From Ruditapes philippinarum (lineage: Eukaryota), in the NCBI RefSeq assembly GCF_026571515.1, contig NW_026854186.1, positions 310,001 to 374,000 on the forward strand: a stretch of DNA of 64,000 nucleotides, in the 5' to 3' direction. Shown piece by piece: positions 1 through 64,000 of this stretch. Below the pieces are notes generated by a model that saw only the letters and a program-made list of their open reading frames with translations, was not told the DNA's origin and did no database searches. Position 1 is the stretch's first letter; each line of letters opens with the position of its first letter. A program made the position numbers and the translations under genes.

Positions 1-96
1 ACTTTTGAATGACGCTAAATGAGGTTTTTCAATTATCAGTGATTTGAATGTTACAATTACAAATAATAAAGAAAAACTGACATATAAATGTTGCAG

Positions 97-3000
97 GTGG
101 GACTTTTAGATGTAGACTTATGTGGTCCAAGTGTACCAAAGATGTTTGGTGTGGAAAGGAGTGACATTCATCAGTGTCCTGAAGGGTAGGTGACTTTTCC
201 AACTGAATTCAATTGTGTTTAATTGTTAATGAAAAAAAATACATATAATTTATTTCAGTATTAATTTGTGAAATACATGGACATAAAAAATTTCTGCCAA
301 TCACTATTTATCCTTTGTTACAAAAATATGAGCAGTCTATAACTGTTTCCAGACAGATAACACAAAAAGAAAATAGTGTATGCTGGTTTGAGTAACAAGA
401 GCTGTCCAAGAAGCAGCACACTCCATTTTTTGTCAGTGCAGGATAGTATGTTAAAGCAAAGAAGGGCAAAGTAGGGAAGGGGGCATACTTATGCATAACT
501 GATAGTGGAATTACCTGCCCTTAATCTTTTTTATGAGATGATTACTTTTTTCTAAACGCCAGGCCTAAAGCACTGTGAGGCTAAAACGGTTAAATTGTGT
601 TTGCACAAGAAAATCTCATATTTGCTGTGTTCCGGATAGCAACTGTAACACTGTGATGTAGCGCATAGTCACGGGCTGATTATAGTCTTCATTTGCACGT
701 TAAAATTCGTATATGAAGTTTAGTGTTACCATTGGGTTTCCCGATTAAAATCATAATTTATGAACAATATTTGATGAGATTTACAACAATACTGTAATTA
801 AGATTAATGAAACTGTATAATGCTTGGTTTTACGGCCAACCGCAAAATATTTTTATGCACCCGCCATAAAATGGCTAGGGCATATAGTGTTACCCCGTTC
901 TTTCATTCCATCCTTCTGTCATCATCAGTTTCCGTTCATTATTTTGGTAACGGTTGCACACATTCAACTGAAATTTGACAAATGGATATATAATAGGAAA
1001 ATGCAGGTCATTTTTTAATTTGGTCATTGTCCGAGAATTTTGGCTGAGTTATGCATCTTGATGAAATTTTCAGTTTCGTTCATTATCTTCCCAACGGTAG
1101 TACACATCTCACTAAATTTCTACTGAAGGGAATGGATTGAAACTTCACACACTTGTTCTCTGTGATTATCTAACATGATTGGCACAAGTCCCATAACTCT
1201 GATTGCTTTTTGCATAATTATGCCCCTTTTTCGACTTAGAAATTCTTGGTTAAGTTTTTGTGTGTAAGCTGCTATCTCCATAACTACTGAAGGGAATGGA
1301 TTGAAACTTCACACACTTATTCTCCTTGATTATCTAACATGATTGGCACAAGTCCCATAACTCTGATTTGCTTTTCTGCATAATCAGCCCCTTTTTTGAC
1401 TTAAAAATTCTTGGTTAAGTTTTTGCGTGTAAGCTGGTATCTCCATAACTACTGAAGGGAATGGATTGAAACTTCACACATTTGTTCTCTGTGATTATCT
1501 TACATGATTGGCACAAGTCCCATAACTCATGATTTGTTTTTAGCTCACCTGTCATAAAGTGACAGGGTGAGCTTTTGTGATCGCTTTTCGTCCGGCGTCC
1601 GTCCGTCGTCCGTCCGTCCGCACTCACAGGAGAGTAATTATGTGGCTAGAGGGACAATAGGTTCTCTTTGATGTCATTCATTCCGTAATGCTTTTATGTG
1701 GCTATTTTTCTTTTGCGTGGCTAAAAGAACAATAGAGAGAACAATAGAGTAGCCACATAATTACTGTCCTGTGAGAACGTCCGTCCGTCCGGCGTCCGTC
1801 CGTAAACTTTTACTTTAAATGACATCTCCTCATAAACCACTAAGCCAATTTCATCCAAACTTCACAGGAATGTTCCTTTAGTGGTCACCTTTAAAAATTG
1901 TTCAAAGAATTTAATTCCACGCAGAACTCTGGTTGCCATGGCAACCGAAAGAAAAAACTTAAAATATCTTCTTTTAAAAAACCATAAGAGCTAGAGCTTA
2001 GATATTTGGCATGAAACATCTACTAGTGAGTGTCTACCAAGTTTGTTCAAATAAAAGCCCTGGGGTCAAAATTGGCCCCGCCCCGGGGGGTCATTGATTT
2101 TCCCTATATGCATATAGTAAAAACTTAAAAAATCTTCCTTTAAAGAACCCAAAGAGCTAGAGCTAAGATATTTAGCATGAAACATGTTCTAATGGGTGTC
2201 TACCAAGTTTGTTCAAATAAAAGCCCTGGGGTCAAAATTGGCCCTGCCCCAGGGGGTCATTGATTTTCCCTATATGCATATAGTAAAAACTTAAAAAATC
2301 TTCTTTTAAAGAACCAAAAGAGTTAGAGCTAAGATATTTAGCATGAAACATGTTCTAATAAGTGTCCTACAAAGTTTGTTCAAATAAAAGCCCTGGGGTC
2401 AAAATGGCCCGCCCCGGGGGGTCATTGATTTTCCCTATATGCATATAGTAAAAACTTAAAAAATCTTCTTTTAAAGAACTCAAAGAGCTATGGCTAAGAT
2501 ATTTAGCATCAAACATGTTCTAATAGGTGTCTACCAAGTTTGTTCAAATAAAAGCCCTGGGGTCAAAATTGGCCCTGCCTTGGGGGGTCATTGATTTTCC
2601 CTATATGCATATAGTAAAAACTTAAAAAATCTTCTTTTAATGAACTCAATGAGCTATGGCTAAGATATTTAGCATCAAACATGTTCTAATAGGTGTCTAC
2701 CAAGTTTGTTCAAATAAAAAGCCCTGGGGTCAAAATTGGCCCCGCCCCGGGGGTCATTGATTTTCCTTATATGTGTATAGCAAAAACTTAAAAAAATCAT
2801 CTTTGAAAAAACCCAAATAGCTAGAGTTAAGATATTAAGCATGAAACATCTTTTAGTGAGTGTCTACAAAGTTTGTTCAAATAAAGCCCTTGGGTCAAAA
2901 TTGGCCCCGCCCCGGGGGTCATTGATTTTCTTTATATGTGTATAGCAAAAACTTAAAATCTTCTTTGAAAAAACCCAAATAGCTAGAGTTTAGATATTAA

Positions 3001-6000
3001 GCATGAAACATCTTCTAGTAAGTGTCTACAAAGTTTGTTCAAATAAAAGCCCTGGGTCAAAACTGGCCCGGCCCCATGGGTGTCATTGTTTTTAACTATA
3101 TGTGTATAGTAAAAACTTAAAAAAAATCTTCTTTTAAAAAGCCCAATGAGCTAGAGCTTAGATGTTTAGCATGAAACATCTTCTTATGGGTGTCTACCAA
3201 GTTTGTGCAAATAAAAGCCCTTGGGTTAAATTGGCCCTGCAACGTTGGGGGGGGGGGGGTTGGGGGGCCTATATACAGGTGAGCGACCTCAGGGCCATCA
3301 TGGCCCTCTTGTTTCATGATTATGCCCCTTTTTCGACTTAGAAATTCTTGGTAAAGGTTTTGCTTGAAAGCTGGTATCTCCATAACTACTGAAGGGTTTG
3401 TGCCTTTTTATATTATATTATACCCCCTGGCGTCCGTCCGTTAGCAATTTGGTTTCCGGAGCATAACTTAAGTTCCATTTGGCCCACAACATTCAAACTT
3501 CATAGGATGATTGCCCATATTGGGTAGAAGACCCCTATTGATTTTAGGGTCACAAGGTCAAGGTCACTATTAACTGAAAACAGTTTCCGGAGCATAACTT
3601 AAGTTTCATTTGGCCCACAGTGTTCAAACTTCATAGGATGATTGTCCATATTGGGTAGAAGACACCTATTGATTTTAGGGTCACAAGGTCAAAGGTCAAG
3701 GTCACTATTACCTTAAAACTGAAAACAGTTTCTGGAGCATAACTTAAGTTCCATTTGGCCAACAATACTCAAACTTTATAGGAGGATTGCTATTGGAAGG
3801 AGGTAATACTTTATTATGCCCCCGCCATGTAATGGCCGGGGCATATAGTGTTACCCTGTTCCGTCATTCCGTCCTTCCGTCCTTCCGTCATTCTGTCATT
3901 CCGTCATCATCAGTTTCCGTTCATTATCTTAAGAACGGTTGCACACATTCAACTCAAATTTGACATATGGATATGTCATGAGAAAATACAGGTCAAGTTC
4001 GAATTTGGTCATGGTTCGATGATTTTTGGCAGAGTTATGCCCCTTTTACTTTGAAAATAATATGAAATTTCAGTTTCCGTTCATTATCTCCCCAACGGTA
4101 CAACACATTTAACTCAAACTTGACATATGGATATGTCATGAGAAAATACAGGTCAAGTTCGAATTTGGTCATGGTTCTATGATTTTTGGCAGAGTTATGC
4201 CCCTTTTACTTTGAAAATAATATGAAATTTTCAGTTTCCGTTCATTATCTCCCCAACGGTACAACACATTCAACTCAAACTTGACATATGGATATGTCAT
4301 GAGAAAATACAGGTCAAGTTTGAATTTGGTCGTGGTTTGATGATTTTTGGCAGAGTTATGCCCCTTTTACTTTGAAAATAATATGAAATTTTCAATTTCC
4401 GTTCATTATCTCCCCAAAGGTACAACACATTCAACTCAAACTTGACATATGGATGCGTCAAAGGAATGTGCAGGTCAAGTTCAAATTTGGTCATGGTTCA
4501 ATGATTATTGTCAGAGTTATGCCCCTTTCACATTGAAAGTAATATGAAATTTTCATTTTCTGTTTATTATCTCCCCAATGGTGCAACACATTCAACTCAA
4601 ATTTGACATATGGATATGTTTTTGGAATGCCCAGGCCAAGTTCGAGTTTTGGTCATGGTTCAATGATTTTTGGCAGAGTAATGCCCCTTTCACTTTGAAA
4701 ATAATATGAAATTTACAGTTTCTGTTCATTATCTACCCAACAGTGTTACATATTCAACTTAAATTTGACATATGGATATGTCAAACGAATGGGCAGGTCA
4801 AGTTGGAATTTGGTCATGGTTTGATGATTTTTTGGCAGAGTTATGTCCCTTTCACTTTGAAAATAATATAGATACATCTTAGGAATAAGCAGTTTAAGTT
4901 TGAATTTGGTTGTAGTTCAATGATTTAAGACAAACTTATCTTTCCTGAATGTTGGAAAAATTTTGAACTTTCAGTTTCAGCACTCTTACTTTTAGCCATT
5001 ATTTTGGCTACAAATATGCAATATGCTATTTTTAAAAGGTTTAGACTGAATAATTTCAGTGCCTTGAACATTGTATGAAAATGGTTTGTGTTAACATTGA
5101 AAAGTTTTAAGGGCTTTGAACTTAAAATGAAAAAAAAAAATTAATGCACCATCTGAAATTTTGGCTGCATGCGGGGGCATCCGTGGCATGATGACACATT
5201 TCTAGTTTAATTTATGTAATGTCTTACAAATGCTTCATCCTTAATATAAAAAAAACACTTTCGGGCATATAATGCTCTGCCTAGCGGTGCTCTTGTTTAA
5301 GACAATTTTATGCATTCATAACAATAAAGCAGTGATTTACTCGATAAAACATCTTAATATCAAGCCTTTGTACCTATTCGGACAATTTTATGTATTCATA
5401 TAGGTAAGCATTATTATACTCAATGAAACACCCTTGTGACAACTTTTTGAATAGTCGAGCGTTACTGTCCTCCGACAGTTCTTGTTCCAGAATGAGGTAA
5501 CTAAAATGTTACCCATTAGTGATGTGACAGCTTTTCATTTATTTATTAATACAAGATTTTAAATGTTATAACTACAGATGGCTACCAGTGTATGTAGACA
5601 AGGAACAGAGACTAGGTGTGATGTCAATAGGTTTCCTTATAGAAGGAAAAGATGATGCTGTTGTGTGGAGAGGACCAAAGAAAAATGGTAATAGAAATAT
5701 GTATAATCTATATTTTATAGGGAAGACCTGTCTTGCCAGCTGAAAAATAGCCAAGGTTCACATACCATGTAGCTCCTGTTATTTTCAAATCCTACATGGA
5801 CAGAAGTTAAGCTTACATTGAAAAGTTAATCGGTCATATTGATTACTGTTGTGTCTGTCCATACTTTTCAAGAACTTTGTTATTGGAAATTAACAAGTTA
5901 ACAATATTTGTAAATTGATTTTCATTTTTCATTTAAAGCATTTGGATTCAGTTTTGTAAAGGAATACAGTTAACATATTTTACTTCTCTGATTTGTTTTC

Positions 6001-9000
6001 AATATCTTTAGTGTTATGGCTTTTACTTGGATTTTATTTGGTACAGTCCACTGGTGTTCTATAATGGTGTTTATTAGGTGAAGGGTTTATTTCAATAATG
6101 ATATTGTTTATTGTCTTTTGTTATGACCTACAGACATGTTATATTTATATTTGATATTCAGCTATGATCAGACAGTTTTTAAGTGATGTAGTTTGGCGGG
6201 ATATTGACTACCTTGTTATAGATACACCACCTGGAACATCAGATGAACATATTACTGTGATAGAAAGTCTCAAATCTTACTGTCCAGATGGGGCTTTACT
6301 GGTGACTACACCACAGGTTTGTAATATTATATGAGCCGCATCATGACAAAACCAACATAGTGCGTTTGCGACCAGCATGGATCCAGACCAGCCTGCGCAT
6401 CCGCGCAGTCTGATCAGGATCCATGCTGTTCGCTATCAGTTTATCTACTTGTAATAGGGTTGGTAAGCGAACAGCATGGATCCTGATCAGACTGCGCAGA
6501 TGCGCAGGCTGCTCTGGATCCATGCTGTTCGCGAACCCATTATGTTGGTTTTGTCATGGCATGGCTCATATTATAATAAATTATCATGTACTATATAAAA
6601 TATGACTTTTGAGTTTTCAACACAAGAGAAATTATTTCTGTAAATGAAATATTCTTTGAATTTTTTTGTTGAGTTTGAAACCCATATGTCAGCAACTGGA
6701 CCAGTGGAGTTAATAAATACAAGTATCAGTTTGATATAGACAAATGACTATTTTAATCTTCTAAATTCTTACTGTTTCTGAACTTCTTAGTTTTAAATCT
6801 GTAATTACAGTTGTGTGCTGCCATTCATACTACATAGAATAGTAGCAATTATCAGCTTTACTTTTTATACTCTCTAATGAACAGTGTAATATCTAAATAA
6901 ACACCCCCCCCCCCCCAAGTCATAGCTCCAGAATTAACAAAATCTGTCACTATCATTATGTCATATCAATGATAATTGTTTTTAATAAGTGATAAACTTC
7001 ACATTACACATTATAACTGACTGTTTTATTACACGTTTTAATTATAAATGTTTGAAGTAAATGTTATAAAGTAAATGAAACTAGATTAACATTACGAAAA
7101 CTTGATATAACATGTATTGTACATTTATTTAGGGTGTGGCAGTTGGAGATGTGAGAAGGGAGCTGACATTTTGTCACAAGACTGGAGTACCTATACTGGG
7201 TATTGTGGAAAATATGAGTGGATTTGCCTGTCCATGTTGTGGGGTACTTTAAATTGATTAATATACTAATATGATTATCATAATTGGCATGTGAATATAT
7301 GTCTATATAAGAAACCACTTATGTTAAAGTTTTTGTAATACCTCAAATATTTTCAAAGTCCATTGGCATATGGCTTTGAAACTTTGCACAATTGGTTACC
7401 ATCATGACCCCAACCTGTAGACAGGAGGAGGTAACTGTATCAAGCATTTTGACAGAATTATACCCCTTTTTGACTTAGAATTTACGTTTAAGTTTTTGTA
7501 ACACCTCAAATATTTACATATTCTATTGACATCTGGCTTTGAAACAAGTTGAAATTTTATACTCTTCTTTGAGAGCATACTAGGACTCTCTCCAAGGCCT
7601 ATAACTGTAACATGGATTTAAAGAAAAAAATTGCCCTTTTGTTTACTTAGAAAATTTTACATTATCAAGGCTCTTTTACTATCAAGCACTAAGAACAGTC
7701 GAGCATTGCTGTCCTACTGACAGCTCTTGTTTGTCATTATAAATAGTATTACTTTTATATATGCTTAATGCTCAGTGAAAGCTGAGTGCTTGGTCTATAT
7801 ACCTTCGCTTTGCAAGTGTGAGTCTAGTTTTCCATGATTATTCCGATATGGTTGAACAGTTTTAAATGTGGCATTAAATAAATGAAGAATATAAGAATGT
7901 CACGAGACTGGAATGAATAAACATAAGGGTAAACTGTTTAAGGTGGTAACAAGGCCTTGAAGAATTACTGCTTATCCGTTACTAGAAAGTCAGATAATGG
8001 AAGCCAATGTTTGATTCTTTTTATTGCCATATATATGTTATAGTTAACAAGACCAAAAACTTATATATTCTATTTAACAATATTTTTTTATAAAAGCATA
8101 TGAATTTACAACTTCAGTCATATCAGGTGAATGACATAATTTTGAGAGTGTAAACTGACATATTCTAGCACTGTTGCATAAACTAGATATTCCAGTCTGT
8201 TATAATATAAAACTAAATGCTTGTTTTATACATTGAAGATTAAATAAATATTTTGTTTGTTGATACAGGAAGTAACAAATGTGTTCTCTAAAGGAGGGGG
8301 AGAAGCTCTTGCAAAACAAGCTCATGTTCCTTTCTTAGGTAAGACAAAATTAAAATATTACAGGTGTAATTCTGCTGTAATAATATAGTAGAAAAAAAAC
8401 AACTAAACTACACTTAAATGTAACAGTTTATTAAATTTATCAACTTACGATCAATTTTAGTTTCAAAGTTTTTTCTTTAACATTTTTGTGTTATGCTATT
8501 TAAATCCCACATAGCCTCAACATCATAGCTTAACATTTAAGTCAGCAATTTCGCTCACTTTATCGTGATGATAGGCTTCTGTTGGGGAAACTAGCAGCAA
8601 TTACAACAGTTCTATGACACCAGCATAAATTTAGGTCAGACAGTAGTTATGTATCAGTCTGTTTAGGCTTTATATTGTTTACTAATCATTTCAGCCCTTA
8701 TTGATGTTAAAAGTAATAACCCATAATATATTAGACTTTACCAAAATCAAAGTATTATAAACACCCATTGATGGTTTCTATATAAACTGTGTAAATAACC
8801 GAGGTATAGGGAGTTATTTCCCTTATCTTCGAGTAAAATCGATATCTCTAATGCTAAAACAGTACAATTTTGGCCATTTGTAAACCGTTAATTAAAAGCG
8901 ATTTATTGTCCAATTTTAGTTTTTATTACACCAATAAAAAGTTTGTGATCTTAGCTTCATCTCAGTATATAAATCAACATCTCTTTAGACACCAAAGTAT

Positions 9001-9401
9001 TCACATTAATTGTTAAACCTACCACATGTCGGGCCATTTAATATACGATACAGAAAGATATGCAACCAGTATGCTGTCTGAACTTGCAAAATTACTGATA
9101 AGAAAAGCCTGTCATTGGCTTGTTCGGAAACTGTCAATTGGTGTATTTCAATTAAAACAAGAATATGTACTTATAAAGATCAAAGTAGGGGCGAAGTCTA
9201 GGGGGGTACTTGTTGAACTGGTACAAAATGCTGTATACAATGTAGCTGTGGTATATTTCAGGTTGTATTCCATTAGATCCACAACTTGCACAGTCTTTAG
9301 AGGAAGGGAAAGACTTTCAGGAATTATTTACACAATCTCCAACAAATAATGCCTTGAATGAAGTGTTAAAGAAACTCATAGCAGTTGATAAGGACTTCTA
9401 G
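97..9401 (+). CDS. NUBP2: Cytosolic Fe-S cluster assembly factor NUBP2/Cfd1 (Mrp/NBP35 P-loop NTPase), 3' six coding exons; 5' part lies upstream of the window
   Basis: GT-AG exons 97-185, 5578-5687, 6162-6316, 7133-7243, 8269-8338, 9262-9401 join in frame: [159 protein letters not shown]. These are diagnostic Mrp/NBP35 motifs; VRRELTFC and NVFSKGGGE favour NUBP2 over NUBP1. Confidence 0.93.
852..1115 (+). mobile_element. Truncated 5' head of a HINE of the same family as 3810-5207
   Basis: tttttatgcacccgccataaaatggctaggg-catatagtgttaccc and catcatcagtttccgttcattat match the head and first monomer of the 3810-5207 element. Confidence 0.65.
1537..3313 (+). mobile_element. Non-autonomous Helentron-associated element (HINE/pearl-like) with ~8 x 166-bp internal tandem array
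   Basis: 5' ttttagctcacctg and 3' caggtgagc subterminal inverted repeats; 5' hairpin ctgtca..tgacag; (CGTC)n microsatellite; monomer gtttgttcaaataaaagccc every ~166 bp (2041-3201); 3' hairpin agggccatcatggccct followed by cttgtt; inserted in a T-run. Confidence 0.85.
1623..1775. mobile_element. 153-bp MITE inserted in the (CGTC)n tract of the HINE
   Basis: 26-bp terminal inverted repeats ctcacaggagagtaattatgtggcta / tagccacataattactgtcctgtgag (1 mismatch); the microsatellite continues on both sides. Confidence 0.8.
3407..5297 (+). mobile_element. HINE-like element with ~135-bp array, split by the 3810-5207 element
   Basis: Head tttttat..tataccccc..cgtccgtccg; monomers cataacttaagttccatttggcc at ~3462, 3593, 3737; tail gggcatataa..gctcttgtt at ~5263-5297. 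Confidence 0.6.
3810..5207 (+). mobile_element. HINE with ~161-bp internal tandem array
   Basis: Head ttattatgcccccgccatgtaatggccggggcata; microsatellite (ccgtcatt/ccgtcctt)n; monomer tttccgttcattatct every 161 bp (3914-4718); tail gcgggggcat..gtggcatgatgacac..ctagtt. An inverted near-identical copy lies at 40998-42278. Confidence 0.88.
6333..6567. mobile_element. Palindromic MITE (Sola-like: GAG termini, ATAT target duplication), copy 1
   Basis: Nearly the whole element is an inverted repeat (gagccgcatcatgacaaaaccaacata..tatgttggttttgtcatggcatggctc), flanked by ATAT/ATAT; other copies at 23214 and 34709. Confidence 0.85.
7316..7731 (+). mobile_element. HINE remnant; related copy at 32013-32485 on the opposite strand
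   Basis: Tail gtcgagcattgctgtcctactgacagctcttgtt; internal ggctttgaaac and ctctccaaggcctata shared with 32013-32485. Confidence 0.7.
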
Positions 9402-10707
9402 CCGATGTACCGGTTTTTATTCTGTGCCATTGTTTGTTAAAAATATGTTCTACATAATGAAATTATTTAATGGTACAGCAAATGACTTGCAATACATTTA
9501 CATAAATTGGGGTGGGAGATGACTGTTGATTTTAGGGGGTGAGAGAAAGTTAAACTGTAAAGCATCTGAAAATCAGGCATAATAATTGGTTCAGATAGGT
9601 ACAGACCAAATCAGAAACTACAAATGGGGAAAAAATGTAATGGAGGTTAATGTGGGAAACTGTATTTTAGATAAAGTTTTTTGTTGCTGGTTCTCTCAGA
9701 AAGGTCAGGTCATCTTAAATTTACCATAGAATATTTTTTATATCTTGGTTATGTATGCTGTATATTTTACGATGATTTCTGTTTTCACACGAAAGACCAA
9801 TTTTCATTTGTCTGATTATTCAATCAACAGTTGTCAACCTTTAATTTTGTAAGAAAAAAACAAGGTTCATGTGCATAGATCTATCAAACATTTTCCCATT
9901 TAAATCACTGCATTTCTTTGTTCAACTTACACCAATTTTTCAAAAAGAACAGCAAAAAAATTTAAGCTTTAAATACATCATATTACTGTTGAAAAACAAA
10001 GAAAATCAGTGCTTGATTATCATCAGTATTATAATTATGTTAATGTTTTAATATTTGACATACTCTCAGACTTGAGTAGTAAAAGTGTTTATCTTTGTGT
10101 ATGACTAGAGTAAACATTTATGTTGATACCTGCTGTACTGTTTGTCTTAGAGCATGTAGAGTAGTTGAGATTATATTCATGGTTTAGAAACAAATATTTT
10201 CAATGTCTCACTGTATGTACATATCATAGTTAATATTTTTATAATAGATAAATAGTCATAAACAGAATTGACGTTTTCATATTTTATTTCTCCCTTCATA
10301 CAAGGATAATAAGTAATACTGTAAACAAACTTTACAAAATATTTAATTTAAAAAATAATAACAGAAAAATAAAATCAAAATCATCTGATTATTATCAAAT
10401 GATGATAAAAACAAAATTTTAAACTCTCGTACTTGGATAAAATTCTGTTACATGACCATTTTGCTGTGTCGTACAGTCGACTATTTTCTGTTTGTTGATT
10501 GGTAGAAAAAATAAGTTTAAATAGGACTTAAAGTAATTTCAGGTTTAAATTTAATAGTGAATGAAGTGGATTACCTGAATACTTTATACATGTATTGTGT
10601 TTCAATTACTGACAGACAACTGTTTGAAACAATCTGCAAACTTCTAGATGTACAAGTTATTGGATTATAAATTTAACCAATTAAAGTTAAAAAAATAGTA
10701 CCACCTT

Positions 10708-10854
10708 GGCCCGAGGTTATAAAAGTTTCGTCCGAGTTTTGTCTCAAATCTCATGTTTTTCATTGATCAGTGAATATTCTAAGGCAGTTCCTGACCAATC
10801 AAATACCTGAGATCTGTGTTTGAATTAAGAGCATGTCTTTATAACTTCAGGCCC
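10708..10854. mobile_element. Short MITE (PIF/Harbinger-like termini)
   Basis: Terminal inverted repeats ggcccgaggttataaaa / tttataacttcaggccc. Confidence 0.6.
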
Positions 10855-11102
10855 AGTTCTTTATCCATACATTGTAAACATATCTCCATATCACAGTACT
10901 TATAAATACTAGTTCATACATTGTATACAATTATTAAATAAAAGAAAAAAATCTGTACTAGCATATAAAAAATGCAGAACAAATGCTATTTAAACATATT
11001 TATCGTATCACAGACATGACATAGTAAAATATCACAGACAACTTGTATAGTAGTTTATACTAACTCTTTTTAGTTCATTTGTGTTAGTAGCTATAAGCTT
11101 AT

Positions 11103-11205
11103 TGAAACGCTCTTGAATCTGTTCCTGGAATCAACCAGTACTAAGCAATGAATGTAAAGTTCCTTGCCTTGGCTTGCCCCCGACAGGGTTTGAACCCATG
11201 AGGCC
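11103..11205 (-). mobile_element. tRNA-derived SINE remnant with Meta-domain-like central region
   Basis: Minus strand reads gggttcaaaccc (B box), then caaggaactttac..attgcttagtactggttgattccaggaacagattcaagagcg, resembling the Meta domain of mollusc MetaSINEs (from recall). Confidence 0.6.
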
Positions 11206-11601
11206 ACATATTGAAATGTTGACAGAAATTAGCAGAAGTTCTGAGTTTTTAGAAGCAAAAAGTATATATATTAAAATTAACCAATAGAATAGAATTACTA
11301 TAAATGAAAGCATTTAAAACATGAATTCACAGGGTGTAGCACATAAACATGGATATTATGCTGGAGGAATAATGTAACAATACAATCATAAGATAAACAT
11401 AGCATAAATTGTTGTGTCAGTCCAATGTTACTAGTAAAATCACCATGTTTCTGAATGATTATTAAGTGTCTGATCTTTGTTTATAAAAATACAACTCCGT
11501 GACAGTCATACATGAAGTACTAGTAAGATAGGACAATTGAATATCAAACATTTAAATATGCATGTCCAGAAAACAATAACAGATAAAATTATATAGTAAT
11601 A

Positions 11602-12137
11602 CGAGGGTATATCAAAAAGTTTTTACTCAATTGGGCCACTTCTAGAAAATATTTATTTTGACATAAACAAAACTATTGAAAATAATTCAGTGCAAGAAAT
11701 TTTACAAGTTTTTTTTTTATATTACAATAATTAGCAAAATTGTGAAATTGTATACACTGTTTTATTTCCTGCACAATAATGAGCACAAATTTTAAATAAG
11801 TCTTATATCAAAGAGCATGATCATTAAATGATCTAGATAACAAATTCACAAAGCACTGCAAACCATTTTCTAATGGCAGAGAAATTGTTCAGGATCTTAT
11901 TTTCCTTATTTGCTAAAAATTATAAGTCTACGTTTCCTGCTTACAGGAAGTACAGTACTGGTACATGTACCTCAGAGGTACACCAACGACAGACTGGTTT
12001 CCATTACTGCATTTCTTAATTAAGAAAAATGCATTTCTGATAATGGAGATCATTTTGTAGGAATGAAATATATTGATTCATTGTAATGCAGATTTTATTT
12101 TGTACAAGCATTAGAAAAACTTTTTGATACACCCTCG
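11602..12137. mobile_element. Tc1/mariner-type MITE
   Basis: TA target duplication and ~23-bp TIRs cgagggtatatcaaaaagttttt / aaaaactttttgatacaccctcg. Confidence 0.85.
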
Positions 12138-12654
12138 TATGAAAGAGATGAACAATAAATACATAAAATCAGATCATTCTTGCATAACATCAGATCTTTT
12201 AAAGTTGTACTCCTTAATCATAACACCAGACATAACTTTCCAATTATAATGTTTATGCATAAAACACATATTTTAACTTTTAAGGATAAATAAAGTTAGT
12301 TTGAACAAGCAAACTCTTTATAGGGGAAAAGTTAATTTTTAACAGTAGTATTTTAAGCAATCTAAGTGCCCAACACAATTAGATGAATTTATAGCCACTT
12401 AGTTACAGCATTCGTAACCTGGCATAGACATATTTACTATCACAAATATAAACTTGTTTCTATATGATAAGGACAAATTACATGGATGATAATAAATTCA
12501 CATATGTTGACATCAGCACAGATTGACATCTATGTAGGCTCTATACTGTTGGATACTAAAATCCAATTCTAATACATGTAGTCTGTCGGGAAAATCCATT
12601 ACATAAATTCAATAGAGTAAAGTGTGACTGTAGTTATCTGGTGCCGATGTGGTT

Positions 12655-15600
12655 TCACGCCTGAGCCAACAAAGCCTGTTGAAGAGCAATATCAGCACCC
12701 GCTGATAACGAATCCGGATCCCTCTGAAATACATCAAAATAAAAATTTAATAACCTTGGCAACAAAAGTAATATCCCAGTATATAATGAATAATTCCACA
12801 ACCTTTAAAGGTCATTAATTAGAATTCAGGTAAGTTATAAAGAAAGAATTATGAAGTGTTAAATGATAAGACCCCTGTATATAATTTCATATGTTCTGGT
12901 AATTAACTTATTTAGCTGGAATGAAAAGATACAAATAATGTTAAAAGGAAATCAGAAAATAACCAATATAAAGCATAAAACTGAGCTCCCTAAAGTTATG
13001 TTACGCTCAAGAAAGATGCTAGTGTTCTTTTAGCAGGAAAGGATCCAAAAGATAACACAAAATGAGAAAAACATGATTGTGTTTCTTTCCTTTTAATAAT
13101 TTCTAAAATAAAGATTTAAAACTTTAAATTAACTGTAAATTCTAACATGATACACACAACTTCCTTATCAAACAGATTGAGAAACAGCCTATATTATTAC
13201 ATATTAATGCAAAGAATAAGGAAAGTAAAGTTTGTTTTGCCATGTGATGTCAATAAACCAAATGACATCATGAAAATTACGTCTTTGCTCAATTAAGTTC
13301 AACACATCATTATAAATTCTATTTCTATTGGCATGTTAGAACTGAAATAGAAATCAATTTTACTTGTGCTGTAGTAAACTAATGATCTGTCATTCAAAAG
13401 TTTCGACTTTATCACTTAGACTTACAGGTCTTTGTGACTTTATTACTATAAAATCCTAAATCAAATCATACATTATTTTACAACAGCACACTGAAAATTA
13501 ATATCCATTTCCTTAACAAATGGCTTCTTTCAAAACTGTAAATAAAATTAAAAGATAACACAAACCAGAATTATCAACTATTTTACCTATCATTGTAATA
13601 GAGTGTTCATTAAATCACATATTTTTCACTCTCTCTAATGTTCTGTTAACTAACACAACAGAATCCTTACAATCTGCATCTTTCTTATCATACTGCACAT
13701 GAAATTTAGCATAGATAATGTATAGAATGAGTTCTCTCCCCCTCATCCATCCTATACAATTATACTCCCCCCCCCCTTCTTACTTCCCAACCTATTTGTT
13801 CCTTCTTAAAAAGGATATATTTATTGATAACAATCAGAAGTGTATTCAGGGAAAGGTTTTCCAAGTTTTAAATCCAGTTTCATACTGAAGGTAAAACTAT
13901 CACAATTTTTCTTCCATTTAGAATTATACAACTATTATCATATATGGTATATAACTGCTTTTTAAATGTATCGTGCATTTTCATTTCATCATAATCACAT
14001 TAATATCATCTTTATACACAGCTGCTTCAAATTTATTACAAATTAATTTTTATTTCAATATGAACTATTATGATTTCATTATAAACATTTTTGACAGATT
14101 ATATGGCCATTTGCTATGTTATCCTTGTTCAGTAACTTGGGTTATATAAACTTATAACCAATTACACTGAGCCATATAACATGTAATACATCTTTATAAC
14201 TTAAACATAAATAAAATTATTAAGCATTGGGACTCTTAACACATCTAGTGAATAAAAGTAAACTGGCAAATATTTCTTTCTTATAATAAACAAAGCTAAA
14301 ACATTATGATAATAATACACATTATTAAAATTAAAAAAAAATGTATCTGAATGATGACACAAGCTTTGTAAGCAAAATTAAATCACTACATCTATAAAGC
14401 ATGGTGTTTTTGAATTAGGTTAATTCCTTGATATATACATGTAAGGCATATAATGATAATCCACAATACTGCAATGACCATGGTACAACATCAAGCTGGG
14501 AGAAAACAAACAAGCATATGATATATAACTGATAAATTTAAGTCTCATTTTCTATTTTGACACACATGTAATTATGACAATATTAATGTCATGAATATAT
14601 CCATAGTTGACTCATAAGAATAAGCTTACTTTCTTTTTGTATCATATAACATTATATAATAATAATAGACAGAGCTATATAATAACAACAAAGTTAGAAT
14701 GCTTAGAAACAGCTTATCATAAATTAATTAATTCACTCTTTATTCATGACTTATAGTCTAGCATCTTCCTATCATTCCATCTTAACAGACAAATTCTAGA
14801 AGACGGCACACTCAACTATTTCTATACTGGATAGTATCGAAATGAGATAGAAACACAAGAAAAAATTGCTTATTAAAGGTCCACACTATATAAATATATT
14901 GCTTATTAAACTAAGTGTGAAAGTTAATCTAAATTTTAGATATTTCATATCACACTAAATACATCTACATACAATTAAAACATCATCAGAAACTTCTGTA
15001 ATGAAGAATGAGAAACTTTAAAGCTGGATAAATTCATGAAACAGAGTAATGGATCATATATAGGAGGGTTGTTAAGAAATTCTATGTTTAAACAGGGAGA
15101 AATGCCTGAAATATAAGTGTCAGAGTAATGTACCTTGTCGTATACTCTTATGAAGACAATTAGATATTGTATGTTAAAAGGGGGAGTAATTCTTAAATAA
15201 AATATAGGGGTCAGAATTATGAATCTTGTCATATATGAGGGATGATTAGGAATTCCATGTTCAAAGGGGAGTAATTCTTGAAATATAGATGTCAGAGTTA
15301 TGGACTTTGTCAAACATCAAGATGATAAGGAATTCTATGGTCAAAAGGGGAGTAATTCATGAAAATAGGGGTCAGAGTTATGAACCTTGTCAAAAATGAG
15401 GGATGGTAAGGAACAAATGTTTGAACTTTGAAGCAAATCTTTTCATTTATAAGAAAGACAGAATAAAAAATATTTTCAACACAAAATATTTCATCTCGGA
15501 CATCATGAAGCAGACATGGATGACGATAACAGGATAAGATTACTGTACATATACATGATAAAACAACCTATAAATGTTACAATGGGTGCCTTATTCTGAA

Positions 15601-18600
15601 ACTATAAAGTATATTAAAGCTGTACAGTATGTGGTGCTGAAGCAAGGAGAGATATTATATATTGTATTAATGATCATGATCATATAGAAGCTGTGTATCC
15701 TACACTGGTATATCATCATGATCATATAGAAGCTGTGTATCCTACACTGGTATATCATCATGATCATATAGAAGCTGTGTATCCTACACTGGTATATCAT
15801 CATGATCATATAGAAGCTGTGTATCCTACACTGGTATATCATCATGATCATATAGAAGCTGTGTATCCTACACTGGTATATCATCATGATCATATAGAAG
15901 CTGTGTATCCTACACTGGTATATCATCATGATCATATAGAAGCTGTGTATGCTACACTGGTATATCATCATGATCATATAGAAGCTGTGTATGCTACACT
16001 GGTATATAATGATCATACAGAAGCTGTGTATGCTACACTGGTATATCATCATGATCATATAGAAGCTGTGTATGCTACACTGGTATATAATGATCATACA
16101 GAAGCTGTGTATGCTACACTGGTATATCATCATGATCATATAGAAGCTGTGTATCCTACACTGGTATATCATCATGATCATACAGAAGCTGTGTATGCTA
16201 CACTGGTATATCATCATGATCATACAGAAGCTGTGTATGCTACACTGGTATATCATCATGATCATATAGAAGCTGTGTATGCTACACTGGTATATCATCA
16301 TGATCATATAGAAGCTGTGTATCCTACACTTGTATATCATCATGATCATATAGAAGCTGTGTATCCTACACTGGTATATCATCATTATCATATAGAAGCT
16401 GTGTATCCTACACTGGTATATCATCATGATCATATAGAAGCTGTGTATCCTACACTGGTATATCATCATTATCATATAGAAGCTGTGTATGCTACACTGG
16501 TATATCATCATGATCATATAGAAGCTGTGTATCCTACACTGGTATATCATCATTATCATATAGAAGCTGTGTATGCTACACTGGTATATCATCATGATCA
16601 TATAGAAGCTGTGTATCCTACACTGGTATATCATCATTATCATATAGAAGCTGTGTATGCTACACTGGTATATCATCATGATCATATAGAAGCTGTGTAT
16701 CCTACACTGGTATATCAAACATCTTTGTGCACATCTAACAATATGGTGAACAATTCTACAAATTTACAAGATAGATAAACTATATCAACAATATTATAAA
16801 ATTTCTGGTATTTTAACTTACCATCCACTATTATAGCATCCTTTAATGATTAACAAATGTCATACATAATATACGACTGATTATTATCATTTATTTTGTT
16901 GCTAACTTAGTGACTTATTCAAAATACAGGTGCAAATACAGGCATCTCCAAAAAATTATTATCTAACAGGCAAAATTCACGAAAAAAATTGATGTTCATA
17001 AAAATAAAAAGATTGAATTATAATTTAATTAGACATCATTTTATACAACTGATTTTGTATAAATGATAAAATCAAGCCAGCAATCTTTACTTCATTATAA
17101 AACATGAGAAAAAGAGCCAGGAGTCTCAAAATATGCCCGTCACAAAAGCTTTTGACAGAGACGTATGCTATTTTATTACAAAATGTCAATATAATATTAT
17201 ACTAATATAAAATATAATGTACATGATAGATAAATATGATTTAAGATAATTTCCCCATGATTATCTGTATTTAAAAACAAAATTTATCAGAAGTCAACGA
17301 ATGTTAACATTATGTACATGTAAAAGTTAAGATAAAAAAATGGAAGAGTTGAATATTTTGTGGTAAAGAGTTCATATAACTGTTACTTCGATAAAACAAC
17401 AGCTCAACATGCCAAAACATGAACAATGTTAACATGCAAAAAATGTGAAAATAAAAAAAAATGACTTAAAGATATAAAGGACTGTAAACAAGTGTCACTT
17501 TGACACTGACCTTTGACTTAATAACCTCATAAATTAATAATCAATAATGTGGACCATAATATGATCCAAGTTATCTTCAAGCATGTTAAAATATTATTAA
17601 TATGTTCATGTAGTCAATGAGTCAAAATATATTGATGTGCCAAAGCAAGATTCTGAGATATTTTCAATCAGGGTCAGAATCTAAACAAGATATTGCCCAG
17701 ACACAAAATAGCACAATATCTCGTAGCGCAGTACAATTAGTTCCACTTGTAGTCAATACATATTAGTAACGTCTAACTTGTCAGATACTGATGAATTTCC
17801 AAATGACAGTAAGGAAACATTTGAAAGGTAAAGGCAAAAGAACAGCAGAATAATTAAAGTTTTGAATGTTTTCCATTTACAGTCATGACTAATTTGAAGT
17901 AATGATAAGAAAAGGTTATTCTAAATTTCAAGGTTATTAAAATATTGAATTCCAACCAATGGCTTTTATCCAGCAAGTGGCAGCTTGTGAACAACAGAAA
18001 CAAAATTATTTTCACCCTAATACCATGATTTAAGGTCTAACATTGGTGGGATTTTCCATTTTCTTCACAAATATATTTGTGTTATCTGATTTAACCATAA
18101 TGTTACTTTATACAATCAGAATGCTTATGATAATAAAAACATGTCCTATATATAGCTATATAAAAGGTACAGAATCAGACTCACCCTGAACTCCAGCATA
18201 AGTAGGTCACTAAGTCGCTTCACCTCATTTGGTTGATTAAGAAGTGACGTCTGCTTCCTTAAATGATCCTGTAGCATATGTCTCTGTCGTCTGCTAAATG
18301 TTAAACTGTCCTTCTGAGCTCTATCATACATCCTAATAATATTCAATGATAAGACGTATACTAAAATAAATAAGCACATAATAAGCACATAATAATAATA
18401 GTGTAATAATTCTGGATGATCTTAAATTACAGAAATGAATGTGAAACAAGTGCAGTTGGTAGGACAGGGTGCTCCACTAGCCCAAGTGTAGTGCAGTTGG
18501 TAGGACAGGGTGCTCCACTAGCCCAAGTGTAGTGCAGTTGGTAGGACAGGGTGCTCCACTAGCCCAAGTGTTTGATAAGTAAAATAAGAGCCTGGATATG

Positions 18601-21600
18601 TCGAATTTTCAAAGTTGAAAAAAGGCTGTTATTCTGTCAAAAAGTCACGATAATGTTATAGGCCTTGGACAATGACCATATATTATCATCTCAAATAAGA
18701 TTTAACCCATTGTGAATAATTATTCCATGTGGTTTATATTTTTCTTCTTTGATAGAAAAAAATGAAAATTACTTTTTGAAACCACAATTCTGTTTTTAAC
18801 AATGTGTACTGGTAAATTTATTTAATTTCTCTTGGCTAACTTTGTTACTCATCTTTGTAGGGTTATTTTACACTTTTGTATGTAAAGGAAAATGAGTGCA
18901 ACATTCAGAATAGATACATTGACATAATCTATGAACCTTAATTGTCCCTTCATGTCACTAAATGCTTTTTTATCAATCTAACTTCGATAATTTTATGATA
19001 ATTTGACCTTTTCTATGTTTTAAAACTTGGCTAATTTTTATCATTTCAAATACTGAAAATGAATCAGTATCATACTATGTACATTAAAGTAATTTTATAC
19101 AGGTAAATAAGATAACAGGTCACATGACGCCCTTGTCATAAGCCTTTATCTTATCAACCGTTATCATTTGCTGAATGTAATTTTGAAAATTAGATAATGA
19201 GTTCAAACTTTTAGTAGCTACTTTTTGTGACGGTAGGTGGGGCAGAAATAGACACATTTTACAAATGTATATACATTACTATCATCAAGACTGAGTAAAT
19301 AAAATTTATTCTAAGACTTTGAATCAAACATGGATCACTCAAGTTCTTCAGATTTTAGTTCTTCAATAAGGATCACTAGGATTATGGAATCAGACGTAAG
19401 AAATTCTATGACAACTTCTACAAATCAAGGCTCTGACTTTGAACAATCCCTACATGAATCAGAAGTCCAGGATTCTGAAGAACTTGTTGAAATGTACTGT
19501 GAAGACTGTCACAGTGAGGGAAAGGATGAAACAGCTACTGGTTATTGTATAGACTGTGTGAAATACTTCTGTCAAAACTGTTTGAAGTTTCATAAAAAGT
19601 ACATCAGTGGTCACAAGCAGCTGGAAAACAGTGATATGCCAAAAGATGTGTGCCTGGAGCAGTGTGATATTCATGATGATGAACTCATCAAATTCTACTG
19701 TCACAGATGTGACAAGTTTGCATGCAAACTCTGCAAGGATGTAAGCCATAAAAACTGCAAAAGTTTGAATCATGTTCCAGAACTCGTAAAAGATATTGAA
19801 AATGGACAAGAACTTAAGGATGTTGTGCAGGATCTTGAAAAAATGGACAGAAAACTGAGAGGGATACATGATGATATTGATCGAAATGAACAGGTCATTG
19901 AACAGATAAGAGATGACACAGATTTGGCCATTGAAAATAATGCTGACAATATTACTGAAATGATTAAAGAGAAGATAAACATCCTGAAAATTCAGGTTGA
20001 GGAAAAGGCACAAAATGACAGAAAAAGGCTCAAAGTTATTTCAGTACTCTATGAAAATTTGAAGTCTGAGACAGAGACATTAAAGAATCAAATAAAGTAT
20101 CAAAATGATGCAAAACAAAGATGCAAACTCTTCATGACTCTAAAAAGAGCAAGAAGAAATTTAAAAGACTTTGAAAGAAAGCTTCAAGAAATGAATAAAA
20201 AGAATGTGGTAGAAGAATACAGGTTTGAACCAGGTACAAAGATGAGCACTCTTGATGAAAAGGACTTTGGAAAAATTGTTGGCAAAGGTGAAAAGGAACA
20301 GGACCTTCAGAAAAGGGTGGCACAAGAGATAAATGTTAAAGCAGAGAATGAACTTCTTGACTGTGCAATATGGAATATTTGTTTATACCCTGAAAATTTT
20401 CTTATAGTTTGTGATGGTAGAAATTGTTCAATCAAATCTATTGATTTAAGAACAAATAAGATAATATCAGTGATGCCCATCAATAACCCAATCTGTGTCA
20501 GTAAGGTGAGCAACAACAAACTTGTTGTAGCTTGTATCAATGTCAGTGAACTCAGTTTCATGTCCCTGTCCCGGTCAGGTACAATAAATAATCTACATCA
20601 AAAGATTGAGACTGAAATGCCTTGCTGGGATGTTGTTTGCAATGATAATCATTTCATTGTCACAATGTTCCAGACAAGATCCTCTTCGCCTGGTAAAATT
20701 CAAGAGCTTGATATAGATGGGGTGGTTCTAAGGTCAATTCAATGTAACTTCATGGGGAAAATGTTCAGGATTTCAAAAATGACCCTAAGTTTGGATGGTA
20801 GGTCATTATTTATGGTAGACCTGATGAAAGATGCTGTCATCAAAATGACTGTTGATGGTAAACTGGTTGCCACGTATGAAAATGAAAACTTAACACAAGT
20901 ATATGGTTTGACAGCAAGTAGAGAAGGCTCTGTCTATGTTTGTGATAGCGGATCTTACCAAATTCACAAATTATCTGCAGATTGCAGCCAATCAGAAGTC
21001 CAATTTAATAAGTCACATGGTCTATGGCGCCCAATTTGTATTACTTGCTCTGCCAATTATGACAAACTCTATGTAGGAGAAGCCCATCAAAATACAATTA
21101 AAGTACTTAACATATAGATACAAAACTATCAGCAGCTGTAATGTTTTACACAGGGTGATTTGAGAGTAGCACTGATATAAATATTCTTGTTTGTTTTGAA
21201 TACAAACTTCTCTAAATTTTGCAGAATTTTATTTTGCAGAAAAGAATTCACTTCGAATCTTGATTTTCTTGTTTTATTCAAGGATGGTGTTCTGTTGACT
21301 TGTATATGATTGATATGTTAAATGAGAATTACATGTAAACTTAATATATTATTTACATCAGATTCTGGATATATAATTTCTTCTTCTAGTATTTTTTTTT
21401 CCAAATATAATCAGCATAATGAGCTTCGGGTAACCTTTGATTCATTTGACAATTACTATAATATATACTATATGTGATTTATTGACATTATTGTTGTTTT
21501 TTTGTATTATATCAGATACTGATTCATTATAGACAGTAAATCCTAACTTATTCCTTTTCCTACAGACATGTATTTCTGAAAAATACCTAATTTACAAACT

Positions 21601-24600
21601 AATTAGTGTAATAATAAACTTGGAAAAAATGTTCTAGTTGGTTTAATGTTGTTCAAAACTACAAAAAAATGCCCACAATTGGTATCCAATACAAAAATAT
21701 GTATTTCAAACATTATACTTGAAGGAACATTCTAACACGACCCGCATTTTTCCCCATTGAACATAGAAGAACCGAAAGTGTGTGTTATTATGCAATAAAA
21801 TCACAGTTTGACGTTCTATATTTAGACATGTGACGTAATCATTTTACACGTGACGTAACCACTAAAAATGTGATGCGCTGAAAATAAGTACAGAAACAAA
21901 TCAGACGCAATATAGGTTACTATCAGGTACGGCAGCATTTATTTGTTGATGTTGTGTTAGAATTGAAATAATTAATCTAAAACAGTGATTTTATCACTGT
22001 TCATCACAGTTCATCGTATGTGCATCATTATATCACTCGGGCTTAGTGCCCTCATGATATAATTCCTCTCATCAGAACTCCAAATAGTGATGTTATTGAG
22101 CGATAAAATCACTGTTTTGGATATATTATTTCTTAATTAACCTACTTAAAATTTTTTGTAGGCTTTTAACAGAAATTTTGAACCTATTTTTGGTCATATC
22201 TCTGAGGCTGATCCACCTAACGGTTAAATAAGGAAATGTATCTTATTTCTTCTTAATTCAGACCAACCATATTAATTCCTTAATGTACTGTTAAATATAG
22301 GAATAATATGTATGATGTTGATATATAATTAGGATGTAATTCTCTTCTTTAAGTAAGTTTTTAAAGTAAATGCAATAAGAAATACTAACATCAGAAAATT
22401 GTATTTTTCAAATGAAATTATAGAATATTGTAGTCTTCTTCTATACATTTACATCGCAATACAGATATGTGTACATTTGCTCTAGATTGAAAATTACAGA
22501 ATTTATCAAAAATGAATGCAAAAGAAATTCCATCACTAATGGTAATAGTAAATCTTTTTGTAAATATACAACCAACCTCCTACATACTGCCTTTACACAT
22601 TATTTCCCAAACCAAGATAAAAGCAATTTACACTCTATATTTGTAGTCATAACCATCTTACAAGCTACCTAAATATTCAGCTACTTTGGCAAGCTTAAGT
22701 TCTGTATTATGGCAAAAAAAAAATTCTCAACAAATATGAAGTACTTGTATAGTATATGTAAGTACAAAATACTTACTCCTGATATTGTTTCTCCTGATCT
22801 CTAACTTTCTTGAAACTTTCTCGTATCACATCTTTGTATGTAGGGGCACCTAATGTGACAACAGTCAAGGAATTTCAATATTATAAAACCTTACTGAAGT
22901 TACTGTTTGTCTTTCAAGGTGGTGACCTCATGTAAACAATATGTTCTTATTCACTCTCATATTTGCAATCACAACTTTAGCTCAACATAATTTTCTAGAT
23001 AACTGTCATCAAGTAGCTTTCAAAAAAAAATATTTTATTAGTTAGGTGTGATAATAAAGATGTGATCATGGTCATATGCAAATAAAAATTCTTTTTTAAA
23101 ATACATGTATAAGCAAGCACAAAACCTGGATAGTTTTTTCTTTTTCAAGTACATAGCACATATGTTCGATAATTAATCATGAATAAACTTTCTACAACAA
23201 CAACAACATATATGAGCCGCGTCACAACAAAACCAACATAGTGCGTTTGCGACCAGCATGGATCCAGACCAGCCTGCGCATCCGCGCAGTCTGATCAGGA
23301 TCCATGCTGTTCGCTAACCAACTCTTTTACAAGTAGAGAAACTGATAGCGAGCAGCATGGATCCTGATCAGACTGCGCAGATCCATGCTGGTCGCAAACG
23401 CACTATGTTGGTTTTGTCGTGACGCGGCTCATATGTTTATTCATGTCAGCATCATATACAGAACAACAATGAACTTTTAAACACTTTACTACAATGTTGA
23501 TTGAGAGCACACTTTATAATGTATCATGAAATGTTTTTAGATATAGAGGATATTTGTTTGTTTGTTTTGCATGTAAGATTGAAATATATTTCACCGAGTG
23601 AACACCAGATGCAATATTTTCATGAGTGGCATAGCCAAGAGTGAAAATAGAATAGCTGGTGTTCACAAATGAAATATATTTCAATTTTTTATGTAAAACA
23701 AATAAATTTTCTTTTTATTTCATATTTATTTAGTGATTTTAAGTATTTTTTACTGATTTTGCCATGTAATGTTGTGCATTATCCTTTATGTCAACACATA
23801 ACGAGGTCACATCATCAATTTTGAAATATAGTTCTGTTAAATTTCTGTAATTTTGTAACATTTTTTACAACTTGCTGTTCCTATAGAAGCAAAATTTACA
23901 TATGATGGCATTTATTTTTGCATGTTATTCCATTTAGTTATGATATTCTTTTCAGATATAGTCTGGCTACAGTATAAATTATATTTTATAAATTTCACTA
24001 GTGGTTTATCAGAATATAATCATCTGATAAATTACAGTAAAACACTGGAAAGCATAAAATAAATCAATATAACAAGAAATCATTCAATAACATTCACAAG
24101 AAATAACAATATAATATATAAAAGGATATGGAGGTAAATTTTGTTCCTCTGTTCTCTGTACCAGGAACACTTGTCCAGCATCTCGTGTAAGATTTTTCAC
24201 ACGTAGAAAATGAGCCACTAGGGGGCTCTGTCCGTACAAGTTGTACAATGACTTGGTAGTGTCTGCCCCTTTACATGCCGGATGGGACTGAAAACAAATG
24301 ATAACATTCTTATCTTTGTGATGATATCTTACTGAATACGAAAACACTTAATGCATAACAAATAATTTTTATGCAAAACATTATGTCTATGAACATTCAG
24401 AAACCAGAGATAAAATACATTTAAATGTCTTAACTATAAAAAAAACCTCTGTGATGTTACTTAAATTTTCTACCACTGTCTGACCATTGATGTTGAAAAT
24501 TTAACTTAGTTGGTAAACCGGAAAAGAATGAGCATCAGACCTGAAATGGAATCCCACATATGGGACCACAGTCATGTCAATGCTGTGAGCCACATATCAA

Positions 24601-27600
24601 GAGGCTGTGGTAAGTAGCTGCTGAGAAAACTGTTACGAAAATTTCCTTCTATCTATTGATCATTAATTATGTCAAAATTTAATGCTGAAAATCAAACTAA
24701 GTCGGCAAACAGGAAGTGAATGAGTGACAGACCTGAAATTGAATCTCACAGTATGGGACCATGTGTTGATGCTGTATACCAAATATCAAAAGGCTGTGAT
24801 AAGTAGTTGCCAAGAAAACAGTTACGAAAATTTCCTACTATTGACCATTAATGTAGAAAATTTAACTAAGTCGGCAAACAGGAAGTGGATGAGCGACAGA
24901 CCTGAAATCATCTCCCACGGTATGGGACCATATGTTAATGCCTTGTGCCAAATATCAAGAGGCTGTGATAAGTAGTTGCTGAGAAAACTGTTACGAAAAT
25001 TTCTTACTATTGACCATTAATGTAGGAAATTTAACTAAGTCGGCAAACAGGAAGTGGATGAGTGACATACCTGAAATCGAATCCCACAGTATGGGATCAT
25101 GTATTGATTCTGTATACCAAATATCAAGAGGCTGTGATAATTAGTTGCTGAGAAAACTGTTACGAAAATTTCCTACTATTGACCATTAATGTTAAAAATT
25201 TAACTAAGTCGGCAAACAGGAAGTGGATGAGTGACAGACCTGAAATCGTATCCCACAGTATGGTATCATGTGTTGATTCTGTATACCAAATATCAAGAGG
25301 CTGTGATAATTAGTTGCTGAGAAAACTGTTACGAAAATTTCCTACTATTGACCATTAATGTTAAAAATTTAACTAAGTCGGCAAACAGGAAGTGGATGAG
25401 TGACAGACCTGAAATCGTATCCCACAGTATGGGATCATGTGTTGATTCTGTATACCAAATATCAAGAGGCTGTGATAATTAGTTGCTGAGAAAACTGTTA
25501 CGAAAATTTCCTACTATTGACCATTAATGTTAAAAATTTAACTAAGTCGGCAAACAGGAAGTGGATGAGTGACAGACCTGAAATCGTATCCCACATTATG
25601 GGATCATGTGTTGATTCTGTATACCAAATATCAAGAGGCTGTGATAATTAGTTGCTGAGAAAACTGTTACGAAAATTTCCTACTATTGACCATTAATGTT
25701 AAAAATTTAAACTAAGTCGGCAAACAGGAAGTGGATGAGTGACAGACCTGAAATCGTATCCCACAGTATGGGATCATGTGTTGATTCTGTATACCAAATA
25801 TCAAGAGGCTGTGATAATTAGTTGCTGAGAAAACTGTTACGAAAATTTCCTACTATTGACCATTAATGTTAAAAATTTAACTAAGTCGGCAAACAGGAAG
25901 TGGATGAGTGACAGACCTGAAATCGTATCCCACATTATGGGATCATGTGTTGATTCTGTATACCAAATATCAAGAGGCTGTGATAATTAGTTGCTGAGAA
26001 AACTGTTACGAAAATTTCCTACTATTGACCATTAATGTTAAAAATTTAACTAAGTCGGCAAACAGGAAGTGGATGAGTGACAGACCTGAAATCGTATCCC
26101 ACAGTATGGGATCATGTGTTGATTCTGTATACCAAATATCAAGAGGCTGTGATAATTAGTTGCTGAGAAAACTGTTACGAAAGTTTTTTCCCCACCCACC
26201 CGCCAGCCGCCCAACATTAACCATACTATAACCCGGGTTTGCACCAGTGCAACCCGGCCAAAAACTGAAGTTGTGTTTGCTGATGTGGAAAACGAAATCA
26301 TATTAAATAGTATAAGTAAAGAAGCTGTGCAGACCTTTCCATGCATGAGATATTGATTTTATTTTAATTCAAAGTAGGTTTTTTGTGTGAAAGTAACTGA
26401 TCTGCAAGTTAACTAAGGTAAAATAGAATACATGAGAATATTTTATAGAATTATACCATACCTCCTCCTTAGGTTTTGGTTCCTTGTGAGCTGCGGCCAT
26501 CATTTTGATGACTTGCTCTGATTGGCTCTCCATCTTATCTCGCTGTGAATCATCATACTCTTCAAAAGTTGTCTCCCTTATAGGAGTCAATGCCTCTACC
26601 AGTTTACGTGGATCTACAGGTTTTGGCTGTTTTCCTCGTTTGTGAGGACTGCTGGTAATTGGTTTAACTTCAGCAATCTCTGCTACTATTTTAAAAAAAC
26701 AAACAAAACAAACCATTATTGTGTTAGAAAGATTGTTAATCTGTAAAGTGGAAAACAAAGAATACTTGTACCGGTAAGTAAATGTAGAAGAAAAGTTAAC
26801 TTACATTTGCCATCATGTGATGAAGAGGACGCTGATGATGATGGTACTTTACTTGACCCACTTCGTTTGTCCGAACTGTCCTTGGACATCTTGCCCTTTC
26901 TCCTACCTCTTGTACGTCTAGAGTGGGCCGACAGATTGGAGGCTGTCTGAGACAGAGATGCTGATGAGGCATATCTACTGATGTTACTGGAGATGAGAGA
27001 ATCCAAGAAGTCAAAGTTAACTGATGTTGATGCTGGAACATAAAGTAGAAATATCTCTACAAACATGATTCAAAATACTACAAGAAAATGTAGTCAAATA
27101 TTTTGTTTTTCAAAATATTCCAATTTACCCTGGAATAAGTCTTTTATAAACAAAGTTTTAACAACTGTATAGGTGATCCTTGGTTGCTTAAGGCAATAAA
27201 ATATCATTCTTGCATATCAGACAGGATTATCTACTGTTTACACTGGTGCTAGAAAAACCTGCCTTACACCCCCAATGTAAGACAAGTTGCCTGTTTTAAT
27301 TGATGTCATTCCCACACACATTTTAAGAATGAATTGTGTTCTTAGGATGTTGTCATTTTGTAAATATGATTGAAGTTGTAAATTCATATGCTACTATAAG
27401 AAACAAGTCCTAAATGAAAATAGTAGTTTTCATTATTTCTTTCCAAAATACAATTGATGTAATATCCAAGAAGAAAAATTAAACAACGGCTGCCAGTACA
27501 GCCAGAAATGTCTAGCTTGAGGGTAACTGTTACCGCCATAAACAGTTACCCTATAGCAAGATATTCCGGTCTGTTCCAGCAGCCAGAGTTAGATTCTTAT

Positions 27601-30600
27601 ATTTGTATATTTTTTGTTAAGAAAATTTATCATGATTTGAAAGACATTTTCTGTAAATGTCATTCTTCTATTTTTTTGACTAAAATTAAATGTCTTTTCA
27701 TTCTTCATACAAAAATAGCATACATTTTTTCTTTGTGGCATTCATTATTTCCTCCCTCATTTTGATGTTTGGAGGTTCTAGTTTCTCCATGTTCCATTTC
27801 AACCATATCCTTGGTGCTGGCTTTATACCTTCAAGTATAAAATACTGTAACATATCAACTTCTATACATAAAATATATTTGTCTCATCTCCCTTTATCTA
27901 AATATAAGTGATAAATATACAATAAATCAAAATAATTATTTATTCAAACAGTAGAAATAATTAAGATGAGATTATACATATAACCGTACCTGCTATCCAT
28001 CCATACACTAAACTTGCTAGGTCTTCTTTGAAATCTTCCCCAAATTGACGATAAGAATCCGGGAAACAGTGACAATATGCTGCATATACTGCCTGAGATA
28101 TTAGACTTGGATAATCCTAGAACAATTTTAATCATAGTTGTTTTTTTAAATAATGGATGAAAATATAAACAAGAGGGTCATGATGGCCCTAGATCGCTCA
28201 CCTGACTTATCAAACTCATCCAAACAATTACCTAGACAAGCATTCTGACCAAGTCTCATGACAGGTGAGTCAAAAATGAAACCACTACAGTATTAACAAG
28301 GATTATCCATATTTGAGCAGTGCGACCTAGTTTTTTACCCAGGTGACACATATTCAAACTTGACCTAGAAATCATCAAAACAAACTTTCAGACCAATTTC
28401 GAGGATACTTGGATCAAAACAGTAGCAACTAGAGTGTTAACAAGATTTTTCTATTTTTAGCTCCTGTGACCTAGTTTCACATGCGATTTCGAACTCATCC
28501 AAGCAATTACCTAGACAAGCATCCTGACCAAGTTTGATGATAATTGAGTCGAAAATGTGACCACTAGAATGTTAACAAGGTTTTTCCATATTTGGGCGGT
28601 GTGACTTAGTTTTTCATCCAAGATGACCCATGTTCGATCTTGACTTAGAAATCATCAAAACAAACTTTCAGACCAATTAACAGAATATTTGGATCACAAC
28701 AGTAGCCACTAGAGTGTTAACAAGATTTTTCTATTTTTAGCTCCTGTGACCTAGTTTTTCATCCGAGATGTCCCATGTTCGATTTATTCCCAGCAATGAC
28801 CTAGACAAGTTTCCTGACCAAGTTTAATGACAATTGATGCAAAAATGTGACCACTAGAGTGTTAACAAGGTTTTTCTATTTTTAGCTCCGGTGACCTACT
28901 TTTTCATCCAAGATGACCCATGTTCAAACTCATCCGAGCTATCACCTAGACAAGCATCTTGACCAAGTTTGATGATGATTGATGCAAAAATGTGACCGCT
29001 AGAGTGTTTACAAGGTTTTTCTATTTTTAGCTCGGGTGACCTACTTTTTCATCCGAGATGACCCATGTTCAAACTCATTCAAGCTATCAACTAGATAAGC
29101 ATCCTGACCAAGTTTGATGATGATTGATGCAAAAATGTGACCGCTAGAGTGTTAACAAGGTTTTTCTATTTATAGCTCCGGTGACCTTGTTTTTCATCCG
29201 AGATGACCCATATTCGAACTCATACGAGCTATTATCTAAACAAGCATCCTGACAAAGTTTGATGATGATTGGGTCAAAACTGTGACCACTAGAGTGTTCA
29301 CAAGGTTTTTCTTTTTTTAGCTCTGGTGACCTAGTTTTTCATCAGAGATGACCCATGTTCGAACTCATCCAAACAATTGACTAGACAAGCAATCTGACCA
29401 AGTTTGATGAAGATTGGTTAAAAAATGTGACCACTAGAGTGTTCACAAGGTTTTTCTATTTTTAGCTCCGGTGACCTACTTTTTCATCCGAGATGACCCA
29501 TGTTCGAACTCATCCGAGCTATCACCTTGACAAACAGGTGAGCTAAAAAAAGCTGTCAAACAGTAAACAATAGTCTGTATATTGCGAGAATTTACAAAGG
29601 GAAATAATAAAGTAACTAGAAATGTGTCCATGGATTTTACCATACTCTACTGTATTGTCAGTCTACAGACAGACAACTTGACAGTTGCATAACAAGATAC
29701 AGTAACGTGACAGATGAACAGACAAGGGGCGAATCTATATATGCAACAAGAATGGTAGTTATGTTATTTGTAATCTCAAAGTCATGTGTGAATGTTCACA
29801 TTAATAGTTTCAGTAATTATAATGATATGAAACACCTAAACTATTACATTGATATTATGGTATCACAGTCCACTTTTCTAGGAATAGTTGAGCTAAAAAT
29901 TATATGTATCGTCGGGTCATGTGTTTTGACGCTCATCTATTTTGACGCCATTTTTGTTTTGACCTAAAAAATGATGAAAACGACCTCGTATGACGTCATA
30001 ATTTGCTGACTGCACTGCAAGCATGTATTTACAACGTATAACTAAAACATGTGGAAAGACAGAGATATTTCACTGAAAATACTTCACCTTTATCATATGT
30101 ACTGTATTTTTTCATCTTTTTACTAATGCAAATTCAATTGAAGTTTATGCAAGCCATAATTTTGCAAATATAGCCTTTGTGAAATCTTGACCTGCCCTTT
30201 TCTGTTTCTATCCTCCATTTTAAAATGTCTAATGAGTGTCATGTGACCAAAACTTTGCAAAGTGTCCTTAATATTCACTGTATCATAAGGTGTACAGCTT
30301 ATATTGTTTGAAAACGTTAATTGGTTTTTAATTGATACTGAGTAAAATTCATAATGGATTAATTATTGTATATAAAGTTTAAAAAAAGAAAGAAAAAAAT
30401 CATTTTTCAAATAAACATATACATATCTTTACAACAGCATTCATTTTAGATATATTTTTCAGCCCTTTAAGCCAAATACAGATGCTATTCATCAAGATTA
30501 ATGGTAAATACATTCAAGGTTAAAGAGACAGGTGCACCTAATAAGACCACTGCCAGGGTGTATGACATTCCTAAATAATGGATAGTTTTATATGAAATAT

Positions 30601-33600
30601 ATTATAATTTTAAGTTTTCACGATGTTGTTACATTGCAGGTTTGCTCATTTAAAAACTTCTTTTGCTGTTCATACTTCATTACAGTGAAATATCCTTTTA
30701 AAATAACCACCCAATGAAAAGGCGTCATTTCATATGACTGTAAACAACAATGGATGCCTCCACAGTCTGTTTAGTTAAGTACAAAACTTAACTGATTTTG
30801 AATTTTAACAAACATAAAAATGGTTTGCAGTGATTAACAACATGCCATAGTTACTTTATATTGTATATTATTTAATGATCAGGTTCAATATAAAGAAATG
30901 CACTAGTTAAACAGCTTAAGGGCGTCAAAACTAATGACTCTAGGATAGTTTATACTAAATTATAAACAAGATATGTTTGTAAAACATGTATGCCCCCTAT
31001 CGGCAGCCAATTTGTTATGTGATCAGGTTATTATGCATGACTTCTGACCCAGTGAACAAGCAATTAATAAGGGTTATCTAGTATCTACTGGTCATGAATA
31101 GTCACAAGGTAATAATTATTGTGACCCCATAGGTTGTGTGCAGCAATTAAAGTTATTAAAAATCTTACCAAATAATATATACATAAATTTTATGACTCAC
31201 ATAGGCCTCATTAATGACAGCCAAGTTCTTATATTACACAATATATTACACAAGATCTTCAAATGTGTATACCAAAAGCACATAAAAATATCAACCAAGG
31301 CAACTTGAGTTGACGAGTTATTGGTCAGAAACGGTCATTAAGTACAAGGTCACTATGACATTGACCCCTTGACCCCAAAATCAAAAGTAGTCATCTACTG
31401 GTCATGACCAATCATCATACCAAGTTTGAAGTTCCTAGGCCTAAGGGTTCTTTAGTTATTGATCAGAAACCATTTTTACCTACAAGGTCAATGTGACCTT
31501 GACCTTTGACCCCAAAATCAATAGGGGTCATATGCTGGTCATGACCAATCATCATACCAAGTTTAAAAATTCCTACGCCTAAGCATTCTTTAGTTATTGA
31601 TCAGAAACCGTTTTTACCTACAAGGTTAATGTGATCTTGACCTTTGACCCCTTGACCCCAATATCAATAGGGGTCATCTGCTGGTCATGACCAATCATCT
31701 TACCAAGTTTGAAGTTCCTAGGCCTAAGCATTCTTTAATTATTGATCGGAAACTGTTTTTACCTACAAGGTCAATGTGACCTTGACCTTTGACCCTTGAC
31801 CTCAAAATCAATATGGGTCATCTACTGGTCATGACCAATCACCATACCGAGTTTGATGTTCCTAGGCCTAAGGGTTCTTTAGTTATCACTCGGAAACCAT
31901 TTGGTCTACGGACCGGACAGACCGACGGACAGGACGGACCGACAAGTGCACAGCAATATACCCCCTCTTCTTCGAAGTGGGGGCATAATAATAGGTTTTG
32001 TCTTTTAAAATAAACAAGAGCTGTCGGTAGAACAACATGCTCGACTATTCTTAATGCCTGATAGTAAAAGAGCCTTGATAATGTAAAATTATCTAAGTAA
32101 ACAAAAGGGCCAAATTTTTCTTTAAATCCATGTTACAGCTATAGGCCTTGGAGAGAGTCCTATTATTCCATCAAAGAAATGTATAAAATTTTAACATGTT
32201 TCAAAGCCAGATGTCAATGGAATATAAGAATATCTGATGTGATATGTAAATTCTAGGTCGAAAAAGGGACATAATCCTGTCAGAATGCTTGATAGAGTTA
32301 CCTTCTTCTGTGTACAGGTGTGGGTATGATGGTGGTTAGGTGCAAAGTTTCAAAGCCATTTATCAATGGACTTTATAAATATTTGAGGTGTTACTAAAAA
32401 CTTTAACATAAGTGGTTATGCCGACACCGACACAGGGGTGACTAAAATAGCTCTACTTATTTTTATCGAATATTCAAGCTAAAAAGTCATAAAACACTTA
32501 AACTAGTTGTTCAAATGCTCAACAAAATAAATATATACATGTTTTTATAATTACCTTAAAGAATACATCTCTGTAGGCAGGGTTTTTGACATACCACATT
32601 AGCTTCACATAATTAAAGGCAGTTCTGTTAAACAATTTGATTTGAGCATTCTTACTGGCCTGAAACTTCTCTAGGAATAGGTACCAAAATATGTCCTGAA
32701 AACATACATGTATATAAACAGTTATTTATATTAATATTAACAAATCTAACACGACCCGCATTTTTCCCTATTGAACATAGAAGAAGTGTAAGTGTGTGTT
32801 ATTATGCAATTAAATCACTGTTGACATTCTATATTTAGACATGTGACTTAATCGTTAAACATGTGAGGTGACCATTAAAAATGCGGAAGACTGAAAATAA
32901 GTACGGAAACTAATCATGCGCAATTTAGCTTAATATCAGGATCAGCAGCATTTATTTGTTTATGTTGTGTTAGAATCGGAATATTATATCCAAATCAGTG
33001 ATTTCATCGCTTCATAAAATCACTGTATGTTGTTAGAATGCAAATCATCATATCACAAGGGCAAAGTTGATATAATTCCTTTCATTCAAACTCCAAACCA
33101 TGATTTAATTGAGCAAAAAATCACTGTTTGGGATATATTATTTCTTAAATTAGCAAGTCACTATGGTTTTTATGCAGCTTTATATTAATGAGTGTGTGTG
33201 TTTATATTTTACATCTCTCCTCATCTCAAGCATCACCAAACTTCATCTATTTACAAAATGTTTATTCTTGTCTCTCAATCTAGGTGGATTTATTAAAGCA
33301 TGCATAATGACAGACAGAAAAGATTATTCATGTAACCTATAGTTGTTTTTTGTTCTACATATCACATTAACATAATACATAAATTTGTCAAGCAATTGAA
33401 CAAAAACTGAAACCCATAACTTTGCTGCGGATAAATAAGATTATTCACAAATTTCATTTCATACTCAAACTAAAAGTGAAGTAAATATATTTCATGTGAT
33501 TTACATAATGTCAGACAAAATGCCTTTCTTTATGGAGCATAATAATACATTAGAAACCTATGAAGCAAGGGGATTTTGTCCGGGTAGGTAAGGGGATTTT

Positions 33601-36600
33601 GTCCAGCCTTGCAAAAACATGAATTGGATTATGTCCATCTATGGAGTTGATTTTGTCCGGGTATGCGAAGGGGATTTTGTCCGAAGGAGATTATGTCGGT
33701 ACACCTATTTACATACATAATCAAATAAAAAAACTTCTTAAACATGCATGAATTGTAAATGTATTTTTCAAGATTACTGTACTTGAAAGGATTTTAAATA
33801 AGTCATGCCTACTTGTTTTCCAATCCACAAAATCTATCAATGTGTTTGTATATGATTACTGCATATATTTATGATGTACAAGTTGGAAACAAGCGAATAA
33901 TGGCTGCAAATTAACGGTCAGCTGTGCACAGCATACTTTAAGAATAACCAAAAAATTGCTATGTTTCGATTTGTGCAGTTGTTGAAATTATAAGGGGAAA
34001 CGTAACAGCATGAGTATGTCATTACCTTGAACTATATAGTAGTACTTGGTTTATACTGTGACATGACGGGAACCTTTAGTCAATATCAAATTAGGCCAGG
34101 AATCCGACACCATGTATCTTATTTATATATAGACAGAGCTGACAAGCTTGAAATAGTTTATCCCAATGCCATGGACATTATTAATTTTATCCAAATTAAA
34201 CAATATCTAAACTTTAAATAAGCAATGACCAACAATAAAAAATCATTAAAGGTATCAGTCCCATTACCAAATCTAACCAAAATAATAATATAAAAAAACG
34301 CATGTGACATCGCTTTAACATATAAAAGGCAGCTATTAAATTTATTGACGAGTTTGGTTACATGATATCAAAACTTGGTAAACTACAGACAACAGTTGTA
34401 CAGTCTATTATTTGTATACAGAGATAAGAAAACACTGTATTTCCTATTTGAGGAAAATGTAAATAAAAACTGTTTTGCAACATAGCAAAAAATTTTAAAT
34501 AAGATCTTAAAAATTGTTTTAAAGTTGTCCACTATTTCTATTAAAATGTTATTAAATGCAAGGGTACACTGTTACTTTTCTATTGAAATAAATGTATTAA
34601 TGATTGCTAACTTTTCCAATAGGAAGTACAATTAGATTTATTTTCACCATGTCAAGGCTACTCCACTCTGTGTATACAAAAGATTTGGCATAAGCTGAAA
34701 AGACATATGAGCCGCGTCACGACAAAACTAACATAGTGCGTTTGCGACCAGCATAGATCCAGACCAGCCTGCGCATCCCCGCAGTCTGATCAGGATCAAT
34801 GCTGTTCCCTATCAGTTTCTCTACTTGTAATAGGGTTGGTAAGCGAACAGACTGGGCGGATGGGCAGACTGGTCTATGATCTTGATCCATGTTGGTCGCA
34901 AACGCACTATGTTGGTTTTGTCCTGGTGTGGCTCACATGTAAAACATTATATACTGGTACCTGAAACACAGCTTGGGACATTGGAGAATAAAACCATTGT
35001 TCAAAGTCAGGACGATACTGGGGCTGAAATGTATTAGTCAATATACATAATAAACAAATTACAAGTAAAATGAATTAAAACTTTCTATTTTTTTCTTAAT
35101 GAAATGGTAAGTGTTCTTAAAGAGTAATGAAGTTTCCATTTCCTATGACATAACCTTATTCTAAATATAACTTTTTAAAACCAAATAACCCCTTAATTTG
35201 CTTGAGAAGCAAAGAAACAATATTTCACTTCATACTTCAACTTTAATGAATTCTAATGAGCTTTACTTGTTCTTTTCTACAAAGGCGCATGTTACATTTT
35301 TTGGTGGATTGCTTTAATACTTCATTTTCCACTAAGATCCCTGGTTAAATGGTTTCTCTTTCAGCAGATTTGATTTAATACTTACTTTTCTACCAAGGTC
35401 CATGGTTGCAGACGCTGCTTTTCTTCAGCATTTCTCTGGCAGGTATTTCATCAGGTAGATCTGATAGTTCTGTAGGGTCATAACCCGGATATTGATGTAA
35501 CTACAATATTACAATAATAAATCAACTCAAACACCTCTCTTAAAACCTCTATTTTCAGGAATAAAAATCAATTTTCAATCATAATCTAAAATGCATGTTT
35601 CTTAGCTTTCTGAAATTGATCTTGTACCTGTCAAGTACATGTTACTTGTGGTAATACATCTTGTTTGGTATCAAGAACATTGTATCTTTTATGATCATAA
35701 ATGTATGTTTTCAGATTTTTAAAACTTTTACAAAACTTAATCATCGCTAAACAAACTTCTATGTAATACATATATAGATAGTGACTCTTCTTTTATTTTC
35801 ATTTTACATACCTCAACAAACTTTGGTTTGCCTGTATCTTTTTTGGCCTGAAATAAAACAAAATAAATGGCATTAGTCATTTTAGGATTAATAGATTATT
35901 GTCCTTTTATTTATCATAATGTTCAAAATGATGCAAATTTATTCTTTTAATGTAAGTAAAAAAGCATTCCAATAACACAAATTTCAAGAAGTCATATCTT
36001 TTATCTCATCTGTGAAAATATTCCACCATAAAAAAGTACTTTTATCACGCATCCTCACTATTTTTTTTTATAAGATTGAGTTGTTTTTTTGTTGTAGGTT
36101 TTTGTGAACACCTACCTGTGTTTTACTTGGAGATAAACTTATCTTTGATATGTTTTTCACTCTTTCACTTCTTCCAGGTAAAAATGCTGCAACAATAAGA
36201 AATCATAACGTTACCTACCATAATCAAAATATCATTGAAATAGTTAAGTGAATTAAATATTGCTCAAAAAGGTAATACAGTCATTCTTTTCAACTAAAAA
36301 CATATTTATATTTCACATTTAATTATGTGGTTCATATATGTTTAAAGTCAATATTAAAACTACTTTAATATATCAAAACATATCAACTACAACTAATGTG
36401 ATATAATATTAATTTCAATTTTCCAAACATAGAATAAATTACTCACTCTGCTTAAGGGTGTAGTATCCTGCAAATCTGTTTAATTCTTTCTGTTCTCTCT
36501 CTGACAAAAATATGAATTCATTGTTCAGATACAAGTACTGTTTAAAAACATAATGAAACAAGTGCATGTATATAAAAGAAACACACACAATGGGCTATAT

Positions 36601-39600
36601 GTCTGTCAAAAATGATCAAATCATATAATTCCAGTAATATGTGCCAGGGAAGTACTTAATGGCAGTCATCATGTGAAGGTTTGATCCTTTGAGAATTGCA
36701 CATGTACAAAATGTAAAAGGAGATGAACACTGAAGAAACTGTTTAGAACCAGCTGTTTGCCACCCAACATTCACCTATTTATTCTCAAAAAAATTCTTAT
36801 TCAAAACTTAATAAAATATGCACAAAAAGATTGTTTAATGGCTTAGAGCATGTTCCATTGGAATATAGTAAACTGTTATATAAATCATTGCAAAATAAGA
36901 ATTGCATTATAGTATCAACACACTCAGATAGAAGCTGTTCCAGTTTTCTGAACTGAGTGTTATTCATGCTGAAGACCTTTTTCAAGTGAAAAAGTCTGTT
37001 GAAAATGCATATACCAAAAGAATGCATGATGCCTCTGAAATGTCAATTTGGGCTTTATTCTCCATGTAATTTATGGATTATTTAAAGATAATAACGTACC
37101 CGGTATTTGATAAGGACTATGATGTCTCTAAATGTCAATTTGGGCCATATTCTACATGTAACTTATAAATAGATAATTTATTGATAATAACAGATCTAAT
37201 AAGAACTTGTTTAATTTGTAACCTTTCCTTTCTATAATCGCTCTTCCTACAGAACTTCTTGGTCTGTCACTACGAAGAAGTTGTTCTTCCTGATTATCTG
37301 AAGCCCTACTCTCCACTACAAGCTGGGTGTACCTCTGTAACTTTCTGTCTAATTTACTTATCTTCTTATTCACTTCTTCGATAGAGCCAATCAAAAATGC
37401 TAATGTTTATGTAAAGGATAAATTCACTTTGTCTTATTTTTCATTTTCTTTGATATTGCAGTAATATAAGCAAATGATTATTTAGTAATCATGTACATGT
37501 TTTATAGTCCAGCAGCTTTTTTTACTTTTAGGGCAATGGTGGCAGGGGCCCATAAAGAGTGGAAAATTGTTTGCAAAAGGAAAAAAGAGGCAATTCAGAA
37601 ACAGTCCATTTGATTTTATGCCAAATTGAGATACAATACCATTATTTTATGGGTCATCATCCAGTTTCATTGTTGAGAAAAAAGTCAATTTGTATTTGCT
37701 TGAATGCTTGCAAACTTAACAATGTTATAAGAATTGCAAAAAACATACACACATTATTCTATTTTACCAATATTCAATAAGACATTAATTATATGATTTT
37801 AATGTATTTAAATGGTTCAAACCAGTGGATTTACTCACTTAATTGGCACGAGGCCTTAGCCTCTTGATTTTGGGAAAAATTAACGCTAAAACAGACTTCC
37901 CGGAGTACATGTCTGATAAATTTTAATTAGGTCCGTCAATTTTTTCATTCTGGATCGGTCTGACCGTTCGGCTTTTATCAAAGACGCATTTTTACAAAAT
38001 GGAGTCGTTTAAGGTGCCAAACCTGGGAAAAAACAAAAATCGACATCAGAGGAGGGTGCAGAACAGCAGTAAAAGGATGAAAGGACTAGACCTGAGACAA
38101 AATTTAATGAAAAATGGAAGCAGGACCGTGTATCGTTGGTGTATCACAGGGAGGAGGTGAAAATGCGCTGTATGAAATGTACCTATTTTTACAGCGAAAA
38201 AATTAAAAGCGACAAGTGGCTTAGAAATACAAACACATTAGTTTTCCTTTGATTTTTATTAATTTCATTTCGGTCTGACAGATTTTCATGGTTTGTCAGA
38301 CCGAATGTCTGACACTTTTTTCTAACTTTCGGGAAGTCTGCTAAAATTGCTAATTTGGGAAGTAAAAAAGCAGGGTTAAGTTCAGATATTTGGGAAAACT
38401 GCCAAGGCCTCTTCCCAATTAAGTGAGAAAAATTACTGTTCATATTGCCCCTACAAGTTATTATGGCAAAATGTAAACTTATTTTGACTTTAAACTGTTC
38501 TCTCACTATATACCCTTGGATGGGCATGTCACTAAAACATAGTTGTTTAGATGCATGACTAAAATATGTCAAAATTGACCAATTGTAACTCAAGTCAGAG
38601 AAATATTAAGTGAAAAAGACTGCGAAATTTTACAAGAGGACATTAACAAGCTAGGACAGTGGGCAACTACTTGGGGTATGAGGTTTCAACCGGTAAAATG
38701 CAACATGATGACTCTAACTAGAAAAAGGAAAATAATTTCTTACAAATATACATTACAAGGGACAAACTGGAATTTTCTACAATCTATTTAAAATATCTTG
38801 TGTCCATATAAGAAGTAAGCTTGCACTGGGAAAACATTGGAAGAAATCTGTAAACAAAAGCATACAAAAACTCTGGGACTTTGAAAAAAATCTATCAACT
38901 TGCCCACTAGAAGTTAAAATTAGCAAGCATATAAAGGGACTTATTAGACCATTTTAGAAAATTGTAGTGCAGCTTGGGACCCCGCATCAAACTTACTAGC
39001 AAGAAAATTAGAAAGTGTTCAAAAGAGAGCAGTTAGATTTATAACATCAAATTATAACTATGAACCTGGTACTATGTCAACACTTTTGAAAGAACTAAAT
39101 CTACCATCCCTTAAGGAATGAAGACAACAAAATAGACTCATATTAATGAATAATGGTGTAAACAAACAAGCACATATAAATATAAACCAGTGTCTATTCT
39201 AGGATTCGAAAAACAGGGGGGATTTTTATCGAAAAGTGAGAATTTATTACATTTGTTGATCTTTTTCCTTCTTTGTCTATGTAAAATTTTCCCCCTTCCT
39301 CTCATAAAATAGGGGTGAATTCTCAAAAATAGGGGTGAATCCCCCCATCGCCCCTCCTAGAATAGACACTGTAAACATTTTACAACATAGTAAAAGATCT
39401 ACCAAGAACCAACATAGTCAACATTTCTTACGTAACGTATCCAGTCGCGTACTGATGTGTTAAAGTATACTTTTTCCCAAAAACTGTGAAAGAATGGAAC
39501 TCTCTACCACCAGACATTTTGATAAATAATGTAAACACCCTTAAGGACACATCCAGTTCAATCGCAAAAATCATTAGAGAGGGTATCATCTTGCCCTAAG

Positions 39601-39918
39601 CCGCTTGATAATTGCAAAGGCCGGTGTAAACAATGTCTTTGACGTCACAACGTATACAGATCAAGAGCAAGAAGATCAAGTCACAAGACTCGGGACGAGT
39701 TGACCATGGGACGAACTGACCCTACATGTTCCCTAAACCCTTAGCAACGAGAATGTAGAGGTCGTTTAAACGTCTCTAATAATTTACTGAAGGATACGAG
39801 ACTTTGCACGTTGCTCTATTATAAGTGACTTCTTTTTCTGTTCAAGTTTCTCCTTCGATTGTTCAAAACTTTCGTCTATAAGATCCATTGGGGATCCAAC
39901 GCGATTGATCCCCGCCAT
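12655..39918 (-). CDS. FAM227A: Protein FAM227A-like (FWWh domain), 16 coding exons, ~637 aa
   Basis: Exons in transcript order: 39798-39918, 37223-37399, 36447-36500, 36116-36186, 35812-35847, 35386-35500, 34961-35023, 32555-32695, 27990-28116, 27724-27828, 26805-27032, 26462-26685, 24130-24287, 22777-22854, 18185-18332, 12655-12723. Phases are consistent except for one extra base in exon 6. Translation MAGINRVGSPMDLIDE..SPFLIGSIEEVNKKI..LHQYPGYDP..AVFQDIFWYLFLEKFQ..LFNRTAFNYVKL..DYPSLISQAVYAAYCHCFPDSY..FKEDLASLVYGWIAGIKPAP..SHPACKG..YNLYGQSPLVAHFL..PTYKDVIRE matches FAM227A motifs as recalled. Confidence 0.88.
15050..15530 (-). repeat. Degenerate HINE-type tandem array remnant
   Basis: Repeated ggggagtaattc..ggggtcagagttatgaaccttgtc units roughly every 85-90 bp. 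Confidence 0.5.
15673..16716. repeat. 39-bp minisatellite, ~27 copies, in the last FAM227A intron
   Basis: Unit atcatgatcatatagaagctgtgtat(c/g)ctacactggtat; very few variants; two units lack one CAT. Confidence 0.97.
18449..18570. repeat. 41-bp tandem repeat x3
   Basis: agtgcagttggtaggacagggtgctccactagcccaagtgt repeated three times perfectly. Confidence 0.92.
19330..21117 (+). CDS. RING-less TRIM-like protein: two B-boxes, coiled coil and C-terminal NHL-like beta-propeller; single coding exon, nested in a FAM227A intron
   Basis: Uninterrupted 595-aa ORF. B-box1 CEDC..ATGYCIDCVKYFCQNCLKFH..H; B-box2 CDIH..IKFYCHRCDKFACKLCKDVSH; heptad-rich middle; propeller blades such as LIVCDGRNCSIK, VYGLTASREGSVYVCDSGSYQIHKL, PICITCS..KLYVGE. 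Confidence 0.9.
   Translation: MDHSSSSDFSSSIRITRIMESDVRNSMTTSTNQGSDFEQSLHESEVQDSEELVEMYCEDCHSEGKDETATGYCIDCVKYFCQNCLKFHKKYISGHKQLENSDMPKDVCLEQCDIHDDELIKFYCHRCDKFACKLCKDVSHKNCKSLNHVPELVKDIENGQELKDVVQDLEKMDRKLRGIHDDIDRNEQVIEQIRDDTDLAIENNADNITEMIKEKINILKIQVEEKAQNDRKRLKVISVLYENLKSETETLKNQIKYQNDAKQRCKLFMTLKRARRNLKDFERKLQEMNKKNVVEEYRFEPGTKMSTLDEKDFGKIVGKGEKEQDLQKRVAQEINVKAENELLDCAIWNICLYPENFLIVCDGRNCSIKSIDLRTNKIISVMPINNPICVSKVSNNKLVVACINVSELSFMSLSRSGTINNLHQKIETEMPCWDVVCNDNHFIVTMFQTRSSSPGKIQELDIDGVVLRSIQCNFMGKMFRISKMTLSLDGRSLFMVDLMKDAVIKMTVDGKLVATYENENLTQVYGLTASREGSVYVCDSGSYQIHKLSADCSQSEVQFNKSHGLWRPICITCSANYDKLYVGEAHQNTIKVLNI
21731..22136. repeat. Dispersed ~400-bp repeat, copy 1 (unclassified non-autonomous DNA element)
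   Basis: tctaacacgacccgcattttt..ttgaacatagaagaa..aaaatcactgtt..ggatatattatttcttaa is also present at 32744-33148. Confidence 0.8.
23214..23430. mobile_element. Palindromic Sola-like MITE, copy 2
   Basis: ATAT|gagccgcgtcacaacaaaaccaacatagtgcg..cgcactatgttggttttgtcgtgacgcggctc|ATAT. Confidence 0.88.
23540..23710. repeat. Imperfect palindromic element remnant
   Basis: gaaatatatttcaccgagtgaacacc..ggtgttcacaaatgaaatatatttc inverted arms around a central gagtggcatagccaagagtg. Confidence 0.5.
24490..26264 (-). mobile_element. HINE-like element with ~9-10 x 169-bp tandem array
   Basis: Monomer aactaagtcggcaaacaggaagtgg every 169 bp (24694-26048); short (CCGC/CCAC) microsatellite and hairpin ccgggtttgcac..gtgcaacccgg followed by aaaaa at the right end. 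Confidence 0.85.
28168..29549 (-). mobile_element. HINE with ~9 x 145-bp tandem array
   Basis: Ends aacaagagggtcatgatggccct..gctcacctg and caggtgagctaaaaa are the same termini as 1537-3313, reversed; monomer actagagtgttaacaagg every ~145 bp. Confidence 0.87.
29909..30944. mobile_element. Old ~1-kb TIR element (MITE-like)
   Basis: Imperfect TIRs gggtcatgtgttttgacgc / gcgtcaaaactaatgactc with TA flanks. Confidence 0.5.
31310..31992 (-). mobile_element. HINE-like element with ~4 x 140-bp array
   Basis: Monomer tgaccttgacctttgacccc..ggtcatgaccaatcat; (GGAC/GACC)n microsatellite; end atacccc..cttcttcgaag..gggggcataataa. Confidence 0.8.
32013..32485 (-). mobile_element. HINE-like element related to 7316-7731
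   Basis: aacaagagctgtcggtag..catgctcgactattc at the left end, tattcaagctaaaaa at the right end. Confidence 0.72.
32744..33148. repeat. Dispersed ~400-bp repeat, copy 2
   Basis: Co-linear, diverged copy of 21731-22136. Confidence 0.8.
33567..33706. repeat. Short degenerate tandem motif ggggattttgtcc (terminal region of a TIR element)
   Basis: About six spaced copies of g(g)gatt(t/a)tgtc ending in tacacc. Confidence 0.55.
34709..34934. mobile_element. Palindromic Sola-like MITE, copy 3
   Basis: ATAT|gagccgcgtcacgacaaaac..gttggttttgtcctggtgtggctc|ACAT. Confidence 0.85.
37831..38431. mobile_element. ~600-bp TIR element containing a decayed transposase-like N-terminus
   Basis: TIRs ctcacttaattggcacgaggcctt / aaggcctcttcccaattaagtgag. 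Internal + strand reads ..KFNEKWKQDRVSLVYHREEVKMRCMKC, resembling the TTF-type zinc finger of hAT transposases. Confidence 0.55.
38610..39680 (+). mobile_element. 5'-truncated LINE (CR1/L2-group RT C-terminus, 3' UTR and short tandem tail), decayed
   Basis: LQEDINKLGQWATTWGMRFQPVKCNMMTLTRK..AYKGLIRP..CSAAWDP..LESVQKRAVRFITSNY across frameshifts; tail agatcaagagcaagaagatcaag. Confidence 0.82.
39188..39371. mobile_element. 184-bp MITE (CAG termini, hAT-like) inserted in the LINE
   Basis: 17-bp perfect TIR cagtgtctattctagga / tcctagaatagacactg; taaac on both flanks. Confidence 0.8.
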
Positions 39919-40997
39919 TTTGACGCTTTCATCAGAGTCATTGGGCGTTTTTCCATCGGTTGGCAGGTGCGTGAAACCCTGTATAATACGTCACGTTATC
40001 CCGTCTTAATATCAAAGCAAGAACTTTCATATTTACCACTTTTTACTTTCCACTTGCTTTGATATTAAGATATTACATATTATGAGCAGTAAATTGATTA
40101 AAGAATTGTTCATCTTGAAAGCCATGGCATCATCTCCACAGATTGAAACAAACTATACTTTATGGGCATATACATATACATGTACATTTATAGGCCAAAT
40201 ATGTAAAATATTTGATTATGTGGATTGAAATATATTCTAAACCTACGTACCTGGACCAGGAGTTTAAAATTTTTATTAAAACCTCAACATCAGAGATACT
40301 TCCAAAAGCTAAATCTCTGTATGTTGCAGACCTTTGGGTCCAATTCAAACACACGCTCGATGATGTTTTTGCTAACCACGGATTTATATTAATATAAATC
40401 CGTGTGCTAACATATCAAAATTCATACCACGGCTATTTAAACCATCACAAACTCCATGAAAGAGAAGCCATAATAAAAAAAAGTCAGATCATGATCAATT
40501 GGTATAATTTAAAAATTAAAATCTCAAATTAAAGCTATAGAAGTAAACAATCACCCTTACTCAGAAAACCAGATGACGATGAAACTAATACACAAAGTAA
40601 AGTCTGTACCACTCTATTAAAAAAAACAACAAAAACCCAACAACAACAATTCTAACAAGTATTCACAAAAGGTCACCCCATTAAAAGATCAAAACTCACT
40701 GCAGGCTCTCTCAAAAGTAATAGTTTTCACTGAAAAAGCAAACATTCTTAGCAAACGAATTCAATCAGTTTTCTCACCATTTATATCACTCTCATTTAAA
40801 AAGACATGCATGCAAAACCTGAGACGCCCGAAAGTATTGTCGGTACCAACAAATGAGTGGCATTAAGGCTGACATGTCTTTGATAGATTTTGACAAAAAC
40901 AATAAAAAAAAACAAGGACAACGTAAACATTGTCGCAAAATACAAAAACTTTTGACAGAGAGGTACTCCCGGTCCCTTGACCTACTTAGCAAATAAA

Positions 40998-42278
40998 AAC
41001 TAGAAATGTGTCATTATGCCACGGATGCCCCCGCATGCAGCCAAAATTTCAGATGTTATAATATTTAGTTCCAAATTTGTTTGCACAAATTATTTTTTCA
41101 TTTTAAGTTCAAAGCCCTTAACACATTTCAATGTTAACACAAACCATTTTCATACAATGTTCAAGGCACTGAAATTATTCAGTCTTTACCTTTTAAAAAT
41201 AGAATATTGCATATTTGTAGCCAAAATAATGGCTACATACATTTCCACAAAAGTATGAGTGCTGAAACTGAAAGTTCAAAATTTTTCCAACATTCAGGAA
41301 AGATAAGTTTGTCCAAAATCATTGAACCACGACCAAATTCAAACTTAAACTGTTTATTCCTAAGATGTATCTATATTATTTTCAAAGTGAAAGGGACATA
41401 ACTCTGCCAAAAAATCATCAAACCATGACCAAATTCCAACTTGACCTGCCCATTCCTTTGACATATCCATATGTCAAATTTGAGTTGAATATGTAACACT
41501 GTTGGGTAGATAATGAACAGAAACTGTAAATTTCATATTATTTTCAAAGTGAAAGGGGCATTACTCTGCCAAAAATCATTGAACCATGACCAAATTCAAA
41601 CTTGGCCTGGGCATTCCAAAAACATATCCATATGTCAAATTTGAGATGAATGTGTTGTACCGTTTGGGAGATAATTAACGGAAACTGAAAATTTCATATT
41701 ATTTTCAAAGTGAAAGGGGCATAACTCTGCCAAAAATTATTGAACCATGACCAAATTTGAATTTGACCTGCGCATTCCTTTGACGTATCCATATGTCAAG
41801 TTTGAGTTGAATGTGTTGTACTGTTGGGGAGATAATGAACGGAAACTGAAAATTTCCTATTGTTTTCAAAGTAAAAGGGGCATAACTCTGGCAAAAATCA
41901 TCAAACCATGACCAAATTCGAACTTGACCTGTATTTTCTCATGACATATCCATATGTCAAGTTTGAGTTGAATCTGTTGTACCGTTGGGGAGATAATGAA
42001 CGGAAACTGAAAATTTCATATTATTTTCAATGTAAAAGGGGCATAACTCTGGCAAAAATCATCGAACCATAATCAAATTCGAACTTGACCTGTATTTTCT
42101 CATGACATATCCATATGTCAAATTTGAGTTGAATGTGTGTAACCGTTCTCAAGATAATGAACGGAAACTGATGATGACGGAATGACAGAATGACGGAAGG
42201 ACGGAATGACGGAAGGACGGAATGACGAAACAGGGTAACACTATATGCCCCGGCCATTACATGGCGGGGGCATAAAAA
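40998..42278 (-). mobile_element. HINE with ~161-bp array, inverted copy of 3810-5207
   Basis: aactagaaatgtgtcattatgccacggatgcccccgc..gccccggccattacatggcgggggcataaaaa; same monomer, with fewer units. Confidence 0.88.
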
Positions 42279-42302
42279 GCTTAGAGGCAAAATCCAAAAA
42301 GA

Positions 42303-43922
42303 AACAAGAGCCATGTCAACATGGCCATCCCCCCTCATGAGAAGAATGTATATGTAGTAGAGCAGAATAAGTCTTATGGTAATGAAAACTGATGGCTATA
42401 GTGATTACAGATTTGAAACCTATGTGAATACTGATGGCTGAAAATAACAAAGGACAATAACTGAAAAATAATGCAGGGTAGATTATCATTCTTGTGTGCT
42501 GCATCCCTCCTCAGTAAAATCTATCCACCTATGAAGATTCAAGTTGATACCTCAAATACTTTTTGAGAAAAAAATTGAATTGAAAAATTAAGTATGAAAA
42601 ATAACAAAGGGCAATAACTCAAAAATTATAAAAGGTAGAGTTATCATTCTTGTGCACTGCACACCTCCTGAGTGAGATCTATGCACCTATGAAGTTTCAT
42701 AATGATATCTGAAAGGCCTTTTGAGTTATGCTCTGGACAAAAATTAATTTTGAAAAATAAAAAAGGGCAATAACTAAACAATTATGCAGGGTAGAGTTAT
42801 CGTTCTTGTGCACTGCACTCTTCCTCAATGAGATTCATCCACCTATGAAGTTTCAAGTTAATACCTCAAATACTTTTTGAGATAAGCTCCGAACAAAATA
42901 GTATGAAAAAGAACAAAGGGCAATAACTCAAAAATTGTACAGGGAAGAGTTATCATTCTTGTGCACAGCATTCCTCCTCAATAAAATCTATCCACCTATG
43001 ACATTTCATGTTGACATCTAAAACACTTTTGAGTTATGCTCCACTCGGGTGAAAAATTAGGCATGAAAAATAACAAAGGGCAATAACTCAAAAATAATGA
43101 AAGGTAGAGTTATCATTCTTGTGCACTGCACATCTCCTGAGTGAGATCTATGCACCTATGAAGTTTCATTTTGATATCTCAAAGGCTTTTTGAGTTATGC
43201 TCTGGACAAAAATTACTTTTGAAAAATAACAAAGGGCAATAACTCAAAAATAATGCAGGGTAGAGTTATCATTCTTGTGCAATGCATTCCTCCTCAATGA
43301 GATCCATCTACCTATGAAGTTTCAAGTTGATACCTCAAATACTTTTTGAGATAAGCTCTGGACAAAATAGCATGAAAAAGGGCAATAACTCAAAAATTGT
43401 ATAGGGAAGAGTTATCATTCTTGTGCACAACATTCCTCCTCAATAAGATCTATCCAACTATGACATTTCATGTTGATATCTCAAAAACTTTTGAGTTTTG
43501 CTCCACTCAGGTGAAAAATTAAGTATGAAAAATAACAAAGGGCAATAACTCAAACATTATGAAAGGTAGAGTTATCATTCTTGTGCACTGCACACCTCCT
43601 GAGTGAGATATATGCACCTATGAAGTTTTATGTTGATATCTCATAGGCTTTTGGAGTTATGCTCTGGACAAAAATCAATTTTGAAAAATAACAAAGGGCA
43701 ATAACTCAAAAATTATGCAGGGTAGAGTTATTATTCTTGTGCACTGCACTCCTCCTCAATAAGGTCTATCCACCTATGAAGTTTCAAGTTGATAACTCAA
43801 ATACTTTTAGAGATATGCTCCGGACAAAAATGTCGGACGGAAGGACGGACGGACGGACGGAAGGACGGACGGACGGAGACTATTTCTATATCCTTCGCCG
43901 CCTTTTCGGCGGGGGATAATAA
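42303..43922 (-). mobile_element. HINE with ~9 x 155-bp array organised as a higher-order trimer
   Basis: aacaagagccatgtc..catggcc terminal hairpin; monomer agggcaataactc every ~155 bp; (GGAC)n microsatellite; end cgccgccttttcggcgggggataataa. Confidence 0.85.
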
Positions 43923-45480
43923 GGAACTCATAGTTGTTGTACCAAGGCATGGTCATTTTCTCCGATCGTTCACAGCCAGGAAAGAGTAAGAAGTTCTACT
44001 CTTTCATCAAGTCAAACAAAACTGAAAACTGTGGAGTAGCACCTTTAAAAAGTGATGGACAAAACTTTACTGATCCTGAAATGAAGACAGACATACTAAA
44101 TACAATTTGAGTCTGTCGTCTTCCGCCCCTAACTATTAAGTCTTAACCAGTCATGCAAACAATTGCTCACTTAAAAAAACTATCCAAAAATGCCAAATAT
44201 CAACATAACAGAGGATGAAGAAAAGAAACTCCTTAAAGGTCTCAATCCAAGCAAAACCTTTGGCCCCGATCAGCTGTCCAAAGGTTATTGAAAGAACTTG
44301 GGGTCCTTCTGGGCTCATTGCCACTGGTTCTTCTTGCTGGGTCGTGTGGGGGTTGCGTTTATTGAACGCCGCCTTTCCTTGTTGATCTTGTTTATCATAT
44401 TTTATACTGAAATTGCCCCAATTCTCACACACATTTTCCAAATTTCCCTAAAAACTGGTACTGTCCCTCATGCCGTACGTCATTGCCCCTGTTTATAAGA
44501 AAGACCCAAAATGTAAGCCTGGCATCTACAGTCCTATTTCATTAACCTGCATTGCCCTTAAGCTGATGGAGCATATAATTGTCTCCAATATTATGTCTTT
44601 CTATGAAAAGCATGATATCTTCAGCAAATTCCAACACGGTTTTAGGTCAAAACATAGCTTGGAAACCCAGTTTATCAGTTTCACCCAGAAAGTCCATGAC
44701 AATTTAGAGCAAAGCCAACAGACCGATGCCATTGTCATGGGTTTCAGCAAATCATTTAATTAAGTCGACCATCACAAACTTCTCCTTAAACTACAAAGAC
44801 TAGGTGTTAGCTCAGAGGTCATCACACGGACAAAATCATTTTTATATGGTCGCACTCAACAGGTTGTTATTGATGGTCAAAACTCTGATAACCTACCTGT
44901 CCTGGGACCTTGCAAAAGCAAAAGCAAATAATTCTCTCAGATCTATAAAAAGAATGTCAAAACTTCCAATAAAAGGTTAAAGAAACTGCCATAAAAATAT
45001 CTGGTTTACAAAATAGAACAAGTTCAAAGGTCAGCCGCCAGCTTAATACAGATATGTATATAATGATTACAATTACACCAGTAGTGTATCTAAAATGTTA
45101 CGTGATCTTAATTGGCAAATCTTGAAAGTAGTTCTTTTAAATTTTGAAGTGACACATTTTAAAAATCTGAATAAAGTGGGATCCCTCGGAAGTATTAATC
45201 GCAACAAAATAACATGGAAATTGCAGACTCGGTTTATTGAGTCTGTACATGACGGATTAGAAAAATGTGCAACATCCCTCATGTCCCCCTAGAACCGGCT
45301 TGAGCGGTACTCAATTTTCAACACTTAAAAGTGTTGGAATCAATGTTCCCGAAGTGCTAGAGAATTATAACAACACTGAAGTGAAGTAAGTCATCTCTAG
45401 TTAGATTGGTCATAATGAAAGTGTATTTATTGCATCTGTGGCGTTTTTGTGTGTTATCTGATGGATTAAAAGTTTGTTTC

Positions 45481-45532
45481 GTGTGTGAGCGTGTGTGTGT
45501 GTGTGTGTGCGCGCGCGCGCGTGCGTGCGTGT
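45481..45532. repeat. Compound (GT)n(GC)n microsatellite
   Basis: gtgtgtgagcgtgtgtgtgtgtgtgtgtgcgcgcgcgcgcgtgcgtgcgtgt. Confidence 0.9.
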
Positions 45533-47214
45533 TTGTTGTTCAGGACCTTATTTGTTGGTGAAAGGATTGAGGATGATTTGATCTTCTTTCAAGGATAACC
45601 CACAAAAGTGTAAGCACTTGTATTTCCAGTAGGGTTCTTACCTAAGCAGACTCCAGAGACAGTAAATGGCTAACATTTTATATTAAGGGCCTCATTAGAC
45701 TTTGACAGTGTTGATGTTGAATACAGTAAAAAATGCATAAAGCACAGTGGAATACAGATTTAAGCCTCAAAGGTGACTGATTTACTATAAAACAGAGACT
45801 ACAAAATTGACTAGACCGATACCTAAAATATTCATATCGTGTTGTATGTAAAAAAGCAGCTCACTGTTAATAGTATCTTTAGACAGACAGACAGATAGAA
45901 AAATAAACATACATACAGACAGAAAACTTATATTTCTACTCTAGGTATTACAAATACAACACGAGGATAAAAAAATGAATAATGTTTAGCCATTTTGAGT
46001 ACCGATAGAAATCGTTATCGTTACAAGATTAAGTAAAAGTAAGCAAGTTCCTCTGTAACAACCAACACTTTATACATATTCGGAAATGGAAGGCAGTTCA
46101 CATGCGACTGATTCATAATCTAAATCGATTCTTTTCTTAAAGCGGCCTCTACTCCCGTGGAATAGAAAGAACTTCGGTTTTTATATCCCTGTTCAATTGT
46201 AATGGATAATGAAGGAAAAGAACCAAGATTTTACTTCAGTCTTGCACTGCCGGTTCAATGTAATGGTTTTGTTTTCGCTCCTTACACCGCACCCGATATG
46301 CTGCGATTTGAAGCGAGGATTGTACCATTTGACGGTGTCCACACAAAGTCCACATATTCCCCATGCGTTGTTGCTTTACTACAATGGTACATTAGATGTC
46401 TTAAACAAATGCTTATTTGAATGACAGGCTCTAGTCACATAATCAAATATTTTATATAATCGGCCTATATATTTCCTCTTAACTCATACTATATCCTTAC
46501 AATAAACAACAAACAATATGATACTATTTGAAAATGTATTATATGTATGGAGCAATTGGACGATCAGTGTGTAGTGTGTAATACATTCACATTTCAATTA
46601 TAACATGTAACAATACATAGTTACTATAATAAATGCATATTAACAAATATATTCATTTTAACACATTCATAGACAATAATCTTAAATTCAGATAATAAAA
46701 TCATCTTACAAAATATATATCACAACTATATGGTTGAAAATGAAACATTTATGCTAAACACATTTCTTGTCAATTCTTAATTTTTTAAGCTGATATTGCC
46801 TAGTCCATCGTCCAAAGCTGAACATTACTTTAGCACGAAAACTTCGAGCACAAATCTATCAATAGATACTATATTCGACCAATGGAAAATAATTTTCGTA
46901 TAATTCACTTTCGCTCAACCGTGGAAAATTATATTTATTTAATGATATCTTATTATAGTATATAGCCCATAAAGAACATATAAAAGGTTGTTTCAAGCAC
47001 CTGTGATCTAAATGAAAGAAAAATACAAGAAGAAAATTAATATGAATATAAACATGTGCGTTTTAAAAATATTTGACTACATTCATTACATTCTGATTTC
47101 AGAATTAAATTCCCACACTAAATGGTCATATATGGAAATATACGCTGAAGAAATGTTATCAGAATATATATTTGATATTTTGCATAGGCGAGGTGAAACA
47201 AGCACTTGTTTTTT

Positions 47215-49259
47215 CTACGGTCTACAACCGGATTCTTCTTTATCGCAATAGTTTTCCTTTTTGGACATTTCTGGTTTTGTCATTTTTACAAGTTTAGGTA
47301 ATATATTTGTCCAAAAGTTATAGCCCCTATCAAATAACCGCTGCCCGACCGACATGTCCCTACTAATGTTAAGATATAGTTGACTCTCTAAATTGTACTC
47401 CGGCCATTCCGTGTTAATGCGCACCGGCTTGTTTGGATCACTGTTTCAAAAAAGAAAAGAAAAACATGAAATGGGCTACTAGTAGCAAAGTGTAGCTTAT
47501 TGAATAAATAACAGATTTAAGTGTGAAACAATTCTAATACAAACATTTGAAAGTTTGAATTATCAATTATTTATTTGGCTATGTTTATCGGCAAATGAAT
47601 GATAATTAAATTTTAAAAAATTTAATAAAAAAAGTAATAAATGTAAAAAAACAGGAAATTCAAAAGGTAGTCAGCTTTACCCGCTTTTTGCGAAATTTGT
47701 CCACATTTTGATTACTTCTTTTGACATTTCAATTTCCCATTTCTGTGGTTCAACGCCATATGGAGCTGTTGCGCTTGTAAATCCGCTCTCTGAATCATAC
47801 CCTAAAATAAACGCCCACTCGTCAGCGTGTACTGACCCACCTTTCCACGTGGGTGGTACCCACAGAATATGTTGGGATGAGAAAGCATTTAAAAGGAACA
47901 AAAACGTTTTTGTGCCATGATTATTTTCAGCATGTATCTTCGTTGTGTCAATGACTTGGCTGTTAAAAACGTAATCGGAACTTAGCCGCATAAAAGATTC
48001 ATAAGAACGCTCTTCATCATCAGGATTTTTCCAGTCCGTATATTCAAAAGCGACAAGAGTATTTATGTTTTCTGGAATATTTTCACCAAACATTATACGC
48101 ACGATATCTGGTATATATTTGTTTTCCAATTGGTATCTATCAACTGTAAATGTATCTGTGTTATCAACACCTACAAATGGAGTAATCATCATGAAACCTT
48201 CGTCGTCTACAAGGCCCGCCATTACATCGAAACTGCGGAATAAATCTCGCCTGTCTTTTGCAATATCTGAATCGCTATGAAGCATTTCCCAAGTAGTTAA
48301 TGGAACGAATTCTTCGTCAACAGAAAACAAAACTCTAAAAGGAAACTTTCTGAATCCATTCAATGGATTATTGTACGCTTTCATAAACTTTTCATCGGGG
48401 ATATTTCTTAGACAAGTTGCAAGTCGTGAAGTATCTACATCAGTTTGGACATCCGACTAGATTAGCAATGCGTTTAGCATTCTGTAATGAATCTCGCTGA
48501 TAAGCCCATGGGCACGTTATGCTGCCACTCTGAGGGATAATTCTCTTAATCAGTCCTTTATTTCCTGGGTACATTGCTTGAAATATCACACTGGCCCCGC
48601 CTGCCGAACCTCCAAATAATGTCATTTTATCAGGGTCTCCACCGAACGCTGCAATATTTTCGTGTACCCAACGAATAGCCATATGTTGGTCCCAGAGACC
48701 GTAATTCCCGGGTAAATTTGAATCACCAGTACTCAAAAATCCAAACAACCCTAACCTATAGTTAACGTTCACCAATATAACGTTCCCATATCCACTAGTT
48801 ATATGTCCAGGGTATATTGATGATGTCCCTATAACAAAACCTCCACCATGGAAGAGAATCATTACAGGTAACTTATCATTATCTTCTCGATTATCCGGAG
48901 TGAAAATATTTATCACGAGGCAGTCATTTGAGAACTCCGGTAAACCAGTTTCAGCTGCTGGTTTCCGCTTCCCTAAAAGATCCATATGCAGTTGCAAACA
49001 AGAGGGTCTATATCTTGTAGCATCATACACGCCATCCATTCTCTGTTTCATTTTAGGCTTCTCAAAACGGAGAGCACCTACAGGTGGCTCGGCATAAGGC
49101 ACTCCAAGAAATTGCCGTACTCGAATAGGAACTCCAAACGGCTCGAATTGTCCTTGCTTCTCCCTTTATAGTCCAATATTTGTTTCAAACAATGACCTCT
49201 TCCATCATTGTCGAATATTTTATAAAACATAGCAATAAAATTGTAATATAGATTTTCAT
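47215..49259 (-). CDS. Secreted type-B carboxylesterase/cholinesterase-family protein; two coding exons (49259-47681, 47440-47215) with apparent single-base indels
   Basis: Signal peptide MKIYITILLLCFIKYST; QFLGVPYAEPPVGALRF, NDCLVINIFTP, HGGGF oxyanion hole, NYRLGLFGFL, GNYGLWDQ, nucleophile elbow GGSAG, acid DDEG, histidine VHADE, WTNFAKSG|DPN across a 240-bp GT-AG intron. Frameshifts near 49190-49140 and at 48444-48446. Confidence 0.85.
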
Positions 49260-50989
49260 TTTCTCTCAAATACTTTAGCCATGGACATCTATCGAATGTT
49301 TTAATCACAGCATGTTAGATAAACTTCACTAAAACAGACAAACTTTTGATAAAGCTTATCCTTGTGCATATAAAATGACCTTGGTTGTTTTTATCTAATG
49401 TTGATTTATAGTCACCTACATAAGCTGAACTTAAGCAAGTATTACGAATGTCACAGCCAAGATATACAAATAACAAGTGTTTTAAGCACCCCGATTTCAA
49501 ATGTGCATGTCTCCTGTACTTTACCTTGAAATGAAATTGCACAATATTTTGTAAACAAAGTCACATCACCTATGTCTATTTTTTTCGAAAAAAAAAAAAT
49601 GTATAAATATATTCAAACAAAAGATTTTTTTGTGTAAGAAATAGAAGAATGGGAAGTTTCTATAAAGTCTATAAAAAAAGTTTCAAATCTAATATTTTGA
49701 AGAATTAGATTTATCACACTAATAAAAGTATTCTATAACATATTATAATTAAAAACAAATTAAAGCTTTACTGTAGGAGAAAGACCTTAGGTGCCTGCCC
49801 CTCTTTGCAAAATTGTTCTAGACACAAACGGGCATCTGAGTACGGTAAGCTAGCTTTATAGCGGTCTGTGTATCGTAAATACGCTTTCCAAACAAAACTC
49901 TCATTTCAGACAATTAGAAAAAATTTAAGTGTATTTTTGTCATCATGTAAGTAATTAAACGTTTATGTTTCTGCTGGAAACTTGTTTTTGAATGGAGAAA
50001 AATGACATGGTAAAGTTATACTACAATAAGATCAAAGCGCTGAAGGCACTGAAAAAGACGGAATTTCCTGGGTAGGGTAACATACTTTTATTCCAGTTTC
50101 ACAGGTAAATGAATTCTATATGTCAGGGTATACGTCTTAATTTACGGTATACCTAATTTTTAGAGTTTACATTAAAAATTAAATTCCATGGAAAAATTCT
50201 TAGGAGGCCTTTAGCGTCTGATTACATGTATTATGTATTATGACTGGAATACTGAATTACACTTTTTGTGTTTACAATACTAAAGTATGTAGCTCTTGAA
50301 ATTTTTGACACGACATCTTGTATTCCCAAAACAATTTACAAAGGCTTTTATTACACTATCTGATAAAGCTTCGAATTACGAGTACCATGCGCCATATCTC
50401 CAGAACATGCATCAAGTAACCGCAAAGTTATCTATGAAGTATCCACCTACAGGATTTTAAGCGGCCAATAACAAGAAAGAACTGATAAAAGTACGGGATT
50501 TTTGTAAAAAGGGAGGGAAAAGAAGAGATTTCAGAGCCATAAATTAGGGAAAATAGGGCTGTTGACACACATTTTTATGCAAACAAATGCACCCACATCA
50601 ATCTTTATCCATTGCATTTTTTTTGAAACCAGTCACCAGTATCTTTACAGAGATTCCACAACAAGATAGTCGGGAGATGAACCTGGACTTCGTAAATGTT
50701 TTTAAAGATCAAAATCCAAAATATTTACAAAACTATGAACAACAAGCAAATTCGTTGAATTTATATCCCCCGCCGAGTACTGGTTATTACTAACACAACA
50801 ACTGAAGACATAAGGCTTTATTTATTTATATTTATCATGGCGTAAACAGCAATATTCTTGGTACATGATAAATATTCAGGGCAATAACAGAGCCATAGCT
50901 CCGTGTTAAATAGTAATATCTGGACATGCCAATGAGATGTAAATTGCCTTTTTGTATCAATGGTTCCCATAAACAATACAGCAGTTGCA

Positions 50990-52960
50990 AAGAAATAGCA
51001 ATATTGCTCTATATGCATACTACATAACTAATCAAGGGCCATAAGTCTGTAATGAATGGTCTGATCTGAACAAGGCTACAAATTGTGCATATCTCTTCTT
51101 GGTATTAATGGTTACCATAAAGTTTAATTGAATTCCAGCCATTAGTTGCAGAAAAATAGCGCAGAAACAATTATTACTCTATATGCATACTGCATAACTA
51201 ATCAAAAGCCATAACTCTGAGCTAAAGTGTCTGACCGGAACAAGGCTATGAAATGTGCATCTCCTCTTGGTATTGAAGGTTCCCATAAAGTGTGCCCTAT
51301 ATGCATAATGCATAACGGACCATATATAATCAAGGACCATAACTCTGAGTTAAAGTGTCTGACCGGAACAAGGGAACGATATGCGCTTCTCCTGTTGGTA
51401 TTGAAGGTTCGCATTAAGTTTCGTTGAATTCCAGCCAGAAGTTGCAGAGAAGAAGCGCGGAAAAGTTTATTGCTCTATATGCATACTGCATAACTAATCA
51501 AGGGCCATAACTGGGAGTCATCAATATCTAGAGGAGATGCGCATATCGTCGGCTTGTTTCGGTCAGACCTTTATCTCAGAGTTATGGCCCTTGATTAGTT
51601 ATGCAGTATGCATATAGAGCAATAAACTTTTCCGCGCTTCTTCTCTGCAACTTCTGGCTGGAATTCAACGAAACTTTATGTGGACCCCATAAAAAGTTTT
51701 CGGTTGAATTCCAGCCAGAGTTGCAGGAGAAGAGCAGCGGAACGATTTTTTGTTTACATTGCATACTTGGCAGTAAAAACTTCTCAAGGGGCTATAAACT
51801 TGAGTAAAGTGTCTGACCGGGGAAACAAAAGGCCGTTATATTGCGCATCTCTCTTGATATTGATGCTTCCATTTAAATTTTTGTGAAAAGTTCAAGGCAG
51901 TAGGTTTGCAGGAGGAAAGCGCGGAAAGATTATATGCTCTATATATGATACTGCCCTAATTAAACAAGGGCCATAACTCTGAGATAAAGGGTCTGATCGG
52001 AACCAATTTACCATATGGGCATCTCCTCTTGATATTGATGATTCCCATCAAGTTTTGTAGAATTTAATCTAGAAGTTGCAAAGAAGTAATGCAAAAACTA
52101 TTATTGCTCTATAAGCTTACTGCATAATTAATCAAGGGCCATAACTCTGAGTTAAAGTGTCTGACCTGAACAAGGTCTCCTGTTGGTATTTAAGGTTCCA
52201 ATAAAGTTTCATTGAATTCCAGCCAGTCGTTGCAGAGAAGAAGCGCGGAAACGATTTTGGCTCGATATGCATACTGCATAACTTATCAAGGGCCATAACT
52301 CTGATTTAATGGGTCTGCCGGGACCAGCCGACGATATGCGCATCTCCTCTTGATATTGATGATTCCCATAAAGTTTCGTTGAATTCCAGGCAGTTGTTTG
52401 CAGAGAAGTAGCGCGGGAAACGATTATTGTCTATATGCATTACTGCATAACCTAATCAAGGGCCATGAACTCTGAGGTTTAAGAGTCTGACCGGAACAAC
52501 CTAACGATATGCGCAACTCCTCTTGGTATTGAAGGCTCCCATAAAGTTTCGTTGAATTCCAGCCAGTAGTTGCAGAGAAGTAGCGCGGAAACGATTTTTG
52601 CTCTATATGCATACTTCATAACTAATCAAGGGCCATAACTCTGAGTTAAAGTGTCTGACAAAGCAAGGCAACGATATGCGCATCTCCTCTTGGTATTGAA
52701 GGTTCCCACAAAGCTTCGTTGAATTCCAGCCAGTAGTTGCAGAGTAGTAGCACGGAAACGATTTTTGCTCTATATGCATACTGCATAACAAATCAAGGGC
52801 CATAACTCTGAGTTAAAAAGTCTGATTGGAACAAGCCGATGATATGCGCATCTCCTCTCAATATTGATGATTCCCATAAAGTTTGGTTGAATTCCAGCCA
52901 GTAGTTACAGAGAACTAGCGCGGAAACAAAATTCGGACGGACGGATGGACGGACGTACTT
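50990..52960 (-). mobile_element. HINE-type ~168-bp tandem array (~12 units) with one inverted monomer
   Basis: Monomer atcaagggccataactctgag..tgaattccagcc..gcagagaag; (GGAC)n microsatellite at 52936-52956; 51513-51680 is in reverse orientation. Confidence 0.8.
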
Positions 52961-53059
52961 ACGAAATGGTACTAATGTGACTTAGCCATTTTCAGTCACA
53001 CAATGCTTAAAAAAAGACACACAGGTAAAAACGGAATGAACAGGATCAAAGAGAATTTA

Positions 53060-53849
53060 CTGTTACCCATTGTTTTTCAAGTCACAAAAGTACCTCTGGG
53101 TTTGTACGAATATTATACTTAAAAATAAAGAAAAAAATAAGTCAATGGTCAATGCCCTTAAGAAATATATAAAGAAATACAAATCAGCCCAGTATTTGAT
53201 TCAATGGTTTTTACATGGTTTAAACTTGGTTACATAGGTCCCGACACAGCTTCTGTATCTCCAAACCTTAAGTCTTGTGACGATGATACTGAGGCAGTTC
53301 ATGTTAAAGTTAAGATAGAACTTGACTCAGGTAGAATAAGGGTCCGTTTAATTTGGCACCACCAATAGGAACCAATCTTTCGCATTAAGGGCCCGATTGG
53401 CCTCGTTGCACAAAGCAAAAAATCCAGAGTCAATTTAGAATTAATTTACACCATCTAATTATTTCCACATGGTATTTCTTTTTCAAATTCTGATTTTCAT
53501 AAGCCCCACATTTTCTTCCGCGAACTTTACAGTTCCTTTTGAATGATTTACAGTTTTATAAAACTGGCTTAGATCTGTTCCTGATTTCTTATTCAGCAAA
53601 CAGACAATAGATTCAGCATTTCGATTCATTCCAATTCATCCAGATGTCCATCATTTAGTAGGCTTTAGATTTTGTGGCCATTATTATTTTGATACATGTC
53701 TTCCTATGGAGGCATCGTCTTCTTGCGCTATTTTCGAACGTTTCAACTCGGGTTAACATCACATTGCTGAAAATGTTTCAAACATCAAGCATATGGTTCA
53801 CATTCTAGATGATTTTCTTAAACTAGGTCCCCTTTATCCCCTTTGCTGT
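53060..53849 (+). mobile_element. Decayed DIRS/Ngaro-type (tyrosine-recombinase retrotransposon) reverse transcriptase fragment
   Basis: GFKLGYIGP..SPNLKS..KIELDSGRIRGPF..PIGLV..FPHG..GFRFCGHYYFDTCLPMEASSSCAIFERF..HMVHILDDFL across stops and frameshifts. Confidence 0.78.
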
Positions 53850-54566
53850 TGTCGTAGGATAAGAATTTATGTAAAATGTACACTGCCTTATATTTTGTTA
53901 ATCATTTCAAATAAAATATATTAACTGTATCTAAATGCGTTGATAGTAACATTGTTATTTGGGACCCCTTGATTCCTATTACCGTTATATCTCTCTATAT
54001 TTCTAATCATTTCCTATCTCTCATTGTTACTAAAACCTGTCACCCGTAAAAACTTAATATGCTATGTTCGGGTATGTTGTGTGATGCCTCCATTGCCCAC
54101 TTCATATTTGGGACCAATTTCCATGTTATAGTTGTATAATTATATTTTATATTGTGTAAATATATTCTTTAATAAATATCTTGGATATTTTCGAGGTTAA
54201 GTAATCTTTGAGAGTTATAATTTAAATTATTAAATTATTACAGAATGTCTTTATTGGTATAGTTATAGAGGTTTTTGATAAGTTATAGAGATGTTTACTT
54301 ACAATACTTACCTGAAATACTTACCTAATTGTACATGTAGCTATTACATACCTGTATCAAACACTCAACCGTATGTTATAATTGTTAATTGCACTTCATA
54401 TTTGACCATTCCATGTTATAGTTGTATAATTATATTTATATTGTGTAAATATATTCTTTAATAAATATCTTGGATATTTCAGATATTTGCATTTGTTGTG
54501 TCTTGTGTCAGTCGATATATTACCCCACCTATAATACAAGTAACTGCCGACTGGGTTACGTCGACA
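53850..54566 (+). repeat. 5' LTR
   Basis: TGTCGtaggataag...gggttacgtCGACA; co-linear with 62021-62708. Confidence 0.92.
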
Positions 54567-54567
54567 A

Positions 54568-54580
54568 TGGCGCCCAACGT
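54568..54580 (+). promoter_or_regulatory. Primer-binding site complementary to the tRNA-Lys(CUU) 3' end
   Basis: TGGCGCCCAACGT, 1 nt after the 5' LTR. Confidence 0.85.
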
Positions 54581-54946
54581 TTAAGACATCCTTAAAATGA
54601 AATAAATTTATAAATACATGTATATCTGAATTCTGTTGTGTTATATACGTGAAGTATAATTTGTATGGTGACACATTCTCGACACGTCGGAAAAGTTGAT
54701 ATCACTGTGTTGTTTGTGGTTGTGTGTGATATAATTGCTGTGTGTTACGTGATGATTATAATTGTTTTAAATAAATAGTGTGGTGGTATATATGGTGTTG
54801 AAATATTAGACACGAACAATTTTGTGTTGAATGTATGAGTGTAGAATACAGACATATTACAAACATTACATATTGGAACAAATCATTTGAAGTATTTCTT
54901 GTGTATTCATTCTAAAAAGCGGGTTAAAGTTGGAAATTAATCAAAA

Positions 54947-56845
54947 ATGGCATAGCTTTTAACAGAACGTGGAATTGAGGAGTATATTAAGAGATAGAAA
55001 AAGAGAAAAAGACCAGATGCAGGAGAAAAGGAGGAAAAGAGAAAGGAACGACTTGAAGAATTAGGAAAGGATTGAACATCGAACGATACAACGACAAATT
55101 TTGATGCAGGATGATTTCTTGAACTTGACATGCGAAACATATAAATCAAACAAGAACAAGGAAGTGATTAAAAGAAAGTATTATCTGATTTGAACATCGT
55201 ATTTCCTACATGCATTACAAACATTTAACACGATAATCCAAGACTTGGAGATAATGAGCCACAAAAATTTAAACATCAAATAATCATTGGAAGAGTAACT
55301 TATTGCATTTTTAGGATGAAACCAAAGATATGCTAAGATAAAGGGATAGCATCAAAGATTAACAATAAAGGATATACAGTATTTGGTAGGACAATGCATT
55401 TCGGACAAAAGTATTACTCGGACATAGATCGGATGAAAAGTTATAGGAGTGGACAAAGTGTGAGGAGTTTGGATATGAAAATTGAATGAAATTAAAAGTG
55501 AAAATGGGGAGATTAGAAGTCAGAGAAGTTCTATTGAAAGGGAAAGTTTAAAGTCTCAGGAAATTACAAGAAGTTGAAAGTAAGAAGCAGAAGTTATTTA
55601 TAGAAAGTCAAAGGAGGTTATAGGCTGAAATTGAGAATAAGAGAAAAGCTGAAAAAGAATTGATAGAGAGAATAAAACTATTAGAAGATCAGGAACTAGT
55701 TTTGAATAGGAAAAGATATGAAAATGAAATGCTTGAGAAGGAGATTCAAGCTAACAGAAAAGAGGATGGTACACTTAGCACAAAGATAAAATTGTTAAAA
55801 GAAAAAGAAAAGCTACTGAAAGAAAGACTACAAAGAACAGATGCAAATCAATTACAGACAAGAAAAGAACGACTGAAAAGAATGGAAATTAAAGATAATG
55901 GAACAGAATACAATAAAGAAGAAAGTTTTGTTCGACATAACTATACAGAGAAATGCCGACAAAAAGACAGCGACTATCCGATGTTTAAACTTGGACCACC
56001 GAAGATACCTCATTTCAATGGCAAGGATTTTGAGCAGTGGGAGATGGAGATATTTTGTTTATTAAGAACCCAGATGTATCCGGACTATGCTATTGTGCAA
56101 GCTATTCGACACTCCTTGATTGGAGATACACGACAAGTATTGTTGACAATTAAACCAACCGCATCAGCAAAAGAAATTCTGGAAAAGATAAGAGAAATCT
56201 ACGGTGATATTAAGACAGGAGACAAAGCTGTTCAAAACTTTTACTCAGCAACGCAAAAGGAAGGAGAATCATGTTCTGCTTGGGGAATTAGAGTAGAAAC
56301 CTTATTTTCAGAAAGCTGTAGAAAAGGGAGAAATAAGTGAGAGTAAAAGAGAAAGTAAACTTAAAGAACGCTTTTGGAGAGGATTATATTCTGAAAAAAC
56401 TTAAGAATGCCACAAGAGTGTCGTATGAGTCAACAGATTTACATTTGAAAAATTAAGACGAAAGGCAAGGCTAGAAGAAGAAGAGAATTTATCAACTCAA
56501 GTGAAAGCAAATATTAACCAACAGAAAGAGACAGATGAAAAATTAACTATTCTTCAGGAGCTTCTGGATCGAATGAAAACATTAGAGGCCGATGTTGGAA
56601 AACTTAAAGGTCAAGATCAAAATTATACATATAGAGGAGGATACCAGCCAAGATTTAACAGCAGATATAGAGGTTCAAATAGAGGAAGAGGTTTTAGAAG
56701 GAACGAAAGTAACCAACAAGAGTCAACAAAGTATGACCGAAGTCTTTCAGAGAAGAAAGAGCCAAATGAGAGTAGAGAAACAAGTAAAGCCAATTTAAAC
56801 GAGAAGGAGCTTCTATCGACGGGCAAGATGGAAGCAAAGAAGTAA
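54947..56845 (+). pseudogene. gag: Gypsy gag (long coiled coil, PNMA-like capsid, RG-rich tail), frameshifted in this sequence
   Basis: ORF pieces 55660-56340 (PKIPHFNGKDFEQWEMEI..AIRHSLIGDTRQVL..FYSATQKEGESCSAWGIRVE) and 56501-56845; the 5' start is approximate. Confidence 0.8.
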
Positions 56846-56853
56846 ACAGCCCG
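56794..56853 (+). promoter_or_regulatory. -1 programmed ribosomal frameshift signal (U_UUA_AAC plus predicted H-type pseudoknot) at the gag-pol junction
   Basis: Heptamer in the correct gag phase (AAT TTA AAC); 8-nt spacer; stem 1 56809-56817/56827-56835; stem 2 56820-56824/56849-56853; the -1 frame is open into the protease. Confidence 0.85.
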
Positions 56854-59800
56854 AACATAAAGAGAAATACATTACGAGAGAGGATGGTAGGAAAGGCAAA
56901 TGAAAATACAATTTTTATAGACAACATTGAGGTTAAAGCCCTGATCGACACAGGTTCTATGGTCAGTACAATTTCAGAGACATATTTCAAGAAAATGGAG
57001 GATAAGCCAAAATTACATGACATCGGAGAATTTGAATTGAATATAACCGGAGCAAATGGAAAAGAAATACCTTATCTTGGATACATCGAAGCCGAAGTTA
57101 AAGTTCCAAACAGTAACATGTCAGGATTGGTAGTACCATTCCTTATTGTAAAAGCAACAGAATATAATGACACAGATTCCCATAATAGGTATGCGTACCG
57201 ACATCATATCGGTGACGACGTGCAAGATTCAGTAATCCAGAAAATCAGAATAGAGGAATGTTCACAAATGGAATGGAAATCAGCTTTTGAGAATGAAAAT
57301 CAGACCATAGTATTGGGTAAAGTAAAAATTGAACACAGGACTTCCTGTTATATCCCACTGCAAAGCTAAAACAATACTGGTTTTCTGAGAAAGCGACATC
57401 AAAGGCGCGAAACGCCATTCCAGAGATCGTTGATGACTCCGGTGCTGATAACCAATGGTAATAGTCCTAGGGTGTGGTAGTAACACATTAACAATCGCGA
57501 AAGAGCAGCATCAGAGTTATCACTGATAAGGATTGTGGTAAAGTCTTTCATAGCAGGAAACTATATCAGTAAAAGGAAGTTACGATAATCTGCCAGTTAC
57601 AGCAAGTTGAAGTGTTGGATCAAGCTCCGATCTTCGACGCTAAGGATGACTTACCTAATTCTGAAAAAAGAAAATATACTTGCCAATGGAGGTCCGATTG
57701 TCTATCAACAGTCTGCATCTGAAAAAGAAAAAGAAACACATATTATAGAAACTAATGGAAACATCACACAAAAAGTTAAAATAAGTTCGGAAATAAACTT
57801 GAGCAATTCAGAACTCAATGAGGAACAACAAGAAGAAGTCATGCAATTGTTTGAAAATGGCAATCGATTTTTCCAAAGACGCCTTTAGAATTTAGGCCAT
57901 ACATCAAAAATAAAAACATAGAATTGAACTGACAGACAATAAGCCGTTTAAGGAGCCTTACAGAAGAATACCACCTGCACTGTTTTCTGAGATAAAACAA
58001 CATCTAAAAGACATGCTTGATATTGGAGCCATACGACATCTAAGAGCCCCTGATCATCACAATGCTGTAGAATACAATCAGAGATAGAAGAAACAGAAAA
58101 AAGGATGGTAATCCGCTCGCGTCTGATTTGTCAGCTGGCAAATGTACATTCTCCGACTAAGAAACGACGACGTCTAAGTGAATTAATCAACAGAATAATG
58201 GATGACAGAGTCTCCAGATGCCTATCTGGACACAAAATACCGTTTCCAAAAATCTTGACTTAAAATTCTAGGTATGACGGAACAGATCGAAATTAGAAAG
58301 AAACGACTGACAAAAGAAAGAACCGAGACATTCAAGTAAGGAAGGATTTAAGGAATACCTACCACGCAAACGGATAGCGTCTAGCGAGGCCATATGTAAA
58401 GGCCCAGCGCATTATCCAGGCTCACGGAACGCATCGAGATAATGGGGAAGACCTAATGTCATAGCAGACGTCAATCACTACCCACTCACACTCTATGCAC
58501 GCACGACACGTCGCTCATTGATGTACAAGCGCTAGGAATCGAGACCTTAATAACTCACCTGGAACCGACTAGCAATAGCAAGTCATGTTTTCACACGTTT
58601 GGCAGACTTGCAACCTGAAAGAAGTAAAACCATCAAAGTGACGAGATTTGTTGCATAAATGGAAACTACCTACCTAGGGCCACCGTCGTGAATCTGAAGA
58701 TAGTATATTCCAGATAAAGCTGATCCTATTCAATAGAACTGAAGACAGTTAGAAATTGGCGCAGACGGCACAAACACATACCATCAACAAAAACGCAAAG
58801 TTTCGTCAATTTCAGGGTTTGCTGAGCTATTATAAGGATATTCATACAGATTTTGGCAGCTTTTTAGCCAGACCCCCTAAGATGACCTCATTAAGCTTAC
58901 GGACAGAGACAGCAACTAAGAACAAGGAAAATCTTCTTTCAGGATATGAAAGTAAGCAGAAACGTGTTCCTTTCCGATGGGTATACTCCTCAGGAAACAA
59001 GCTTTTAATGATATCAAGGAACAACTGACAAACCCTCCCGTACTTGGATATGCAGATTATACAAAACCATTTACTGTACATGTCAATGCTTCATCTTTAG
59101 GACTTGGTGGAATCCTTTATCAAAAACAAGACGGAAAGGATCGTGGTCATTGCGTTTGCTAGCAGAAGTTTGAAACAAAGTGAGAGGAGCTATCCAGCTC
59201 ACAAGCTCGAGTTTCTCGCACTCAAGTGGGCTGTCACTGAAAAGTTTCATGACTACTTGTATGGCGCGAAATTCGAGGTTTGTGACTGATAACAACCCTC
59301 TCACTTATGTGAATACTTCTGCTAAGCTAGATGCCACAGGTCACAGATGGCTAGCAGCTTTGGCGAATTATGATTTTTCGACCAAATATAAGAAAGGAGA
59401 GTCCGACGAAGCTTACCCACGGACAAGCCGAAAACATGTATGATAGAAGCAGTGACACTATGAAAGATCAGATTGCCAATATGCTCCACTCAGGAGTTAC
59501 AACACAGACCCAGCGCACTACTCGGCATCACGACGCTGAGAACCAGTAGCATTGCACCAATCCAGGCACATCGGAACTCCCGATAGACAACGCCGATACC
59601 AAGCCGATGTTCTAGTGGCGCCGCAAGTGGCGCTAAGCCGGCCGCATCAAGAGAAGCGGAGGAGAAAGGTTCAATGCGATACACTAACCAATCATTCAGA
59701 GGCTGATGGACCAAGAGGAATAGTTCCCCAAAGAGTTGTTAAAGCCTGTTACAATGAGCTACAACAACTTAACACTCATACCCATACCCGTCCTACACTG

Positions 59801-61388
59801 ATAGCAAATCCCAACCTGTGAAATTCCATTCCAAGAAGATCTCTTACGAAATGAAAGCGTTTCTTCAACAACCTGGATAAAAGCACAAGCAGATGATCCC
59901 ACAGTATCTAAGATAGTTGACAATTTAAGAAACGGAACAAAACCGGCTAAGCCTTTTGACCGAACTATTTCTACATATATTAGAGAATGGTCGAACCTTG
60001 TCTTAATACAAGGTGTTCTTTACAGAAAATCGACATTGTCAGATGGTGATCATCTTCAACTTGTTTTACCTGAAGCCATTCGATTGGAGATTTTCAAATG
60101 CTTACATGACGACCTTGGTCACCAAGGTCGAGATCGTACAACATCGCTTTTCAAGGAAAGATTTTATTGGCCTGGAATGGACAGTTTTATCGCCAAATCA
60201 ATCAGGAAGTGTGATCGTTGCATCAGAAGGAAGTCTCTCTCAACAACTGCAGCGTTGACTCCAATACAATCAACGGCACCAATGGAAGTGGTTTGTGTAG
60301 ACTTCTTGTCATTGGAGAGATGTAAAGGAGGTTTTGAAAACATTCTTGTCCTGACCGATCACTTCAGTCGATATGCACAGGCATATCCTACTAGAAATCA
60401 GACTGCAAAGACAACGGCCAAATTTTGTTTGATAATTTTATAGTCCACTACGGATTTCCTGGTAGGATTCATAGTGACCAGGGACAGAATTTTGAGTCGC
60501 ATCTAATCAAAGAGCTCTGCAGTCTGGCTGGCATTGAGAAAACAAGAACAACGCCTTACCATGCTATGGGGAACGGAATGGTCGAAAGATTTAATCAAAC
60601 GTTACTCAAGATGCTTGGACTCTAGAGGAGCATCAAAAGTCCGATTGGAAAGCCCATGTTCCGAGTCTGGTCCATGCATACAATGCAACCCGTCATGAAA
60701 GTGTCGGCTTCTCTCCGTACTTTCTTATGTTTGGACGTCATCCTAGACTCGCCATTGATGCTTTTCTAGGGTTACCTACTGATGGTCTTTCATCAAGCAT
60801 CCATTCGGAGTACGTGATTAAACTTAACGACCGTCTCCGTTCCGCATATGCAAAGGCTAGAGAAACCGCTGTTAAAACATCTGAAACAAACAAGGCTTAT
60901 TATGAACAAAAAGCTAGAAGTTCCGTTCTTCAACCTGGCGACCGAGTGCTAGTCCGTAACGTTTCAATACGTGGAAACAAAAACTAGCAGACAAATGGGA
61001 ACACAGTCCTTATATAGTTGTTAGTCAACCTCTTGAGGACATACCTGTTTACGAGGTTAAGAAGGAAGGTTCTCGTTTCAAGAAAACAAGAACTCTACAT
61101 AGAAACCTCCTTTTGCCATTTATGTCTATTTCAGATGTTCCAGTTGAAGATAAACAAATGGAACTTGACATTGTAGATGACTCTGGTGATTTACAAACAG
61201 ACGTAGATGTTACAGATGCAGAGCACGTTTCTGTTGAGAATGGTATGAATCTAAATAATGATTGTTCTTTTTCTCATTCTGATATTTCTATTTCAGGTGA
61301 ACAGGATGATGATGAAATACAACTTGAACAGTCATCTAGACCAATAAGGACACGAAGGCAGCCAAATTGGATGTCGACAGGCGACTGA
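56794..61388 (+). pseudogene. pol: Gypsy pol (aspartic protease, RT, RNase H, integrase); many frameshifts, RT region garbled
   Basis: VKALIDTGSMVS; PFKEPYRRIPP; FASRSLKQSERSYPAHKLEFLALKWAVTEKFHDYLYG; TDNNPLTY; HDDLGHQGRDRT..FYWPGM..CDRC; VCVDF..DHFSRYAQAYP..IHSDQGQNFES..YHAMGNGMVERFNQTL. Confidence 0.88.
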
Positions 61389-62011
61389 AAACTTTAGATT
61401 CAAATAAAATTTTGATGTTTCTTAATCAGTACGTTACTACATGTATATAAGTATGAGTTCTTATTTTGTTTTCTCTACTCGTATAACACCTATTTGATGT
61501 GATTCTCACGAATAATGTTAAAACTGATAGTTATCAGTGCGATGATATTACTTACCTTTATCTAATGTGCTTCTATTTGCACCCTTAGGGTTTTGATGGA
61601 CTCGACTTTTGTGCAAATGTCAGATACTTACCATTAAATGATGTATACTTACCTTAACTGGAGGTTATTCATGCAACTTAACATCTTAAAAATGATTGTC
61701 AGATCTTGTTGTCGATGTCCAATAAGATGTTTTCTTTTTGTTTCATTGAATTTAATTTAATGACAACTTATTCATTGTGTAAGTACTCATTTGTAGACAT
61801 CTACAAATGTTAGTAATACCAAATAGAGCGAATATAACACCTCTGGTGGAGTACTTGTAAATTTTGTAACCCACGTTTTGTACTTTTTGTTGTTAATTTT
61901 ACATTTGTCATTTTACTTTTATAACATAAGTTTTATACTTAAGATAATAGTAAGTGTAATTTGTAATATTGGGAGACGTACAGAAAAGTCAGGAGCCTTT
62001 TTAACGAACCT

Positions 62012-62020
62012 GGAGGAGTA
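62012..62020 (+). promoter_or_regulatory. Polypurine tract
   Basis: ggaggagta immediately before the 3' LTR. Confidence 0.6.
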
Positions 62021-62708
62021 TGTCGTAGGATAAGAATTTATGTACAATGTACACTGCCTTATATTTTGTTAATCGTTTCAAATAAAATATATTAACTGTA
62101 TCTAAATGCGTTACATGTTATTTGACCCTTGATCCTATACCGTTATATCTCTCTATATTTCTATTATTCCTATCTCTCATTGTTACTAACCTGTCACCCG
62201 TAAACTTAATATGCTATGTTCGGGTATGTTGTGTGATGCTCCATTGCACTTCATATTTGACCATTCCATGTTATAGTTGTATAATTATATTTTATATTGT
62301 GTAAATATATTCTTTAATAAATATATTGGATATTTCAGGTTAGTAATCTTTGAGATTTATAATTTAAACTATTACATTATTACAGAATGTCTTTATTGGT
62401 ATATTTAAATAGGTTTTTGATAAGTTATAGAGATGTTTACTTACAATACTTACCTGGAATACTAACCTAATTGTACATGTAGTTATTACATACCTGTATC
62501 ATACACTCAACCTTATGTTATAATTGTTAATGGCACTTCATATTTGACCATTCCATGTTATAGTTGTATAATTATATTTACTTTGTGTAAATATATTCTT
62601 TAATAAATATATTGGATATTTCAGATATTTGCATTTGTTGTGTCTTGTGTCAGTCGATATATTACCCCACCTATAATACAAGTAACTGCCGACTGGGTTA
62701 CGTCGACA
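62021..62708 (+). repeat. 3' LTR
   Basis: TGTCGtaggataag...gggttacgtCGACA, 688 bp. Confidence 0.93.
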
Positions 62709-63162
62709 TCGAGATCTCTTGCGTGCTAATCAACTGCACTAACCATTACACCAATATACAATCTGATAAATGTCTCAATCTATCAGATAGTATACACTAT
62801 ATATCTCGTAAACGTGTTTGCTTAGTTTCGTTTACTTGCAACGCGAACGACGAAAATGACCGTTAAAATTTAATATAAGTTTCTGATAAATACTCCAGAA
62901 ACAATTAAACTTTAATAAATACAACAAATTACTGTTTTTCGAACACTAATCAATTGTATTCCCGAGTAAAATATCCGAACCTTGCAAGGATTAGTATTTT
63001 CTTGGACACAACCTTAATTGCAGAATTTGCAAACAAGGTATATGCACATAAAGAGTAGTCGACTTTCTTATTTTTAATTCTTTTCTCTTTTCTAAAGAAA
63101 AGAATTACAAGTTATGGAGAAAAAAAAAACACCACAAAAATATAATGTGAAAAAAAAAATGC

Positions 63163-63235
63163 GACGTTACTTGGTTTCGATCTCTAAACAATAGGGGTGA
63201 AAGGCGAACACGTTAACCACTGGGCTATCAGGGAA
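63163..63235 (-). pseudogene. Degenerate tRNA-Glu(TTC)-like sequence or SINE head
   Basis: Minus strand tccctgatagcccagtggttaacgtgttcgcctttcacccc..gatcgaaacc: A-box and B-box-like motifs and ctTTCac anticodon loop, but the stems do not close. Confidence 0.5.
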
Positions 63236-64000
63236 TAGATAGTGGTAGAGAGGTAATAGTGGTAGTGTATATCAATACCTTTCGCAACGGGTTGAAGAAA
63301 TAAGTTACACCATCCAATTTTTGGTCATGTGTTAAAAGCTACAAAGTATATAAAGCGTTTAAATGTTTTGAACAGAAGCTTTATCAACATATCTTGAACA
63401 ACAATTTACTTAAGATAAAGCTTAGTTAAAAATCTAAAGAAATTATTATTAATAAAAATGACTACTATTTCTTCAAAAATTTATATTCAAAAATTAAAGC
63501 AAAGTTGTTACCTTTTATATATAAATCCTATATAAAATTAATCCAACACTTAAATCACAATATTCACTACTTATCACAACCACACTATTTACACAAATCA
63601 CAATAAAAAATAAGCTGTCAAAAATGTCAAACTTTCACTTGAAGTGAAAATTATAGAGTCTGTGGCACAAATCCGACAATGAAAAGAAATCCAGCGACGA
63701 GGCTAGCCTTTCCGGTAAGTAATCCTGTTTCTCGACGTCTCGAGTTAAGATTCCATGGAAATAAATAAATAAGGGCCCTAATAATAATGAAGGAGTTTGT
63801 ACGCACGTGACAATGTTTATAAATACACGCAAATACGGACGGGATATCCAACAAAATTGATGATGTCAACTAATCACATGGTTTTAAAAACCAATAGAAA
63901 TACTAGGATCCTGGCGGGAAGAAGGTAATTGGGTCATATGCAAAAACCGCAAGGGTATTAACCAATAAAAATCCTTCTTCGCACAATATGAAGAATGTGT

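What the first reader, a model, noticed from the sequence alone, without database searches (positions are those of the whole stretch)
56785..56890. UUUAAAC slippery site plus H-type pseudoknot at the gag-pol junction of an invertebrate Gypsy element
Seen: gag reads AAT TTA AAC (U_UUA_AAC, 56794-56800). The pol frame opens two codons earlier (TAA at 56785-56787) and runs FKREGASIDGQDGSKEVNSPNIKRNTLRERMVGKANE into the protease. After an 8-nt spacer, GCUUCUAUC pairs with GAUGGAAGC (9 bp, one G-U), and loop CGGGC pairs with downstream GCCCG. Established: heptamer + spacer + pseudoknot is the canonical -1 frameshift architecture (UUUAAAC in coronaviruses; pseudoknot-stimulated frameshifts in Gypsy-derived PEG10 and PNMA3). 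Inference: this is a functional, probably uncharacterised recoding element, distinct from the error-type frameshifts nearby.
Basis: partly seen in the sequence, partly recalled or inferred. Interest (0 to 1): 0.72.

Follow-up and report, generated by a model that had tools for sequence, protein, structure and literature searches.

The report
Lineage-wide retrotransposon frameshift pseudoknot
This jumping gene carries, where its coat-protein gene overlaps its enzyme gene, a slippery seven-letter site and a predicted knotted RNA fold whose base pairs are kept through compensating changes in dozens of related elements, so ribosomes likely slip back one letter here to make the enzymes, a familiar viral trick that may share an origin with a similar signal in two human genes.

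Summary
Observation confirmed at every coordinate. The site is the gag-pol junction of a Ty3/Gypsy LTR retrotransposon with a PNMA-type capsid. It is not an assembly error: contigs of 4 of 4 public runs cross it without an indel, while they lack the window's nearby one-base indels, and a sibling copy has open gag (657 aa) and pol (1347 aa) in the -1 arrangement. It is not a chance fold. 28 of 29 families in this genome keep a heptamer in register plus both stems. 68 of 76 testable metagenome relatives pass a fixed-geometry test, against 17 of 1341 random positions. Both stems covary. So this is most likely a functional pseudoknot-stimulated -1 ribosomal frameshift, shared by a whole lineage rather than special to this copy. 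Frameshifting was not measured. The mechanism is textbook; I found no Rfam family or paper for this lineage's signal. Homology to the human PNMA3/PNMA5 signals is plausible but untested. The scan's notes hold no look-alike sequence.

The parts
53850..54566 (+). 5' LTR (TGTCG...CGACA)
   Evidence: 19 mismatches in 688 aligned positions and 29 gap columns against the 3' LTR; no target-site duplication seen
54568..54580 (+). primer-binding site, 13 nt complementary to the 3' end of a host tRNA-Lys(CUU)
55624..56340 (+). gag, capsid part (Pfam PNMA); interrupted in this assembly
   Evidence: (PF14893, E 9.2e-08, 32.1 bits, cut-off 25)
56429..56845 (+). gag C-terminal part, zero frame; stop TAA 56843-56845, 42 nt after the heptamer
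56785..56787 (+). stop codon that bounds the pol (-1) frame upstream
56794..56800 (+). slippery heptamer U_UUA_AAC, in register for a -1 shift from gag to pol
56801..56808 (+). 8-nt spacer
56809..56835 (+). predicted stem 1 (56809-56817 with 56827-56835) and its 9-nt loop
   Evidence: covariation
56820..56824 (+). predicted stem 2, 5' strand (CGGGC); the GGG is pol codon 10 counted from the heptamer
56836..56848 (+). loop 3, 13 nt, 9 of them A
   Evidence: sequence
56849..56853 (+). predicted stem 2, 3' strand (GCCCG)
56788..57369 (+). start of pol in the -1 frame; aspartic protease with DTGS beginning at 56947, 153 nt after the heptamer start
59174..61388 (+). pol fragments: RNase H, integrase zinc finger and core; interrupted in this assembly
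   Evidence: domain order PR-RT-RH-IN in the sibling copy
62021..62708 (+). 3' LTR

Best explanation
The site is a slippery heptamer in the gag-pol overlap followed by a predicted H-type RNA pseudoknot, and it most likely makes a fraction of ribosomes shift -1 from gag into pol. Shown by sequence and comparison: the two overlapping frames, the heptamer register, the fixed distance to the stems, the compensatory changes, and the conservation across the lineage. Inferred from known -1 frameshift sites: the ribosome pauses when stem 1 reaches the mRNA entry channel with UUA in the P site and AAC in the A site; stem 2 locks the fold; both tRNAs re-pair on UUU and AAA; decoding resumes at CGA. Most ribosomes would stop at 56843 and make Gag (655 aa from the first Met in the sibling copy); a minority would make Gag-Pol (640 aa of Gag, then about 1340 aa of Pol), which sets the capsid-to-enzyme ratio. 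Efficiency is unknown.
For: (1) Arrangement: sibling copy L159 has open gag (657 aa) and pol (1347 aa) overlapping only around this site; pol is PR-RT-RH-IN. (2) Not an error: contigs of 4 of 4 runs span 56452 to 57136 or 57175 with at most 1 substitution, no gap and no joint. (3) Own genome: 149 of 150 protease hits anchored, 29 families; 137 of 149 copies keep a heptamer, 113 in register with an open pol frame; 28 of 29 families do. (4) Metagenome relatives: 72 of 76 testable loci have a heptamer in register, 68 of 76 also both stems, against 17 of 1341 random positions. (5) Covariation: own-partner versus swapped-partner energies S1 -13.6 vs -7.0 and S2 -9.9 vs -7.2 (28 families, 0 of 100000 permutations); S1 -15.8 vs -7.5 and S2 -9.3 vs -5.9 in 61 metagenome families. 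On a gap-free alignment of 28 families 14 of 15 pairs change on both sides, score 0.42 against at most 0.26 for slid registers; in the 7 families with the window's stem-2 register 0.61 against at most 0.22. The third stem-2 pair is G-C in 19, A-U in 6 and C-G in 3 of 28 families, with no mismatch; A-U sits in three separate places on the protease tree. Family F22 keeps stem 2 while changing both encoded residues (Gly to Glu, Pro to Ser), so protein conservation does not explain it. (6) U_UUA_AAC is listed among the most shift-prone heptamers, and 5-9 nt is the usual spacer (PMC5009743, passages).
Against: No frameshift was measured; no ribosome or protein data. No run is on record as RNA. The single-sequence hairpin is only moderately unusual. 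Nested folding cannot model both stems, and which one wins depends on the window (S1 probability 0.74, 0.30 or 0.04). Inner stem-1 pairs shift register between families (only 72.9% of S1 cells pair on the gap-free alignment). Stem 2 is weak in F27 (-2.7). 12 of 149 own copies and 8 of 76 metagenome loci fail; 6 of the 12 have a clean protease. The heptamer lists were set after seeing earlier outputs, the stem-2 3' strand in the pair table was placed by best pairing, and the random-position control had no best-of choice. The deep tree is unresolved (10 of 25 inner branches open). The tool warns that related sequences can beat its shuffles without structure.
Confidence: 0.9

Rival explanations
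1. A -1 shift happens here, but stem 1 alone is the stimulator; stem 2 forms rarely or serves another step such as packaging or dimerisation.
For: Stem 1 carries most of the energy; stem 2 is 4-7 bp and weak in F27; 4 of the 7 listed failing metagenome loci with a heptamer keep stem 1 but miss the stem-2 threshold. A paper title in the listing (PMC3203594, listing only) says stem-loops can substitute for a pseudoknot.
Against: Stem 2 covaries, with repeated G-C/A-U/C-G swaps, and its 5' strand stays at a fixed distance from the heptamer (G at that position in 85 of 89 families).
Confidence: 0.12
2. Pol is made without a ribosomal shift: by splicing, by a separate start at an AUG in the pol frame, or by polymerase slippage at the U/A runs.
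For: The window has an in-frame AUG 33 codons into the pol frame; a Met lies between heptamer and protease Asp in 13 of 28 own and 31 of 61 metagenome families.
Against: The Met is absent from 15 of 28 and 30 of 61 families and has no fixed place. No joint crosses the junction in 4 of 4 runs, though contigs drop rare forms. These routes do not explain a heptamer held in -1 register at a fixed distance from a covarying fold.
Confidence: 0.05
3. The frame offset is one more sequencing error or decay mutation, and the stems are chance.
For: The window's copy carries many one-base indels.
Against: Independent contigs lack those indels but keep this junction unchanged; 28 of 29 families and 72 of 76 outside loci show the same offset.
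Confidence: 0.01

Closest known systems
Human PNMA3 (Ma3) and PNMA5 -1 frameshift signals
   Same: Derived from Ty3/Gypsy elements; -1 shift at a heptamer at the end of gag, stimulated by a classical H-type pseudoknot, about 20% for Ma3 (PMC5009743, passage). The gag here matches Pfam PNMA and has PNMA2 as best solved relative (E 1.2e-06). Their heptamer GGGAAAC (PMC11299033, passage) occurs in 4 of 61 metagenome families of this lineage.
   Different: Those are domesticated genes whose -1 frame no longer resembles Pol; here it is a full pol. The window uses U_UUA_AAC. Whether the pseudoknots are homologous was not testable: I could not obtain the PNMA3/5 sequences.
Coronavirus (IBV) 1a/1b frameshift signal
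   Same: Same heptamer U_UUA_AAC (PMC5009743, passage) and a pseudoknot stimulator; long stem 1 with short loop 1 (IBV geometry recalled, no call).
   Different: Unrelated element; no Rfam match; likeness is convergent.
PEG10/Edr and retroviral gag-pro/gag-pol pseudoknot frameshifts
   Same: Gag-protease fusion by -1 shift with a pseudoknot (PMC5009743 and PMC11011659, passages).
   Different: PEG10 comes from a different Metaviridae lineage (chromovirus versus Barthez for PNMA; PMC3670739 table passage).
Animal LTR retrotransposons with pol in the -1 frame (2003 survey)
   Same: 28 of 51 animal elements had pol in -1, many with classical heptamers (as reported in PMC5009743).
   Different: Mostly Drosophila elements according to that passage. 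I could not read the survey itself, so I do not know whether it covers this lineage or its pseudoknot.

Membership tests
Programmed -1 ribosomal frameshift signal | Two overlapping ORFs, the second in the -1 frame | tested here: met
Programmed -1 ribosomal frameshift signal | X_XXY_YYZ heptamer in register inside the overlap | tested here: met
   U_UUA_AAC; 113 of 149 copies in register with open pol frame
Programmed -1 ribosomal frameshift signal | 3' RNA structure 5-9 nt downstream | tested here: met
   8 nt in the window; 4-8 nt in the 54 strict metagenome hits
Programmed -1 ribosomal frameshift signal | Measured -1 product that depends on site and structure | not testable with these tools
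   needs a reporter, ribosome profiling or mass spectrometry
H-type pseudoknot | Hairpin loop pairs with a downstream strand; both stems supported by covariation | tested here: met
H-type pseudoknot | Both stems formed at once in the RNA | not testable with these tools
   ViennaRNA folds nested structures only
Ty3/Gypsy LTR retrotransposon (Metaviridae) | LTRs, tRNA primer site, gag, pol in order PR-RT-RH-IN | tested here: met
Ty3/Gypsy LTR retrotransposon (Metaviridae) | Target-site duplication | tested here: not met
   flanks differ in this copy; may reflect recombination or assembly, not followed up
Lineage that gave rise to PNMA genes (Barthez) | PNMA-type capsid in gag | tested here: met
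   Pfam PNMA in 45 of 51 gag frames of 200 aa or more, 40 above the cut-off, including 10 of 10 from this genome; PNMA2 best in PDB
Lineage that gave rise to PNMA genes (Barthez) | RT tree placement with named Barthez elements | not tested
   no named reference sequences were at hand; a Pfam hit alone does not fix the clade
PNMA3/PNMA5 frameshift signal (homology) | Same pseudoknot sequence pattern and register | not testable with these tools
   sequence not found
Any Rfam frameshift family | Covariance-model match | tested here: not met
   no hit at the junction at E <= 10 in the window, in 20 own loci or 17 metagenome loci; the few weak hits were to unrelated families

The most novel reading that the evidence does not exclude
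This is one ancient, uncatalogued RNA family: a single frameshift pseudoknot inherited across the whole PNMA-capsid lineage of animal retrotransposons (89 families seen here), and the direct ancestor of the human PNMA3 and PNMA5 recoding signals. It is strong enough to drive shifting at sites with poor P-site re-pairing (A_UCA_AAC in 9 of 9 copies of one family, G_UCA_AAC, G_CCA_AAA), often with the gag stop right behind the site.
Probability: 0.4. Interest if true: 0.62.

Novelty: new member of a known kind. Interest (0 to 1): 0.45.

Why it matters
The mechanism is textbook and would not surprise a recoding specialist. The value lies in the comparative set: 89 natural variants of one frameshift cassette with covariation in both stems and at least ten heptamer types, ready for a reporter series on how site, spacer, stop position and pseudoknot trade off. 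It also makes testable an open point: one paper calls the relevance of the PNMA3/5 frameshifts unclear (PMC11011659, passage) while another finds them conserved (PMC11299033). If their pseudoknots align with this family, they are inherited retrotransposon signals. For annotation, the gag-pol offset in these elements should not be scored as a disabling frameshift.

Tried and rejected
Rfam scans found nothing at the junction. A search of the genome with RF01093 (RF_site5), which I recalled as the Ma3 family without being able to confirm it, gave no match and no positive control, so it says nothing; the same search could not be run on the metagenome loci. Viral contigs held no relative. No RNA holder was listed. 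Two runs guessed to be RNA cover the element with long contigs but not the unique stretch 47223-50000, which a DNA run covers; a third covers both; this is not used as evidence of expression. A protein search with one GGGAAAC-type gag returned 12 unnamed proteins and no taxonomy. The Ma3 paper and the 2003 survey are not held. PNMA3/5 sequences were not in the passages or supplements searched; tables and figures that are images, one unreadable supplement file and closed bioRxiv supplements may hold them. My strict pseudoknot finder passed only 54 of 76 metagenome loci; the fixed-window test passed 68; both are reported. Loss of the heptamer is only loosely tied to a broken protease (6 of 12 versus 26 of 137), so I do not lean on it. 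Three earlier scan notes on frameshifts in other element types were shown and not used. Readthrough is excluded because pol is in another frame.
Full report
1. The observation. Every coordinate checks out. Gag reads AAT TTA AAC, giving U_UUA_AAC at 56794-56800. The -1 frame opens after TAA at 56785-56787 and runs into an aspartic protease (DTGS at 56947). After 8 nt, 56809-56817 pairs with 56827-56835 (9 bp, one G-U), and loop bases 56820-56824 can pair with 56849-56853. Gag stops at 56843-56845. A positional score for hairpin plus loop pairing was reached by 0 of 300 shuffles, and only this site among 376 heptamer sites scored in the window has both stems (all 26 UUUAAAC sites and 350 of 1574 others). 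The hairpin alone is modest (z -1.91).

2. The element. LTRs lie at 53850-54566 and 62021-62708. A 13-nt primer site matches a host tRNA-Lys(CUU). No target-site duplication is visible. The gag matches Pfam PNMA. A sibling copy, 96% identical over the junction region, has an open 657-aa gag and an open 1347-aa pol in the -1 frame, overlapping only here; its pol is PR-RT-RH-IN and its gag's best solved relative is PNMA2. The host is an unnamed 1.4-Gb genome; 'invertebrate' was not tested.

3. Not an error. The window's copy is interrupted at many places. Contigs of 4 of 4 public runs cross the junction (56452 to 57136 or 57175) with at most one substitution, no gap and no joint, whereas they lack the window's one-base indels between about 56300 and 57920. 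So the neighbouring breaks are most likely assembly errors and this offset is real.

4. Conservation in this genome. A protease search scored 150 of 543 candidates. I took 150 distinct places, anchored 149 on the catalytic Asp and grouped them into 29 families at 80% DNA identity, with protease identity to the window down to about 32%. 137 of 149 copies have a heptamer upstream, 113 in register with an open pol frame; 28 of 29 families do, the exception being one decayed close relative. Heptamers: U_UUA_AAC 17, C_CCA_AAA 3, G_GAA_AAC 2, U_UUA_AAA 2, C_CCA_AAC 2, U_CCA_AAA 1, A_UCA_AAC 1. This list was set. All 28 fold into hairpin plus loop pairing. The 28 signals align without gaps. With windows fixed only by distance from the heptamer, each stem's 5' strand pairs better with its own 3' strand than with other families' (0 of 100000 permutations for each stem; own partner best or tied in 10 of 28). 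The third pair of stem 2 is G-C in 19, A-U in 6 and C-G in 3 families with no mismatch, and the next is C-G 20, U-A 3, G-C 2, unpaired 3. On the protease tree A-U occurs in F4 (sisters G-C), F11 (sister G-C) and the supported clade F8/F19/F22/F23; the deep tree is unresolved. The pair-count tool gives 14 of 15 pairs with two-sided change and a score of 0.42 against at most 0.26 for slid registers, and 0.61 against at most 0.22 for the 7 families sharing the window's stem-2 register. These controls do not fully correct for relatedness, and the structure came from the window's own sequence.

5. Out-of-sample test. A metagenome scan confirmed 145 relatives and returned the best 80; 4 had too little upstream sequence. 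My strict finder passed 54 of 76. With the stem windows carried over from step 4 and a heptamer list widened after, 75 of 76 have a heptamer, 72 in register, and 68 pass everything, against 17 of 1341 random positions (the control had no best-of choice). They reduce to 61 families, none more than 67% identical to an own-genome signal. Swap tests again gave 0 of 100000. One locus, L177, has gag and pol in one frame and no heptamer. Of 51 gag frames long enough to scan, 45 match Pfam PNMA and 40 pass the cut-off; four carry an N-terminal RRM-like domain, recalling the RNA-binding domain described for PNMA-related metaviruses (PMC11011659, passage). Hosts of these loci are unknown, and all were found with this protease, so the boundary of the lineage is not mapped.

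6. Mechanism. Shown: frames, register, spacing, covariation, conservation. Inferred from known sites (PMC5009743, passages): pausing at the pseudoknot, re-pairing of tRNA-Leu and tRNA-Asn from UUA AAC to UUU AAA, and continuation at CGA, giving abundant Gag and rarer Gag-Pol (sizes). In 15 of 28 own and 43 of 61 outside families the gag stop lies directly or one codon behind the heptamer; in the window it lies in loop 3. Rivals: stem 1 alone as stimulator (0.12); splicing, internal start or polymerase slippage (0.05; an AUG is missing in about half of the families); error or chance (0.01).

7. Known or new. It works like the IBV, retroviral, PEG10 and PNMA3 signals and meets every sequence-level criterion of a -1 frameshift site; the functional criterion could not be tested. 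It matches no Rfam family. Ten full-text searches returned no paper whose listing or passages describe this lineage's signal. The library lacks most subscription papers, including the Ma3 paper and the 2003 survey of gag-pol recoding, and Repbase entries were not seen. What I saw of papers: passages of PMC5009743, PMC11299033, PMC11011659, PMC3670739, PMC6238403, PMC3549841 and bioRxiv 10.1101/513333; passages and one section of bioRxiv 10.1101/2021.04.23.441185; abstract and outline of PMC13622457; supplement searches of PMC11299033, PMC11011659 and PMC7297798; listings only for the rest. Homology with the PNMA3/5 pseudoknots stays untested.

8. Verdict. A real and well-supported -1 frameshift signal, a new member of a known kind, with added value as a large covarying family and as a candidate ancestor of two human recoding signals. 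Interest 0.45.

Noticed in passing
family F29 (L126-L130, L135, L146, L148, L150); L183, L209; L167, L172, L180: Shift sites with poor P-site re-pairing: A_UCA_AAC in 9 of 9 copies followed at once by the gag stop, G_UCA_AAC/A, and G_CCA_AAA. None of these first triplets is in the list of exceptions in the passage read. They may shift by single-tRNA slippage helped by the stop codon.
   Followed up: partly
L177: A relative with gag and pol in one open frame (389 aa upstream of the protease motif), no heptamer and a shortened hairpin; decayed copy or a switch to a fused ORF.
   Followed up: partly
family F27 (e.g. L112, L114): Strong stem 1 but weak stem 2; two within-family variants of the 3' strand both keep pairing with the loop.
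   Followed up: partly
window 53840-53850 and 62708-62718: No target-site duplication, and the 5' LTR is 29 nt longer than the 3' LTR through many 1-2 nt gaps in its first 400 nt; recombinant copy or assembly noise.
   Followed up: partly
window 54119-54190 and 54408-54479 (again 62264-62335 and 62550-62621): Each LTR holds an internal direct repeat of about 70-95 nt, about 290 nt apart.
   Followed up: no
window 51000-52980: Array of diverged 150-170-nt repeats with one inverted block at about 51510-51690, upstream of the element.
   Followed up: no
window 40800-44420: Very high-copy repeat: summed contig depth in the thousands to hundreds of thousands in all four runs laid.
   Followed up: no
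window 46558-49252: In run X17 long contigs cover this stretch, one with its two halves in swapped order (46558-47440 and 47681-48623); unexplained.
   Followed up: no
L187, L195, L197, L211: Gag frames with an N-terminal RRM_1 match upstream of the capsid region; the PNMA domain itself was not detected in L197.
   Followed up: no
window 1819-2434, minus strand: Several strong hairpins (to about -19 kcal/mol) behind heptamer-like sites in the control scan; not examined.
   Followed up: no
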